The notes beneath the pieces were generated by a model. The model saw nothing but the letters and a program-made list of their open reading frames with translations. It made no database searches and was not told the DNA's origin. From positions 1,158-65,157 of the forward strand of contig JAUVEU010000007.1 in assembly GCA_030594645.1 (NCBI GenBank): a stretch of 64,000 bases of DNA, in the 5' to 3' direction. Source of the DNA: Candidatus Aegiribacteria sp. GTDB lineage: Bacteria > Fermentibacterota > Fermentibacteria > Fermentibacterales > JCC-6. The position numbers were made by a program, and so were the translations under genes. Of this stretch, positions 1-64,000 are shown one piece after another. The first letter of the stretch is position 1; each line of letters begins with the position of its first letter.

Positions 1-1128
1 TCTTTTCGTCTGTTTTCTGTCCTCATCAGTTTCTCCTGGATATCCGGTTACGAAGAACGCGCATGTGCTGGTTCCCATGGAAGCAGCTTTCTGAATGAGT
101 CCAGGAACTTTTTCGATGTTCGCGGTTTTGCCCATCAGCTCCAATACCCTCAGGGAACCTGTTTCCGGAGAGAGGGAAAAATACCTGCATCCTGCTCTGA
201 TCATAAGTTCAAGGAGTTCATCATCCAGGGTCTCCATTTTCAATCCGGATGGAAAGCAGAATGTTATACCGTAATTATCTTTTATAAGACCTCTGCAGAT
301 TTCTTCGACTCTTTTCCTGCTGATCGCGAAATTCTCATCCTGAATATGAAAATCCCTGACACCGTACCTGTCAATATGATACCGGATCTCCTCAAGAACT
401 CTTTCCGAGGATTTGGCAAGCCATCGACCGCCGCACATTGCAGGAGCCTGACAGAAGGCACAGGTGTATGGACAGCCTCTTGAAGTAAGAATGTTCATAT
501 ATCTGCCTGCGAAGGGGCCATGGCTATAACCCAGTTTCCAGTAATTTTCAAGGGGAAGCAGATCCACCGCGGCAAAGGGCTGCAGATCAAGGTCTGTTGT
601 GTAAATTTCTTTTCTTTCGTTGATTCCATTTTTCGAAGCAACGCCTTCGATGGAATCAGGATCACCGCCGTTTTCCAGGGTTCTTATCAGCTCCGGAAGT
701 CTCTTTTCCCCTTCACCGAGAACCACATAGTCAGCTCCTCCTTCTATGAATTCTCCGGGGAGAAAAGTAGCGTGGTATCCTCCTATTACAACGGGTGTTC
801 CGGGTTTTTCCTTCTTAATGGCCCTGATGATGTGAAGAGCCATGGTATGCTCGGTAGCACAGTGAACCGTTATTCCTGGGATTGAATCCGATCCGGCAAC
901 CCGGGCGGCTATTTCCCGGGGGGTCAGTCCCCTGGCCCTGTAGTTCTCTCTGAATGTATAGAACCTGCGGGGAGCAAGTCCATAGGCATCAAGAATATCT
1001 GTATCTATTCCCGACTGCCGGACTGATGCTGCCAGATAAGCCAGGCCGGCGGGAATACCGGGAATACTGCCGTAAAAATCCTTCTTCAGGTGGACTACAG
1101 GAGGACGTATCAGTATCAGTTTATTCAC
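1..1128 (-). CDS. B12-binding radical SAM protein (3' end runs off the window)
   Basis: Not in the ORF track; read manually. GTG at 1128 overlaps the upstream gene's stop. Reads VNKLILIRPP...GLAYLAA (B12-binding N-terminus) and TSRGCPYTCAFC (CxxxCxxC). Confidence 0.85.
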   Translation of the reverse strand, partial: MNKLILIRPPVVHLKKDFYGSIPGIPAGLAYLAASVRQSGIDTDILDAYGLAPRRFYTFRENYRARGLTPREIAARVAGSDSIPGITVHCATEHTMALHIIRAIKKEKPGTPVVIGGYHATFLPGEFIEGGADYVVLGEGEKRLPELIRTLENGGDPDSIEGVASKNGINERKEIYTTDLDLQPFAAVDLLPLENYWKLGYSHGPFAGRYMNILTSRGCPYTCAFCQAPAMCGGRWLAKSSERVLEEIRYHIDRYGVRDFHIQDENFAISRKRVEEICRGLIKDNYGITFCFPSGLKMETLDDELLELMIRAGCRYFSLSPETGSLRVLELMGKTANIEKVPGLIQKAASMGTSTCAFFVTGYPGETDEDRKQTKR

Positions 1129-2611
1129 ATTGATCCGATTCCATGGTTTCATCATCCGCTGCAAGTGCTTCCGGCTGCCCGATATACTTTGATGTGGCTA
1201 TGAGAAGGAATCCCCTGATGTATTTAGAAAGATCGAAAAAGCCGCTTATGCTTCTTATCTTCTTCCATATGAGTTTCGGTCTCATGTAAAATTTCCTGTG
1301 GCCGGCCTGAATGAGATATCTTATCTGCTCTTCGGTCATTCCCTCGGGGACAAATGAAACATTCTTGAAATTGAATCTGTTCTCGGTGAATTTTGCCGGC
1401 GTGATCTTTCCAGCGAGAAGATCTTCGTATACTTCTGTTCCTGGAAGAGGTGTAAGATTTACGAAAACAGCATAATCAAGGGGAATTGAACAGGCAAACT
1501 CGATGGTCTTAAGACCTTCCTCGTAGGTTTCTCCTGGAATGCCGAACATGAAGGTGCCGTAGGCTTCTATTCCTACTTCCGCAGTTAGCTCAACCGCTCT
1601 CCGTATCTGCTGGATGGTCGTCCCTTTCTTAAGGGTATCCAGGTTTTTCTGCACACCGGATTCAACTCCGTACAGCACTCTCCAGCAGCCGGCTTTCTTC
1701 ATTTCCTCCAGCAGTTCTCTGTCAATCCTGTCGACCCTGGCATTAACCGCCCAGTTAACCTTTATTTCCCTGTCAATCATTTCCCGGCAGAATTCCATAG
1801 CCCTTTTTTTTGAAAGGGTGAAGGTGTCATCCCAGAACGCTATATCGGTGACTCCATGCTCTCTGTAAAGAAGTTCTATTTCGCCTGCGACGTTCGACGC
1901 GGACCTCATTCGAACATGCCTGTCAGTATGACAGAAAGTACACTCATACGGACATCCCCTTGCCCCTATGATATTAGCGTGTGGAAGACTCTTATAGAAA
2001 GTGGGAGAGGGAATGTAGGACGGTATATCAACAAGCTCGTGGGACGGGAAAGGGAGAGTGTCGATGTCTTCCGTTACAGCTCTTGACCCGGTATCTACCA
2101 GGCGGCCGTCCTTTATGAACATGAGTCCTTCAACTTCTTCCAGGGATTCTCCTTTCTCGATGCAGGCGGTTAATTCACGCATGGTGTACTCTCCCTCGCC
2201 GATGACGATTACGTCGATTCCGCTGCATTCGTCAAAGCATCTCTCTTTCCATAGAGTCGGGTGGATACCTCCTGCTACGATCAGGACTTCCGGAAAACTT
2301 TTCTTCAGCTCGTTCAGCATCCATCTGGAATTCTCCCAGTCAACGCTGGTAAGTGTTATCCCGATGATTCCGGGATTTATCTCATTTATCCTTGCAATCA
2401 TCTTTTCAAGGGGGTAGAAAAGTCCTTCCAGATATGTAACATCATGACCATCCTCTTTCAGAAAGGGGGCAAGATACAACAGAGAAGGGGATGGAACTAC
2501 ATTTACCAGAGGTTTTATCGAAAGCCATTTGAAGGGAAAACGGCGGACATTCATGAAGTCATGCTGGTCCTGTTCCCAGATTGCGGGCATGGTCAAAAGG
2601 ACTATTTTCAA
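1121..2611 (-). CDS. B12-binding radical SAM protein (BchE/class B methyltransferase-like)
   Basis: GGIHPT, GEGE, ARGCPYECTFC, DDTF and GVESG motifs. Likely start is TTG at 2611 (LKIVLLTMP); the ORF track extends to 2695. Confidence 0.9.
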   Translation of the reverse strand: MKIVLLTMPAIWEQDQHDFMNVRRFPFKWLSIKPLVNVVPSPSLLYLAPFLKEDGHDVTYLEGLFYPLEKMIARINEINPGIIGITLTSVDWENSRWMLNELKKSFPEVLIVAGGIHPTLWKERCFDECSGIDVIVIGEGEYTMRELTACIEKGESLEEVEGLMFIKDGRLVDTGSRAVTEDIDTLPFPSHELVDIPSYIPSPTFYKSLPHANIIGARGCPYECTFCHTDRHVRMRSASNVAGEIELLYREHGVTDIAFWDDTFTLSKKRAMEFCREMIDREIKVNWAVNARVDRIDRELLEEMKKAGCWRVLYGVESGVQKNLDTLKKGTTIQQIRRAVELTAEVGIEAYGTFMFGIPGETYEEGLKTIEFACSIPLDYAVFVNLTPLPGTEVYEDLLAGKITPAKFTENRFNFKNVSFVPEGMTEEQIRYLIQAGHRKFYMRPKLIWKKIRSISGFFDLSKYIRGFLLIATSKYIGQPEALAADDETMESDQCE

Positions 2612-2791
2612 TTTACAGCGTCTTTCCGTTTCTCTGAACGAAAGCAGCGGGTAATTCCGCGGCAGTGAGAAAATATACGATATCCGGACTGTCATACAAA
2701 TCCTGACTCTTTTGTTAAGACTTTCACTTGGTTATCATCGGTACCTGGAAATGATGAAACAATCTGTCAGAAATTTTTTACTTTCGCGAAG

Positions 2792-3844
2792 GTGAGTATC
2801 CTGAGAACAGCAAAAGAAATATCAGTGGTGATTCCCGCCTATAACGCCGAAACAACCCTGGACCGTTGCCTTGGTTCTCTGAAGAAGCAGACTTTAAACC
2901 CTTTTCAGATCATTCTTGTGGATGACTGTTCCACTGACAGAACAGCTTCTATAGCATCTGAAGCAGGAATTGAGATACTGCCTATGTCCAGGCGCGGGGG
3001 TCCTGCCATCGCAAGGAATGCAGGCGCAGAAAGAGCTTTGGGAGATATAATAGTCTTTCTTGACGCTGATGTTATTATTCCATCCGACCTCATCGAAGGA
3101 ATCATCGACTGCTTTAACAGCGACAGCAGCATTGCTGCCGTTCAGACTCTTTACTCACCCTTTTGTCCAGCGGAAGATATGGTTTCAAGGTATCAGAATT
3201 TCTACTATTACCATGCTCTTGCCAGAACAAAGGAAAGCTTCACTGCTACTTTCGCTACCTGGTGCTCGGCGATATTGAGAAATACGTTTTTTGAAATTGG
3301 CGGTTTCAATACAAGCATACCGGAGCCTACCGTTGAAGACGAAGAGCTGGGTTACGAAATAGTCGACAGAGGCGGGAAAATCGCGCTTGCATCGGATATT
3401 CAGGTAACGCACCTTGCCTCATATACGATTTCTCAGTTCAGCAATCGGAGACTCAGGATGGCCAGGGCTCAGGCGAAGAGCGGATGGAGATCGATCAGGG
3501 AGAGGCTGCTGAAGAGATATATCAACCTGAGAGAAACCGGAACTCACCACAGCAGATGGGTCGTGCTGAGTATACTGCTTGTGCTTGGTGCTGGTTTTGG
3601 AATGATAGTATTTTTGGCCGGTATTGTTTTTGGCTTATCTTTATTACCGTGGCTTCCTGTTGCTGCTCCTGCTGCAATAATTCTTTCTCTTCTTTGTCAC
3701 TTTAATTTCTTCCGCAGCGCGGTTTCTCATTTCGGTATGAGGATTCTCCCCGGATTCATTCTGCTGTGCCTTCTTGATATGGCTATACTTGGCTGGGGCG
3801 TGATTACAGGAACATTACTGTTCCTGTCCGGAAAGCATTATTAA
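2792..3844 (+). CDS. GT2 family glycosyltransferase with C-terminal transmembrane helices
   Basis: SVVIPAYN, DDCSTD, FLDAD and ED motifs; hydrophobic C-terminus. Confidence 0.9.
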   Translation: MSILRTAKEISVVIPAYNAETTLDRCLGSLKKQTLNPFQIILVDDCSTDRTASIASEAGIEILPMSRRGGPAIARNAGAERALGDIIVFLDADVIIPSDLIEGIIDCFNSDSSIAAVQTLYSPFCPAEDMVSRYQNFYYYHALARTKESFTATFATWCSAILRNTFFEIGGFNTSIPEPTVEDEELGYEIVDRGGKIALASDIQVTHLASYTISQFSNRRLRMARAQAKSGWRSIRERLLKRYINLRETGTHHSRWVVLSILLVLGAGFGMIVFLAGIVFGLSLLPWLPVAAPAAIILSLLCHFNFFRSAVSHFGMRILPGFILLCLLDMAILGWGVITGTLLFLSGKHY

Positions 3845-3858
3845 CCGGCAGATGCAGG

Positions 3859-4593
3859 CTAAATTCTTCTGAAAATGTATCTGACAACAGTTCGCAGAAC
3901 CGAAAGCCCATACGGAACTGGCTTAAGGCTTGAAAAACCTTCTCCGTGCACTGTGGGAATGGGTATTTCCTCAATGGCAAGCCCTGCCCTGATCGCTCCC
4001 ACAAGCATCTCTGAATCGAAATTGAAGGTGTTCGAATAACTACTGTATGGTATCTCGGAAAGGGCTTTCCTGCTGTAAGCCTTATAACCGCTGTGATATG
4101 AGGTCAGTTTCCGCCTGAAAACGAAATTTTCAAGAGCGTTCAGCCATATGGTTCCGTAATGCCTTGTCATGGACATGCCGCCTTTTCGCATATCTCCATA
4201 AAGAATTCTGCTGCCGCCCACAACATCTGCTCCCTTTTCAAACGGAATAAGCATCGGTTTCAGGTATTCAGGGGGATACTGACCGTCTGAGTGGAGCATA
4301 ACAGCAATATCAGCACTGTTTTCCAGCGTCCAGTCAAATGCGGTTTTCTGGACTCCTCCGTAACCCCGGTTTACAGGATGCTGAATAAGGGAGATCTTCG
4401 GGAATTCTTTCGAAAGCCTTTGCGTAAGATCGGCAGTACCGTCGGAAGAACCGTCATCAATAACAAGAATGGTACTAAGGATTTCCATTGTTTCAGATGG
4501 TATATCCCTGATTACCTTCTCCATAAGGAGTTCTGCGTTGTACGCAGGCATGTAGCAGACAATTTTAAAGTTTTCCAGAATACAATCCTTCAC
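3859..4593 (-). CDS. GT2 polyprenol-phosphate glycosyltransferase (DPM1-like)
   Basis: PAYN, DDGSSD, NRGYG, SDGQY, GSR, SGYKAY and FDSEML motifs typical of the DPM1-like group. Confidence 0.85.
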   Translation of the reverse strand: MKDCILENFKIVCYMPAYNAELLMEKVIRDIPSETMEILSTILVIDDGSSDGTADLTQRLSKEFPKISLIQHPVNRGYGGVQKTAFDWTLENSADIAVMLHSDGQYPPEYLKPMLIPFEKGADVVGGSRILYGDMRKGGMSMTRHYGTIWLNALENFVFRRKLTSYHSGYKAYSRKALSEIPYSSYSNTFNFDSEMLVGAIRAGLAIEEIPIPTVHGEGFSSLKPVPYGLSVLRTVVRYIFRRI

Positions 4594-6362
4594 CGGTAAG
4601 TTCCTTCAATGTCAGGCATGTGCAAATATGTATGGTATTGCATATCCCTGGTAGGTTCGATTGTTTCAGCAAGACCCTTTGTCCATGGCTCTATATGGAA
4701 ACTGCTTCCGTCAAACCAGTAAAGATAAGGGTTTCTTCCCGGATAGGCCTGCATGAATAGAATATCCTCTGCGGATGTCTGATGAGCGCAGTAAATGATT
4801 TCATTGTCAAGAAAAGGGGAATTGAAATTCATACCGCTGCAGATGTTCGGGTAACCATGCTGTCCCGCCTGCATGAATACTATTGAGGGTGTTTCTACGA
4901 AACCTGTCGCTGTTATCCCGGGCTGGCTGTCAATGGTCTCCCATGGTCCCGACCTGAGTTCTATTCCCTCCGGCAGATAAACGAGCAGTGTAATCAGAAA
5001 TAGACAGAAGGTGAATACAGCCACCACGTTGCTTCCATCAATTCCCTTCTTTCTCCTTGCATACTCTGCTGCTTCTCTTAATCCAATAACTGAAAGAAGC
5101 AGGATAACGGGCAGGAAGGTGAAATAATGTCTGGGCCCGTAATCAATAGCAGGGCAGTAATGGAGAAACATCAGCAACATGATCAACAAAAGGGGGATGC
5201 AGAGCAGAAGAACACGTCTATCCTTTCGCGCCCTTTTAAGTGCCAGAAGCATGGGAAACAGGGACAGGAACGGCCAGCCGAACAAGATCGTGCTTCCGGT
5301 TCCTATCTGTCTTACAACGTTGAAAAGTCCTCTTAGAGGGGTATGCGCGTAATCTCCGTATTCCGGAAACCAGGCCTTGTCCGGCCCGAAACCTATCAGT
5401 TTTCCCCCCCTTACCAGATCGTATCCTGCATGGAGGGGATTACCTGTGTAGTAACTGTTCGACAGCAGGAACAGCGCGAAGGGTATTGCGGCAGCGGCAG
5501 CAACAGGGGCCAGTATGCGGAACCACCTGTCCCTGCAGCCCACTATGACTGCAAGCGGTATGAAGAACAGCCATACGAGAACAGGATAGGGTTTCGTGGC
5601 AAAGGCCAGCCCGATAAGTAATCCGCCCGCAAACCCATATGAAACCGATGCCCCCTTTGCCCTCCTGGAAATCATGTAAAGCGACCATGTAACCAGCATC
5701 AGATTTGTATTGTGCGCCATGAACGTAGTTGTCATAAAAAGGAAGAAAGGTGACAGCAGAAGAAGAATAACGCTGACCCTGGCCATAGCCTCCCCTGTCC
5801 AAAGCCTTATCAGGAGGAAAATCCCAAGGAGGGAAAGCAACCCTTCAAGAGGACCCAGAAGAGGAGCTGCGCCTGCAGAGGTGAAGGGCGCCATCAACAG
5901 TGAGTGGAAGGGGGTATATACAATGAACCACATATTACTTCTGAAGACAAAATGCCGGAACGGGAAATAAACCATTGGATCATCAACAGCCGGTGCTGGA
6001 GCTGCAAGGTGCCCCGCAGCGTATATCTTTGACTGAAAAAAGTATGCGGCTTCGTCGCCGCCCTTCGGGATCCCCTCGCAAGGACCATAAACCATCCAGA
6101 TGGAAAAAACCGCAAGAAGTGCGAGAAGAATACCGATGAATCTGGCTGTAGAAAGTTTTCCAATTTTTTTCAGGGCCAGCCGGACAAGATCTTTGTCAAT
6201 CCTTCCGGCAGCATACAGAGCAAAGCAGAACGCTGCGGGAACCAGCAGAAAAAGCTGAACGACCTTATCCAGCGATCCCCGCGGAATTACTTCCATGTAC
6301 CTGTACACAATAAAAGCGATTGTGAGACTAAGACCGGCTGGGATTAGTATTTTAGTCCGCAA
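4590..6362 (-). CDS. GT-C fold membrane glycosyltransferase (ArnT/PMT-like)
   Basis: Many transmembrane segments, a DE motif in the first loop (GGDEAAY), PRHY motif, adjacent to the DPM1-like GT. Confidence 0.7.
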   Translation of the reverse strand: MRTKILIPAGLSLTIAFIVYRYMEVIPRGSLDKVVQLFLLVPAAFCFALYAAGRIDKDLVRLALKKIGKLSTARFIGILLALLAVFSIWMVYGPCEGIPKGGDEAAYFFQSKIYAAGHLAAPAPAVDDPMVYFPFRHFVFRSNMWFIVYTPFHSLLMAPFTSAGAAPLLGPLEGLLSLLGIFLLIRLWTGEAMARVSVILLLLSPFFLFMTTTFMAHNTNLMLVTWSLYMISRRAKGASVSYGFAGGLLIGLAFATKPYPVLVWLFFIPLAVIVGCRDRWFRILAPVAAAAAIPFALFLLSNSYYTGNPLHAGYDLVRGGKLIGFGPDKAWFPEYGDYAHTPLRGLFNVVRQIGTGSTILFGWPFLSLFPMLLALKRARKDRRVLLLCIPLLLIMLLMFLHYCPAIDYGPRHYFTFLPVILLLSVIGLREAAEYARRKKGIDGSNVVAVFTFCLFLITLLVYLPEGIELRSGPWETIDSQPGITATGFVETPSIVFMQAGQHGYPNICSGMNFNSPFLDNEIIYCAHQTSAEDILFMQAYPGRNPYLYWFDGSSFHIEPWTKGLAETIEPTRDMQYHTYLHMPDIEGTYR

Positions 6363-6363
6363 A

Positions 6364-7374
6364 TCAGTATTTCCTTCCAGCCAGATGCATTATAACCCCG
6401 CTCAGCGCAGCAGGCACAATAATCATAAGGTCGGGCAAGGTCATGAGTGATGCAATAAACCCTCTTGTTCCTGCCTCCCTCACAGATGCGAACCAGAATC
6501 CCGCATGACCGACCGTCAGGATCAAGAAACCGGCGGCAGCAGGCCAGATCCCCCACGTCCATCCTGCGGCATATGCTGCCAGGCCGACCGGTATCAGCCA
6601 GACACCAGCTGCCCCTGAAAGAACTGGCAGCATTTCAAGAGGAGTTGCCATCGAAAAAGAAGGTACCGCATGACCCGAGCCTCTTCGAAGAAGGTAGAGA
6701 ACCTTAGACTTCATCATACTCCATTCGTACCCCATCAATTCAGGAAAAGTATATTCCCTCAAATGATAAACCTCTATCTCAGGGGCCATGAGAATACTCC
6801 CGCCCGAACCAACAAGTCTTGCGGCGAAATCAGCATCCTCCACTGTTGCTCCTGGAATTCTGTCGTCGAACCCTTCCAGCTGCTGAAAAACAGATCTGGA
6901 AACCGCGAAGAAGAAGGTCCCGCATCCTGTAATGTAATCGCTGCCTATTCTCTTTGTGAAGGTGTAGTAGTAATAGAAATTCTTGTAGAACGTAGCCGGA
7001 TGATCTCCTGCGGCAGTCGGGCTGTAAGTGGCCTGAACAGCAGCAGGCCCCTGATCAATGCGCTGCTGAAGCTTTTCTCTCCACCCGGCAGGAGCGACAG
7101 CATCACTGTCTACGAACAGCACCCATTCACCGGAAGCGGCCTGAGCACCTGTATTCCTTGCCCCCGCGGCTCCAGGGCTGCCTGAACTGGAAATTATCTT
7201 TGCTCCGAGCCGTGAGGCTATTTCCCTGGAATTATCGTTCGATCTGTCATTGACGACAATAAGTTCATCCCCACCGCGCAATTCCTGCTGGAGCGGCTCC
7301 AGAACGGTTTCAAGAGTCTTCTCGCTGTTATGAACCGGAATTACGACTGAGATCGATTTGCTGTTTTTTTCCAT
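6364..7374 (-). CDS. GT2 family glycosyltransferase with C-terminal TM helices (paralog of 2792-3844)
   Basis: SVVIPVHN, NDRSND, FVDSD and TVED motifs. Likely start is ATG at 7374. Confidence 0.88.
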   Translation of the reverse strand: MEKNSKSISVVIPVHNSEKTLETVLEPLQQELRGGDELIVVNDRSNDNSREIASRLGAKIISSSGSPGAAGARNTGAQAASGEWVLFVDSDAVAPAGWREKLQQRIDQGPAAVQATYSPTAAGDHPATFYKNFYYYYTFTKRIGSDYITGCGTFFFAVSRSVFQQLEGFDDRIPGATVEDADFAARLVGSGGSILMAPEIEVYHLREYTFPELMGYEWSMMKSKVLYLLRRGSGHAVPSFSMATPLEMLPVLSGAAGVWLIPVGLAAYAAGWTWGIWPAAAGFLILTVGHAGFWFASVREAGTRGFIASLMTLPDLMIIVPAALSGVIMHLAGRKY

Positions 7375-8795
7375 AGTGCAGAAATCTGCTCTCCAACCAT
7401 CTGAAGGAGACTCTTGGCTCCGTTCCACATCGCCCTTACCTGGAAGAGTGACATGATATTCGTCAATCTGTAAAAAAGGAACTTCAGTCTGAAAAAGTAC
7501 TTTATATATGCCAGTCTTCGCAATTCCATGATCTCATCAGCCGTCATGCTGAAAGGGACAAAACATGGACGGTCAAGAAGCATTCCCTGATCTGACAGGT
7601 TCTGTGACATGGTTCCGAAAAGTCCTTTCATCACACCCTTGTAGAGCGGCGTTCCCGGAAAAGGTGTGATCGGAAAGAACTCAACGGTAAAGGAACCCAG
7701 TTCTTTAGCGAATTCAATTGTTTTCAGCCCGTCTTCAAATGTTTCTCCCGGAATGCCGAAAATATACGTTGTGTGTGTTTTTATACCGACACTGTGCGTA
7801 AGACGAACCGCTTTTCTTATCTGGTCAAGAGTCTCGTTCTTCATCAATGTGTCAAGATGCTTCTGTACACCGCTTTCCACCCCATAGTTGATGCACCAGC
7901 ATCCCGCCTTTTTCATTGCCTCGAGAAGAGGTCTGTCCACGGAATCCGCTCTGCAGGAAACCCACCAGCGAACTTTCAGTCCTCTTTCCATCATCTCATT
8001 GCAGAATCCATATACATGTTCATGGCTGAAAGTGAAATGCTCATCCCAGAATTTAATTTCCCTGACTCCGTATTCATTTATGTAATACTCAATTTCATCA
8101 ACTATCAGCTCAGGGCTCCTGAGGCGTATCCTCTTACCGTACATCTTGTAACAGTAAAGGCAGCTTCCGTCGCAACCTCTGCTTGCCAGCATCTGCATCG
8201 CGGGAACAGTTGAAACCTGCTCGAAACTGGGGTAGTAACGATCCATTTCGCAAAGATCGACTGCCGGAAAGGGCAGTTCGTCAAGGTTATCCAATATCGG
8301 ACGGGGAGGGGTTCTGAGCAGCTTGCCGTTCTCCTTTATGAGAAGGCCTTTGATACTGCTGGGACTGGAACCCTCCTCAATTGCGGCCATCAGTTCGCAG
8401 GATGTAATTTCTCCCTCACCTATGACGATTGCATCCAGGGATTCGGTGTCATTCATCAATGTCTCGGGCATAGCAGTTGCTCCATGACCGCCTATGAATG
8501 TATAAATATTTGGATTGGCTGCTTTCACGTCTTCGATAAACTGTTTTGCCTTATCCCATAGAAGGCTGATAACATAAACACCCAGAGCATCCGCCCTGAA
8601 TTCCAGTGTTTTCCGTTTCATCTCTTCATTGGTGTAGAAAAATCCCTCAAGGAACAGTATTTCATGTCCGGCATCCCTCAGCACTGCAGCCACATATTGA
8701 AGTCCGGGTGTTGGCCAGCATCCGGAGATTCCGCGGGTATCCTTCGCTCGAATGTCATCAGGGCCCCATGGAGGGACAACAAGCGCTATTCTCAA
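7341..8795 (-). CDS. B12-binding radical SAM protein
   Basis: GLQYVAA, GEGE, SRGCDGSCLYC, GVESG and TPFPGT motifs. Confidence 0.9.
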   Translation of the reverse strand: MRIALVVPPWGPDDIRAKDTRGISGCWPTPGLQYVAAVLRDAGHEILFLEGFFYTNEEMKRKTLEFRADALGVYVISLLWDKAKQFIEDVKAANPNIYTFIGGHGATAMPETLMNDTESLDAIVIGEGEITSCELMAAIEEGSSPSSIKGLLIKENGKLLRTPPRPILDNLDELPFPAVDLCEMDRYYPSFEQVSTVPAMQMLASRGCDGSCLYCYKMYGKRIRLRSPELIVDEIEYYINEYGVREIKFWDEHFTFSHEHVYGFCNEMMERGLKVRWWVSCRADSVDRPLLEAMKKAGCWCINYGVESGVQKHLDTLMKNETLDQIRKAVRLTHSVGIKTHTTYIFGIPGETFEDGLKTIEFAKELGSFTVEFFPITPFPGTPLYKGVMKGLFGTMSQNLSDQGMLLDRPCFVPFSMTADEIMELRRLAYIKYFFRLKFLFYRLTNIMSLFQVRAMWNGAKSLLQMVGEQISALWKKTANRSQS

Positions 8796-8879
8796 ACTGA
8801 TTCCTTCCCGTAGTACAAGGATAAGTTGTTATCGAATATTAACTTCCTTGTGTCTCTGCTGCTTATCTCTGGAAAACGC

Positions 8880-8908
8880 ATAATAGTCCAGGGCACCAAT
8901 GAGGTCAA
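8880..8908 (-). promoter_or_regulatory. sigma70-type promoter of the radical SAM/GT operon
   Basis: Minus strand TTGACC-17 nt-TATTAT. Confidence 0.55.
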
Positions 8909-9052
8909 GAACTGGTGGTATTATTCAGGAAATACCAGGCTTCGCATGATGATCATGCTTGCTTGCGGAACTTAACCCATACAAATCATTAGATTATAAT
9001 CATTGAAACAAGTTTGAAAATCATATCTGAAACAGGATTGGACGAATTGAAT

Positions 9053-10174
9053 ATGAAAGTTCTGATCACAGGAGGAGCGGGTTTTATCGGTTCGCATCTG
9101 GCTGACCTCCTTCTAGAGAAAGGTTACGATGTATGCGCTCTTGATAACCTCGATCCGCAGGTACACGGTGAAAATCCTGTCAGGCCTGATTATCTTGCGC
9201 CCGGGGTTGAGCTTATCGTCGGGGATGTCAGGAATCATTCGGATGTTGAGAGAGCTCTTGACGGCTGTGGTATGCTGATCCACTTTGCCGCGGCTGTAGG
9301 TGTAGGGCAATCAATGTATGAAATTGAACATTACACTTCAGTAAATTCCCTCGGAGCCGCTGTTGTTCTTGAGGAAGCGATTAAGAAGCGCGACAATCTC
9401 AAAAAAATGCTGGTAGCCAGTTCAATGTCAATTTATGGAGAAGGCTTGTACGAATGTCCGCGCTGCGGTCAGTTCGCGCCGGAACTTCGCCCTTCAAAGC
9501 AGCTCGAGCGGCATGAATGGGAGGTTCTCTGTCCGGAATGCAGCTGCCCGGGCAAACCTCTCCCTGTACCGGAGACAAAACCACTGTACCCCACATCCAT
9601 CTACGCGATCAACAAAAGGGATCATGAAGAGATGTTTTTGTCGATCGGAAACGCATACGACATTCCCGCGGTCGCCATGAGGTTCTTCAATGTATACGGT
9701 ACCCGGCAGGCTTTATCCAATCCATACACCGGAGTCGGCGCAATATTCGCATCAAGACTCCTTAACGATAACCCTCCCGTTATTTTCGAGGATGGCGGCC
9801 AGAGCCGTGATTTCATCCATGTTAAGGATCTTGCAAGGGCATGCTGCCTTGCTCTTGAAAATCCCGAATCATCTGGAAAAATCCTTAATGTAGGAACTGG
9901 AAAACCCAGCACTATTCTAAGAATAGGCAGGGCTATAGCTTCCGAACTCGGTAAACCGTCAGATAATTTCATTATCAGAAACGAATTCAGAGCCGGGGAC
10001 ATCAGACACTGTTTCGCCGATATATCCAGAACACAGGAAGTTCTCGGCTTCGAAGCTGAAATTGGTTTCGAGGAAGGGGTGAAGGATCTCTGCAGATGGG
10101 TTGCGACATGTACATCATCCGATCTTACTGATAGAGCAACTGAGGAGCTGAAGAAACACGGACTCACTAAATAG
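9053..10174 (+). CDS. NAD-dependent nucleotide-sugar epimerase/dehydratase (extended SDR, WbiB-like)
   Basis: TGGAGFIG, ASSMSIYG, YAINK (YxxxK), RFFNVYG and SRDFIHV motifs, plus a CxxC...CxxC insert. Start ATG at 9053. Confidence 0.9.
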   Translation: MKVLITGGAGFIGSHLADLLLEKGYDVCALDNLDPQVHGENPVRPDYLAPGVELIVGDVRNHSDVERALDGCGMLIHFAAAVGVGQSMYEIEHYTSVNSLGAAVVLEEAIKKRDNLKKMLVASSMSIYGEGLYECPRCGQFAPELRPSKQLERHEWEVLCPECSCPGKPLPVPETKPLYPTSIYAINKRDHEEMFLSIGNAYDIPAVAMRFFNVYGTRQALSNPYTGVGAIFASRLLNDNPPVIFEDGGQSRDFIHVKDLARACCLALENPESSGKILNVGTGKPSTILRIGRAIASELGKPSDNFIIRNEFRAGDIRHCFADISRTQEVLGFEAEIGFEEGVKDLCRWVATCTSSDLTDRATEELKKHGLTK

Positions 10175-11003
10175 GTGTGTTATTTCCCTGATGAAAAAGA
10201 GGATATTTCCTCGACTCTCTATTAATATAGAAGTTTGTATCTCTGAATCCTTTTTCTATCAACAGTTTTCTTCCGTCAGAGAGCCCATAGAAGATGTATG
10301 GTTCCCGGTGAGTGTCTGATCCGACTGTTATAAGCTGACCTCCCATTTCCTTGTACAGTACAAGAATTTCCGGTGTTGGATATGTGGTATTCTCCTTCCG
10401 GCGCAGACCGGATGTATTCAACTCAAGCGCGATATCTCTGTCAATAATGACTTTAAGAATATGACGTATTGTATCGGTCCACAGCTCCAGTTCGTTGAAA
10501 TCATGCTTCAGACCGGCCAGCGCCAGTCCTCTTCTGAAAAGACCCATATGCGCAAGTATATCCATATCTGCTTCTTCAACCATCTGCAGCGTTTCAAGAT
10601 AGTACTGCTCTACGATTTCAAGATAGTCTTCATCCTCATATACCTCACTGCCCAGAACCATACCGATTCCCGACAGAGAATGAAGAGCTCCGGTTATGAA
10701 ATCATAGTTGGAATAATCAACAATGTTCTTCACCTGTTCCTCGTAAATATGAGGTTCCCCAACCTCAATTCCTTTCAGAACAAGTATTTTGTCGCCCGCT
10801 TCCCTCCTGGCAATATCTATGGATCGATTGTAAATACTTTCATCAAATCCTCCATAGCAGTAATCTTCCGGATTCAGATCCACATGAGCTACAAAACCGA
10901 TTCCAGCAAGATTAATATCCATCCCCCGAACGACCAGTTCACCTGCGGGGATATCGGCATCGGGTGAATCGTCCGTATGTACATGCATGTCAATTAGAAA
11001 CAT
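10167..11003 (-). CDS. PHP-domain phosphatase, histidinol-phosphatase HisJ family
   Basis: DMHVHT, ILAH, ELNTSG and GSDTH metal ligands. Likely start is ATG at 11003. Confidence 0.82.
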   Translation of the reverse strand: MFLIDMHVHTDDSPDADIPAGELVVRGMDINLAGIGFVAHVDLNPEDYCYGGFDESIYNRSIDIARREAGDKILVLKGIEVGEPHIYEEQVKNIVDYSNYDFITGALHSLSGIGMVLGSEVYEDEDYLEIVEQYYLETLQMVEEADMDILAHMGLFRRGLALAGLKHDFNELELWTDTIRHILKVIIDRDIALELNTSGLRRKENTTYPTPEILVLYKEMGGQLITVGSDTHREPYIFYGLSDGRKLLIEKGFRDTNFYINRESRKYPLFHQGNNTPI

Positions 11004-11114
11004 TATCTCTTCCCCTGAATTCCGTACAGATCCGGCATATGTCATTTGCTCACTCTGGTTACTTAATATATATTGATGTTGTTGTGTTTTGTAATCACTG
11101 AAAGGATATGCAGC

Positions 11115-11945
11115 ATGAAATTTGTTTTTGTTCTCTGTCTTCTTGTGTCCTCTCTGGCTTTTTCTCAAGCTGATCACCTTCTTCTTACTGAAATATGTGA
11201 TACACCCACAGGCGGCGAGTTCGTGGAGATCTGCAATCCCACCTCCTCGGCAGTCTCTCTGTCGCTCGTGTATATCACAGATCTCTATGGTGACAATTCC
11301 TGTGTCGAAGATTTCTATCCTCAGATCGCTGTTGGACCGATTGCGTACCAGAGTTCTTACGATTTCCTTGTGAAATTCCCGACTGGCGACGAGATCGCCC
11401 CTGGCCAGGTAATCGTCATCGCCATGAGCGGGTCAGCATTTGAAGTTGAGTACGGTATCCAGGCCGATTACGATATCTGGGGCACAGGCGGCGGTGCGAC
11501 TGTAATGACTGTACCGTCGAACGGTTTCGCCGGCTCATCCGCAGGTCTGACCAACTCGGGCGAGACTGTTACTCTCTTCTCGTACGATGATTATGCTGAC
11601 AGCGCCGATCTCTGTTACGATATCGATTACGCTGTCTGGGGAGACGATGCCGGTGAATTCGTTGACAAGACCGGCATCACCATTAACTCTTCAACCTACC
11701 TTAATGACCTTCCATGGGCCAGCCAGGATGCTATTTATCATACAGGCCATGCTTCTGACTCTACTTTTCAGAGAATAGACACCTGGGAGGGTTTTGAAAC
11801 CCCTACTGGTGGTAATGGGATAACAGGCCACGATGAGACCAGCGAAAATCTCAGCGATACATGGTTTCAGTCAGATCCTACTCCCGGCACGGTCTACACA
11901 GCTCTCGAACGGGAAACCTGGGGATCGATAAAGTCAACTTTCTGA
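11115..11945 (+). CDS. secreted lamin-tail-domain-like protein with C-terminal TWGxIK motif
   Basis: Signal peptide MKFVFVLCLLVSSLAFS; LTD-like LLTEI/EFVEICNP/LTNSGETV/PTPG; ends ALERETWGSIKSTF. Confidence 0.75.
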   Translation: MKFVFVLCLLVSSLAFSQADHLLLTEICDTPTGGEFVEICNPTSSAVSLSLVYITDLYGDNSCVEDFYPQIAVGPIAYQSSYDFLVKFPTGDEIAPGQVIVIAMSGSAFEVEYGIQADYDIWGTGGGATVMTVPSNGFAGSSAGLTNSGETVTLFSYDDYADSADLCYDIDYAVWGDDAGEFVDKTGITINSSTYLNDLPWASQDAIYHTGHASDSTFQRIDTWEGFETPTGGNGITGHDETSENLSDTWFQSDPTPGTVYTALERETWGSIKSTF

Positions 11946-11969
11946 TTTTCGGTTCTTAGACTGCATATC

Positions 11970-12033
11970 ATAACGGGGACACGCACCAGAGCGTGCATGT
12001 CCCCGTTATTCTTTTTGAGCGTGCATGTCCCCG
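11970..12033. repeat. REP-like palindrome GGGGACACGCAC...GTGCATGTCCCC plus a duplicated right arm; probable bidirectional terminator
   Basis: Hairpin ataacggggacacgcac-cagagc-gtgcatgtccccgttat at 11970-12009; right arm repeated at 12017-12033; lies between convergent genes. Confidence 0.7.
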
Positions 12034-12049
12034 CTTATTACTTATTCTG

Positions 12050-12721
12050 TCAGTAGGTTACCGCTAATCCGACCAGTATCATGCCTCTTGCAAGATCGAG
12101 CGGAAAGGAGAACTGGAACATGATGGATTCAGGTATGTATGATCTGTTTGAGTTCTGATCGCTGGAACCTCTTAATTCATAGCTGCATCCGGTCCGTATG
12201 CAGGAAAAGAATGAATTTTGAACCAGGTCCCAGTCATGCCCTCCTTCATCCGTCTTCGGAATATTGGCAAGATCCGGTCCGTATCCTGCGTCACATCCTA
12301 TAAAAACCTCAAGATCACGGTCGAAGCGGTGTCCGGCACAGAGGGAAATTCTCGGCAGCATGACCTGCATGGGGATGACGTAATTCATGGAGAGCAGCGC
12401 AGATACCGCGGTTGGGTTCGAAGGATGCATAAGGTTGTATTTTACGAAGGGGCCAAGTCCATATCCGAACGATGACGCTCCAAGATCAATCCTGTCAGTC
12501 GCGCCTGTGGCAACACTTATTGAAGGGTATATCTGAATGTAGTCTATCCTGCTGTCTTCAGCTTCCCTTTTGGATTCAGCGGAGAAATACGCGGGAAGGG
12601 TGACTCCTCCTGTTACCGTAAGGTGATTCTTCCCAAGTGTGTGCGCTCCCTGCATGGCTCCATAGTAACATGATGAAAGCAATAATGAAAAAAGTATCAG
12701 AACAAGAATCATCTTGATCAT
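12050..12721 (-). CDS. hypothetical lipoprotein (possibly beta-strand-rich outer-membrane type)
   Basis: Lipobox LLLSSC after a hydrophobic leader; ends in an aromatic residue (AVTY). Confidence 0.55.
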   Translation of the reverse strand: MIKMILVLILFSLLLSSCYYGAMQGAHTLGKNHLTVTGGVTLPAYFSAESKREAEDSRIDYIQIYPSISVATGATDRIDLGASSFGYGLGPFVKYNLMHPSNPTAVSALLSMNYVIPMQVMLPRISLCAGHRFDRDLEVFIGCDAGYGPDLANIPKTDEGGHDWDLVQNSFFSCIRTGCSYELRGSSDQNSNRSYIPESIMFQFSFPLDLARGMILVGLAVTY

Positions 12722-12857
12722 ATTGACTCCTTTTATAGTTGATCAAAAGATACATTACCGATAAGAACAGGCAAAGCCTTGAATACAGTGGACTGCGGTG
12801 AATTCTTTTGGTATCTGTATGCTTGTTGAATGTAATATACTGACAGGAAAGGATAAC

Positions 12858-13508
12858 ATGAAAAGAAAAGTTGCGTTTGTACTCAGCGGAAGTGGTGTAA
12901 AGGACGGCACGGAGATTCATGAAGCTGTTTCCGCTCTTATCGCTCTGGACAGAGCCGGTTACGAAATAGTATTCACCGCTCCGGATATTGAGCAGGCAGC
13001 TACTGTTGATCACTGCACGGAAGAACCTGAACGTGAAACCAGAAATGTTCTTGTGGAATCGGCCAGAATAGCCAGGGGGAATATCAAACCTCTTACAGAC
13101 CTCTCGCCTGATGAATACGATGCTGTTGTCTTCCCCGGCGGTTTCGGCGCTGCGCTGACACTCTGCTCATTCGCAAAGGATGGATCTGAATGCTCCGTCA
13201 ATCCGGAAGTCGAAAATCTGATCGATAAAGCTATTGATGCCGGAAAGCCGATTGCGGCAATGTGCATCGCTCCGGTAATCCTCGCAAGAGTAATTCCTGG
13301 AGCAAGACTGACTATCGGTTCTCATCCGGAAACGGCTGCTGCCATTAATTCCATGGGCGCTGTTCATGTGAATTGCCCTGTCAATGACTCCGTTGTGGAC
13401 AGGCAAAGAAAAATTGTCACGACTCCCGCATATATGCTTGCGAGCGGCCCTGCGGAGGTTTTTGAGGGCGCTGTAAGTATGGTTGAGAAACTTGGTGAGC
13501 TTTTCTGA
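12858..13508 (+). CDS. elbB: DJ-1/PfpI family glyoxalase ElbB
   Basis: LSGSGVKDGTEIHEAV, ESARIARG, PGGFGAA, MCIAP and TTPAYM motifs. Start ATG at 12858. Confidence 0.92.
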   Translation: MKRKVAFVLSGSGVKDGTEIHEAVSALIALDRAGYEIVFTAPDIEQAATVDHCTEEPERETRNVLVESARIARGNIKPLTDLSPDEYDAVVFPGGFGAALTLCSFAKDGSECSVNPEVENLIDKAIDAGKPIAAMCIAPVILARVIPGARLTIGSHPETAAAINSMGAVHVNCPVNDSVVDRQRKIVTTPAYMLASGPAEVFEGAVSMVEKLGELF

Positions 13509-13513
13509 AATGC

Positions 13514-13545
13514 GGGGGACACGCACCATAGAGTGCATGTCCCCT
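13514..13545. repeat. second copy of the REP-like GGGGACA...TGTCCCC palindrome
   Basis: gggggacacgcac-cataga-gtgcatgtcccct between convergent elbB and the 13557-14159 gene. Confidence 0.7.
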
Positions 13546-13556
13546 ATTGATGTGTT

Positions 13557-14159
13557 TTAGAATCCAGCCTTGATATCCGCCCAGGTACCGCTTTCAAGAG
13601 ATACCGGACCGGGGGTGTAAATGGTCGCTCCATCAGGAGCGATAATGGTCATATCATCCATCCATCCGGCATCGCCAACAGCTGAATAAATCCTTGCTTC
13701 AATAACAAGACTATGAAGAGAGTCAGCGGTGGATTCCCATGACCATGAAGTTAAGTCCCAGCCTGTTCCGGGTCCGTAATCATCATTGCCGCCGGCTGAT
13801 ACAGAATAGCTGTAGATATCACCCGGATCGGATATCCAGTGAGCCCAGATCCTTATTGATGGTGATCCTCCGGGAGTTGTATCGTAGCGCCAGAATTCAG
13901 CATCCAGTGTATCTCCAACCTGAATCCCTGTAATAAGAGCGATAAATGCCTGGGATGTTCCTTTGGAATCGTTCTCCTCTATGTAAAGAGACTGTGAGCC
14001 CCCGTGCACAGGTTCGGTAGCAATTTGAGCTATTATCCCTTCGGCAGGATACATACCCAGAATGGTCTCGGTTCCTTCCCAGCCGAAGTTCACCGTTTGA
14101 TCAGCGCTTGATATCTGTGAGAAGGCAAAAATCACCAAAAGTGTCAGTACCGTTTTCAT
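13557..14159 (-). CDS. secreted hypothetical protein with C-terminal TWxxIK motif
   Basis: Signal peptide MKTVLTLLVIFAFSQISSA; Trp/Gly-rich beta-type body; ends SLESGTWADIKAGF. Confidence 0.7.
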   Translation of the reverse strand: MKTVLTLLVIFAFSQISSADQTVNFGWEGTETILGMYPAEGIIAQIATEPVHGGSQSLYIEENDSKGTSQAFIALITGIQVGDTLDAEFWRYDTTPGGSPSIRIWAHWISDPGDIYSYSVSAGGNDDYGPGTGWDLTSWSWESTADSLHSLVIEARIYSAVGDAGWMDDMTIIAPDGATIYTPGPVSLESGTWADIKAGF

Positions 14160-14359
14160 TTCTTTCCTTTCATGTTAATTTCTATGCGAATCTCAATACT
14201 TAATTGATAAGCTATCCGGGCAGGAATATCAAGACCAGTTGCTTCGTTATCTGAGTTCCTGAACATTCCATTCGCAATCAATATGACAGCATTGTTAAGG
14301 GAGTATTAACAGAAGAACGAAAATTCAGAACCGTATGGATAGTAAAAATCCGACCTTGT

Positions 14360-14998
14360 TCAAGCTCGGTTTTTCTCCCGTTTTTCCTCCACCATTTCCT
14401 TAACCTTCATAAGCCTTGTCAGATTTCCCCGTTCCATTTCATCCAGTTTCAATCTGACAGACCTTATGGCTTCCACAAGTTCAGGGATAAGCTTGTATTC
14501 AAGAGCGTTGACCCTCCGCCTGGTAGTGTCGATTTCCCTGGCAAGCAGGCTGATAGCTTTTTCCTGCTCCGCGAGTTTTACGATACGGGGCAGTATTCTT
14601 TTGTAAACCTCAAGAGCTTCATCCAGTTCCGCGGGGGTATCAAATATTCCATAATTACGAACATTCCCCTCTATGGATACCTCAAATACGGGTAGAATAA
14701 GGTTCATGATCTTCCTTTTGGAGGTCTGCACCTTCGCTGCCGCTCCGGGATATCGAAGAGCATCGAGAAGACCGGGCTCCGTCATTGATGCTCTCGCGAA
14801 AAGGAACTCGCCGTAAGCAATACTGAGTTCCTTTTCAAGTTCGCTCCTGGCCCCTTCATACTCCTTTATCAGAATTTTGAACTGTCGCATAAGTTCATCA
14901 AGTTTATCCTTCAGAAGTTTATGGCCCCTCCTGGCCAGACCTGCCTTCTTCCGAAATTGGAGGAGCTCCATCCTGGTGGCACGAACCTTTATCGCCAT
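14360..14998 (-). CDS. ntpD: V/A-type ATPase subunit D
   Basis: TRMEL, GHKLLKDK and TRRRVNALEY motifs; operon position. Confidence 0.95.
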   Translation of the reverse strand: MAIKVRATRMELLQFRKKAGLARRGHKLLKDKLDELMRQFKILIKEYEGARSELEKELSIAYGEFLFARASMTEPGLLDALRYPGAAAKVQTSKRKIMNLILPVFEVSIEGNVRNYGIFDTPAELDEALEVYKRILPRIVKLAEQEKAISLLAREIDTTRRRVNALEYKLIPELVEAIRSVRLKLDEMERGNLTRLMKVKEMVEEKREKNRA

Positions 14999-16404
14999 CA
15001 GCTGGCCTCTTCCTTTTTCCCATCGTTCACTGGCCAGTACTTATCAAGCCGTTTGGGATCAATCCGTTTCATTTCCTCCCTTGGAAGAAGCTTCAGAAGT
15101 TCCCAGCCAAGGTCCAGAGTTTCATCAATATCCCTGTTTTCATGGTCTCCCTGGCTGATGTAGCGCTTTTCATATTCCTCAGCGAATCTCAGGTACTTCT
15201 GATCAAGCGGGCTCAATGCGGCCGCGCCAAGGATAACTGCCAGTTCCCTGGCATCTTTTCCGGCGGAGTAGGCTGCCATGAGCTGGTTGAAGAGGTCTGC
15301 GTGGTCACCGCGTGTTTTCCCCTCGCCAATACCTTTATCCTTGAGTCTCGAAAGAGATTCCATAACGTCCATTGGAGGGTAGATGCCCTTCTTGTGAAGT
15401 TCTCTGCTGAGGATCAGCTGACCCTCGGTGATATAGCCGGTAAGATCGGGAATTGGATGAGTTTTGTCGTCTTCCGGCATCGTAAGAATGGGAATCTGTG
15501 TAATCGATCCTTTTCTCCCTTTGATTCTTCCAGCCCGTTCGTAAATCGAAGCAAGATCTGTGTAGAGGTAGCCGGGGTAACCCCGCCTTCCGGGAACTTC
15601 TTTTCTCGCAGCGGCGATCTCTCTTAGAGCATCACAGTAGTTAGTCATATCTGTCATAATAACAAGAATATGCATGTCTTTCTCGTAGGCGAGGTATTCC
15701 GCTGCGGTCAGCGCCATTCTCGGTGTTGAGATACGTTCAATGGCAGGATCATCCGCAAGGTTCATGAAAACAACTGCTCTGTCCATGGCTCCTGTCGAAC
15801 GGAAATCACGGATGAAGTAATCCGCTTCCTCAAATGTGATTCCCATTGCAGCGAATACTACAGCGAAGTTCTCTTCGCTTCCACGCACACGCGCCTGTCG
15901 TGCGATCTGTGCTGCAACAATGGCGTGCGGAAGTCCGTTGCCGCTGAAAATCGGAAGTTTCTGGCCTCTCACCAGCGTATTGATTCCATCAATGGAACTG
16001 AACCCGGTCTGAATGAACTCGGCGGGATAGTCCCTTGCGTAAGGATTGATAGGGGCTCCGTTTATATTCACCATCTTTTCGGGAACTATGGGAGGAGCTG
16101 TATCAAACGGAGCTCTGGGACGTCCCTGGCCATCGAATACTCTGCCAAGCATCTCCTCTGAAACACCAAGCTCGACCTGCTTCCCGAGGAAGCGGACCTT
16201 GCTTCTGGAAATATCCGTACCGCTGCTCCCTTCGAAGAGCTGTACAAGAGCCATTCGGCTGTCTATCTCGAGAACTTTTCCGTGACGGATCTCTCCATTG
16301 GGCAGCTCTATTTCCACCAGCTCTTCGTACGCTACACCCTCAACGCTGTCAACAAGCATCAGAGGGCCGGATATCTCAACGGTCGTTGTGTATTCTCTGA
16401 TCAT
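14998..16404 (-). CDS. ntpB: V/A-type ATPase subunit B
   Basis: [31 protein letters not shown] and [14 protein letters not shown] motifs. Confidence 0.97.
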
Positions 16405-16418
16405 ATCCTTTTGCCCCC

Positions 16419-18188
16419 TCAGGCGGTCTGTTCCTTCTCGATCAAACCGTTGATCTGTAAAGTTACATGTTCTTTGATTGCAGAAATGTCGGAGATACTA
16501 TCCTCATGGATATACCTCATTCTGGTGATTTCCTCTTTCAGAGGCAGGTTGAACAGTTCTCTTGGAGATACGCCGGCAAGCAGCGCCTTTTCCATTTCAC
16601 TGTGACAATGCATTATCACTTCCATCATGGTCTTCTGTTTCGTGATGGATGTATAGGTATCTATTTCATGGAAAGCGTTCTGATGAAGGAAATCCTCCCT
16701 CAGAGATCTTGCCGTGTATAGAATCAGCTGGTCCTCGGGGGAAAGAGATTCGGCTCCGACCAGGCGGGCTATTTCCTGAAGATTCGCCTCCCGTTGAAGC
16801 AGGGCCATGGCTTGCTTCATCATCAGGACCCATTCATCCCCAAGCTCTCTATTGCAGTACTCTTTCAGGTTCTCGGTATAGAGAGAGTAACTGTCAAGCC
16901 ATCCTATAGCGGGGAAGTGTCTTGCATACGCAAGTTTTGCCTCGAGGCTCCAGAATACTTTTACAACTCTGAGTGTTGCCTGTACAACCGGATCCGAAAG
17001 GTCTCCACCGGCAGGGCTGACAGCACCGACAACTGTAAGGGCTCCGTTTCTGTCCCCTCCTATGCATCTCACATTCCCGGCCCGTTCGTAGAACTCCGCT
17101 ATCCGCGTCCCCAGATATGCGGGGTATCCCTCTTCTCCCGGCATTTCTTCGAGTCTTCCGGACATCTCTCTCATCGCTTCTGCCCACCTGCTTGTCGAAT
17201 CAGCCATAAGAGCAACTGAATAACCCATATCCCGGAAATACTCACCGATGGTTATACCGGTGTATACACTTGCCTCCCGCGCGGCAACAGGCATATTGCT
17301 TGTATTCGCCACAAGTACTGTTCTGAGAATCAGTGGTTTACCGCTCTTGGGATCTTCCAGTTCCGGGAATTCCTGAAGAACGTCTGTCATTTCGTTTCCC
17401 CGCTCGCCGCACCCGACGTAAACAACTATTTCCGCGTCAGCCCACTTGGCGAGCTGGTGCTGGATAACTGTTTTTCCACTGCCGAACGGGCCTGGAACAC
17501 AGGCAGTTCCGCCTTTTCCAAGCGGGAAGAAAGCATCAATGACTCTCTGGCCTGTTATAAGAGGTTCCGCGGGAGCTCTTTTCTCAGCTACAGGACGGGG
17601 TTTTCGAACAGGCCAGTTATGGTACATGCAAAGTTCCCTTATTCCCCCGGAGGGTTCTTTAACCCTTGCTATGATAGTATCGATATTGTACTTACCTTCA
17701 TCTATCATCCAGGTTATTTCCCCTTCCACGCCGGGGGGAACCATAACTTTGTGTACAATTACTTCGGTTTCCGGAACTTCTCCCAGTATCTCACCACCGG
17801 AGACCTGCATGCCTGTATTCGCAGCAGGCTTGAAATCCCATTCCTTCTTGTGATCCAGGCCTCTAATGCTGATACCCCTTGTGATCCAGTCTCCCGCTTC
17901 TTCGCGTATCTTGTCCAGTGAGCGCTGGATCCCATCGTATATCGCTGTAAGAAGACCCGGGCCGAGTTCAACCGAAAGGGGCTCTCCTGTAGCTACAACA
18001 GGATCTCCCGGTTTAAGTCCCCCTGTTTCCTCATACACCTGAATAGATGCCCTGTCGCCCTTCAGTTCGATGATCTCGCCTATCAAGGCGTAATCTGATA
18101 CATAGACCAGATCGAACATCCTGGCGTCTTTCATACCGTCCGCGACAACCAGCGGACCTGCTATTTTATCGATTCTTCCCTTTATCAT
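16419..18188 (-). CDS. ntpA: V/A-type ATPase catalytic subunit A
   Basis: Walker [31 protein letters not shown] and DSTSRWAEA. Confidence 0.97.
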
Positions 18189-18224
18189 CCATCGCCTCCG
18201 GCTGGTTCTACCCGGTCCCTGAGC

Positions 18225-18554
18225 TTACTTCTGTTCATCCGACATCAAATCCACTCCAACAGCCCTGATTATGAGTTCTCTTATAGTATCCTCGCCGCGT
18301 TTCATCGTTCCGGTTATACCCGGAAGAACCACGACAGCCGGAATGGCCATATGTACAACTTCTTCAATCTGCTCCTGCAGACAATCCATCATTTTCTCGG
18401 TAATCATGATAACTGATGTTTTCTGCTTTACTAATTTTTCAAATTGTTTCCTTGCATCATCAGTGTTCTCCGGGACTATCGTTTCCACCCCAAGAGCCCT
18501 GAAGCCAAGAACGCTGTCAGCGTCTCCAATAAATGCTATCTCGCCATGCGACAT
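18225..18554 (-). CDS. ntpG: V/A-type ATPase subunit F
   Basis: IAFIGDADSVLGFRALG...RAVGVD; size and position. Confidence 0.9.
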   Translation of the reverse strand: MSHGEIAFIGDADSVLGFRALGVETIVPENTDDARKQFEKLVKQKTSVIMITEKMMDCLQEQIEEVVHMAIPAVVVLPGITGTMKRGEDTIRELIIRAVGVDLMSDEQK

Positions 18555-18563
18555 ACTGTGCTC

Positions 18564-19538
18564 CTATCCCCTGGGCAGGCGTTCCTGAAGCCTGCCCGAA
18601 TCAACCCCGGCGGTTTTCGCTGCGACCAGAAGCTTGAGATGTTTGATTTCCATCTCCCTTCTAATAACAAACGCTGCCAGCGGGGATGGGCCGAAAACAG
18701 GAAAAGCCCCTTTTTCAAGAAGCTCCAGAAGCTGTCTGTCGCACTCTTTTTCGAAAGCGAAGAAAGATCCGGAATCAAGGGCTTCTGCAAAAGCCCTGGC
18801 AGGTTCTTCAAAACCGGGAGTCTCCGCAATGAGCATGGGAAGTGTCTTCCTCTGATATGCCCCGGTAATTTCCTCTATGGAATGGAATCCGCCTTTAAGC
18901 AGCAGTTCCTGAACTTCCTGCTTTGAAGACCCCGCGGATGCGCACCGGCCGGCGGTAAGGAAATTCTTCTGCTCAAGTCCGGTCATTACGAAATCTCTGA
19001 ATCCGGAGCTTACGCGGGGAAGTTCTTCAAATTCAACTTCTGCCGCAAGACTATCCATAGAACGATCCAGAGCAGGGCCACTGATCCCCTCCGTTTCAAG
19101 AAGCTCCTCCAGGGTCTCTCTGAACAGTACCGGCAGTTCTTCTCTTGCTTCGGCGGTATGTACCGCTTTTTCAAGTATTTCCACAGGTATAAGTCCCGGT
19201 CGCTCAATTTCTATTTCCCCGGGAGATCTCTTACCGGAAAGAAGGTTCTTCCAGATATATCTTGCATTTCTGACATCTCTTCTGTGAAGAAGCCCTCTGA
19301 TCAGCCTGTCGTCTTCCGAAAGCTCTATAAGTTCTTCCTCTGTAACCTCCATTGCATTGATGAAGCAGCCCTCAAGACTATGATGCTGCATGAAACCTCC
19401 ATACCAGGTGTCTCCCAGAAATCGAAGAACTTCTTCTTCATTCTGTGCGGACATGAGCATCTGCCACATCCGTTCATCCAGCAATGTATTTTCCTTGCCG
19501 CTTATTCTTCCATTTGCATATATGAAGCTATCCGGCAT
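18564..19538 (-). CDS. ntpC: V/A-type ATPase subunit C (d/AC39 family)
   Basis: YANGRI..E..LL and GPSPL...RREME motifs; operon position. Confidence 0.85.
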   Translation of the reverse strand: MPDSFIYANGRISGKENTLLDERMWQMLMSAQNEEEVLRFLGDTWYGGFMQHHSLEGCFINAMEVTEEELIELSEDDRLIRGLLHRRDVRNARYIWKNLLSGKRSPGEIEIERPGLIPVEILEKAVHTAEAREELPVLFRETLEELLETEGISGPALDRSMDSLAAEVEFEELPRVSSGFRDFVMTGLEQKNFLTAGRCASAGSSKQEVQELLLKGGFHSIEEITGAYQRKTLPMLIAETPGFEEPARAFAEALDSGSFFAFEKECDRQLLELLEKGAFPVFGPSPLAAFVIRREMEIKHLKLLVAAKTAGVDSGRLQERLPRG

Positions 19539-19541
19539 TTT

Positions 19542-20129
19542 TCAATCCATCTCCAGAGGTATGAACTGCGAAAGCTCCATTACAAGCTTTTCGTGAATCA
19601 GTTCCGCTATCATCGTGAAAGTACCATTCTGGCTTATCCTGCCGGCACTTAATATGATCCCGCCTGTTTCCTTATGCCTGCTCTCCGAAAGAAAGAATTT
19701 TCTTGAAGCTGTGGAGTGTTTCTCCAGAAACTTCGCTGTTATGCGTGATTCGTCCGTAGAAGAAATCAGAACTTCAACTTCTCCTTCAATATCACAGTTG
19801 TCAAGAAGAGATGCTGTCATTTCAAGGTATTTTTTATCGCTTTCGGAGGAAAGATTCTCAACAGCCTTCCGGATTGCTTCATCCATAAGAGTTCTCCGGG
19901 CATTCATCAGTTGTCTGACAGATTCCCTTTGAACGTGGTATTCTTTTCGCTTCTGCATATCCAGAACTTTTGTTTTGATTCTGTCCAGATCCTTTTTGCG
20001 ACTTTCTTTCATCTCTCCGGTCAGTTTTTCCTTTCCTTTTTCCTTTTCTCTTTCCGCTTCCCCGCGGATGATCGCGGCTTCTTTATTCGCGTCCGCCTCT
20101 ATTCTTGAAAGGATTGCTTCGAGAGACAT
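19542..20129 (-). CDS. ntpE: V/A-type ATPase subunit E
   Basis: MSLEAILSRIEADA coiled coil and C-terminal GGIIL...NGTF; position. Confidence 0.85.
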   Translation of the reverse strand: MSLEAILSRIEADANKEAAIIRGEAEREKEKGKEKLTGEMKESRKKDLDRIKTKVLDMQKRKEYHVQRESVRQLMNARRTLMDEAIRKAVENLSSESDKKYLEMTASLLDNCDIEGEVEVLISSTDESRITAKFLEKHSTASRKFFLSESRHKETGGIILSAGRISQNGTFTMIAELIHEKLVMELSQFIPLEMD

Positions 20130-20136
20130 TTTCTGA

Positions 20137-20586
<450 letters not shown>

Positions 20587-20627
20587 TCAATATCTCCTTT
20601 CTCTTTTAACGGAAAGAGTTTTATTTA

Positions 20628-22664
20628 CTATTTTTCTCTATCAATATGCACAAACTTCGGTTCATATCTCAGCGGTTTGAAAGGAACCCCCGTTCCATCG
20701 TAGAACTTCCCGAAGAATTCTACAAATTGCAGTCTTGCTGTATGGATAAAACCGCTCAGAGCTGCCATTGCTATATTGAATAAGTGCCCGGCGACAACAA
20801 CCACTATGGCCAGAATTACACCAACTACAGGTATTCCAAGTTCGCTGATCAGCATTCCTGCCATCTGATTTATCACCTGAGCAATTATCGCGCTCGAAAG
20901 GGCAAGGGCAAACAGTCTTGAATACGATAGAACGTCTCCGAGAAGATTGACTATACCGTACAAGGCGTAAGCTCCCGTTCCGATCTTTCCGAATCCCTTT
21001 GCTTCCCTTCCTCCCATTATGAATATGAGCACAGCACCTGCGGCAAGCATGGTTGTAAATACTTTATCAAGCGGTCCGTTAACGTTATATAGAGATCCGT
21101 TGAGCAGATAATGATTGAACAGCCATGGAAAAAGACCTGCCGTTGCAAGCAGCCATCCGGATTGATCTACTACGGCTGCGAATTTTTCTCCTGCTCTCCA
21201 TCGTTTCCTGAGATTTACAATTATGCCTGCCGTAAGCTGGACCAGCCCAAGAGCAAGTGTTAAGTAGAGAAACTGCTTCGATACTCCGAAACCTTCCTGC
21301 CCCTGCTCACCAACCTGATATCCGGGCACGAGCTTATTAAGCATCAGTGCCGGAGCCTGAAGAATACCTGGAAGATTATCAAAAGGAATTCCGAACCAGC
21401 CTCCGAGGAAAATTCCAACCAGAATACTCGCTAATCCCCCCTGGAACAAAAGCTGGAACAGTCTTGGATTTCCGTATCTTCTACGGACCAGATACCAGCC
21501 TAATGCAGATCCAAGAGCAAGAGCAATTCCGTATCCTGCGTCACCGATACAGATGCCAAAGAAAAGGGCATAAAAGGGTGCTATCAGGGGCGTAGGATCG
21601 GGATCCCCTCTTGTGGGCTGACCGTACATGTCCGTAAGCAATGTATATGGTGAAGCCACAACGTTTTCAGTTATTGGGGAGGGGGGCGTTTCGTCTTCTT
21701 CAGGTTCGATTTCCTCAACAGCTGTTTCTCCAAGCTGCGCAAGACTTTCTCTTAAACTGTCAAGATCAGCTGTGCGTATCCATGCTCTGAACATGAACAC
21801 ATGAGTACTGACGCATGCTGTTCTTGTGGCATTCAGTCTTTCAAGAAGCAGTCCGGCAGCATCAAGAAGAATTCGAAATCGAGTAACGAACGCAGACAAT
21901 TTTACCGCTTCTTCATGAAGCGATCTCATTTTACAGTCAACAAGTTCCAGTTCCCTGCAGACCTCTTCCAGGTTGTCCTTCACCATTCCATGTCTGGATC
22001 CGAAGTCCTGTTGAGAGAATCCCGCCTCTGCCAGAGACTGCAGGATTTCTCCTGATACAGATTCGTGAAAGATCGCAAGGACCCGCTCTATTTTTTTCTT
22101 CTTCTGAATAACTTCAAGATGAAAAAGAGGTTTATCCTTTTTCCATTCGTGAGAATGCAATCGCTGAATTGCGTCTTTTTCGAGTATGCCTGCCGCAAGC
22201 AGATAAGATCCTGTTTTTCGAAGATCCTCAAATGAAACAGGTAACTCTTCCCATTCTAAAAGGAAACTTCTCTCCTGTTCAAGTTCTTTTTCCGCGCCTT
22301 CAAGTTTGGCTTTCCGGATCGCTACGAACCATGCTTTGCGTGCTTTCTCCAGAAGATTTGCATCTTCAAACAATGCCATGAGTTCGTTTTCGGAGAGAGA
22401 GGCCGGGGGTGAAGGCTTTTGTTTCATCTCTCCGATTGTTTCTTCTTCGAGAAATTGAATTGCCTTTTCGAGGCTTGATATCTTTTCGGAGAGGTCATCT
22501 GTATTCAATGAAGCGGGCTTGAGGAACATCATTTCCTCTGTCCTGTCGATTTCAGACATATCTATCAAATGGACTTTCCCTGAGGATTCTATTTTCTCAA
22601 GAACCTTCTCGCGGATTTGAGCATGACACAGAATCTCTATCTTCGATATCGCATCAAGGCTCAT
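20628..22664 (-). CDS. ntpI: V/A-type ATPase subunit I (a)
   Basis: DPTP, FFGICIGDAGYG, LSYSRLFAL and IHTARLQFVEFFGKFY motifs. Confidence 0.95.
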   Translation of the reverse strand: MSLDAISKIEILCHAQIREKVLEKIESSGKVHLIDMSEIDRTEEMMFLKPASLNTDDLSEKISSLEKAIQFLEEETIGEMKQKPSPPASLSENELMALFEDANLLEKARKAWFVAIRKAKLEGAEKELEQERSFLLEWEELPVSFEDLRKTGSYLLAAGILEKDAIQRLHSHEWKKDKPLFHLEVIQKKKKIERVLAIFHESVSGEILQSLAEAGFSQQDFGSRHGMVKDNLEEVCRELELVDCKMRSLHEEAVKLSAFVTRFRILLDAAGLLLERLNATRTACVSTHVFMFRAWIRTADLDSLRESLAQLGETAVEEIEPEEDETPPSPITENVVASPYTLLTDMYGQPTRGDPDPTPLIAPFYALFFGICIGDAGYGIALALGSALGWYLVRRRYGNPRLFQLLFQGGLASILVGIFLGGWFGIPFDNLPGILQAPALMLNKLVPGYQVGEQGQEGFGVSKQFLYLTLALGLVQLTAGIIVNLRKRWRAGEKFAAVVDQSGWLLATAGLFPWLFNHYLLNGSLYNVNGPLDKVFTTMLAAGAVLIFIMGGREAKGFGKIGTGAYALYGIVNLLGDVLSYSRLFALALSSAIIAQVINQMAGMLISELGIPVVGVILAIVVVVAGHLFNIAMAALSGFIHTARLQFVEFFGKFYDGTGVPFKPLRYEPKFVHIDREK

Positions 22665-22984
22665 CAGTCCTCTTTCCCGCCTCTGAGTATGTGTTCACGA
22701 AGACTCCTGGTTGCGGCTTTCTCAAGATTCACTTTATGCTCCGCCAGTAATTTGAGCTTACTTTCCGTTTTTTCCTCGAGTTTTCCTTTCAGCTGAATTA
22801 CAACCTTCTCAGCGGCCGCTTCAGCTTCGGACGCAGTTTTTCTGAGATAATCATCTTCTTTCCGCTTCATTTCCTCAATCATCTCCGGAATACTCTGTGT
22901 TATCCGACGGGCATCTTTTTTCGCGTTTTCCAGTACCTGCCTGGCCTGATCCTCTCCTTCATGGAGAGTATCGAGTTTCGCCAT
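22664..22984 (-). CDS. V/A-type ATPase peripheral stalk subunit H/G
   Basis: Charged coiled coil of about 106 aa, first gene of the operon, overlaps the subunit I start. RBS AAGGGTGGT precedes ATG at 22984. Confidence 0.7.
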   Translation of the reverse strand: MAKLDTLHEGEDQARQVLENAKKDARRITQSIPEMIEEMKRKEDDYLRKTASEAEAAAEKVVIQLKGKLEEKTESKLKLLAEHKVNLEKAATRSLREHILRGGKED

Positions 22985-23082
22985 TATTAGTACCACCCTT
23001 TCGATTAATCAACTTGGGAACACCGGTCTTCCAGACATTGAAACAACCGGGAACAGCGCTATACCTCCATGACAGTATCTGT

Positions 23083-23188
23083 TGTGGATATTACTTATGA
23101 AACTACTTTAAGTGATTGTATATACTTATGAGTACCATGTAGTTAGATAGTTTTCCACAGTTTGGCAATCTTTTCCACATTTTCCACA
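23083..23188. promoter_or_regulatory. DnaA-box cluster upstream of the V-ATPase operon
   Basis: TTTTCCACA at 23151, 23171 and 23180, opposed TGTGGATAT at 23083, AT-rich spacer between. Confidence 0.65.
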
Positions 23189-23545
23189 TTAGGACTCTGA
23201 CTCGTTGCCACGGCTCATTTTGCAACTGCCTTCAAAGAAGACCCCATCTTCAATAACAAGAGAGCGGGTAAATATGTCTCCCTCAAGTCTGGATCCGCTT
23301 TGAAGCTCAAGCTGTTGTTCAGCTCTGACCGTTCCCCGTATTGTTCCTCCGACAATTGCCTGACTCACCGAAACATCACCTGAAATCATTCCTTCCCTGC
23401 CAACGGTCAGGGTACCGGATACCGTGACTTCTCCTTCCACGGCACCATCTATTCTCAGACCTCCGTCTACTTTCAATGAACCTTTACAAATACTGCCAGG
23501 TCCAAGAATGGAATCCATGGTGGAGGAGTATTCCTTTTTATGCAT
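23189..23545 (-). CDS. bactofilin (polymer-forming cytoskeletal protein)
   Basis: SILGPG..KGSL.VDGGLRIDG, G.V.G.I and LVIEDGVFFEGSCKM beta-helix repeats. Confidence 0.93.
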   Translation of the reverse strand: MHKKEYSSTMDSILGPGSICKGSLKVDGGLRIDGAVEGEVTVSGTLTVGREGMISGDVSVSQAIVGGTIRGTVRAEQQLELQSGSRLEGDIFTRSLVIEDGVFFEGSCKMSRGNESES

Positions 23546-23576
23546 GATTCCTTTTCCTCTTTTCTCTATTACGTTA

Positions 23577-23924
23577 TTACTCTTGAGAATCTACTTGCGG
23601 CGAAATAGTACTTGCTATGTTTTCGATTCGCTGTCTTTCTATTCCCAACTGCTCCAGGGTCATTTCTATATTCAAAAGGCGCACTTCTATATTTCTCCGT
23701 ATTGCAAGAGAGTCCTGAAGCCTGGAGATTTCTTCTCTGAGTCTTTCCGTCTCTCCGCCTTCTATGAACCCAAAAGCAACAATGGCTGCCGCGGCAGATA
23801 CCATAAGCACAAACAGAGCCAGTATCACCCTTGTCAGGTGAAGCTTCCACCCGCTTACATTAAACTGGTGATGTGTTTTACCCGAATTAGAAATAAAAGT
23901 CGCTGTAAAACCCTTCTCAGTCAT
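23577..23924 (-). CDS. single-pass membrane protein with short coiled coil (bactofilin-associated)
   Basis: Short N-terminal segment, one TM helix, heptad coil; directly upstream of bactofilin. Confidence 0.6.
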   Translation of the reverse strand: MTEKGFTATFISNSGKTHHQFNVSGWKLHLTRVILALFVLMVSAAAAIVAFGFIEGGETERLREEISRLQDSLAIRRNIEVRLLNIEMTLEQLGIERQRIENIASTISPQVDSQE

Positions 23925-23957
23925 ACAAAACCCGTCCGTTCCGCTGCCGCATGCGCT

Positions 23958-23987
23958 AAACTAAGCCTGTGGGTTCTTGTTTGTCAA
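23958..23987 (-). promoter_or_regulatory. possible sigma70 promoter for the membrane protein-bactofilin pair
   Basis: Minus strand TTGACA-18 nt-TAGTTT. Confidence 0.35.
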
Positions 23988-24002
23988 TAAAGTCCGTTAT
24001 CG

Positions 24003-25004
24003 TCAAAGCTCTTTTAGCAGTTCGCTGATTTCCTGCCTGTTCATCTTCATGCCAATACATGCCATAAGCAGCAATCTCAGCTTGTGCCCCTGCATATCTC
24101 CCGCAAAGATTGCTCCTTTCTGCTCCAGGTCTATTCCACCTCCGGAGTAATCATAAACACCAAGCACTCTTCCAACGTAGCATCTGCTCGATACACAGAC
24201 AACTGTACCTTTGCTTACCGCATATTCAACGGCGGAAGCAACATCTACCGGAACGTTACCCCGTCCGAAAGCCTCTATTACCAGTCCCCTGTCTTCACAG
24301 TCCGCACTGAATCTGATCTCTCTTGCTCCAAAGCCTGATGCAATCTTCACCAGTCCTATACTTCCGTTCATTACAAGCTCTCCGGGCGGCAGATGAAGTC
24401 TCCATAAAGGCATTCTCTGTAGAAGAATCCTATCCTGGTCAACAAAACCTAGAGGTCCATAACCTGGTGAAGCAAAACTGCTTACATTACTCGTATACGT
24501 CTTGGTAACTCTTCCCGCTGCATGAATCTCATCGCCCAGAACTACTGTAACTCCCAACTTATGAACTTCAGGGTTTGCAGCAACGAGCAAAGCTCCTCTC
24601 AGGTTTCTTGGCCCATCAACTCCCATCTCTGTATTACTTCGCATTGCCGCCGTAAAGACAACTGGTATCTTCTGCTTAATGTAAATATCAGCAAGAAAAG
24701 CACTTTCTTCCAGCGTATCTGTTCCGTGAGTAACGACAATCCCATCGTACTTTCCGGAGGCCGCTAGTTCTTCAAGCCTGAGACAGAGTTCTCTCATAAT
24801 ATCAGGCGTCATATGCGGGCTTGGAATACTGCTGAATTTAACCTGTGTAACTCTGATACTGGCAGGGATAACATCTCCATCAAGCAGATTGCTGTTAATG
24901 TTGTCGTCAATCACCAGCCCTCTGCTTCCGGCAGTCATCTCGATTGTCCCGCCGGTAGAAACCAGAGCGATTTCTCTGACGGTGGATTCGATCTGATCAG
25001 ACAT
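24003..25004 (-). CDS. ansA: L-asparaginase/glutaminase family protein
   Basis: STGGTI and HGTDTLEE catalytic motifs, DGPRNL, GRGN. Confidence 0.9.
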   Translation of the reverse strand: MSDQIESTVREIALVSTGGTIEMTAGSRGLVIDDNINSNLLDGDVIPASIRVTQVKFSSIPSPHMTPDIMRELCLRLEELAASGKYDGIVVTHGTDTLEESAFLADIYIKQKIPVVFTAAMRSNTEMGVDGPRNLRGALLVAANPEVHKLGVTVVLGDEIHAAGRVTKTYTSNVSSFASPGYGPLGFVDQDRILLQRMPLWRLHLPPGELVMNGSIGLVKIASGFGAREIRFSADCEDRGLVIEAFGRGNVPVDVASAVEYAVSKGTVVCVSSRCYVGRVLGVYDYSGGGIDLEQKGAIFAGDMQGHKLRLLLMACIGMKMNRQEISELLKEL

Positions 25005-28000
25005 ACTTTATGCCATTATTACTCGCTTTGGATTTAGCCCCGAGATGATGAAGCAGACGTTCTTTGAGTCTGTCCGGTCGATCCGCGAGTGATCTTATGT
25101 AAAGCCTTGCTTTACCGTCACCCCAGAGATCATCTATAAGCTGTATCAGTTCGCTGTCACGGCTGACTGCTTCAAGAAGAGGATGATGCGCTTCAACAAG
25201 AGCCAGAAGATCTCCCCTTGTCGAATCCTGTGTCCATCTGATCAGTATGGCTACGGTGTTAGCGTTATCTCTGTATTTACGTCTCATGCCAAGACTTATT
25301 GCTCCAGCCTCAGGAGCGGTTACAGCTCCTGTTCTGGCTCCTATCTCGAGGAAGAACTGAGTTATTGTTTCAACTGCGTCTCTTGCTGTTTCGACGGCCG
25401 AAGATGGTCTGACAGATTCCGAATTGAATATCCAGATATGTTGAAGAACCGATCTGGCAGATTGTATCTCCGAATTCTTGCGCTTCATTATTAAACTTTC
25501 AACGGATGCGAATATTCTTGCGTACTTCTTTGTGAAGAGAATTTGTTCTCTTGATGTTTTTTCTCTGGTAATTCTGTCAAAAAGCATGTTCGTTATCTTT
25601 TTCTGAGGTACAAATCCATTTACAGACTCAGCTGTTTTTTTCGTTGCTTTTCTGCGCCACATCAGTCTGTAAATATTTTTTTCCAGGTTTCTCTCTACCA
25701 TCTGAACGGTCAGTCGTTTTCCTCTTTCAGTTTTCGAAAGGGATTTTTCCAATGCCGTAAAAATGATTGACGGTCTGAAAACCTCATCTGTGCCGAGATA
25801 CCCTATAATCTCTACAAAATCATCCATCATCTGTTCGATCTTCGAGAGACTTTCATTGCTCGTATAGAGCAGAATAATATCAATAAGTACGTTCTCCAGA
25901 GGGGAGAAGGCTTTGCTCCTCCAGAACCTGCATGGATTCTCTCCCGGAGGACAATCGCGAGAAAGGAAAAACTGCTCCACTTTTTCAGGAATCTTATCCT
26001 TCTTTCCAACAGGTTCTCTTCCTTCCATTGATCTGAAAAGATCTATCAACTCGGAATCCCCCGCAGCTTTCAGCAGTTCTGTAACTTCTTTTCTATCCGG
26101 AGACACAGAGACTTTCAGAATAAGTCCCTTACACCCGTTTTCTATAAATCCTTCAACCAGTTTTCTTCCTTCTCTTACTACTATTTTCCTGTGAAGTATC
26201 TGCTGGGTTACCACTTTCAGAGAACCAACCGTATCTCTGAGTATTTCCGACGAGCTGTCTCGGATAGCCCGCCAGATATTCATCATCTGTGCCCCCTCGA
26301 TATCACTCTGTACTTCCTTGAGATCAGAACCGTTATCGAGTTTCCGAGCATATTCATCGATGAGTTTTTTCTCCAGTCTGTTCGACATCCAGGAAAGGAA
26401 AGTAGCTCCCGCAAGCTCCCCATGCATCGAGCCAACAGCAAGTTCAGTAATATCACGAAGATAAGAAATAACCTCTTCAGACCTGCCTGTAAGTATTTCT
26501 ACAGAGAAAGGAATAGTCTCACCAAAAAACACTGAAGCGGTTTTCAGCTGCCAAAGAGCAACATTGCTGTCTTCCGTTTCCTTTGCAGGAATCATTCTTG
26601 TCAGCAATTCTCTCATCAGGTTACCGCTTGTCAGATATTCCGAAATTTCCGGATACTCAACCAGTGTTTTAACGAAAGCCGTTAATCCCCTTGAGAGAAA
26701 TCTGCTGAATATTCTGTGTCCTGATTTTTCCAGCCAGACTGCCTGCTGAGAAAGAGTTTCACAAAGCGTACGGGCACAGTATATAAGATCATTAGCACTT
26801 TTCTCTTCTATTCCCGGTATCCGCAGAAGCCGATTCATCGAGACTTTAAGCGCTTTGCTTCTGTCTTCCGCCCTGAAGAGTCTGCCAAGAAGTGTTGTTT
26901 CTTCATTTCTAAGCTGTTCCAGGCTCATTTCTTTATTGTATGTGGCAACGGCAGATGTAATCAACTCGCCGAATATTAGTTCCTCTGCTCCAATCTCCTG
27001 AAAAAGAGGAGCTATTACTTTATCCAGAAAGCGGCTTCGCATAGATCGATTTGAAATTCTCCCCATTGCTTCAACAACTTTCGTGCAGGAATCAACGGTT
27101 CCATTGGCAAGAGGAGAAAGCCAGTGTGTTTGTTCTCCTTCGAGAAGTCTGCTGCGATAGTTATCGTCCAGCAGATCAAGTATCAGGACGAATATCTCGC
27201 TCTTGATAACATGCTCATGCTTCAATGCTTCATTAGTTGATCGAAGCAGGAGTATTAACGCAGGGAGAAGCTTATCGAAACTGATTTCGGTTTCAGCTAT
27301 TAACTTTTCAAGTGATTCCAGCGATATGGATGGATCGTCCTGGCTCAGCACTGCATCCATAACTCGGCCAACAGAATTAGTAATTCGTCTGATCTCAGGC
27401 GATTTTTCCTTGTCCTCAAGTATTGAAAGGGCAATCGGGATGAATCGTAGATAGTGTTCTGTCTTCAGTTTATCATAAAAAGGCGTTTCCCGGCATTCAG
27501 CCGACATCCTGGCAATTTCAATAATAAGACCGGTGTTTTCGTTTTTCTCGCAAAGGGAATATACCTCCTCAAAGATCTTTCTCTCTGCTTTCCCTCTACT
27601 CCTGAACAGCATTATCTCGGCAATTGCCCGTCCGTATTCAAAAGGAGAGCTGTCTCCTACCGGAATGGCCATGATGCCCAGGCACATGTCTCTTTCAGAT
27701 CGTCTTGCAAGTGTTCTGATCGCTTCCTCTGAAAGAAGTTCAAGTATTTCTGAAAGTACGTCTTCTTCAAGCTGGCCGACAATTTTTTCTATCTCACCTG
27801 GAATTGAATCTTCCTGCAGATTCAGAAGCTGATCTGTGTCCTCCAGGCGTCCAAGAAATCCTGAAAGGATTCTTATTGCTTCCATCTGTACAGAAAATCC
27901 CCTCAGCTTTCTCAGAAGAGATTCTCCATTTCTACCAACAGCTCTCCATACAGGCAGGTTTTCGTCTCCGAGAAGATACCATCCTGTTTCCAGAGCAAAA

Positions 28001-28650
28001 TCAACCAGAGAATTTTCAGCAACAAAGGGTATTTCGGGTATCAGTTCCTGTGCTTTCTCAAGAGCGCGTATGACATTTCCTCCCCCGATTCTCGTTCTCT
28101 CGAGAATGAAACCAAAACGTTCAGGCCAGCTAAAACCTTTCTGTAACAGACTCCTTACAAGAGACGCATCTCCCTGTGTTTCTGAAAGCACCTGAAACAC
28201 ACGATAGAGCAGGCAGAGGAACTCCCTGAATGTTAAACCTGTACTGGGTCCTATTTGATTCCATGTCCAGCTCAGATGAAAGAATTCAAGGACAGCTACA
28301 ACAACAGCAGACGACGGAAGGTTGCTTACAGCAGAGAACCATTCCGTTGCCATGTCCTGCTTTACAGGGGGAGGTTCGCTCATCTTGGAAAGATTTTCGA
28401 GAAGGTTCTTTCCGTCGCCTTTTTTAATTGTTGAGAGAAGGTAAGCAAGAATTTCTCCCGCTTCGGGCCAGTCATTTGAAAACAGGGATATGGCGAAGAT
28501 CCTGCTTCTTGCTTCAGGCTCTATAACAGATTTGTTCAGTGATTTCGAAGGAAGTGAAAAGCCTTTGCCAACTTCCGGAGGACGAGCTGAATAAAGCTTG
28601 TTATTTCTGCTCCAGGATTCAATCTCACGGACTAGTTCTCTTGCCTTTAT
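24997..28650 (-). CDS. large helical hypothetical protein (1128 aa from ATG 28383; 1217 aa if started at ATA 28650)
   Basis: Long ORF, Leu/Glu/Arg/Ile-rich with no recognised motif. The frame stays open 89 codons upstream of the first ATG, up to the gyrA stop. Confidence 0.7.
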
Positions 28651-31106
28651 TTCTGCTCCTCTGTTTGAACCTCTTCGTTCTCCGGCCGGACTACAGCAGC
28701 ATCAACTACCCTGTCATTATCCGGAAGATTCATTAGTCTTACTCCCATAGTGCTTCTGCCCATTTCTCTAATCTGCTCGACAGGTAATCGGATAATCATT
28801 CCAAATGCTGAAACAAGGATTAGTTCATCTTCTTCTGTTACCTGGTTGATTGAAATTACACGTCCATTCCGCTGGATATTCCGGATGTTAATGACACCGG
28901 CACTCCCTCTATGTGTTAGTCTGTAATCCTCTGAGAATGTTCTTTTCCCAAAACCATTCTCTGTTACTGTAAGCACACTCCCGGGTTCATCCATGATAAC
29001 CATTCCCACGAGACTGTCATTTCCGGTAACTTTTATTCCTCTTACTCCTCTTGTATATCTTCCCATGGAACGTATTTCTTTTTCACTGAATCTATTGGCC
29101 TTCCCGTTTGCCAGAGCAAGCAGAACCCGGCAGTTTCCATTTGTTAATGAGGCGCTTACGAGCTCTGCGTTCTCATCAAGCTTGATTGCCCATATGCCAT
29201 TCCGTCGTGGATGGCTGTAACAGGAAAGAGGGGTCTTCTTAATAATTCCATTGCTTGTTGACATCAGGATAAAGCGGTCTTCATCGAACTCCTTCACGCA
29301 TACATTCGCGACAGGGCGCTCTTCTGGTTCGAGATCCAGGAGATTAACTATAGCTTTCCCTTTGCTGATTCGTCCAGCTTCTGGAATTTTATAAACCTTC
29401 AACCAGTAACATCTTCCCTGATTAGTGAAAAACAGAATATAACTATGGTTGGATGATACAAATATCTGATCTATTGAATCTTCCTCCTTGGTTCGTGCTC
29501 CTGTAATTCCCTTTCCGCCTCTGTGCTGGCTTTTATAGGTATCCGTTGAAAGTCTCTTTACATACCCTTCTCGAGACAGGGTGATTACCATTTCATCATC
29601 AGGTATCAGATCTTCTATATCAAATTCGTCTGCTGCAAAGGGTTCTATTTCTGTCTTCCTGTCTTCACCATAAATGTCGGCAACTTCCCTTAACTCTTCT
29701 GACACTACCTTCATACGTTCCAGGCGATTCGAAGCCAGCAAGCGAAGTCTTTCAAGGAGAACTCTGAGCTCTTCGAATTCTTCTTCAAGTTCTTCCCGTT
29801 CCAGCCCGGTAAGTTTTCTTAAACGCATTTCCAATATTGCTTGAGCCTGTATCTCGGTGAATTCAAATATTTCTATAAGCTTCTTCTTTGCTTCTTCGCT
29901 GCTTGCAGATTCTCTGATAACCCTTATTACCTCTTCTATAACATCCTGGGCCTTTAAAAGCCCTTCTACTATGTGCGATCTTGCTTCCGCCTTTTTCAGG
30001 TCGAACGCAACTCTTCTCTCAATGACATTATGACGATGTTCAATGAAATGATCAATCATCTGCCTGAGATTCAGCCTTACAGGCCTTCCTCCAGCAAGAG
30101 CCAGACTGTTAACTCCGAAAGTTTTTGCAAGCGTGGTGTGTTTGTAAAGCTGGTTAAGTACTACTTCAGTTACCGCATCTCTCTTCAGCTCTATCACTAT
30201 TCGCATGCCATCTCTGTCGGATTCATCACGGAGATCGGCTATCATCGTAATTTTCTTGTGTTTCACAAGATTTGCTATAGTCTCAATAAGCGATGTCTTG
30301 TTAACCTGATAGGGAATTTCTGTAATTATGATTGCTTCCCTGCCTTTTGGGGTTACCTCAGTAGTCACTCTGCCGCGGACATGGATCAGTCCCTTACCTG
30401 TACTGTAAGCATCTCTGATTCCTCGAAGGCCCATGATTATCCCTCCGGTAGGGAAATCCGGTCCTTTGATAATCTCAAAAAGCTCTTCATCGGAAAAATC
30501 GGGGTTATCTATGATTCTACAGCAGGCATCTATAACTTCTCTGAGGTTATTAGGCGGAATATTCGTGGCCATACCTACAGCAATTCCAGACGATCCGTTA
30601 ACCAGAAGATTAGGTATACCGGAAGGGAGAACTGATGGTTCTTTCAGGCGATCGTCAAAATTGGGAGACATATCTACTGTTTCGCTATCGATATCGCGAA
30701 GCATTTCTCCGCCTATTTTGGACATTCTTGCTTCTGTATATCTGTACGCTGCCGCCGGATCTCCATCTATCGATCCGAAGTTGCCCTGGCCATCGATAAG
30801 CGGGTGTCTAAGTGAAAAATCCTGTGCCATACGAACCATTGCATCATAGACAGCGCTGTCTCCATGAGGGTGATATTTTCCAAGAACATCTCCCACTACT
30901 GCAGCGGATTTCTTATACGGCCGTTTTTGCGTGAGTTTCTGTTCATACATCGAATACAGAATTCGCCTGTGTACAGGTTTCAACCCATCCCGCACATCAG
31001 GAAGGGCTCTCGAAACAATAACGCTCATGGAATAGTCCATATATGAGCGTTTCATCTCATCTTCTATGTCGATAATATCAATCTTTTTACCTGTGCTGCC
31101 GTTCAA
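28647..31106 (-). CDS. gyrA: DNA gyrase subunit A
   Basis: [33 protein letters not shown] (catalytic Tyr) and GyrA-box QHRGGKG. Likely TTG start at 31106 after GGAGG. Confidence 0.97.
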
Positions 31107-31163
31107 ATGACCGCCTCCAAGCCTGTCTTCAGGCAATAATTATGCATATCCGGGATAATTAAT

Positions 31164-33116
31164 CTAAACATCAAGATTTCTTACTTCTGCCGCATGGAGC
31201 TGGATAAATTCTCGTCTTGGTTCTACATCATCACCCATAAGAACTGAAAATATGTGGCTGGCCTCCATAGTGTTCTCCAGCCGGACCTTAAGAAGTATTC
31301 TTGTTTCAGGGTCCATAGTCGTTGCCCACAACTGATCCGGATTCATCTCTCCCAGACCCTTGTACCGCTGTATTACTAAACCCTGTTCTCCAAATTCCTT
31401 CGTTATTTCCTGTCTTTCTTTTTCGTTATATGCGTAACGCTTTGTTTTTCCTTTCCTTATCAGATACAGAGGCGGTTGGGCAATGTAAATGTAGCCTTTT
31501 TCTATAAGCTCTATCATGTGTCTGTAAAAGAAAGTCAACAGAAGCGTGCGGATATGTGATCCGTCTACATCCGCATCGGTCATTATTATGATTTTATGAT
31601 ATCGAACACTGTTTATATCGAAATCTTCTTCAATTCCTGTTCCAGCAGCAGTTATTATTGTTCTTATCTCGTTGTTGTTCAGCACTTTTCCAAGTTGTGC
31701 CTTTTCAACATTGATTATCTTGCCTCTAAGCGGAAGAATTGCCTGAAAGTACCTGTTTCTTCCCTGTTTTGCCGAACCGCCAGCAGAATTTCCCTCAACT
31801 ATGAACAGCTCTGCTTCTTCTGGTTCGTTCACGGTACAATCTGCCAGTTTGCCCGGCAGAGCAGCTGTTTCAAGAGCTGATTTTCTTCTGGTCAACTCTC
31901 TTGCTTTCTTCGCAGCCTGTCTTGATCTGTTATTGAGCAAGCACTTCTGCACTACTTTTCGTGCTATAGAAGGATTTTCCTCAAAGTATTCGGAAAGACC
32001 TCTGTTCACAAGTGATAATACAGCTCCCTGCACATTCCTGTTTCCCAGCCTTGTTTTGGTTTGACCTTCAAATTGAGGATCCGGTATCTTAACACTGATT
32101 ACAATAACAAGTCCTTCTCTTACATCACTGCCCGAAAATGTATCATCTTTATTGCTGAACATTTTATTGGTGGATGCGTAATCGTTCAGAGTTCTTGTAA
32201 GCGCTGACTTAAGACCTGAAAGGTGAGTTCCTCCGTCAATAGTGTTTATATTATTAACAAAGCTGAAAATGTCCTCTTTAAATGCCTTGTTGTACTGCAG
32301 CGCTACATCGATTAGGAGAATTCCTTCATCGCCCATCTCTATTTCACCTGCAATTCTTACAGGATCATGCAGCGTATGGTTTGCCTCGTTAATATATGAA
32401 ACAAATGAACTCAACCCGCCTTCAAAACAAAATTCATCCTTCCTCAGGTCTTTTTCAGAGCGTTCATCATTCAAAAGTATTTTCAATCCGTTATTAAGGT
32501 AAGCAAGTTCTCTTAATCTGCCGGACAGGGTTTCATATTTGAATTCAGAAGTTTCAAATATTTCCTCATAATCGGGCATGAATCTTATTCTTGTTCCGGT
32601 AAGATCTGTTTTACCCCGTTTTTTCTGTTCCGTCTGAGTTTTGCCTCTTCTGTATTCCTGAAAATAGATGTATCCATCGTTATGGACTTCCACTCTCAGC
32701 CATTCCGACAGAGCATTCACAACACTCACACCAACACCATGCAACCCTCCGGAGGTTTTGTAAGCTGAATTATCGAATTTACCTCCAGCATGGAGAGTGG
32801 TCATTACCACTTCCAGCGCAGGCTTTCCTGTTTCGTGCATGCCTACGGGAATTCCTCTTCCGTCATCGTCAACTGAAACAGATCCATCTGAATGAAGGGT
32901 GATTGCGATTCGCTTGCAAAAGCCTGATTGTGCTTCGTCAATGCTGTTATCTACCACTTCCCACACCAGGTGATGAAGACCTGTCTGTGATGTTGAACCG
33001 ATGTACATACTTGGTCTTTTTCTAACATGCTCAAGACCTTTTAGAACCTTAATAGAGTCAGCGTCGTAATTAGTGTTTTGTCCGTCTTGTTCGGTCAATA
33101 CTTCTCTGCCTTCCAC
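31164..33116 (-). CDS. gyrB: DNA gyrase subunit B
   Basis: EVVDNSIDE, GGLHGVGVSVVNALS, VEGNSAGG, MTDADVDG and RYKGLGEMN motifs. Confidence 0.97.
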   Translation of the reverse strand: MEGREVLTEQDGQNTNYDADSIKVLKGLEHVRKRPSMYIGSTSQTGLHHLVWEVVDNSIDEAQSGFCKRIAITLHSDGSVSVDDDGRGIPVGMHETGKPALEVVMTTLHAGGKFDNSAYKTSGGLHGVGVSVVNALSEWLRVEVHNDGYIYFQEYRRGKTQTEQKKRGKTDLTGTRIRFMPDYEEIFETSEFKYETLSGRLRELAYLNNGLKILLNDERSEKDLRKDEFCFEGGLSSFVSYINEANHTLHDPVRIAGEIEMGDEGILLIDVALQYNKAFKEDIFSFVNNINTIDGGTHLSGLKSALTRTLNDYASTNKMFSNKDDTFSGSDVREGLVIVISVKIPDPQFEGQTKTRLGNRNVQGAVLSLVNRGLSEYFEENPSIARKVVQKCLLNNRSRQAAKKARELTRRKSALETAALPGKLADCTVNEPEEAELFIVEGNSAGGSAKQGRNRYFQAILPLRGKIINVEKAQLGKVLNNNEIRTIITAAGTGIEEDFDINSVRYHKIIIMTDADVDGSHIRTLLLTFFYRHMIELIEKGYIYIAQPPLYLIRKGKTKRYAYNEKERQEITKEFGEQGLVIQRYKGLGEMNPDQLWATTMDPETRILLKVRLENTMEASHIFSVLMGDDVEPRREFIQLHAAEVRNLDV

Positions 33117-33402
33117 TTTTTCCAGGCATCACCGCTTTTATATCAGTAAAAAGCTCCTCGCCTGAAACCTTATTCAAATTCGAGAGTATCTCTTCTTTTC
33201 TGAGCCTGATTTCCATTCCTGCAGCCGGATGAAGAATCTTTACAAGAATTACCGATCTGTCACAGCCGACAGGTATAGTTAATCCTGCAAGTTCTGTTCC
33301 TACAATTTCATTCCAGCAGCTAAGTATCTCGTTTCTTTGCTGATACTTGCCCAGTTCGAATTTCCTGAATACATCAGATATCAGTAATCCGATTTTTTTC
33401 AT
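33070..33402 (-). CDS. dciA: DUF721/DciA family protein
   Basis: W.EIVG..LA and L...IL..LN pattern; canonical position upstream of gyrB. Confidence 0.8.
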   Translation of the reverse strand: MKKIGLLISDVFRKFELGKYQQRNEILSCWNEIVGTELAGLTIPVGCDRSVILVKILHPAAGMEIRLRKEEILSNLNKVSGEELFTDIKAVMPGKSGRQRSIDRTRRTKH

Positions 33403-33433
33403 ATGTAACCAACGAACTGTGTTTTTGTTACAA

Positions 33434-34570
33434 TTATTCTAATTCTGTCTGGCTCTCAAGCGTCTTTGAGAGTTTGACAGGCATTATCAGTGCCAGGTAT
33501 GAGTCATCTCCTTCAGATTCTTCCTCATCGTTTATGAGAACAGCTGTATTGCTGTCCTTCATCCTCATTACAATCCTCTCACAACTCATATTACGAAGAA
33601 TCTCCATAAGGAAATTTCCGTTGAAACCAATCTGAAATGGACTACCGTCATATTCGGAAAGAAGAGTTTCTTTTGCTTCTCCGGCATCTGCACTTTCAGC
33701 CTGAACAACTGTTTTCTCTTTTTCCAGAGAGAATTTTACCTGGTGTGTTGATGGATTAGCCATAGTTTTAACACGTCTCAATACAGCTATAAGGCTTTCT
33801 CTGTCTGTATGAAGAATGCAGTCATTGTCTTTTGGAATTACTTTTTTGTAAGGAGGATACTCGCCATCTATAGTGCGGCTGAATATCATGGTATTGTCAA
33901 ATTCAAACGATATCTGAGAACCCTTAAAGCGTATATTTACATCACCATCGGAGGAAAGCTTAGCAAAAAGATTAAGAGCTTTCTGTGTGATCAGCGCTTT
34001 AATGGAATTGTCGGACTTAATACTTGAGAGGCTGATACAGCTTAACCTGTGGCCATCAGTAGCAACCATTTCAAATCCGTCTTTACCTATATCAAGTAAC
34101 GCTCCGTTAAGTGTTGCTCTATAATCATCTTTTGCAACGGCGTAAGATGTCTTTCTTATAGCGTCAGAAAATATGTTAACTTGAACTATACATGGTTCCA
34201 TACTGCTTTTAGACGGAAGAGTAGGAAACTGATCGCTTGAACTGCCGCTTAAAGAAAATAATCCATGACCGCAATTTATGGTAATCCTGTTACCTGTAGC
34301 ACTCATTCTTACTTCTTCTTCAGGCAATTCACGTACAATTTCATGCAATTTTTTTCCAGGAAGTGTTATTGAACCTGCAGTTGTAATCGAAGCTGGAACC
34401 GTAGTTATTACTGTAGTATCAAGATCTGTTGCAGAAAGTTTAAGTTTGTCTCCTTCTGTTTCAAGAAGAACATTGGTTAAGTATGGAAGACTGCTTCTTG
34501 CGGGAAGCGCTGTTGCAACAGAATTCAAACCTTTCAGCAAATCAGAATGATTGACAAGAAGCTTAATCAT
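33434..34570 (-). CDS. dnaN: DNA polymerase III beta clamp
   Basis: SATDLD, VATDGHRL, GEYPPY and LIMPV motifs. ATG at 34570 after GGAGG. Confidence 0.96.
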   Translation of the reverse strand: MIKLLVNHSDLLKGLNSVATALPARSSLPYLTNVLLETEGDKLKLSATDLDTTVITTVPASITTAGSITLPGKKLHEIVRELPEEEVRMSATGNRITINCGHGLFSLSGSSSDQFPTLPSKSSMEPCIVQVNIFSDAIRKTSYAVAKDDYRATLNGALLDIGKDGFEMVATDGHRLSCISLSSIKSDNSIKALITQKALNLFAKLSSDGDVNIRFKGSQISFEFDNTMIFSRTIDGEYPPYKKVIPKDNDCILHTDRESLIAVLRRVKTMANPSTHQVKFSLEKEKTVVQAESADAGEAKETLLSEYDGSPFQIGFNGNFLMEILRNMSCERIVMRMKDSNTAVLINDEEESEGDDSYLALIMPVKLSKTLESQTELE

Positions 34571-34774
34571 AAGTTTTCCTCCAGCTTGATGAAAACAATT
34601 ATAAGAGAACAATAATGATAGTTATTATACACGTGGATATGTAGACATGTCACGTGTTATACGAATGCATGTATGTTCATGGATGTTGAAAAAATGTTGA
34701 AAAATGAATAGTGAAACATTGGTTTTCAACATTCACGTTTTTTGAACAATATTATCCATACAATTCTCCACATA
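34571..34774. other. oriC: replication origin oriC (dnaA-dnaN intergenic part)
   Basis: DnaA-box-like 9-mers: TGTTGAAAA at 34684 and 34695, TTTTCAACA at 34723, TTATCCATA at 34752, TTCTCCACA at 34764, tandem pair at 34632-34648. The tandem pair is followed on the minus strand by a trio-like AT-rich run (34611-34628). Core gene orientation flips at dnaA/rpmH. Confidence 0.7.
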
Positions 34775-36124
34775 CTAAATTGAAGTAAGTTTTCTTCTTA
34801 ATTCTGCTATCGTTCTTTCAAGTTCGGCATCATGTTTTTTCAATTTATCTATTCTGTCGATGGAATTTAGAACAGTTGAATGATCACGCCCAGAGAAAAA
34901 CGAACCTATCTCCTTAAGTGACATGGAAGTAAGTTCCCTCATAAGAGACATGGCGACCTGTCTTGGAATAAGAATGTTCCTCTTTCTCTGTTTTCCTTTG
35001 AGCTGCCCTGGAGAAACATTGAAGTTCTCAGCGACAGCGGATGTAATATTTCCTGCAGTAAGTCTTCTTGTTATTGAACCGAGTGAGGAACGAATCTCTC
35101 TCTGTGCGATATCCATATTTATTTCACAGTCTGTTAATCGAGATATTGCAGCAAGTCTGTGCACAACCCCTGCAAGCTGACGAACATTCTTTCTGATAGA
35201 AGAAGCGATATAATCAAGGACATCATGTGAAACAGACAATTTTTCATCTCGAAAGAGAAGCTGAAGAATAGCAATACGTGTTTCGTATTCAGGAGGCTTT
35301 ATATCAGCTACAAGTCCCCATTGAAAACGGCTGATCAAACGTTCATGAAGATCCTGAAGCTCATGGGGAGGTCTGTCTGAAGTAAGGACTATCTGTTTAC
35401 CGTTCTGATGAAGTTCATTGAATCTATGAAAAAATTCTTCCTGAGTCTGTTCTTTCCCTTTAAGAAACTGAATGTCGTCCATCAGGAGAAAATCAATATT
35501 GTGAAACAGCTTCCTGAATTTTGAGAAATCATTCTGCAGAACTGATTTAATATATCGATCAACGAGCAGTTCAGTGGACAGATAGTGAAATGTTCGACCC
35601 TTTCCTTCCTGATGAAGGCTATGTGCTATAGCTTGAATAAGATGTGTTTTTCCAAGACCGACACCACCGTAGATAAAAAGGGGATTATAGCTGGCGGAAT
35701 TGCTTCCACGGCTGACAGCAAGAGCTCCTGCATGAGCAAGCTGATTGTTAGGGCCAACAACGAAGTGGTCGAATGTATAGTTTGAACGTAGAAAAGCCGT
35801 ATCGGATTGGCCTGAAGCTCTTCTGGCGGAAAGAGAAATAGAAGATGAAGGACCTGGTTTTGCAGGATCACCGATGAATTGTAGCGCAAGATCTTTTCTA
35901 CCGGAGATATCTCGAATAAGTTCTTCAAGAAATTCACCAAATCGGGATTTGGCATGACCTGCAACGAATGAATTCGGAAAACGGATTACCATAAGGCTTC
36001 CGTTAAGATCTTCGAAACTTGATTTTTTTAGCCAGGCTTCAAATTCAGTTGACTCAAGTGAATTTTTCGCTTCGCTGAGACATTGAATCCATAGCTCGGC
36101 CGGGTTAAAACTGTCCATCTTCAT
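34775..36124 (-). CDS. dnaA: chromosomal replication initiator DnaA
   Basis: YNPLFIYGGVGLGKTHL, DDIQF, QEEFFH, SDRPP and RDHSTV motifs. Confidence 0.98.
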   Translation of the reverse strand: MKMDSFNPAELWIQCLSEAKNSLESTEFEAWLKKSSFEDLNGSLMVIRFPNSFVAGHAKSRFGEFLEELIRDISGRKDLALQFIGDPAKPGPSSSISLSARRASGQSDTAFLRSNYTFDHFVVGPNNQLAHAGALAVSRGSNSASYNPLFIYGGVGLGKTHLIQAIAHSLHQEGKGRTFHYLSTELLVDRYIKSVLQNDFSKFRKLFHNIDFLLMDDIQFLKGKEQTQEEFFHRFNELHQNGKQIVLTSDRPPHELQDLHERLISRFQWGLVADIKPPEYETRIAILQLLFRDEKLSVSHDVLDYIASSIRKNVRQLAGVVHRLAAISRLTDCEINMDIAQREIRSSLGSITRRLTAGNITSAVAENFNVSPGQLKGKQRKRNILIPRQVAMSLMRELTSMSLKEIGSFFSGRDHSTVLNSIDRIDKLKKHDAELERTIAELRRKLTSI

Positions 36125-36438
36125 TCCAATCGTTGATAGAAGTCTAACGATATAACTTACAGTAGGTTGTCATACATATCCACAAGTGAATCCACAAAAA
36201 TGAAGTATAGTATATTGTTTAAACGCAAAAACATAAGGAAAAACCATCTTTCTGTTGTCGCAACAATGTTGAAAACCTTTGTCAGACTATTTGAAGCTGC
36301 CACAAATACTTGACAGAAAGCATTCTATTGGCTAACTTCGATAATCGTTGAACAAAGAAATATTTTCTAAGTTAGTGATGATACTGTTGCAGAAATCCTG
36401 ACTGCGTCAAGTCTGGTTTTCGAGAGAGAGTGAATAAA
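36125..36438. promoter_or_regulatory. dnaA/rpmH divergent promoter region with DnaA boxes
   Basis: ATATCCACA at 36176, GAATCCACA at 36188, TGTTGAAAA at 36267; plus-strand TTGACA(36310)-17-TAACTT facing rpmH. Confidence 0.6.
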
Positions 36439-36573
36439 ATGAAAAGAACGTTTCAGCCGAGCAATATTTCAAAAGCAAGAAGACATGGATTCAGAGCGAG
36501 AATGGCAAGCAAGAATGGCAGGAAAGTACTTAATATGAGGCGGCGCAAGGGCAGAAAGAATCTGATTCCCTGA
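36439..36573 (+). CDS. rpmH: 50S ribosomal protein L34
   Basis: Read manually (below the ORF-track cutoff): [44 protein letters not shown]. Confidence 0.97.
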
Positions 36574-36577
36574 TAAA

Positions 36578-36922
36578 ATGAAGAATACCCTGAAGAAGGG
36601 ATACCAGTTCAGAAGGATACTAAGAACAGGTAGTGCTTTCAGAGGAACATCTTTCAGAGCTGTATACAGACTGAATTCCCTGGGCATTATTCGCCTGGGG
36701 TTTTCGTTGTCAGCAAAGTGCGGTAACTCTGTTAAAAGAAACTTAATGAGGAGAAGACTCCGGCATCTTTCAAGAGAAAAGGGAATGAATACCGGGGCAG
36801 ATGTCGTTATAATACCTGAAGGCAGGCTTTCAAAAAGTAACTGGGAGAGCTTGAGGGAGGATTTCAAAGGGCTGCTGGTTTCGATAGAGGAAACAGAGAA
36901 AAACAGACAGAAAAATAGATAA
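36578..36922 (+). CDS. rnpA: ribonuclease P protein component
   Basis: RLGFSLSAKCGNSVKRNLMRRRLR (RNR-like motif); synteny. Confidence 0.93.
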   Translation: MKNTLKKGYQFRRILRTGSAFRGTSFRAVYRLNSLGIIRLGFSLSAKCGNSVKRNLMRRRLRHLSREKGMNTGADVVIIPEGRLSKSNWESLREDFKGLLVSIEETEKNRQKNR

Positions 36923-36971
36923 GAAATAGTAATGAGAAAACGTATAAGTCGACTAAAGAAAATCTTGCGGT

Positions 36972-37214
36972 ATGAAAATCAGCATGACTGTAATGCTTAT
37001 TGCCGTTGTTAAGGTTTACAGGAAACTTATCTCACCACTGTTTCCACAGAGTTGCATTTACACACCAACCTGCAGCAGGTATGCGGAAACAGCATTAACA
37101 AGGTATGGGGCGATAAGAGGAGGATGGCTTACTGTTCTAAGGGTTCTAAGGTGTCATCCATTTAAAAAGGGTGGATACGATCCCGTTCCTGAAAAATGGG
37201 AGAATCGCAAATGA
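36972..37214 (+). CDS. yidD: membrane protein insertion efficiency factor YidD
   Basis: ISPL, C.Y.PTCS.Y, RCHPF and GGYDPVP motifs. Confidence 0.95.
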
Positions 37215-38821
37215 GTGATCAAAAAAGGCTTCTTATAGCAGCAGTTCTGATGGCGGCAGTGTTATTTGTCAGCTGGCAGTTCATGGGGAAAACAACATCG
37301 CAAAACGAATCGATAAACACCCCTGGTACAATTGAAGATCAAATAATTCCTGAACAGACAGTTATTCCGGAAGATTCAGAGGTTGTAAAAACTCTTCCGT
37401 TTGATACACTGTCGATAAAAGTATATGAAGATACCCTTGTTATTGATGCTACAGAAAAAGGACCGGAAGAGCCAGATGAAAGGCTAATAACAGTAATAAT
37501 CAGGGGCAAGGACGAAGATTTAGTATATGCTGAAATATCAACATATGGCGGAGCAATAAGAAACTGGGAGCTTCCACAGTTCGAAGATATGCCGGGTGGA
37601 GGCGAAGGAAGATGTATAAACTTTAATGGAAACAGCTGGCTCGATAGAGACGTAGTGTTTGAAACCGATTCACCGGACACGCTGATAGTAGATGAGCAGC
37701 CACAGACAATTGTATTATTCACAGAAACTGAAAAAGAGCTCAGGTATACATTTACACCTGATCATTACGGATTCAGCATTGAAGCAACAGGATTTGATGA
37801 GATGATAAGCATTCCAGCAGGTGTACTTCCTGTGAGTGAGATGAATGTGAATGCTTCAAAGTATTTCAAGGCACAGTGGAACGCGGAAAAAATAAAGGAC
37901 AGAAAATCAGGTGATATCAATGAAATAGAGCAGGTTGGAAACGTCAGGTGGATTGCCGCAAGATCCCATTACTTTGCAATTATACTGATGCCTGAGTCAT
38001 ATGAAAGGGCATATGGATATGTATTACCATCCGGGCCGGAAGAATCTCCGTCAATTGGAATTCAGGATACAAGAGTTAATGTATTCGCTGGACCCCTTGA
38101 TTACGGAAGATTGCGGAAACTGGGCGGAGATACAAGCAGACTGGTTGATTTTGGATGGCCATTCATAAGGGAAATAGGAAGACTGCTCTTCTGGTTCTGT
38201 ACTAATGTAATTGCTTCTGTAAGTAACTGGGGGATAAAGATAATAGTACTTGCGTTAGCGCTTAAACTGGTACTTTTACCTCTTACAGACAAAAGTTTCA
38301 AATCAATGGCGAAACTCAAGCAGGTTCAACCGAAGATGAAAGTGCTTCAGGAGAAATTCAAAAGTGATCCGAAAGCACTACAGACGGCAATGCAGAAACT
38401 ATACCGTGAAGAGGGAGTCAATCCTCTTGGAGGATGCCTGCCGATGCTGATGCAGATGCCGGTATTTTTTGCACTATACAGGGTACTTGCGAACTCGGTT
38501 CAGCTAAGAGGCGCTCCATTCATGCTGTGGATTCAGGACCTTTCACATCCTGAAATTCTCATCAAACTTCAGCCACCTATACTTGGCCTTCATGGTATAG
38601 GGCTGCTGGCTGTACTGATGGGTGTAGCAATGTTCTTCCAGCAGAAAATGACAATGACAGATCAGAAGCAGAAAGGAATGATGTACATGATGCCTATATT
38701 CATGACATTCCTGTTCATGCGCTTCCCAGCCGGCCTGACTCTTTACTGGTTCACTAATAATCTGCTGACAATAGCACAGCAGGAAATGATCAAGCGAAAA
38801 CTGGAAAAAGCACAAGCCTGA
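37211..38821 (+). CDS. yidC: membrane protein insertase YidC
   Basis: [30 protein letters not shown] and GLTLYW motifs. ATG at 37211 overlaps the yidD stop. Confidence 0.95.
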
Positions 38822-38851
38822 TCTGAAAAGGTTTAGAGAGAACACATCAGA

Positions 38852-38888
38852 TGGTGAAATATTCCGGTTAAATCCGAATATTTCACCA
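38852..38888. repeat. inverted repeat downstream of yidC
   Basis: TGGTGAAATATT-c-CGG-ttaaat-CCG-AATATTTCACCA. Confidence 0.7.
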
Positions 38889-38901
38889 GATTGCTTAACG
38901 A

Positions 38902-39020
38902 AACGGTGTAGAAGCGCTTGCAGACAAGGCATACGAAAGAGGTCGACGCAGATGTATTGTATATACTTCAAGGAAGGCCGATTGAGCATAACGCAGTATG
39001 CGAGTGTCTTATGCACCGTT
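38902..39020. repeat. 119-nt imperfect long hairpin (MITE/REP-like element or structured RNA)
   Basis: Ends pair over about 24 nt with G-U wobbles; two internal AAGG/ACGCAG juxtapositions. Confidence 0.55.
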
Positions 39021-39042
39021 ACAGTAGTAACTCTGGTGAGAT

Positions 39043-40317
39043 ATGCGGATTAAAGTCTCACCTGAGATAATATGCGCTCCCGCCACACCCGAAGGATATT
39101 CAGCGCTTGCAGTGATACGTGTAAGCGGAAAAGGATCCTTAGACCTTATAGAGAGAATAATGTCTCTAAAAACCGGAAGACTACGGGGAATGAGAAGGAA
39201 GCTGGGAGTAATTTCTGACAATGGAAAGGTAATAGATGAAGTTATCGCTTTTTCGTGGCCTGCAGAAAGAAGTTACACAGGGGAGGAAATGGTCGAGATA
39301 ACATGTCACGGAGTTCCGGAAATAGTCAGAGGGATTATGGATGTTCTCGTAAGGCATGGAGCTGGAAAAGCACATAACGGTGAATTCACAAGAAGAGCAT
39401 TCATATCAGGAAAGCTCAATGCAATACAGATAATGACACTTGCATCGAAATGGAATAAAGGAAACGAAAAAGGAAATATTTCCGGAAGATTCGGCAGGGA
39501 ATGCGAAGAATTCATTAATCAGATTGAAAAAGTAAAGGAACTGCTTGAAGGTGATATTGAATTCGGGGAAGCTCATCTTGACTCCGAGAGAATAGCAATT
39601 CTAACAGAACTTTCGTCATTAATTAGAGACTCAGAAAAGCTTATACAGCAAGCTGGAAAAATCGAACAGGGTCAGAAGGTTTTTTTAATGGGCCCTGTAA
39701 ACTCAGGTAAATCAACACTTTTCAATATACTCGCAGGAGGCAAAGCTCTTGTATCAGATGTTCCGGGAACAACAAGGGATGGAACAAGAAGGAATGTAGA
39801 GTTAAGAGGGAGGAAAGTCCTTCTATGTGACACTGCTGGAACCGGAGGGGAAGGACTGGATATACAGGCATCAAAGACGGTACTGGATGAAATACAGGAG
39901 TTCGACAAAGTAGTGTGGATGTCGCAGAACGGAAAGGAATCCGCACCAGAAGAGTTATCAAGCAAATTGCCTGAAATCCTGGAAGTAGCAAGCAAAAGTG
40001 ATCTGAATCAAGTTTCAAAGAAATCCTTCGAAGAAAATGGAAAAATCCTTAAACTCTCTTCAATAACGGGAGAAGGGATACTTCTATTAGAAGAATGGAT
40101 TTCAACATCTCCCGGAAACATGTCTCTGGCAGGGGCGTTAGACAGAACTGTGAACCATATAGTAAATGCGGAAAAATTTGTAACAGGAGATGAATTCGGA
40201 ATTGCTTCAGAGCATCTTAATGAAGCGGAAAGAGAGATACGAAGCATCCTTGGAAAAGGAGAGAACCTGACATTGAGCGTAGAGAGAGCCCTTTCAAGCA
40301 TGTGCGTAGGGAAATGA
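39043..40317 (+). CDS. mnmE: tRNA modification GTPase MnmE
   Basis: ATP.G.SA..VIRVSG, SYTGE, GEFTRRAF, GPVNSGKS, PGTTRD, DTAG and terminal CVGK. Confidence 0.93.
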   Translation: MRIKVSPEIICAPATPEGYSALAVIRVSGKGSLDLIERIMSLKTGRLRGMRRKLGVISDNGKVIDEVIAFSWPAERSYTGEEMVEITCHGVPEIVRGIMDVLVRHGAGKAHNGEFTRRAFISGKLNAIQIMTLASKWNKGNEKGNISGRFGRECEEFINQIEKVKELLEGDIEFGEAHLDSERIAILTELSSLIRDSEKLIQQAGKIEQGQKVFLMGPVNSGKSTLFNILAGGKALVSDVPGTTRDGTRRNVELRGRKVLLCDTAGTGGEGLDIQASKTVLDEIQEFDKVVWMSQNGKESAPEELSSKLPEILEVASKSDLNQVSKKSFEENGKILKLSSITGEGILLLEEWISTSPGNMSLAGALDRTVNHIVNAEKFVTGDEFGIASEHLNEAEREIRSILGKGENLTLSVERALSSMCVGK

Positions 40318-42161
40318 AAATCTCTGAAAATACATTTGACGTAATAGTTATTGGAGGAGGACATGCTGGAATAGAAGCTGTTCTTGCGGCTGAAAGAATG
40401 GGTTGCAGCACCCTGCTTGTAACGGCCAGGTATAGCAGAATCGGTGAAATGTCATGCAATCCGGCAATAGGTGGTATAGCGAAAGGGACGCTTGTTCGCG
40501 AGATTGATACTCTCGATGGATCAATGGGAAAAGCAGCTGACGCTACAAGACTTCATTTCAGGATGCTCAACAGGAGAAAAGGGCCAGCGGTATGGGGTCC
40601 AAGAGTGCAATCGGATGCAGATGCTTACGCTCTGTTTCAAAGGAATTATCTGGAAAGAAAAGCAATCAGGATCCTGGAAGATGAAGTAATTGCGCTTGAG
40701 GGAAGTACAGAAAATCCAGAGGGGATAAAGTGTAGAAAGAACGGCGTGGTACTAGGGAGAACAATAGTGATGGCTGTAGGCACGTTTTTAAGAGGCAGGC
40801 TGTTCAGGGGGCAGAGCGAATGGAGAGGCGGCAGAATTGGAGATATTGCGTCTGATAACCTCGAGGAAGACATAAGAAGAAGACTGTTCCACGTGGAACG
40901 TTTCAAAACCGGAACACCGGCAAGAATTGTAAGAACATCAGTAGACACAGGTGAACTCGGGATTCAGGAATCAGAGGAAACAGATTTCAGGTTCAGCACG
41001 GACAGAAAAGACCTGCCTGGAAACCGCGAAGTATGCTATTTAACAAAAACTAACAGAAACACAATGATTGCTGCAAAAGAGTACATGCATCTTTCTCCGC
41101 TTCTTGCGGGACGAATTGACGGAATAGGACCGAGGTACTGTCCGAGTTATGAGGATAAGGTAGTCAAATTCCCGGAAAGAGAGCAGCACAATATATATGT
41201 TGAACCTATGGGATACAGATCAAGGATATTTTACCTGAACGGACTTTCAAGCAGCCTTCCTGCAGAAGCCCAGGAAAAGATGGTTCGCAGTCTTCCAGGC
41301 TTCGAAAAGGCGATTATCTCTGATTACGGTTACGCCGTTGAATACTCGTATTTTCATCATACAGAGATAGCACCGTCATTAAGATTGAGAAGAACACATA
41401 ATGTATTTGTCGCAGGACAGATGTGCGGAACATCAGGGTATGAAGAAGCAGCAGCACAGGGGCTTCTTGCAGGGGCAAACGCAGCAGGAATCGTAAAGGG
41501 AGCCAAGCAGCTTACTCCATCGAGAGGCAATTCATACATGGGGGTTATGATCGATGACATAGTCTCAAAGGGAACGGACGAACCTTACAGACTTTTTTCA
41601 TCCAGGGCTGAAAACAGATTGCATATAAGACAGGACAACGCCGACCGGCGCCTCTATGAGTTCGGAAAATCATTGGGCGTTCTGTCAGAAGGAAAATCCT
41701 TGCTTCTAGAGCTTAACATGAAAGAGGCAGCGGAAATAGAAACCGTACTCAGTGAAAGCATAATAGAAAGATGCCAGGCTGCGATTTGGTGCAGAAGGCC
41801 TGGGGCGGAAGCAGAACGATTGGCTGAACTGATACCAACGCTTTCATCGTTCAGCAGAGATAGAATATTCTCAGTGATGCTTGATGAGAAATACAGCGGC
41901 TATATAAGAAGAAGTATGAAAAGGGATGAATCAAGAAGAAGGGCCTCATCAGTTAATCTGAGCAGTATTACTTCATATATGGAGATAAAGGAAATATGCT
42001 GGGAAGCGAGAGAGGTTCTGGAGAAGGCGAAACCCCGCACACTGGCAGAAGCAGAAAGAATTCCGGGTATCAGGCCAACCGATCTGGAAGGGCTGCTGCT
42101 CCATCTTGCAGGAAAGCGTTCCACGTGGAACAGTTCCATCAAGAAAGAAACAGATCAGTGA
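40314..42161 (+). CDS. mnmG: tRNA uridine-34 modification enzyme MnmG (GidA)
   Basis: GGGHAG, MSCNPAIGG, KTGTP, GPRYCPS and GTSGYEEAAAQG motifs. ATGA overlap with mnmE. Confidence 0.97.
   Translation: MKISENTFDVIVIGGGHAGIEAVLAAERMGCSTLLVTARYSRIGEMSCNPAIGGIAKGTLVREIDTLDGSMGKAADATRLHFRMLNRRKGPAVWGPRVQSDADAYALFQRNYLERKAIRILEDEVIALEGSTENPEGIKCRKNGVVLGRTIVMAVGTFLRGRLFRGQSEWRGGRIGDIASDNLEEDIRRRLFHVERFKTGTPARIVRTSVDTGELGIQESEETDFRFSTDRKDLPGNREVCYLTKTNRNTMIAAKEYMHLSPLLAGRIDGIGPRYCPSYEDKVVKFPEREQHNIYVEPMGYRSRIFYLNGLSSSLPAEAQEKMVRSLPGFEKAIISDYGYAVEYSYFHHTEIAPSLRLRRTHNVFVAGQMCGTSGYEEAAAQGLLAGANAAGIVKGAKQLTPSRGNSYMGVMIDDIVSKGTDEPYRLFSSRAENRLHIRQDNADRRLYEFGKSLGVLSEGKSLLLELNMKEAAEIETVLSESIIERCQAAIWCRRPGAEAERLAELIPTLSSFSRDRIFSVMLDEKYSGYIRRSMKRDESRRRASSVNLSSITSYMEIKEICWEAREVLEKAKPRTLAEAERIPGIRPTDLEGLLLHLAGKRSTWNSSIKKETDQ
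40885..40900. promoter_or_regulatory. parS: parS site
   Basis: TGTTCCACGTGGAACG, one mismatch to the TGTTNCACGTGNAACA consensus; near oriC and parAB. Confidence 0.85.
42117..42132. promoter_or_regulatory. parS: parS site
   Basis: CGTTCCACGTGGAACA, the reverse complement of the 40885 site. Confidence 0.85.
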
Positions 42162-42787
42162 GTTTCCCGACACAATACTTTCCGGACGAAATCAGGATGC
42201 ATAAGGACTGCGGCTTGCTTAAGTTCGATTTGACTGGCGAGCAGGCTGAATTGCTCAAGGAATTTGCGAAAATTCTTTTGCTGAGATCACTGAAAACAAA
42301 TCTAATAGGACCACGGGAAAGATACAGGTTATGGGAAAGGCACATTCTTGAATCAATATCATATATCCAGCTGATCGACAGGAACCGTAAAGTTGTTGAT
42401 ATAGGCAGCGGGGCAGGATTTCCAGGGCTTGTGCTTGGGATTCTTGGTTTGAAGACTGTTCTTCTGGAACCAAGAAGAAAAAGACATGAGTTTCTGTCTC
42501 ACGTAACAAAAGAACTCGGCCTGTCAGAAACAGAAGTAGTTGCTGTCAGAATAGAGGATGCCAATCCGGACATTCTTGGAGATCAGTTCATAGCAAGAAC
42601 CGTGGCGCCACCGGACATTCTTCTGGAACTGATCAGGAGGAGAAAAGAAGGAGATTCAATACTGATTTATAGAGTACCGGCTGACATGGAACTTACAAAG
42701 GGGAAGAAGTACATAAAACTTGAATGTCCACCGCTTGACCGACCAGGATTTCTGGTGCAGTATCAGACCTGTTCGCAAATTGAATGA
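42158..42787 (+). CDS. rsmG: 16S rRNA m7G527 methyltransferase RsmG (GidB)
   Basis: NLIG, RHILES, DIGSGAGFPG and EPRRKR motifs. GTGA overlap with the mnmG stop gives start 42158. Confidence 0.92.
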   Translation: MSFPTQYFPDEIRMHKDCGLLKFDLTGEQAELLKEFAKILLLRSLKTNLIGPRERYRLWERHILESISYIQLIDRNRKVVDIGSGAGFPGLVLGILGLKTVLLEPRRKRHEFLSHVTKELGLSETEVVAVRIEDANPDILGDQFIARTVAPPDILLELIRRRKEGDSILIYRVPADMELTKGKKYIKLECPPLDRPGFLVQYQTCSQIE

Positions 42788-42829
42788 TATCAGCTGCTTG
42801 ACAGGGTATAGTTTTGAAAAGAGCCATAT

Positions 42830-43591
42830 ATGAATGAAACCAGCATCATCGCAGTAGCAAATCAGAAAGGTGGTGTTGGGAAAACAACTACAGTTATTAA
42901 CCTTGGTGCGAGCCTTGCGATGAATAACAAAGATATCCTGATGATAGATTTTGACCCCCAGGCAAATGCTACCAGCGGCTTTGGAATGGATAGCAATCGG
43001 GAAACTGATGTATGTTCACTTATTCTTGGTAAGCACAGCCTTGAGGAAGTTATAGTCAAGACAGAGGTTGAAGGTCTTTATCTGGTGCCTGGATCTCGCG
43101 ATCTTGCGGGTCTTGAGATCGAACTTGCAGGTGCGGAGGAAAGAGAATTCCTTCTCGTAGAGGCTCTGGAGAAGAGTGTGGACAGATTCGACTATGTTCT
43201 TATTGACTGTCCTCCATCTCTGGGCTTGCTGACAATTAATGCTCTTGTTGCGGCGACAGAGGTGCTTATTACCTTACAGAGTGAATATTATGCGCTCGAA
43301 GGGCTTTCACACCTTATGAGTACGATTAGGAATATCCGGAAACGGTGGAATGCAGATCTTTCAGTTAGCGGTGTTGTGCTTACGATGTTCGATGGGCGCC
43401 TGAAACTGAGTCAGGAAGTTGCTTTGGATGTTAAAGAGCATCTTGGTTCAATTCTTTACAAAACGCGCATTCCAAGAAATGTAAAGTTAAGTGAGGCACC
43501 AAGTTATGGCATGCCAGTGATTCTTTACGACGCCAGATCAAAGGGAGCCTCAAGTTATTTGAATCTGGCTGAGGAGGTGCTGCAAAGGTGA
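42830..43591 (+). CDS. parA: chromosome partitioning ATPase ParA/Soj
   Basis: NQKGGVGKTT, DPQAN, DCPPSLG and EAPSYG motifs. Confidence 0.96.
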   Translation: MNETSIIAVANQKGGVGKTTTVINLGASLAMNNKDILMIDFDPQANATSGFGMDSNRETDVCSLILGKHSLEEVIVKTEVEGLYLVPGSRDLAGLEIELAGAEEREFLLVEALEKSVDRFDYVLIDCPPSLGLLTINALVAATEVLITLQSEYYALEGLSHLMSTIRNIRKRWNADLSVSGVVLTMFDGRLKLSQEVALDVKEHLGSILYKTRIPRNVKLSEAPSYGMPVILYDARSKGASSYLNLAEEVLQR

Positions 43592-44466
43592 CAACAAGGA
43601 AACGTAGAGCTCTTGGAAAGGGTCTTGAAGAAATATTCCCCGGAATAGATGATGAAAACAATTTGTTCCGTTCTATGGAAGTTGATATCGATCTGATAGA
43701 CCCCAATCCTTTCCAGCCGAGAAAGGAATGGAAACCTGAAGAAATCACTTCACTGGCAGCTTCTATTAGATCGCAGGGAATAATTCAGCCCCTTATTCTG
43801 AAGAAGGAGGGGAAAAGATACCAGCTGATTGCAGGTGAAAGGCGCCTGAGGGCAGCCAGGGAAGCAGGCCTTAAAAAAGTTCCCGTAATTGTCAGGGAAG
43901 CCAGCAAAGAACAGATGCTTGCTCTCGCGCTGATAGAGAACATTCAGCGACAGGATCTTGGTCCCATGGAAAAGGCAGAAGCCTTTCAAAGACTGTCGAG
44001 CGAGTTTAACCTTACCCAGGAGGATATGGGAAATAGAGTTGGAATGAGCAGATCCTCTGTTGCTAATTTCATGCGATTGCTTGATTTACCCGAATCAATC
44101 AAGAAAATGCTAAGGGAAGGGAAGCTTCAAATGGGACACGGAAGAGCTATTCTTGGTCTCAATGATACATCAGCAATGCAGAGGGCAGCGGTAGCAGCAT
44201 TCAAAAGAAATATGTCTGTAAGACAGCTTGAAGAAAAAATCCGCCTGCTTGTTTCAGGAACAAAGAAAAAACCTGCAGCAGCTGCAAAAAGAACTACACC
44301 GGAGGAAAAAGTGCTGGTGGAAACTCTCCAGCGGCTTCTTAAAACGAGGGTGAGAATCAGAGGTTCAGGAAAAATGGGCAGAATTGAAATAAGCTATCAC
44401 AGCCTTGATGAACTGGAAAGAATCCTTGATCTTATCAGATCCGGCGCAAAGAGAAGCGTTAAATAA
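43588..44466 (+). CDS. parB: chromosome partitioning protein ParB/Spo0J
   Basis: N-terminal ALGKGL, PNPFQPR, AGERRLRA, ENIQR and HTH. Confidence 0.96.
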   Translation: MTTRKRRALGKGLEEIFPGIDDENNLFRSMEVDIDLIDPNPFQPRKEWKPEEITSLAASIRSQGIIQPLILKKEGKRYQLIAGERRLRAAREAGLKKVPVIVREASKEQMLALALIENIQRQDLGPMEKAEAFQRLSSEFNLTQEDMGNRVGMSRSSVANFMRLLDLPESIKKMLREGKLQMGHGRAILGLNDTSAMQRAAVAAFKRNMSVRQLEEKIRLLVSGTKKKPAAAAKRTTPEEKVLVETLQRLLKTRVRIRGSGKMGRIEISYHSLDELERILDLIRSGAKRSVK

Positions 44467-44468
44467 TG

Positions 44469-44497
44469 TTGACTGGCTATTTGGCAATAGATATAGT
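44469..44497 (+). promoter_or_regulatory. sigma70 promoter of the ferredoxin gene
   Basis: TTGACT-17 nt-TATAGT. Confidence 0.6.
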
Positions 44498-44554
44498 CCT
44501 TTACCTGTAATTGTTGAAGCAGACGTTCATATTCAGAACAGAAAAGGAGAGGCA

Positions 44555-44722
44555 ATGGCGCACATCATTAATGATGATTGTATTGCTTGCGGAGCATGCA
44601 AGCCGGAATGTCCTGTTGACGCTATCAGCGAAGGCGAAAAGTACGTGATAGATAAGGATGCCTGCATAGATTGCGGCGCATGTGTTCCCGCATGCCCTGT
44701 TGGAGCAATAGAAGCTCCCTGA
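44555..44722 (+). CDS. fdx: clostridial-type 2[4Fe-4S] ferredoxin (55 aa)
   Basis: Two CxxCxxCxxxCP motifs; AGGAG RBS before ATG 44555. Confidence 0.95.
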   Translation: MAHIINDDCIACGACKPECPVDAISEGEKYVIDKDACIDCGACVPACPVGAIEAP

Positions 44723-44741
44723 TAAGGCATCGCGGTATATT

Positions 44742-44774
44742 ATGGAAGCCCGGATTTTCATTCCGGGCTTCTAT
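44742..44774. terminator. hairpin terminator between convergent genes
   Basis: gaagcccgga-ttttcat-tccgggcttc. Confidence 0.7.
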
Positions 44775-44786
44775 CCATTTACTGAT

Positions 44787-47609
44787 TCAGTCACCCAGAG
44801 ATTCAAGTCTGAAAAGATCGTGATCCTTCATTTCCAGGGCAAGCTCCCCAAGAGTAATGCCGCGGTAGATTCTGAGTATCCGTTTAAGTCGGAAAGTGGT
44901 TTTTCTGCCTGAATTATGATGTTGTCTGAAACGCTGGAAGGCACTCATTCTATTGGAGATATTCAGCGAATCAATTTCCCAGGGATGGAAATATAGAACT
45001 GGAATTCTACCGGTTCTGGAAATGCTTCTGAGAAGCATTCTGTGAAAAGCGCCAGGATAGAATCTCATATAAGCTCCACCTGCTGCAGGCAGCTTTACAC
45101 GCAGAAATTGAATGGACGCGAGAGGCAGCTCAAGAATAGAATCTTTCTCACCCTTTAGTTCAAAAGGAGAAAGTGGCGCGCAGGGCATACCGTATCGATG
45201 CCTGAACATGGGATAAATACTGCTGTCATACCTGTAACCGCGAGCAACAATCTCATCAATAACCCATTTGGTTCCGGAAGTAACAGAAAAACTGGGCGCC
45301 CTGAATCCAATCGGTTCCGGTATGGATAAAGGTTCGACAAGCTTCTGGAAACGATCAATGTTTCTGCAGAACTCATCGCGCGATTGCATGGAGAGTTCAA
45401 GGTGATGATAGCCGTGGTAGCCTATTTCGTGTCCTTCCTGGACTATTTTCTGAGCGAGTTCAGGATGGCGCTCAAGAAGCCACCCGAGAAAGAAAAAAGT
45501 TGCTTTTGCCTTATGAGCGCTTAGAAGGTCAAGAATATCGTTCAGTGTTTCAGGTGTCCTGGAGTCCATGCTGTTCCACTGTTCCTGAGGATACCATTTT
45601 CTTGCGGCGTAGGTCTGGAACCATTCCTCAATATCGAATGACAGGGCAACCCTTGGTCTGGGGATCTTTATACCGGCTATGTCTCCGCCCATATCCCGGA
45701 ATCGATCCACATCATCCTTCGAAGGGAAGTAATTGAAAGTTGCTTTATCGGAAGAATTCTCAAACAGTTTGTAATCACCACGTTGTATAATCGAAAGTCC
45801 TTCAGAGACAAGATCGGCAGTAATTCGTTTTGATTCCACCTGAAGCAGTTGAACAGATATGTTTTCTATGGAGGCATCAAAAGGTTTCTGAATAAGAATT
45901 CCTCCTGCATCGAGTTTCTTTTCCATCTTATGAAGAGTAACGCCAGGCTGATCTCCGTGGAAAAGAGACCAGAAAGTCGGAAGCATTCCACGGTTTGCGG
46001 GAAGGAGAGAAGAATGCACATTCCAGGCTCCGAGTCTGGGGATTGCGAGCGTACTCTTACTTAGAATCTGTGGACATGCCAGAGAAAGAAAAATATCCGG
46101 ATCAAGGTTTCTAAGCAGATCGTTGGAATCAGGGCTATTTATTCTGTCCAACTTAATGTAATCAGCATGCATTCTGGAAGCTGTCTGTTTCAACGAATGG
46201 GGAAAGCGGGTGGGTAACCTGATAAAGCCTGCTGTCTTAAAAGATAAAAAGCGGATCAGCTCCCGGAAGAATCCGGAAGGACCATAAAGAGCTGTATAGC
46301 GCTTTAAGTTCAGTACTGGTTTCTTCAATGATCCATGTCCGGGAAGAGAGACGAGAGTATACCTGTTGAAGGGGTTTTTCCTGATGATATTTGTGACAGT
46401 CCGGGGAATATTGAAAGGTTCGTTATCACAAAGAAAAACTATACTCATCTCTGGAGAGCTTATTCTGGTGTAGAGATCAAATAAGCAATCAACCATCCTG
46501 CGAGCGGAAAAGGGTTCTATGTCATCATCCACAGATGACAAAAGATGAGTGACAGTAGAGGGGGAATCCAGCAGGCTTATAACACCTCCGGCAAGAGCGG
46601 GTATATCGCCTTCGGGAAACAGTAATCCATTTCGATTCCCATCGACAAGTTCATGAATGCCGCCGACATCGGTAGACACAACAGGAATCCCTGCAGCAAG
46701 GCATTCCAGCAGAGCTCTTGGAAGCCCCTCTGTACGTGATGTTATCAGAAAGAGATCGAAAGCAGGCAGGATTTCTGCAATATCCTTTCTGCTTCCGACA
46801 AGAAGAAAGCTATCCTGAAGATTATGAGATTCAATCCATTTTTCTGTCTGTTTCATGAGGGGGCCGTCACCGACAAGAACAAACAGAACGTCGGGTTTAT
46901 GCTTGATAACCAGAGAGGCGACTTTAACAAAAATGTCGGGTGCTTTCTCCTGACAGAAACGCATAACTGACCCGATAACAGGAATGTCAATCGGGAGATC
47001 AAGCTTTGCTCTTGCCTCGGACTTATTGCCTCTTGCCTTTCGGAATTCCTCGAAATCAACTCCGCTTCGAATAATCATGTAGCTGTCCCTGGATCCGATT
47101 CCGAATCTGACAGCTTTATCGCGATCTCGGGAGCTAACGGCGATATTGGCGTGAGCAAGCCTGAAACCGATCTTTTCAAGCGAGATGTAAAACCATTTTT
47201 TTAAAGAGTGCATGGAATCATAGAAAGGCCATCCATGGGCAGTCTGTATTATTTTTACTTCAGGAAAAGAGGCAGCAGCAAGCCTCCCGAGGAATCGAGC
47301 CTTTGATCCATGTGTATGAACGATATCATAATTCCCGTCTTTTATAATATTTCGAATCTCGAAAAAAGCGATCAAATCATTAACAGGAGATATCTCTCTT
47401 TTGAGATGAGGAGCCAGAAGAAGGTTAATATCCCATTCTCTGACAAGATCATACAAATCCCCTTCAGAAGGTCTCTCAGGTCCGGTGAGGATATCTGAAG
47501 GGTAACCTTTTTCTGATATATCTCTGGTGGAAATAAGCGTATTCATCTGGGCACCACCAACAGCAATTTTCGTGATTATATGGAGTACACGGACTTTTCT
47601 TTCTGACAT
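44787..47609 (-). CDS. fusion: GT4 glycosyltransferase + formyltransferase + NodB-type polysaccharide deacetylase (DUF3473-like)
   Basis: GT4 EGLPRALLE (Ex7E); formyltransferase NVHSSLLP..RG and LDAG; deacetylase SFDIEEW, HGYHH, FRAPSFS, YDSS and YFHPWE. Confidence 0.85.
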   Translation of the reverse strand: MSERKVRVLHIITKIAVGGAQMNTLISTRDISEKGYPSDILTGPERPSEGDLYDLVREWDINLLLAPHLKREISPVNDLIAFFEIRNIIKDGNYDIVHTHGSKARFLGRLAAASFPEVKIIQTAHGWPFYDSMHSLKKWFYISLEKIGFRLAHANIAVSSRDRDKAVRFGIGSRDSYMIIRSGVDFEEFRKARGNKSEARAKLDLPIDIPVIGSVMRFCQEKAPDIFVKVASLVIKHKPDVLFVLVGDGPLMKQTEKWIESHNLQDSFLLVGSRKDIAEILPAFDLFLITSRTEGLPRALLECLAAGIPVVSTDVGGIHELVDGNRNGLLFPEGDIPALAGGVISLLDSPSTVTHLLSSVDDDIEPFSARRMVDCLFDLYTRISSPEMSIVFLCDNEPFNIPRTVTNIIRKNPFNRYTLVSLPGHGSLKKPVLNLKRYTALYGPSGFFRELIRFLSFKTAGFIRLPTRFPHSLKQTASRMHADYIKLDRINSPDSNDLLRNLDPDIFLSLACPQILSKSTLAIPRLGAWNVHSSLLPANRGMLPTFWSLFHGDQPGVTLHKMEKKLDAGGILIQKPFDASIENISVQLLQVESKRITADLVSEGLSIIQRGDYKLFENSSDKATFNYFPSKDDVDRFRDMGGDIAGIKIPRPRVALSFDIEEWFQTYAARKWYPQEQWNSMDSRTPETLNDILDLLSAHKAKATFFFLGWLLERHPELAQKIVQEGHEIGYHGYHHLELSMQSRDEFCRNIDRFQKLVEPLSIPEPIGFRAPSFSVTSGTKWVIDEIVARGYRYDSSIYPMFRHRYGMPCAPLSPFELKGEKDSILELPLASIQFLRVKLPAAGGAYMRFYPGAFHRMLLRSISRTGRIPVLYFHPWEIDSLNISNRMSAFQRFRQHHNSGRKTTFRLKRILRIYRGITLGELALEMKDHDLFRLESLGD

Positions 47610-47612
47610 TAC

Positions 47613-48179
47613 TCAGTCCGTACGTGAGTTTCCGCTGTTTGTGGTGGGTTTGCAGAAAAGGGCGTAAAGGTAGAAGAGGGCAAGAACCACAGTAAGACCG
47701 GAGTAGAACAACGGGCTGATGAAAAGACAACCGATAGCCCAGAACAGGAGAAGAGGTATCAATATGATGCGAAAATGCTTTTTTCTGGTCCAGGTGCGGT
47801 CAGGGGGGTAAGAAGAAAACAATCTGAAGAGATCTTCAGCAATACTGAAAAGAACCACGGAAAGAGCAACGAGCAGAAGATGAAAGATCATTCCTCCGGC
47901 CAGGTGCTGATTATCAATGAGGGCAAAAGCAGATGTGATGAAAGGGAGAAAAATCATGCCCGTGAGGAGAGTTATAAAACCTGTCACCATAAGCCTGTCA
48001 GCCGTCAGGACAGGATACTTCTCCTTCAGGTGACGAACCATTGTATGCATAAGAATACGTGACAGACGAAATAGCCCAATGATCACAAGAATAACAAAGG
48101 CAACCATGCCGTAGTCAATCAGTCTTTCAGTCAAATGAATCCTCCCGATCCAAGAAAATCCGTATTTCAGACAAAGCAA
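47613..48179 (-). CDS. hypothetical integral membrane protein
   Basis: About 5 hydrophobic segments, same strand as its neighbours; start uncertain. Confidence 0.6.
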   Translation of the reverse strand: MLCLKYGFSWIGRIHLTERLIDYGMVAFVILVIIGLFRLSRILMHTMVRHLKEKYPVLTADRLMVTGFITLLTGMIFLPFITSAFALIDNQHLAGGMIFHLLLVALSVVLFSIAEDLFRLFSSYPPDRTWTRKKHFRIILIPLLLFWAIGCLFISPLFYSGLTVVLALFYLYALFCKPTTNSGNSRTD

Positions 48180-48212
48180 TATACAATTCAGTCAATTCAA
48201 GACACAGATAGA

Positions 48213-48809
48213 TCAATCCTTGAGATCCTTTGTCTGGTAGAAGTAACCGGTGATTGCAAAAATCGCTGTCAGAGCAATTCCGATGATGAATCCGCTGTTA
48301 GTATTTTCGGTATACATCCCGATTGTTCTGAGAAAACCAGCACGGTCAAGAATATCCAGAGCTGAAGATCCGGCGACATAGCCTCCGGCCAGAGCGGTTA
48401 TGAACGCAATGACAGGAGTTCTGTATACCTGTACAAGAATACCGATAGCAAGAGCAATTCCAGCATGAGCAACGCCTGGAATTCCAGGAAGAAGCCCCCT
48501 CACGGCAAAAAGACCTATAACCGTGCCGGCAAAGAACATTGATATCTTCCAGGCAACAACGGAAAGTCCGGCTGATACTAATCCGGTCACCCATGGAATC
48601 CAGGGGGAACTGCTGATGGTTTGATTAAGGGCATCGCAGACAACCTGCGCGCCAAGGGAATAACCGATCAGAAATCCGAAAAGAAGAATGACGAAACCAA
48701 GTAACTTCTTCCCGAAGAAACAGAATATAAGACCGATAACCAGTCCTGCAATCGAAAGAGTAAGAAGATCTGTCTCAAAAATAAGATGCATATAGCTTTC
48801 CTTTCTCAA
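48213..48809 (-). CDS. DUF4203/TMEM198-like membrane protein
   Basis: GL.FCFFG.KL, GFL.G and TAL.G pattern; about 7 TM. Confidence 0.7.
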   Translation of the reverse strand: MRKESYMHLIFETDLLTLSIAGLVIGLIFCFFGKKLLGFVILLFGFLIGYSLGAQVVCDALNQTISSSPWIPWVTGLVSAGLSVVAWKISMFFAGTVIGLFAVRGLLPGIPGVAHAGIALAIGILVQVYRTPVIAFITALAGGYVAGSSALDILDRAGFLRTIGMYTENTNSGFIIGIALTAIFAITGYFYQTKDLKD

Positions 48810-49498
48810 TTCCTTTCTGTTGTATTCAGAAGGGTAAGAATAGATCCAATACCGTTAATTGCATATCCTGACTTAATGTCAAGCCCTCGATTAAGGTCGT
48901 TAAGCACAAGAACACTTTGAAAACCGCCTTCCTCTGCCGCTCTGATGCCTTTCCAGGAATCCTCGAAGACCAGGATATCAGAAGGCAGAACGCCCATCCT
49001 TGAAGCGGCAAGAAGGAAAATGTCTGGAGCAGGCTTTTTCCTTAAACCCTCTCCTCCTACAAGAGCAGGAACATGTGCGTTGGAATGCTGGAGAATCTCC
49101 TTCACAATCCATGAACGTGTATTCGAAGCAATGCAGAAAGGGCGTATAGACATTTCAGACACGGAGGAAAGTCTGGCCAGCAACTCTTTTACCCGTGGAA
49201 ACAGCGGGATATCTCCCCGTCTGCAATAACCCTCATATATCTCCCTCTGAGAAAGAGCCGCTTGATCAGCATCTATGTTCTGAAGACCGTTTCTCCGGAT
49301 CTCACCTTCCAGCCCTTCACCAAGTGAAGACCAGTACAGCCAGTAATCCTCAGGGGTAATTGAATGGCCCCATGGCTCGAGCGCAGCATTCCAGGATCTT
49401 CTGAAAAAGGGTTCGCTGTCTGCCAGAACGCCGTCAAAATCGAAAAGGGCGGCTCCGCATTTATTCCATGCTTCAGCCAGTTTATCAGAGGCGTTCAT
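48806..49498 (-). CDS. HAD-superfamily phosphatase (beta-PGM-like)
   Basis: FDFDGVLADSE, KPAPDIF and VFEDS motifs. Confidence 0.9.
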   Translation of the reverse strand: MNASDKLAEAWNKCGAALFDFDGVLADSEPFFRRSWNAALEPWGHSITPEDYWLYWSSLGEGLEGEIRRNGLQNIDADQAALSQREIYEGYCRRGDIPLFPRVKELLARLSSVSEMSIRPFCIASNTRSWIVKEILQHSNAHVPALVGGEGLRKKPAPDIFLLAASRMGVLPSDILVFEDSWKGIRAAEEGGFQSVLVLNDLNRGLDIKSGYAINGIGSILTLLNTTERN

Positions 49499-49646
49499 TA
49501 TTCAGCATTCCGTTCCTTTCACCTTGGCCTTACGTGAATCTGGTTACATAATACAAAATCCGACAGCACAGAGACCACATTGCTGTTTGATTAAGAGTGT
49601 GCCATACGATCTTTACAGGAAGATAACAGGTTCGGGGGGGGTTGAA

Positions 49647-50549
49647 TTGTTCAAGAATTTCCTTGAAATCAGACAGGCCGCAAAAGATATATCCGATGCC
49701 AGGGTGGCCGTTCCTATGGGACATGACCCGGCCTCTATGAAAGCCCTGATTACAGCCGTGGAGGAAGGTCTGGCTTCGGTTGTTGTCTTTGGTCCGATGG
49801 CAGGGGTGAACGACACCCTTTCAGGCCTGGGGATGAACCTTCCATCAGGAATAGAAATTGTGGATACGGAAGATCAGGAGAAAGCAGCGGCAGAAGCGGT
49901 AAGGATGGTAAGTTCAGGAGAGGCTTCAATCCTGATGAAGGGCATGCTGAAAACCTCGGTATTTCAGAAAGCTATGCTCGACAAAGATACAGGCCTTCGT
50001 ACAGGTCGGGTTCTGAGTCATGTAGCTGTAGTGAGCGCACCGGTTATGGGCAGATTGATCATAATTACAGACGGAGGGATGAATATACGGCCTGAGTCTG
50101 ACGCGGTCGTACAGATAGCACTCAATGCGTCCGATGTAATAATGAAACTGGGTGCGGAGAAACCTCTTGTTGCTCTGCTTGCCGCGATAGAAACAGAGAA
50201 TCCCAAAATGCCTGAGACAATACGCTTTTCTGAAGTAGCACGCAGGGGTATTCCCGGACTGGAAGTTCTCGGACCGGTAGCAGTTGACGGGGCGCTGGAT
50301 CCTGAATCCGCGGCAGTAAAGAACATTTCAGGCCCGGTCGCGGGGAAAGCAAATATACTGATCACACCTGATATCGCATGCGGCAATATTCTGGCGAAAG
50401 GTTTGATGTATATGGCTGGAGCGGAGATAGGAGGTTTGATCATGGGAGCGGCAGCTCCGGTGGTGATGCTGTCCCGCTCTGACAAACCGATTACAAAATT
50501 GAATTCTCTCGCTCTTGGCGTGATACTTTCAGGAGGATGCAATGTCTGA
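49647..50549 (+). CDS. ptb: phosphate butyryl/acyl transferase
   Basis: LMKG, LSHVA, TDGGMNI.P, GNILAK and LSRSD motifs; upstream of buk. Likely TTG start at 49647. Confidence 0.88.
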   Translation: MFKNFLEIRQAAKDISDARVAVPMGHDPASMKALITAVEEGLASVVVFGPMAGVNDTLSGLGMNLPSGIEIVDTEDQEKAAAEAVRMVSSGEASILMKGMLKTSVFQKAMLDKDTGLRTGRVLSHVAVVSAPVMGRLIIITDGGMNIRPESDAVVQIALNASDVIMKLGAEKPLVALLAAIETENPKMPETIRFSEVARRGIPGLEVLGPVAVDGALDPESAAVKNISGPVAGKANILITPDIACGNILAKGLMYMAGAEIGGLIMGAAAPVVMLSRSDKPITKLNSLALGVILSGGCNV

Positions 50550-51624
50550 AGAAGGAAGATTGATTCTGGCTATCAATCCTGGAGGGACTTCTACAAAACT
50601 CGGTCTCTTCAGGGAAACAGAGCTGCTTTTTGAAGAAAGTATTCGCCATCTCCAGGAAGAGCTGGGAAAGTATGAAACCACGTTCGATCAACATGAGTTT
50701 CGAAAAGAAATCATCCTGAATACCCTTACAGAAGCCGGACATGATGTTTCAGACCTGACGGCTGTTGTGGGAAGAGGAGGAGCTTTCAAACCACTGAAAA
50801 GCGGAACCTACAGGGTAAACAAAAAACTTGTTGATGATATAAAGGAAGGGACAACTCTGCAGGCTGATCATCCGTCAAATCTAGGAGCTCTTCTTGCTTT
50901 CAGCATTGCGGAAACATCAGATCTCGCAGCATTTATTGTTGATCCTGTGTGCGTTGATGAAATGATAGACGAGGCAAGACTTTCCGGCCTTCCATGCCTT
51001 CCGAGAATCAGCCTGAGCCATGCTCTCAATATCCGCATGGTAGCGTATAAGGCAGCAGAAAGACTTGAGAAAAACCTTGATGAAATCAATCTTGTTGTAC
51101 TGCACCTCGGTAGCGGTATATCGGTAAATGCCCTGAGAAAAGGACGAATGATTGATACGAGTCAGGCAAATGATGGAGGACCTTTCAGCCCGCAGAGAGT
51201 AGGGGCGCTTCCAACAACAGGCCTTGCTCGATTATGTCTTTCAGGCGACTATAACTGGAAAGACATGAAAAGGATCCTTCTGAAAGAAGGAGGTCTTTAT
51301 GCATACACCGGAACCGACCATGTTGGAGAAGCGGTACAGAGAGCAGAAAGAGGAGATAAAACAGCCGACCTGGCCCTCAGAGCGATGGCCTACCAGATAA
51401 TCAAGGAAGGCGGCGCTATGGCGGCTGCTCTTCACGGAGATGTGGATGCTATAGTAATTACAGGAGGAATAGCGCATAACAGATGGATGACAGACAGGCT
51501 GATTGAAGGCCTGGGTTTCCTCGGAGAAGTGATTCTTTTCCCTGGCGAAGAAGAACTGGAAGCTCTTGCCAGAGGAGTACTGAGAGTTCTGGACTCTGTC
51601 GAGGAAGAAAAGACATACGACTAA
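50542..51624 (+). CDS. buk: butyrate (branched-chain carboxylate) kinase
   Basis: INPGGTSTK, GRGG, H.SNLG, HALN, GPFSP.R and PGEEELEAL motifs. Confidence 0.95.
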   Translation: MSEEGRLILAINPGGTSTKLGLFRETELLFEESIRHLQEELGKYETTFDQHEFRKEIILNTLTEAGHDVSDLTAVVGRGGAFKPLKSGTYRVNKKLVDDIKEGTTLQADHPSNLGALLAFSIAETSDLAAFIVDPVCVDEMIDEARLSGLPCLPRISLSHALNIRMVAYKAAERLEKNLDEINLVVLHLGSGISVNALRKGRMIDTSQANDGGPFSPQRVGALPTTGLARLCLSGDYNWKDMKRILLKEGGLYAYTGTDHVGEAVQRAERGDKTADLALRAMAYQIIKEGGAMAAALHGDVDAIVITGGIAHNRWMTDRLIEGLGFLGEVILFPGEEELEALARGVLRVLDSVEEEKTYD

Positions 51625-51641
51625 TTTCAGAAAGGCGGAAT

Positions 51642-53426
51642 ATGAGAGAAAAACTCAATACGATTGTGGATGGAACTCTCCTTCTATCAGGAAACGAAGC
51701 AATCGCAAGAGGTGCCTGGGAGTCCGGCGTGCATTTCGCGTCAGCCTATCCAGGGACTCCTTCTACTGAAATCCTTGAGACAATTGGAGATGAATACGAC
51801 GAGATTGACGCTCAATGGGCTCCTAATGAAAAAGTCAGCCTTGAGGTTATTGCAGGAGCATCATTCGCAGGAGCAAGAGTGTTATCCGCAATGAAGCATG
51901 TGGGGCTGAATGTTGCTGCCGATCCTCTTTTTACGCTCAGCTACCTGGGGGCAACAGGTGGAATAGTCATAGTATCCGCTGATGATCCGGGCATGCATTC
52001 CAGTCAGAACGAGCAGGACAACCGTCTTATGGCGAGAGCAGCGAAAGTTGTCTGCCTTGAACCTTCCGACAGCCAGGAAGCCAAGGACATGGTCGGAGAG
52101 GCTCTTTCCATATCCGAGGATTTTGACACTCCGGTTCTCATACGAGTCACTACCAGGATATGTCACTCAAAGAGTATCGTGAAGGTAGGTCCCCGCAGGG
52201 AAGTTCCAGTGAAGGGGTATGTAACTGATATAGCCAAAAGAGTACCTATTCCCTCGAACGCAAGGAAAATGCATTCAAGAGTCGTTAAAAGGCTCAAAGA
52301 ACTTTCCGTCTGGGGCTCCGAAAGTTCTCTAAACTGGATTGAGGATGGCGACCGCGCTGTCGGCATTATAACAAGCGGAATCTCATATCAGTACGTCAAA
52401 GAGGTTTGTCCGGAAGCATGCCTGCTGAAGATAGGCATGTCCAACCCCTTACCCTGGAACTTGATAGAGAAGTTTATCGGCATGGTCGACAAAGTGATCT
52501 TCGTCGAGGAAGGAGAACCATTCCTTGAAGAAAGAGTCCGTTCGAAATTCCTCATTCCCGCAATCGGCAAGGATATTATTTCAAATGAGGGAGAACTGAA
52601 TCCGGAATTAGTCAGGAAAGCTCTACATCCGGGTACGACAAAAGCGGTCACATTCTTCGAAGCAGAACTCCCCGCGAGACCTCCTGCTCTTTGCCCCGGC
52701 TGCCCCCACAGAGGCGCTTTCTACTGCCTGAGTAAGCTCAATGGCAGTTCCACTGGAGACATTGGCTGCTATACTCTTGGACTCATGGCGCCCTTCAATG
52801 CGCTTGAGACAACTATCTGCATGGGCGCTTCCATTGGAGTACTGAGCGGAATTGAAAAAGCGGTTGGCAGAGAGGGAATGGGGAAACTTGTTGCCGCAAT
52901 AGGAGAATCAACTTTTGTGCATTCCGGAATAACCGGACTCATAGACATGGTCTACAATGGGAATACCGGAACCGTAATGATAATGGACAACAGCCTTACC
53001 GCTATGACCGGCGGGCAGGAAAACCCTACAACAGGTAAAAATTTGAGGGGAGAGCCTGCGCCTGTGCTTGATCTTGTCAAGGTTGTTGAATCCTGCGGAG
53101 TGAAGCACATCAGGGTTATCGACCCGCATGATCTAACCGAGATGGAGAAAGTATTCAAAGAGGAGTTCGAGAGGGATGAACTTTCAGTGATTATCACAAG
53201 ACGTCCCTGTGTAATGTGCTACAGACCGGTAAAAAAGAGTGTGGCAATACTTGATCCGGAGAAATGTATAGGGTGTAAACTCTGCATGAAACTCGGGTGT
53301 CCCGCTATAAGCTGGAAGGATGAAAAACCTGATATCAGCAAGCTTCTCTGCTGGCCTAACTGTGATCTTTGCGTTCAGGTCTGTCCTGTTGACGCTATCT
53401 CGAAGGACATGGAGGGATTGGAATGA
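51642..53426 (+). CDS. iorA: indolepyruvate:ferredoxin oxidoreductase alpha subunit
   Basis: GNEAIARG, YPGTPSTEI, KHVGLNVAAD, SSQNEQD, CPGCPHR, TAMTG.Q and a C-terminal ferredoxin domain. Confidence 0.95.
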   Translation: MREKLNTIVDGTLLLSGNEAIARGAWESGVHFASAYPGTPSTEILETIGDEYDEIDAQWAPNEKVSLEVIAGASFAGARVLSAMKHVGLNVAADPLFTLSYLGATGGIVIVSADDPGMHSSQNEQDNRLMARAAKVVCLEPSDSQEAKDMVGEALSISEDFDTPVLIRVTTRICHSKSIVKVGPRREVPVKGYVTDIAKRVPIPSNARKMHSRVVKRLKELSVWGSESSLNWIEDGDRAVGIITSGISYQYVKEVCPEACLLKIGMSNPLPWNLIEKFIGMVDKVIFVEEGEPFLEERVRSKFLIPAIGKDIISNEGELNPELVRKALHPGTTKAVTFFEAELPARPPALCPGCPHRGAFYCLSKLNGSSTGDIGCYTLGLMAPFNALETTICMGASIGVLSGIEKAVGREGMGKLVAAIGESTFVHSGITGLIDMVYNGNTGTVMIMDNSLTAMTGGQENPTTGKNLRGEPAPVLDLVKVVESCGVKHIRVIDPHDLTEMEKVFKEEFERDELSVIITRRPCVMCYRPVKKSVAILDPEKCIGCKLCMKLGCPAISWKDEKPDISKLLCWPNCDLCVQVCPVDAISKDMEGLE

Positions 53427-54001
53427 AACCCGTAACAAATGTGATCATATGCGGCACTGGAGGTCAGGGGATTCTGCTTGCGAGCGAGATTCTCTGCGAA
53501 GCGGCCAGGATGGCCGGCAATGATGTAAAGAAGAGCGAGGTTCACGGAATGGCCCAGAGGGGCGGAAGTGTTTCCAGCCATGTCAGGTTCGGAGAGAAAG
53601 TGTACAGCCCACTGGTGGAAAAAGGGACGGCTGATCTTATCCTTTCAATGGAGAAGATGGAGGCTCTGAGATGGGCACCATTCCTTTCGCCATCTGGAAC
53701 CCTTTTATCATGTGATCTCGAGATAACTCCAATGACAGTTAACACAGGACACGCTGTGTATCCCGATGTTATATCCATGATGAAAGAGCAGGATATACCA
53801 TGCAGAATGGTACCGGCTTTTGAGATAGCCGAGGAACTAGGTAACCTCAGAGTGGTCAATGTGGTACTGATCGGAGCAGCGTCTCCATTTATTCCGATAG
53901 ATGAAGATTACTGGTACAGGGCTGTCGAGGAAAGGGTTCCGTCAAAAGCTCTCAAGGTAAACATTGAAGCTTTCAGAAAAGGAAGACAACTGTCAGTATG
54001 A
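53423..54001 (+). CDS. iorB: indolepyruvate:ferredoxin oxidoreductase beta subunit
   Basis: GTGGQG and SEVHGMAQRGGSV motifs. Confidence 0.95.
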   Translation: MKPVTNVIICGTGGQGILLASEILCEAARMAGNDVKKSEVHGMAQRGGSVSSHVRFGEKVYSPLVEKGTADLILSMEKMEALRWAPFLSPSGTLLSCDLEITPMTVNTGHAVYPDVISMMKEQDIPCRMVPAFEIAEELGNLRVVNVVLIGAASPFIPIDEDYWYRAVEERVPSKALKVNIEAFRKGRQLSV

Positions 54002-55404
54002 GGATTCTTTTTCTGGTTCATGACCCAATAACAATACCTCTGGGAATAGGTTACCTTGCATCGATTGCCATTGACCTCGGCCATGAAATAAGCGCTCTTT
54101 CATTAAACATGAAGGATCTTACGGACACTGTGCGAAAAACAGCGCCGGATATCCTGGCGTTTGGAACCACCACAGGATTCCACAGGAAATACAGCGAAGT
54201 CGTGAAAAGCCTTAAAGAAGCAACAGGAGTTCTCACGATAATGGGAGGAGCTCATCCGACGTTCTTCCCCGAGGTGCTGTCCGAGAATTCATGGCTTGAT
54301 TACGCAATGCGCGGCGAAGCCGAGACGGCGTTTCCACAATTTCTGGAAGCGCTTGATGGAAGAAGATCGATAGGAGAGGTCGGCAACCTTCTCTATCGGG
54401 AGAACGGACAGATACGTGAAAATCAGATTCTTCCATTGGTTGAAGACCTTGATACAATCCCGTTTCCCTATAGAGATCTGCTTCCTGGAGCGAACAGAAA
54501 GGCTGTGTTCTGCATAACAGGTCGGGGATGTCCATACGATTGCAGTTACTGTTTCAATCAGAGCTTCAGGCAGATGTACAGCGGTCTCGGAAAGTACTGC
54601 AGAAGAAGATCAGTCGGAAATGTTATCGATGAATTGAAAGAGTTGAAGGAAGAAAATACCGAACTTCAGATGATAATTTTTCAGGATGACATCTTCATTC
54701 TTGATCACGAATGGGTCAGAGAATTCTGCAGGAAATACAGTATTGAAATTGCTCTCCCGTTTCACTGTCATCTCAGAGCCAATCTGGTTACAGATGAAAT
54801 CATGGGACTGCTGGCGGAAGCGGGGTGCATCAGTGTGAAAATGGCGCTGGAAACCGCAAATCCACGCCTGAGGAAGGAAGTGCTTAATCGAGATCTCAGC
54901 ACAGAGGAACTGCTGAATGCCTGCCGGGCCGTTAAGGAAAGCGGCATCATGCTGGTAACACAGAATATTCTTGGTATCCCCACCGGCACACTTGAGGATG
55001 ATCTGGACACTCTCAGACTGAACTATGAAATACAGCCGGATTTCGCTTTTGCGACACTGATGCAACCCTATCCGCGTACAAAAATCAGTGAATTCAGCAA
55101 AGAACAGGGTCTTCTCAGCGATGGTGACTACATACCTGATTCATTTTTTGATGACTGTATTCTGAATCTTCCTGACAACGATAGAAGGAAGCGGCTGCGT
55201 CAGTTATTCGCGCTTTCCATAGAATTCAAACCGGTGCGGTATCTTTTGAAAACACTGATAAGACTGCCTCTTGATTGCCTGTACGGATTTCTGGACAAAC
55301 TGTGGAAGGGTTACTGTATAAAGCAGAGGGAATTCCCTTACAAGCTCTCATTCAGAGAATATGTATCCAGTATGCTGACCTATTTCAGAAGCAGGTACTA
55401 CTAG
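53998..55404 (+). CDS. B12-binding radical SAM protein
   Basis: PLGIGYLA, GGAHPTF, RGCPYDCSYCFN and PYPRT motifs; ATGA overlap with iorB. Confidence 0.88.
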   Translation: MRILFLVHDPITIPLGIGYLASIAIDLGHEISALSLNMKDLTDTVRKTAPDILAFGTTTGFHRKYSEVVKSLKEATGVLTIMGGAHPTFFPEVLSENSWLDYAMRGEAETAFPQFLEALDGRRSIGEVGNLLYRENGQIRENQILPLVEDLDTIPFPYRDLLPGANRKAVFCITGRGCPYDCSYCFNQSFRQMYSGLGKYCRRRSVGNVIDELKELKEENTELQMIIFQDDIFILDHEWVREFCRKYSIEIALPFHCHLRANLVTDEIMGLLAEAGCISVKMALETANPRLRKEVLNRDLSTEELLNACRAVKESGIMLVTQNILGIPTGTLEDDLDTLRLNYEIQPDFAFATLMQPYPRTKISEFSKEQGLLSDGDYIPDSFFDDCILNLPDNDRRKRLRQLFALSIEFKPVRYLLKTLIRLPLDCLYGFLDKLWKGYCIKQREFPYKLSFREYVSSMLTYFRSRYY

Positions 55405-55420
55405 CCCGGATCCACCCGGA

Positions 55421-55978
55421 TTACAATCCAATGTCTTCAGCGATGCCCTTCATCGCGTCAAGCGCAAGAGTAACAAAAACATCAAGATCGTATCCCGCCT
55501 TTGAACATTCTCTTATCGTATCTCTTGGAACAGATCTGGCAAAGGCTGACATGTTCATCCTTTTAAGAACGGATTTCGGTTTGACTGAAGCAAGTTTCCT
55601 GTCCGGGTATACAAGGGCAACAGCGACTATAAGCCCGGTGATAGACTCCCCGGCAGCAAGGAGATAGTCGAAATCAGAACCTCTTTCTATACCGGTATGC
55701 AAAGCGTTGTGAGACTGAATAGCGTGGATCGATTCGAAAGGGAGATGATCAGCCAGTATGTCCGCCGCGATCATGCCGTGTTTGGACGGATCGTCTGAAG
55801 TGAGTTCGTAATCAATATCATGAAGCAGACCCGTTATTCCCCAGAGATCAATATCCTCGCCTCTGTCCTCCGCGAGTGCGCGAAGGACGGCCTCAGAAGC
55901 AAGGCAGTGACGAATGAGATTGATGTTTCCCAGATTGTTCTCAAGCAGTTTCAACGCTTCAGTTCTGTTAATAAGCAT
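55421..55978 (-). CDS. HDIG-domain metal-dependent phosphohydrolase
   Basis: H.LA.E, GLLHDIDYE, HG, AI.SH and FAR.V.R motifs; start approximate. Confidence 0.85.
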   Translation of the reverse strand: MLINRTEALKLLENNLGNINLIRHCLASEAVLRALAEDRGEDIDLWGITGLLHDIDYELTSDDPSKHGMIAADILADHLPFESIHAIQSHNALHTGIERGSDFDYLLAAGESITGLIVAVALVYPDRKLASVKPKSVLKRMNMSAFARSVPRDTIRECSKAGYDLDVFVTLALDAMKGIAEDIGL

Positions 55979-57515
55979 ACTCACTTCTCCATTTTCCTCC
56001 GGGCGTGAGTAATTCGCTCTGACTGCCGTTTTCAATTGTACGGAACGCCCTGCCCATATTTGAAATCACATCGGATGGAATCAGCGATCGCTCTGAAAAA
56101 TGCTCAATAGCAATATCAGCCGAGAGACCGTGTACATACGCGGAAAGAACAGCTGCTTCAAAGGGTTTCAATCCCTGCGCCATGAGAGAGCATGCTATGC
56201 CTGTAAGAACATCCCCGCTCCCTCCTGTCGCCAGGCCGCTGTTCCCTGTTGGAATCAGACAGCATCCTCCGTCAGGGTTAAAAACCATGGAAGGTTTCCC
56301 TTTGAGGAGTACAACGGCTCCCGAAGAAGCTGAAAGTTTTGCGGCAGCTTTTGACATGCTCCTGATATTCGACACGTTGCATTTCGTCAATCTTGAAAGT
56401 TCTCCGGGGTGTGGCGTTATCAACAGAGATCCCTTGTATTCACTCAACTGGCTCACAGGATCCTGCAGAACATTGAGAGCGTCAGCATCAAGCACAAGAG
56501 GAACTTTCCAGTTCTGAAGGATATAGGAAACAATTTTCATGGTTGCAGAATTGTTTCCCATCCCCGGGCCTATGGCGATGGCGTCGAACTCATCAGGCTT
56601 CGGCAGGCCAGTGTAATCTCCCGGAAGGAAGTAGGAACCGAGAACCTCGGGAATTCTTCCGGAAATGAAGGGATGTGCTGGAAGAGGAACAGATAGAAAA
56701 ACAAGCCCTGCGCCGGATCTGAGAGCTCCCAGAGACATAAGCTGAGGAGCCCCCGGCATGTTCTCGGAGCCCCCGATAAGGAGAAGTCGGCCAAAAGTTC
56801 CCTTATGCGCATTAACAGGTCGATCAGGCAGAAGAGCAAAAGCATCACTCAATCCGAGAACCATCTGCTTTTTATTGCGGTTAATGCTTATTCCGATATC
56901 AGGCACCAGAATATTTCCTGTATAGCCACACCCCGGCGGGAGAAGCAATCCCGCTTTTGGTGCTGCGAAAGTCACAGTAGCATCTGCTCGCGGAGTATGA
57001 GGATCAACGCAGCCGGTTTTGCCGTTAACACCTGTAGGAGTATCAACAGCGAGTACTTTGCAATGGCTATGTCTTATAATGTCAGCACACTCTGCAAAAA
57101 CTCCTTTCAGTTCTCCATCGAAACCTGTACCAAGAAGGGAATCAACCACCAGGGCGGGAGAATCAGGCAGGTCTTTCAGTTTCTGCGGAGCAAGAACTTT
57201 TCCTTCGACCTGAACGAATCGGCCAAGATTGGATTGACAGTTATGAGAAAGGCTCTTCCCCGATGTAGTCGCAAGAACAGCGCAGACATCATAGCCCCTT
57301 TTCTTCAGCTGCCTGGCGAGAACAAGACCATCTCCGCCATTGTTTCCGGGACCGCACCAGACCTGGACAGGACCCTGGTCAGGTTGTGTCATTGCTATCG
57401 CGACGAGAGCGGCAGACGTGCCTGCCCTCTCCATAAGAACATCGCCAGGAGTACCTGCCTTAATAGCCCTGGCATCGAATTTCGCCATTTCTTCAGGTGT
57501 GACCCAGTATCTCAT
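55968..57515 (-). CDS. nnr: bifunctional NAD(P)HX epimerase/dehydratase
   Basis: LMERAG, GNNGGDG, HKGTFG, DADAL, TPHPGE and GGSGDVL motifs. Confidence 0.94.
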   Translation of the reverse strand: MRYWVTPEEMAKFDARAIKAGTPGDVLMERAGTSAALVAIAMTQPDQGPVQVWCGPGNNGGDGLVLARQLKKRGYDVCAVLATTSGKSLSHNCQSNLGRFVQVEGKVLAPQKLKDLPDSPALVVDSLLGTGFDGELKGVFAECADIIRHSHCKVLAVDTPTGVNGKTGCVDPHTPRADATVTFAAPKAGLLLPPGCGYTGNILVPDIGISINRNKKQMVLGLSDAFALLPDRPVNAHKGTFGRLLLIGGSENMPGAPQLMSLGALRSGAGLVFLSVPLPAHPFISGRIPEVLGSYFLPGDYTGLPKPDEFDAIAIGPGMGNNSATMKIVSYILQNWKVPLVLDADALNVLQDPVSQLSEYKGSLLITPHPGELSRLTKCNVSNIRSMSKAAAKLSASSGAVVLLKGKPSMVFNPDGGCCLIPTGNSGLATGGSGDVLTGIACSLMAQGLKPFEAAVLSAYVHGLSADIAIEHFSERSLIPSDVISNMGRAFRTIENGSQSELLTPGGKWRSEYAY

Positions 57516-57888
57516 TTCGATTCTCCACCCCCCCAAGCACAACTATTGCTATTGCAGTCCCAGTTGTCTTTGAAACACTGACATGCACTCTCCGTCCCTT
57601 AAGCAATTCGTATGATACTCCTGATACTTCCGGCCTTAAAGTGTCTTCAGTTTCAGGAGGCAGAGAGAAATCATGCCATCGAACCCCTCCGGAAATGCCG
57701 GTGCCCAGCGCCTTGAAAAAAGCTTCCTTTGCTGCGAAACGTGTTGCGAGAAAGCTAAAATCGATGTGGAGAAGAAGTTCTTCCGATGTAAATATACGCC
57801 TGAGAAAATTTTCTCCGCTTCGCTGAACAGCTTTTTCTATTCTGCTGATACTTACAATATCAACACCCTGCGATGTATCAGCCCGCAA
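57493..57888 (-). CDS. acpS: holo-[acyl-carrier-protein] synthase
   Basis: GVDIV and RFAAKEAFFKALGTG motifs. Confidence 0.92.
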   Translation of the reverse strand: MRADTSQGVDIVSISRIEKAVQRSGENFLRRIFTSEELLLHIDFSFLATRFAAKEAFFKALGTGISGGVRWHDFSLPPETEDTLRPEVSGVSYELLKGRRVHVSVSKTTGTAIAIVVLGGVENRNEILGHT

Positions 57889-57960
57889 AACTCACCAGCA
57901 TACGTTATCTCCTTGAACAATAGAATTGAACATGTATGATTATAACGTTATGGATTCAGA

Positions 57961-58974
57961 TCAGGTACAGCACAGCGGTTTGAGGGTTGTACCTGACCAT
58001 CTTGAGAATGCGTTGCATGACAGAGAGGAGGAAGAGGAAGGATTTTCGCGAATGACAGCGTAAGCAGCCCTTCCAACCATAACGGCATTGTCCGTGGCGT
58101 GTTTTTTATCAGGCAGGAAGAGAGCAATTCCCCGTTTCGCGCACTCCTCTCTCAATCGGGATCTAAGCAGATTGTTAGCAGTAACACCGCCAGCTGCAAG
58201 GACACTCACTGCACCTGAACGATCCGTCTGAAAAAGCAGTTTTGAAACCAGGATATCAACAACGACTTTCTGAAAGGAAGCCGCAAGATCCGCAAGGTCA
58301 GCGCCGCTTTCCCATTGAAGTTTCACAGCTGTTTTCAGGCCGCTGAAACTGAACTCCGGAAGAGTTGGGTCTGACAGAGGAGAAGGCAGCAATACATTCC
58401 CTGGATTTCCATCGATTGCAGCCTTTTCCAGAGCTTCTCCGCCAGGATATCCAAGACCCGCAAGTTTAGCCGTCTTGTCAAAAGCTTCTCCTGCTGCATC
58501 ATCTCTTGTTGAACCCAGCAGAACTGCGCGGTTCCAGGATTCCATGATGAAAAGACAGGTGTGTCCGCCGGAAACCAGCAGGGCAACCGCTGGAAAAGCT
58601 ATGGAATCCGGCCCTGTGTAATGAGCATGAAGGTGGGCTGAAAGATGATTGATTCCGAGAAATTGCTTTCCGGATGCGAAGGCAGCTGCTTTAGTCCAGG
58701 ATAGTCCTACAAGAAGGGAGCCTACAAGCCCCGGACCCGCTGTTGCCGCGAATACATCAATTTCACGGAGAGAGCTTGTCCCGGATTCTGAAAGCACTTC
58801 CTTCACAAGACCGGGAAGGATCTCAATGTGCTGCCTGGAGGCGAGTTCAGGGACAACCCCGCCATGATTCGAATGAATGCTCTGACTGTGGATCCTCTCC
58901 GCGACTACACTGCTGTCTTCGAGCAATGCAACCGCGGAGTCGTCACACGATGTTTCTACTGCAAGGATTCGCAA
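57961..58974 (-). CDS. tsaD: tRNA N6-adenosine threonylcarbamoyltransferase
   Basis: ETSCDD, GGVVPELASR.H, HL.AH, VSGGHT, DDAAGEAFDK and TDNA.M motifs. Confidence 0.96.
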   Translation of the reverse strand: MRILAVETSCDDSAVALLEDSSVVAERIHSQSIHSNHGGVVPELASRQHIEILPGLVKEVLSESGTSSLREIDVFAATAGPGLVGSLLVGLSWTKAAAFASGKQFLGINHLSAHLHAHYTGPDSIAFPAVALLVSGGHTCLFIMESWNRAVLLGSTRDDAAGEAFDKTAKLAGLGYPGGEALEKAAIDGNPGNVLLPSPLSDPTLPEFSFSGLKTAVKLQWESGADLADLAASFQKVVVDILVSKLLFQTDRSGAVSVLAAGGVTANNLLRSRLREECAKRGIALFLPDKKHATDNAVMVGRAAYAVIRENPSSSSSLSCNAFSRWSGTTLKPLCCT

Positions 58975-58979
58975 GAAGA

Positions 58980-59429
58980 CTAATCCGCTTCTGGTAGAAT
59001 CTTTACGATGATTTCGGAGCGAATATCTCCATATATTTTCACAGAAATTGGGAAGTCACCCGTTTTCTTTATATGATCGCTCAGAAGAACGTGTTCAGCG
59101 TCTATAACAAATCCTGCCTCTTTCAGAACTGCAGAAATCTGTTTCTCGGTTATGCTTCCATAAAGATGTCCGTTGTCATCGGCAGAAGCAGCGATTTCAA
59201 CAGTGAATCCCCTGAGCTTCTCAGCGAGCTGCTCCGATTGATTTAAGGTCTCTGCCTGTTCCTCCAGGGCTTTAGCACGATAGATCAGGGCGGATTTCAC
59301 GGCTGAAGGAGTTGCCTTAATCGCAAGATTTCTTGGAAACAGAAAATTTCTCGCATAACCATTAGCGACATTTACAACTTCACCTCCAATGCCCAGATCT
59401 TCAACACTCTTCATTAGAAGTACTTTCAT
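58980..59429 (-). CDS. rplI: 50S ribosomal protein L9
   Basis: MKVLL...LG..G.VV.V..GYARNFL.P and LYGSIT motifs. Confidence 0.96.
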   Translation of the reverse strand: MKVLLMKSVEDLGIGGEVVNVANGYARNFLFPRNLAIKATPSAVKSALIYRAKALEEQAETLNQSEQLAEKLRGFTVEIAASADDNGHLYGSITEKQISAVLKEAGFVIDAEHVLLSDHIKKTGDFPISVKIYGDIRSEIIVKILPEAD

Positions 59430-60304
59430 TCCTGTGTTTTCCTTTCCAAATATTTTTTCAGTCGCAGTCTGAAATCAAACCATGTGTCCATTATGCCTGC
59501 CAGAACAAGAATGCAAATCGCCGCAGGGGGAAAAATGATCGCAATCAGGACTGCAGCCATAAGCAGCATAGGGAAACTGCGCAGAGCAATCCTGAAGATT
59601 CCGAAACCAACCAGAGAATATGGCAGGATCATGAAAATAGAGATATTCACAGCTGCCTGTTGAACGTATGGTGGAAACCCTCCGCCGGTAAGATTGACTG
59701 AAAGAGCAGCTATCAGGATCCATGCGGGTAACAGGCCAAGACGGAGTTCCATTCCCTGAGTGATAATTCTAAATGATTCTTTCCTCCGCTGATTTACTGT
59801 TCGAACCGCAAACGCTGCTGTGACAGTGCCGGCAACCGCCCATATAGCCAGCAGAGAAGGGAGGATATAAAGAAAAATGCTCAGAATCGTGGTTGTCTCA
59901 GAAGAACTTAAGCCAGCCGATCTGTAGATTCGTGACAGCGCTTCCATATTCTCCTGAGATATGAGCGATTGATCGGGCATTAATATCGTCCCGAATATTG
60001 ATGTTATGGCTGCCGCCCCCGAAGCAAATATGGTTGACAGTTCAAGGCTTCTTCCCGATCTTATTCCGGCGGAAAGCAAACCTGAACCGGTTGCAGTAAT
60101 CAGTGCCCCTGTAAAATCCGATATCAGATATACACCGACAAGAGTTACAACCGCCAGCGGTAACGCTCTTCTGAAATTTGAAAGCGAGAGCATCATAGTC
60201 ATAACAGCCATTCCCACGAAAGGGATGCCCATCAGAATCAAAATAATACCCAGAGCTATAATCCCGAAGAATCCTGTTCCTGTTCTCTTTAAAGTCTGTT
60301 CCAT
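59426..60304 (-). CDS. DUF2232/YybS family membrane protein
   Basis: Multi-TM, C-terminal G..D.WFDFR; position between rpsR and rplI. Confidence 0.8.
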   Translation of the reverse strand: MEQTLKRTGTGFFGIIALGIILILMGIPFVGMAVMTMMLSLSNFRRALPLAVVTLVGVYLISDFTGALITATGSGLLSAGIRSGRSLELSTIFASGAAAITSIFGTILMPDQSLISQENMEALSRIYRSAGLSSSETTTILSIFLYILPSLLAIWAVAGTVTAAFAVRTVNQRRKESFRIITQGMELRLGLLPAWILIAALSVNLTGGGFPPYVQQAAVNISIFMILPYSLVGFGIFRIALRSFPMLLMAAVLIAIIFPPAAICILVLAGIMDTWFDFRLRLKKYLERKTQE

Positions 60305-60326
60305 TTTTCTGAGCCTGCAGACAACC

Positions 60327-60584
60327 TTATCTGTAGTGTTCCCTTACGTAGGGAAGCAATGCAAAAAATCTTGCTACCTTGATGGCATTCGCGATTCTTC
60401 TCTGATGTTTAGCACAGTTACCGGTTACTCTCCTGGCAATGATTTTCCCTCTGTCGGAGATGTGTCTCTGGAGCATCTTATCGTTCTTGTATGATATTTC
60501 CAGCTGTGGATTTCCGCAAAAACGGCATTTCTTTTTACGTCCGAATTTACTGCTCTTTTTCTTCATTCGTTTTTTTGTGACCAA
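60327..60584 (-). CDS. rpsR: 30S ribosomal protein S18 (zinc-binding form)
   Basis: CRFC...RGKI..RR.TG.CAKHQR..AIK.AR..ALLPY. Confidence 0.97.
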   Translation of the reverse strand: MVTKKRMKKKSSKFGRKKKCRFCGNPQLEISYKNDKMLQRHISDRGKIIARRVTGNCAKHQRRIANAIKVARFFALLPYVREHYR

Positions 60585-60605
60585 ATCAGTTCCTCCTGCT
60601 GGTCT

Positions 60606-60959
60606 TTATGATCTTGCTTCCAGCGATTCAACACCGGATGCTTTTACGATCATTCTGTGATGTAGTCCCTTTGATCTGTCTTCGTACGATCTGCTGACAA
60701 GACTGCCCTCAACCAGAACTGTAGAACCGCTCTTTATCCGTCTGTCTATTTCCTCTGCCAGGTTGCCCCAGGCTTCAACTGAGAGAATAGAGGAAGTCTT
60801 TCTTGCTTCCGCGGTTCCGGTGGCAAAAGTTACGGTACTCTCAACTTCAAACCTGATTACAAAGATATTGTACCTGGTAAGAGAGAGCTTTTCAATACGT
60901 TCCACCGTGCCTGTGAAAATGATGTAATTGAGTTCAGGCAATTCGTGAGGTACAGTCAT
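60606..60959 (-). CDS. tail-less SSB-family OB-fold protein (PriB-like position)
   Basis: N.I.F.G, VEAWG.LAE and GSTVLVEGSL.SRSYED motifs; no acidic C-terminal tail. Confidence 0.75.
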   Translation of the reverse strand: MTVPHELPELNYIIFTGTVERIEKLSLTRYNIFVIRFEVESTVTFATGTAEARKTSSILSVEAWGNLAEEIDRRIKSGSTVLVEGSLVSRSYEDRSKGLHHRMIVKASGVESLEARS

Positions 60960-60964
60960 GATAT

Positions 60965-61423
60965 CTAGAACGGAATGTCATCGTCCGGAGTCATAGGTTT
61001 AGACTCGGAGAATTCATTTCCCTCTGTAGAATCCTTACTTTTCTGTTCCTGCGGAGAATCCTGATAAGAGGAATCCTGGCCTCTGCGCTCCAGGAATTGA
61101 ATTCTTCTGGCGTTTATCTCCAGTCTGCTCCTCTGGTTTCCGTCCCGGTCTTCCCATGAATTGTAGACGAGTTCGCCCTCCACCATAACGGGAGAGCCCT
61201 TACGGCAGAATTCACCTACCAGTTCAGCGGTTTTTCGCCAGGCAATTACATTTACATAGCAGGTCTTTTCCTGCCACTCACCATTCCTGTCACGGTAACG
61301 CTGATTATTGGCGATAGACATCTTCGCGAGATGTGTTCCATTTTCAAGAATTCTTGCATCAGGGTCTCTGACCAGATTTCCGGAGATGATAACCTTATTG
61401 ATATTAGGCATCCTGAGATCCAT
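60965..61423 (-). CDS. ssb: single-stranded DNA-binding protein
   Basis: NKVIISGNL.RDP, KGSPV.VEG.L and terminal DDDIPF. ATG at 61423 after GGAGGTGG. Confidence 0.96.
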   Translation of the reverse strand: MDLRMPNINKVIISGNLVRDPDARILENGTHLAKMSIANNQRYRDRNGEWQEKTCYVNVIAWRKTAELVGEFCRKGSPVMVEGELVYNSWEDRDGNQRSRLEINARRIQFLERRGQDSSYQDSPQEQKSKDSTEGNEFSESKPMTPDDDIPF

Positions 61424-61778
61424 TACTGATATCCACCTCCTCCTCGTTGACACGGTCAAAGTCATCAAAGGAATTGACCGAAGCCACTCCATCATCATCA
61501 GACCGGAGCGTTGCATACCTGATACAGCCTTCGTGAATTCTCAGAAGCTTGTCGATTGAATCGATGATGTCAGTTTCACCATTCCATTTAATGAAATGGT
61601 AGATTCCTTCGGTCTGCTTTTTGATAGGATAGGCAAGCATTCGGCGGCCCCATTTGTCAGAGCCTTTGTACTCTCCCTTATTCCCTTTGATGATCTCAAC
61701 AACACGATCGTGCTCTTTTTCGATCTCAACTTCGGGAATACTGGCATTCCAGATTACTACAGTTTCATAGTCTCGCAA
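61404..61778 (-). CDS. rpsF: 30S ribosomal protein S6
   Basis: RDYETV and WGRRMLAYPIKK..EG.Y motifs. TTG start at 61778 after GAAGGAG. Confidence 0.95.
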   Translation of the reverse strand: MRDYETVVIWNASIPEVEIEKEHDRVVEIIKGNKGEYKGSDKWGRRMLAYPIKKQTEGIYHFIKWNGETDIIDSIDKLLRIHEGCIRYATLRSDDDGVASVNSFDDFDRVNEEEVDISNGSQDA

Positions 61779-61786
61779 ACCAGAAA

Positions 61787-61834
61787 CTCCTTCCAGATAG
61801 TGGTTAAACGCAAAGTAAAACCGGCCGGAAGGAG
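61787..61834 (-). promoter_or_regulatory. S6:S18-type autoregulatory leader of the rpsF operon
   Basis: mRNA CUCCUUCCGG pairs with CUGGAAGGAG (the SD); adjacent CCG in an internal loop; inner GGUU/AACC stem. Confidence 0.6.
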
Positions 61835-61979
61835 AAATAGAACTCATTTGTGTTTATCGCTTCCGGTCCGGTAACCTGCGTTACTACGGGCTGCGCAGAT
61901 AATGCGCAGCAAACGACAGGGCAATAATCAGACAATTACGGTCAAAGGTCAAGTCCTGAGTTGGTAATACTTACGGATT

Positions 61980-63500
61980 TCAGCTCATATACAGTTTCCG
62001 GCTGCCGAAAACAGGATTGGAGGTTACGTTTATTCCAAGATTTCTTAAACCGTTTCCGTCTCCCGGAGAGGGCATGTGAGTAAGATGAGCTTCACAGCCT
62101 CTTAGTTCGATAAGCTTTCTCATGGCGCTTGCTGCTGCTTCAGAAGTCGCCGAACTTACACTCAGGGCAATAAGAACTTCCTCAAGGTCGAGATTGAGCG
62201 TGGGAATCTCCATTACTTTCTTAAGCTCTCTAATGGAATCGATGGTTGCCGGAGAAAGAAGAAGAACCTCTTTGCTGATCCCTGCCAGCTTCTTGACAGC
62301 ATTCAGAATAAGAGCTCCTGAAGCATGCATCAGATCGGAACTGGTGCCTGTGACGAAGCTGCCGTCCTTAAGCAGGATAGCCGCGGCTTTTCCGTTATCG
62401 ATACCTTCCTCGGATTCCTTTGAGCGCATCCTTCCGAGAGCAGGTTCCACAACAGGCCTGCAGGAAGGTGACAGATCGAAATCGCGCATCAGCAGTTCTA
62501 CTCTCTGTACCGTACCCTTATCCGCAAGCCCCATAACATATTCACAGCTGTAGCGGAAGTATCTTCTGATAATTTCCTGCATTGCCGCTTCTCTCACAAC
62601 CTCATCATCAGTTATACCGAATCCTGCTCTGTTCACACCCATGTCCGTAGGAGAATCGTAAGGTGACCTGTCTCCCGTTATCTTTTCCAGTATGCGCTTG
62701 AGCAGAGGAAAAGCCTCAACGTCACGATTGTAGTTAATGGCGATCTCTCCGCAGGCATCAAGATGAAACGGGTCCACCAGGTTAACATCCCGCAAGTCAG
62801 CAGTTGCCGCTTCATAAGCGGCATTGACAGGGTGCTTTAAAGGAAGGTTCCAGATAGGGAACGTTTCAAATTTCGCGTAATTCGAACGGATCCCGTTTCC
62901 ATGATCATGGTAAAGCTGTGAAAGACAGGTAGCAAGTTTTCCGCTGCCAGGACCGGGTCCCGTAACAACTACAAGAGGTTTGTGCGGCTCTATATAATCG
63001 TTTTTTCCATAGCCTTCAGGGCTTACGATAAGATCAACGTCAGTTGGATAACCCTTTGTGTAGTAATGCCTGAAAACATCTATATCCCGGCGTTTCAAAC
63101 GATTCTCGAAAGAGACTGCCGATGGCTGATTTTCAAATCTTGTTATCACAACACCTCTGAGATTGATTCCTCTTGAGCGAAACCCGTCGATGAGCATCAG
63201 GGCATCAGCGTCGTAGGTAATGCCGAAATCCCCTCTGATTTTCCTTTTTTCGATATCCCCCGCATAGATACAGAGTATGATTTCCGCCCTGTCACGAAGT
63301 TTCTCAAGAAGCCGGATTTTGACATTCGGGTCGTAACCGGGGAGAACCCTGGAAGCATGATGGTCATACATGAGCTTGCCGCCGAATTCAAGGTAGAGAC
63401 GGCTGTCAGAGCTTTGCACTCTTGAAAGAATCTCACGCGATTGTTCTTCAAGGTATTTCTCGTTGTTAAAACCGATTTTGTAAACCAAGTGAAACCCCAT
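61980..63500 (-). CDS. DUF1846 (UPF0371) family protein
   Basis: LYLEFGGKL..DHHASRVLPG, PGPGSGKLATCLSQLYH, KFETFPIWNLPL.HPVN and PTDMGVN motifs. Confidence 0.9.
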   Translation of the reverse strand: MGFHLVYKIGFNNEKYLEEQSREILSRVQSSDSRLYLEFGGKLMYDHHASRVLPGYDPNVKIRLLEKLRDRAEIILCIYAGDIEKRKIRGDFGITYDADALMLIDGFRSRGINLRGVVITRFENQPSAVSFENRLKRRDIDVFRHYYTKGYPTDVDLIVSPEGYGKNDYIEPHKPLVVVTGPGPGSGKLATCLSQLYHDHGNGIRSNYAKFETFPIWNLPLKHPVNAAYEAATADLRDVNLVDPFHLDACGEIAINYNRDVEAFPLLKRILEKITGDRSPYDSPTDMGVNRAGFGITDDEVVREAAMQEIIRRYFRYSCEYVMGLADKGTVQRVELLMRDFDLSPSCRPVVEPALGRMRSKESEEGIDNGKAAAILLKDGSFVTGTSSDLMHASGALILNAVKKLAGISKEVLLLSPATIDSIRELKKVMEIPTLNLDLEEVLIALSVSSATSEAAASAMRKLIELRGCEAHLTHMPSPGDGNGLRNLGINVTSNPVFGSRKLYMS

Positions 63501-63571
63501 TCAGGTCGGATAAGCTATTTTAAGTATTCTGATAGATAAGCCTGAATCACTGAATAGAAAAGGGGTAGATA

Positions 63572-63603
63572 CAAAAAAGGCGGGCCAATCGACCCGCCTT
63601 TTG
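63572..63603 (-). terminator. rho-independent terminator
   Basis: Minus strand aaaaggcgggtc-gatt-ggcccgcc followed by TTTTTT. Confidence 0.8.
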
Positions 63604-63623
63604 CTTAATCGAAAAGTATCAGA

Positions 63624-64000
63624 TTATCGGATAACCATTGCCTGCCTGGTAAGGGTTCCTTCCTCGGTGGTAAGGCGGATGAAGTAAACGCCGCTGGCAA
63701 TTTGAGAACCCGGTGTCCACTGAAGGGAGTGGCTGCCTGAATCAAGAGAACCGTTGTGAATGGTCTCGACCATGCGACCGGAGACATCATATACGGCAAG
63801 TTCCACACTCCCGGCAACCGGAATACTGAAACCGATGGAAGCGCTTACTGTGATCGGATTGGGAACGGGCCGTTCAAACATGAAGACGTCGGCATCACCT
63901 GAGGTTTCAGCAACGCCGGTACCGATGACAATACTGTGAAGATCGTAACTGTAATCATGAAGGAACGCGCCAATATGAATTGTCCCGCTTGCAGGGACAG
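63624..64000 (-). CDS. secreted protein with C-terminal T9SS type A/FlgD-Ig-like domain (5' part outside window)
   Basis: PNP...VYDVSGR.V...G...W...ASGVYF.RL; the frame is open to the window edge. Confidence 0.85.
   Translation of the reverse strand, partial: VPASGTIHIGAFLHDYSYDLHSIVIGTGVAETSGDADVFMFERPVPNPITVSASIGFSIPVAGSVELAVYDVSGRMVETIHNGSLDSGSHSLQWTPGSQIASGVYFIRLTTEEGTLTRQAMVIR

What the first reader, a model, noticed from the sequence alone, without database searches (positions are those of the whole stretch)
44787..47609. Three-enzyme fusion GT4 + formyltransferase + de-N-acetylase: a possible acetyl-to-formyl glycan swap
Seen: one uninterrupted 940-aa ORF with a complete GT4 domain (about aa 1-385, Ex7E), an N10-formyl-THF formyltransferase domain (about aa 390-645; Asn-x-His in NVHSSLLP, Asp in LDAG) and a CE4/NodB deacetylase (about aa 650-940; DIEE, HGYHH, RAP, HPWE). 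Established: each domain occurs separately in exopolysaccharide loci, and sugar N-formyltransferases normally act on NDP-amino sugars. Inference: one polypeptide could transfer an N-acetyl sugar, remove the acetyl group and formylate the freed amine on a glycan. I do not recognise this architecture as described. It sits outside any polysaccharide cluster, downstream of two membrane proteins and a HAD phosphatase.
Basis: partly seen in the sequence, partly recalled or inferred. Interest (0 to 1): 0.75.

Follow-up and report, generated by a model that had tools for sequence, protein, structure and literature searches.

The report
Three-enzyme sugar-editing fusion protein
One real 940-residue protein of an uncultured sediment bacterium joins a sugar-adding enzyme to a deacetylase and a formyltransferase, and most likely swaps the acetyl group of an amino sugar for a formyl group, a route no one has tested.

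Summary
Window 44787-47609 (-) is one intact 940-aa ORF with three domains: GT4 glycosyltransferase, a short folate-type formyltransferase and a DUF3473/CE4 deacetylase. All three keep their catalytic signatures. Contigs from other sequencing runs bridge both junctions without indels.

The fusion is uninterrupted in 27 of 70 genomes of the phylum (sources name relatives Candidatus Fermentibacteria/Aegiribacteria). Relatives carry the same genes split: three adjacent genes, a formyltransferase-deacetylase two-domain protein, or two separate genes. One genus (0 of 19 genomes) lacks the formyltransferase and keeps only the GT4.

The locus is a tight operon (HAD phosphatase, two small membrane proteins, fusion) beside parB near the replication origin. 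Outside the phylum, the formyltransferase family (639 cluster representatives at E<=1e-30) lies next to a DUF3473 deacetylase in 4 of 6 loci examined. These loci are polysaccharide clusters without an aminotransferase.

Best reading: HexNAc transfer, de-N-acetylation, then N-formylation, following NodC/NodB/NodA or VimE/VimA logic. An Arn-like "formylate, transfer, deformylate" scheme is less likely. Nothing here is biochemically shown, and the acceptor is unknown. Earlier notes of this scan describe the two-gene cassette in other genomes. The GT4-containing triple fusion is a new variant.

The parts
44787..47609 (-). Whole 940-aa fusion ORF (P0001), stop codon included
   Evidence: It is uninterrupted in 27 of 70 phylum genomes. 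Contigs of other runs bridge it without gaps.
46455..47609 (-). GT4 (GT-B) glycosyltransferase domain, about aa 1-385, with E294-x7-E302
   Evidence: Pfam Glyco_transf_4 and Glycos_transf_1. The best solved relative by sequence is BshA 5d00, E 1.9e-18. The best NCBIfam model is TIGR03088 stp2, 120.9 bits against a cut-off of 409. E302 is invariant and E294 nearly invariant.
45660..46451 (-). Short formyltransferase domain, aa 387-650, with N530, H532 and D567 and no Fmt/ArnA-type C-terminal domain
   Evidence: Pfam Formyl_trans_N. ArnA 8gjh scores E 5.6e-15 with the catalytic residues aligned. The AF2 model has pLDDT 94.6. Foldseek finds Fmt 4iqf at 6.5e-18 and ArnA-N 2bln at 2.9e-17. The family profile finds 639 cluster representatives at E<=1e-30.
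44790..45659 (-). CE4-type de-N-acetylase domain with DUF3473 extension, aa 651-940
   Evidence: Pfam Polysacc_deac_1 and DUF3473. TIGR03006 scores 254.5 bits against a cut-off of 276.2. The AF2 model has pLDDT 89.7. Foldseek finds 3rxz at 3e-13, HP0310 (3qbu), PuuE, and ArnD 8t0j at rank 20.
47613..48179 (-). Small membrane protein 'memB' (ORF 188 aa; homologues align from about residue 16); its stop lies 3 nt before the fusion's start codon
   Evidence: Hydropathy shows about 4-5 hydrophobic segments, and identity is 43-49% in 5 of 5 phylum loci compared. It has no Pfam or NCBIfam family, and no Atlas hit reaches 0.9.
48213..48809 (-). Small membrane protein 'memA' (198 aa), weakly like TM7S3/TM198 (DUF4203)
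   Evidence: (E 5e-5, below the cut-off). Identity is 26-31% in 4 of 5 phylum loci compared. It overlaps the HAD gene by 4 nt.
48806..49498 (-). HAD-IA family phosphatase, first gene of the putative operon
   Evidence: Pfam Hydrolase and HAD_2. NCBIfam places it in the beta-phosphoglucomutase-family hydrolase subfamily at 70 bits, with no equivalog reached. Identity is 45-51% in 5 of 5 phylum loci compared.

Best explanation
The protein is a cytoplasmic three-step glycan-editing enzyme. Step 1 (inferred): the GT4 domain transfers an N-acetylhexosamine from a UDP-HexNAc donor onto a still unknown, probably membrane-associated acceptor. Step 2 (inferred): the CE4/DUF3473 domain hydrolyses the N-acetyl group and exposes a free amine. 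Step 3 (inferred): the formyltransferase domain uses N10-formyl-tetrahydrofolate to formylate that amine. The product carries an N-formylhexosamine where an N-acetylhexosamine was installed. This is the acyl-swap logic of NodC/NodB/NodA and of VimE/VimA, with formyl as the new acyl group. What is shown: the three domains, their conserved catalytic residues, the fusion and fission pattern, and the gene neighbourhoods. What is inferred: substrate, order of steps and product. My odds are about 0.65 for an acetyl-to-formyl swap at some level, and 0.4 for editing after transfer, which is the version stated here.
For: (1) All three catalytic signatures are conserved across 23 fusions of 43-87% identity and in the wider domain families.
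(2) The fusion/fission (Rosetta-stone) pattern is clear. The same three genes occur as one ORF (27 of 70 genomes), as three adjacent genes in the same order (G041, G040, G069), as a formyltransferase-deacetylase two-domain protein (G038), or as two adjacent genes (family f2). Remote proteins repeat parts of the order: P0242 is GT4+formyltransferase and aligns colinearly over aa 6-576; P0222 is formyltransferase+deacetylase and aligns colinearly over aa 388-899; P0139 and P0185 are GT2+formyltransferase.
(3) Of 6 true family loci from other phyla, 4 have the formyltransferase directly beside a DUF3473 deacetylase, inside clusters with GT2/GT4, Bac_transf, Wzz, Poly_export or Wzy_C. None of the 6 has a DegT-type aminotransferase within 7 kb. 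The deacetylase is therefore the only enzyme in the cassette that can make the amine to be formylated.
(4) The same genome has a classical pair, a DegT 3' end directly followed by a different 243-aa formyltransferase, on another contig. The two routes are thus distinguishable.
(5) Several of the GT4 domain's nearest solved relatives are HexNAc transferases: BshA, the undecaprenyl-linked GalNAc transferase 8dqd and TarM (their donor sugars are recalled).
(6) Formate-THF ligase is present in the genome.
(7) Genus g7 keeps the GT4 orthologue (53-58% identity) in the same operon but has no formyltransferase of this family in 0 of 19 genomes. This is easier to explain if the GT4 uses an ordinary HexNAc donor and editing follows transfer.
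(8) Published precedent: passages of PMC7468200 propose that the CE4 enzyme VimE removes a 2-N-acetyl group and the FemAB-like VimA adds Ser or Gly.
Against: There is no biochemical or glycan-structure evidence for any member. Every characterised sugar N-formyltransferase I recall acts on an NDP-amino sugar, not on a transferred glycan. The formyltransferase domain's best solved matches are ArnA and Fmt. CE4 motif 1 reads D-x-E-E instead of the canonical D-D, and the domain falls just short of the TIGR03006 cut-off (254.5 against 276.2 bits). The trio is not obligatory: family f2 (9 genomes) has the formyltransferase and deacetylase but no GT4 orthologue in the locus, and genus g7 has the GT4 alone. 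The link to the HAD and membrane genes could simply reflect the strongly conserved gene order near the origin. The count of 4 of 6 outside loci is small.
Confidence: 0.4

Rival explanations
1. The same acetyl-to-formyl swap, but at the nucleotide-sugar level before transfer. The CE4 domain de-N-acetylates a UDP-HexNAc-type precursor, the formyltransferase makes UDP-HexNFo, and the GT4 domain then transfers the N-formyl sugar.
For: All characterised sugar N-formyltransferases that match the domain (QdtF, FdtF, WbkC, WlaRD, VioF, ArnA) act on NDP-sugars (recalled). The formyltransferase is fused to different glycosyltransferase folds (GT2 in P0139 and P0185, GT4 in P0242), as expected if it supplies a donor. 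Family f2 has the pair without this GT4.
Against: No CE4 enzyme I know of acts on a nucleotide sugar (recalled: NodB, ArnD, PgaB and HfsH act after transfer). Genus g7 keeps a 53-58% identical GT4 without the editing enzymes, which under this model would require a change of donor specificity.
Confidence: 0.25
2. Arn-like transient formylation. An amino sugar nucleotide made elsewhere is formylated, the GT4 transfers the N-formyl sugar to a lipid carrier or acceptor, and the CE4 domain acts as a deformylase (like ArnD). A cationic free amine remains. The two small membrane proteins would play an ArnE/ArnF-like flippase role.
For: ArnA is the best PDB sequence hit of the formyltransferase domain (E 5.6e-15) and the best NCBIfam hit (82.9 bits). 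ArnD (8t0j) is a significant structural match of the CE4 domain (E 1.7e-8, TMq 0.56). Two small membrane proteins lie upstream. A PMT_2 (ArnT-like GT-C) gene and small GT2 genes lie at 3859-7428 of the same window.
Against: No aminotransferase or UDP-sugar oxidase/decarboxylase lies in the operon, on this contig, or within 7 kb in any of the 6 outside loci. The glycosyltransferase is GT4, not an ArnC-type GT2. ArnD ranks only 20th among structural matches, below generic CE4-like enzymes. The domain belongs to the TIGR03006/DUF3473 group, which the cited paper links to re-acylating FemAB-like enzymes. The PMT_2 cluster is about 38 kb away. A formylate-then-deformylate cycle has no evident purpose when the amine comes from an irreversible deacetylation (inference).
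Confidence: 0.1
3. The domains are fused only for co-expression and do not act in sequence on one sugar. For example, the deacetylase product (a free amine) could be the end point, and the formyltransferase could modify another molecule such as a lipid head group, a peptide or a small metabolite.
For: The GT4 and the editing pair occur independently in genus g7 and family f2. The formyltransferase family has its own N-terminal motif (CDDEPFxIP) and a long helical insert (residues 45-76 of the model) absent from the consensus fold description, which may mean an unusual substrate.
Against: The formyltransferase and deacetylase are adjacent or fused in every phylum locus examined that contains them (G000, G069, G041, G010, G005, G038, G063) and in 4 of 6 loci from other phyla. 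Such persistent coupling points to consecutive steps.
Confidence: 0.1

Closest known systems
XrtA/PEP-CTERM-system polysaccharide deacetylase (TIGR03006) and glycosyltransferase stp2 (TIGR03088)
   Same: These are the best NCBIfam models for the CE4 domain (254.5 bits) and the GT4 domain (120.9 bits). They share the DUF3473 extension and the D-x-E..H-x3-H..R-x-P motifs.
   Different: Both scores are below the curated cut-offs (276.2 and 409). No exosortase (PF09721) was found in this 94%-complete genome. Here the partner enzyme is a formyltransferase, not a FemAB-like protein.
Wbp/Vim pathway of Porphyromonas gingivalis and Tannerella forsythia (VimE CE4 deacetylase, VimA FemAB-like acyltransferase, VimF glycosyltransferase)
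   Same: The logic matches: remove the 2-N-acetyl group of a sugar, put another acyl group on the amine, and involve a glycosyltransferase (passages of PMC7468200).
   Different: No VimE family model appears among the 10 NCBIfam hits of the CE4 domain at E<=0.001. The new acyl group there is seryl or glycyl, added by a FemAB-like enzyme; here a folate-dependent formyltransferase takes that place. Those genes are separate.
NodC/NodB/NodA of rhizobial Nod-factor synthesis (recalled)
   Same: A glycosyltransferase, then a cytoplasmic CE4 de-N-acetylase, then N-acylation of the freed amine. NodB is a significant hit at 53.7 bits.
   Different: The NodB score is far below its 240-bit cut-off. NodC is a GT2. 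NodA is an unrelated fatty-acyl transferase. The substrate is a chitin oligomer.
Lipid A aminoarabinose pathway: ArnA N-terminal formyltransferase, ArnC, ArnD, ArnE/F (pathway recalled)
   Same: It has the same three enzyme classes plus small membrane proteins. ArnA is the closest solved sequence relative of the formyltransferase domain, and ArnD is a structural relative of the CE4 domain.
   Different: The order of chemistry is opposite (formylate, transfer, deformylate). The Arn pathway needs ArnB and the ArnA C-terminal domain, which are absent here. The glycosyltransferase here is GT4 rather than GT2, and the CE4 subfamily is different.
NDP-amino-sugar N-formyltransferases (QdtF 4xcz, FdtF 5uij, WbkC 5vyr, WlaRD 4lxq, VioF 4yfv, PseJ 6ci2)
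   Same: They share the fold and the N-x-H..D triad, have a similar small size (about 240-270 aa catalytic unit), and belong to surface-glycan pathways.
   Different: Identity is only 15-23%. As I recall, their genes accompany aminotransferases; this genome has its own such pair on contig C109. This family accompanies a deacetylase and has its own N-terminal motif and helical insert.
GT4 plus de-N-acetylase pairs of low-molecular-weight thiol and GPI pathways (BshA/BshB, MshA/MshA2/MshB, PIG-A/PIG-L; recalled)
   Same: BshA is the closest solved relative of the GT4 domain. The scheme is GlcNAc transfer, sometimes a phosphatase step, then de-N-acetylation and N-acylation. A HAD phosphatase heads the operon here.
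   Different: Those deacetylases are of the LmbE/PIG-L type, not CE4. The BshA model scores 110 bits against a cut-off of 273.7 and the MshA model 58 against 462.5. No cysteine ligase is present.

Membership tests
CAZy GT4 / GT-B retaining glycosyltransferases | Two Rossmann-like halves (Glyco_transf_4 plus Glycos_transf_1) | tested here: met
   residues 18-187 and 196-352, both above the gathering scores.
CAZy GT4 / GT-B retaining glycosyltransferases | E-x7-E motif in the C-terminal half | tested here: met
   E294-G-L-P-R-A-L-L-E302. E302 is invariant and E294 nearly invariant in 23 fusions.
CAZy GT4 / GT-B retaining glycosyltransferases | Donor and acceptor specificity | not testable with these tools
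   There is only similarity to HexNAc-using enzymes.
N10-formyl-THF-dependent formyltransferases (Formyl_trans_N) | Catalytic Asn-x-His and Asp | tested here: met
   N530, H532 and D567 align to ArnA's catalytic residues. They are invariant in alignments A1, A2 and A6.
N10-formyl-THF-dependent formyltransferases (Formyl_trans_N) | Fold of the catalytic domain | tested here: met
   The AF2 model has pLDDT 94.6. Foldseek TMq is 0.65-0.68 to Fmt and ArnA-N, with E down to 6.5e-18.
Fmt / ArnA-type formyltransferases | C-terminal OB-like domain (Formyl_trans_C) | tested here: not met
   No PF02911 hit. The domain ends at about aa 650 and the deacetylase follows directly. The fmt model scores 72.4 bits against a cut-off of 201.5, and the ArnA model 82.9 against 777.
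CE4 (NodB-homology) de-N-acetylases | His-His metal-binding motif and the Arg-x-Pro motif | tested here: met
   H732 and H736 and R770-A-P772 align to 3rxz and other CE4 structures. They are conserved in the family.
CE4 (NodB-homology) de-N-acetylases | Canonical motif 1, Asp-Asp (catalytic base plus metal ligand) | tested here: inconclusive
   The family has an invariant D659-x-E661-E662 instead. The HMMER alignments to solved CE4 enzymes start after this motif.
CE4 (NodB-homology) de-N-acetylases | Distorted (beta/alpha) barrel fold | tested here: met
   The AF2 model has pLDDT 89.7. Foldseek gives 88 PDB matches at E<=0.001, mostly CE4 enzymes among those listed.
TIGR03006 XrtA-system polysaccharide deacetylase (equivalog) | Score above the curated cut-off | tested here: not met
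   254.5 bits against 276.2.
TIGR03006 XrtA-system polysaccharide deacetylase (equivalog) | Genome encodes an exosortase / PEP-CTERM system | tested here: not met
   No PF09721 match in the own genome, which is 94.3% complete.
Arn (Ara4N) pathway | ArnB-type aminotransferase and UDP-GlcA oxidative decarboxylase supplying the amino sugar | tested here: not met
   There is no DegT match on contig C144 and no dehydrogenase domain in the protein or operon. None of the 6 outside loci has one either.
Arn (Ara4N) pathway | ArnC-type GT2 polyprenyl-phosphate glycosyltransferase | tested here: not met
   The fused glycosyltransferase is GT4.
Arn (Ara4N) pathway | CE4 enzyme that is a deformylase | not testable with these tools
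   ArnD is a structural match but only at rank 20. Activity needs an assay.
Wbp/Vim pathway | VimE-type deacetylase and FemAB-like VimA | tested here: not met
   No VimE model appears among the NCBIfam hits at E<=0.001. No FemAB-like gene lies in the operon.

The most novel reading that the evidence does not exclude
The phylum-wide origin-proximal operon (HAD phosphatase, two small membrane proteins, fusion) may not decorate an ordinary polysaccharide. It could build a dedicated N-formyl-hexosaminyl glycoconjugate, either a glycolipid or a small glycoside. The route would parallel the first steps of mycothiol or bacillithiol synthesis: a GT4 puts GlcNAc on a phosphorylated acceptor, a phosphatase acts, the sugar is de-N-acetylated, and the amine is N-acylated. 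The formyltransferase would then act on a glycoside amine rather than on a nucleotide sugar. That would be a new substrate class for folate-dependent formyltransferases and a new envelope or solute molecule typical of Fermentibacterota.
Probability: 0.2. Interest if true: 0.75.

Novelty: new variant of a known kind. Interest (0 to 1): 0.5.

Why it matters
As far as I recall, N-formyl sugars of bacterial surfaces are known to arise only from NDP-amino sugars made by aminotransferases. A deacetylase-coupled route would let any N-acetyl sugar be turned into an N-formyl sugar. It would also explain a widespread, unstudied two-gene cassette: 639 cluster representatives at E<=1e-30, found in several phyla. 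The triple fusion is the most useful entry point for a test. It names the glycosyltransferase that works with the cassette and puts all three activities in one expressible protein. It also comes with natural controls in sister lineages, namely GT4 only, pair only, and three separate genes. Its conservation beside the replication origin suggests a core envelope or metabolite function in an uncultured phylum of anoxic sediments and digesters.

Tried and rejected
- **Cluster names.** I could not obtain source names for the wider family and scanned the members with Pfam instead.
- **Locus search.** The search for related loci failed with two alignments, which had no conserved stretch. It worked with the single medoid protein P0137. 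Of the 80 loci kept I annotated 8 that matched over most of the query. Two of these (L027, L059) proved to be ordinary Fmt, judged by Formyl_trans_C and neighbours such as peptide deformylase. The other 72, which match query residues about 61-259 at most, were not annotated and were assumed to be mostly Fmt. The figure 4 of 6 therefore rests on a small sample.
- **Second copy.** The second copy in the assembly (G000:C143, 61% identity) is not a paralogue. It sits beside its own parB-parA-rsmG-mnmG, so it comes from a second co-binned population.
- **Membrane protein.** The ESM Atlas on memB gave no hit at 0.9 or above.
- **Promoters and terminators.** The scan of 44500-50000 was no better than shuffles.
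- **RNA.** No RNA holder was listed, so expression could not be examined.
- **Literature.** ('DUF3473': 0 papers) found no paper on a deacetylase-formyltransferase swap or on this architecture.


Full report
**Observation**

The ORF at 44787-47609 on the minus strand is real: 940 codons, ATG start, no internal stop. Pfam finds a complete GT4 glycosyltransferase (Glyco_transf_4 at 18-187, Glycos_transf_1 at 196-352). It also finds a Formyl_trans_N core (492-582) and a Polysacc_deac_1 plus DUF3473 deacetylase (682-914). NCBIfam names the nearest curated families as follows:
- The deacetylase matches the XrtA-system polysaccharide deacetylase TIGR03006 (254.5 bits; cut-off 276.2).
- The GT4 matches the XrtA-system glycosyltransferase stp2, TIGR03088 (120.9 bits; cut-off 409).
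- The middle domain matches ArnA and Fmt.

Across 23 full-length fusions of 43-87% identity, E302, N530, H532, D567, D659, E661, E662, R770-A-P772, D795, W877 and E878 are invariant. E294, H732, H736 and H875 are nearly invariant. In the HMMER alignment to Salmonella ArnA (8gjh, E 5.6e-15), the catalytic N-x-H and D align with N530/H532 and D567. GC content is the same as in the flanks.

**Not an assembly artefact**

Contigs from other public runs cover both domain junctions without gaps. X3 record 2 spans 45434-47370. X6, from another study and a roughly 96%-identical strain, spans the junctions with records 10 and 11. No insertion, deletion or joint is listed.

In the protein database, 60 of the 108 listed hits carry GT4, Formyl_trans_N and Polysacc_deac_1 together. 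Of these, 52 are 916-1008 aa long, and identities run from 43% to 94%. Where sources give a name, it is Candidatus Fermentibacteria or Aegiribacteria.

In whole genomes of the phylum, 27 of 70 hold an uninterrupted match across all three domains.

**Fusion and fission in the phylum**

The same genes occur in other states in relatives.
- G041, G040 and G069 have three adjacent genes in the same order. In G069 the gene ends overlap by a few bases (7806-8966, 8963-9742, 9736-10638 in L016).
- G038 has a two-domain formyltransferase-deacetylase protein, with the GT4 orthologue on another contig.
- The nine genomes of family f2 have separate, adjacent formyltransferase and deacetylase genes and no GT4 orthologue in the locus.
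- Genus g7 keeps only the GT4 orthologue (53-58% identity; a match in all 19 genomes).

A profile of the formyltransferase domain finds the family in 48 of 70 genomes. It finds it in 0 of 19 genomes of g7, ten of which are at least 90% complete. Both g1 genomes without a match are only 66-67% complete.

The second copy in this assembly (contig C143, 61% identity) lies beside its own parB-parA-rsmG-mnmG. It therefore belongs to a second co-binned population and is not a paralogue.

**Neighbourhood**

The window covers the replication-origin region: gyrB, gyrA, dnaN, dnaA, yidC, mnmE, mnmG, rsmG, parA, parB and a ferredoxin. The fusion converges on the ferredoxin gene. Upstream on its strand, spaced by 3 nt, 33 nt and a 4-nt overlap, lie memB (188-aa ORF), memA (198 aa, weak DUF4203 similarity) and a HAD-IA phosphatase.

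The unit [quoted passage not shown] sits between parB and pta-ack in all six origin loci examined (G000, G069, G041, G010, G005, G058). HAD is 45-51% identical and memB 43-49% identical in 5 of 5 comparisons; memA is 26-31% identical in 4 of 5.

Because the whole origin region is syntenic, adjacency alone is weak evidence of a shared function. The tight spacing does suggest co-transcription. I could not test this: no RNA run is listed, and promoter and terminator scans were at chance level.

**The formyltransferase family beyond the phylum**

A profile search of 1.84 billion cluster representatives gave 639 hits at E<=1e-30. In the top 150, most are stand-alone proteins of about 250-270 aa that match the whole profile. 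I scanned seven longer hits outside the triple fusions.
- P0222 is formyltransferase+DUF3473 deacetylase.
- P0139 and P0185 are GT2+formyltransferase.
- P0242 is GT4+formyltransferase.
- P0202 has a weak GT1-like N-terminus plus the formyltransferase.
- Two have no second domain.

P0242 aligns colinearly with residues 6-576 of the window protein, and P0222 with residues 388-899. The order GT4, formyltransferase, deacetylase therefore recurs in distant relatives.

In reference genomes I obtained six true family loci: Victivallales, Chloroflexota, Brocadiia, Latescibacterota, Chitinivibrionales, and one 65%-GC MAG contig whose record title names Klebsiella. In four of the six the formyltransferase is directly beside a DUF3473 deacetylase. 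The loci hold GT2/GT4 genes, Bac_transf, Wzz, Poly_export and Wzy_C. None has a DegT aminotransferase within 7 kb. In G038 of the phylum itself, the two-domain protein also sits in a Wzz/Poly_export/GT2/Wzy_C cluster.

**Structure**

AlphaFold models of the two C-terminal domains are confident (pLDDT 94.6 and 89.7).

The formyltransferase model matches Fmt (4iqf, E 6.5e-18) and the ArnA N-terminal domain (2bln, 2.9e-17, TMq 0.68). The NDP-sugar N-formyltransferases WbkC, FdtF and QdtF follow at 15-23% identity. The domain lacks the Fmt/ArnA C-terminal domain. It also has a family-specific N-terminal motif (CDDEPFxIP) and a long helix at residues 45-76 of the domain.

The deacetylase model matches the larger CE4-like enzymes best: 3rxz at 3e-13, HP0310, 3s6o and PuuE. 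ArnD (8t0j) comes at rank 20 and WbmS at rank 47. Motif 1 of this family is D-x-E-E rather than the canonical D-D.

**Mechanism**

The cassette contains exactly one enzyme able to create a sugar amine, the de-N-acetylase, and one able to acylate it, the formyltransferase. No aminotransferase accompanies it in any locus examined.

The same genome holds a separate, classical pair on contig C109: the 3' end of a DegT gene followed directly by a different 243-aa formyltransferase. Formate-THF ligase is present, so the formyl donor is available.

The self-sufficient order is therefore deacetylate, then formylate: an acetyl-to-formyl swap. It is also the logic of VimE/VimA, for which passages of PMC7468200 propose removal of the 2-N-acetyl group by a CE4 enzyme and addition of Ser or Gly by a FemAB-like enzyme of the family co-distributed with PEP-CTERM loci.

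I favour editing after GT4 transfer (0.4) over editing of the nucleotide sugar (0.25), for two reasons.
- CE4 enzymes I know of act on transferred sugars.
- Genus g7 keeps a close GT4 orthologue without the editing enzymes.

Either version requires one of the two enzyme families to take a substrate class not yet documented for it.

An Arn-like scheme (0.1) is disfavoured. An amine source is missing, the glycosyltransferase is GT4, and the structural match to ArnD is modest. A purpose-free cycle is also unlikely when the amine comes from hydrolysis.

Independent action of the domains (0.1) is disfavoured because the formyltransferase and deacetylase are persistently adjacent or fused.

**Known or new**

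Four full-text searches found no paper on this architecture, on DUF3473, or on a deacetylase-coupled route to N-formyl sugars.

Earlier notes of this scan describe the deacetylase-formyltransferase cassette, fused or not, in other genomes and read it the same way, untested. My reading was fixed before I saw them. They are not independent evidence.

This locus adds three things:
- a fused GT4 partner;
- a phylum-wide, origin-proximal operon with a phosphatase and two membrane proteins;
- natural partial versions in sister lineages.

I class it as a new variant of a known kind (the acyl-swap editing of amino sugars), with moderate interest.

**Limits**

- There is no biochemistry, no glycan data and no expression data.
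- Names of the wider family could not be retrieved.
- Only six outside loci were examined.
- The acceptor, and the roles of the HAD and membrane proteins, are unknown.

Noticed in passing
window 1-11177: A glycosylation cluster about 33 kb from the fusion. It holds three B12-binding radical SAM genes (1-1164, 1121-2695, 7341-8795), three GT2 genes (2792-3844, 3859-4593, 6364-7428), a PMT_2/ArnT-like GT-C membrane glycosyltransferase (4590-6362), an NDP-sugar epimerase/dehydratase (9014-10174) and a PHP-domain protein (10167-11177). In G038 the formyltransferase-deacetylase gene and a Wzy/Wzz/export cluster sit beside the equivalent PHP-LTD-DJ-1 genes.
   Followed up: partly
G000:C109 (L102) 11-953: The 3' end of a DegT aminotransferase gene (11-211) is followed directly by a 243-aa formyltransferase (222-953) that does not belong to the fusion's family. 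It did not pass E<=1e-25. This looks like a classical NDP-amino-sugar N-formylation pair.
   Followed up: partly
G000:C129 (L021) 2826-9693: A second, stand-alone DUF3473 deacetylase (8881-9693, 30% identical) lies in a polysaccharide locus with Bac_transf, DegT, two GT2 genes and a methyltransferase. No formyltransferase is next to it.
   Followed up: no
G000:C143 (L020) 1-4663: This contig carries a 61%-identical copy of the fusion's C-terminal 476 residues next to parB, parA, rsmG and mnmG. The bin therefore contains origin regions of two related populations. G029 shows the same doubling.
   Followed up: yes
window 24997-28383 (-): A 1128-aa ORF between an asparaginase gene and gyrA has no Pfam family at E<=1e-6.
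   Followed up: no
window 14360-22664 (-): A V/A-type ATPase operon (subunits D, B, A, C/AC39, E, I).
   Followed up: no
window 49524-55404 (+): Divergent from the operon lie a phosphotransacetylase-like gene, an acetate-kinase-family gene with only a partial Pfam match (residues 163-328), a two-subunit 2-oxoacid:ferredoxin oxidoreductase and a B12-binding radical SAM gene. The pta-ack pair keeps this position in the other phylum loci.
   Followed up: no
L025 (CAMAWH010000017.1) 1-10649: This contig's public title says Klebsiella pneumoniae MAG, but it has 65% GC and a GT4/Bac_transf/formyltransferase cluster. The label looks doubtful.
   Followed up: no
L015 (G063:C8) 8364-10021: Genus g8 has a more distant formyltransferase-deacetylase pair (31-36% identity to the fusion) in another context, between an MFS transporter and CsgG/LpoB-like lipoprotein genes. 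Its GT4 orthologue is elsewhere.
   Followed up: partly
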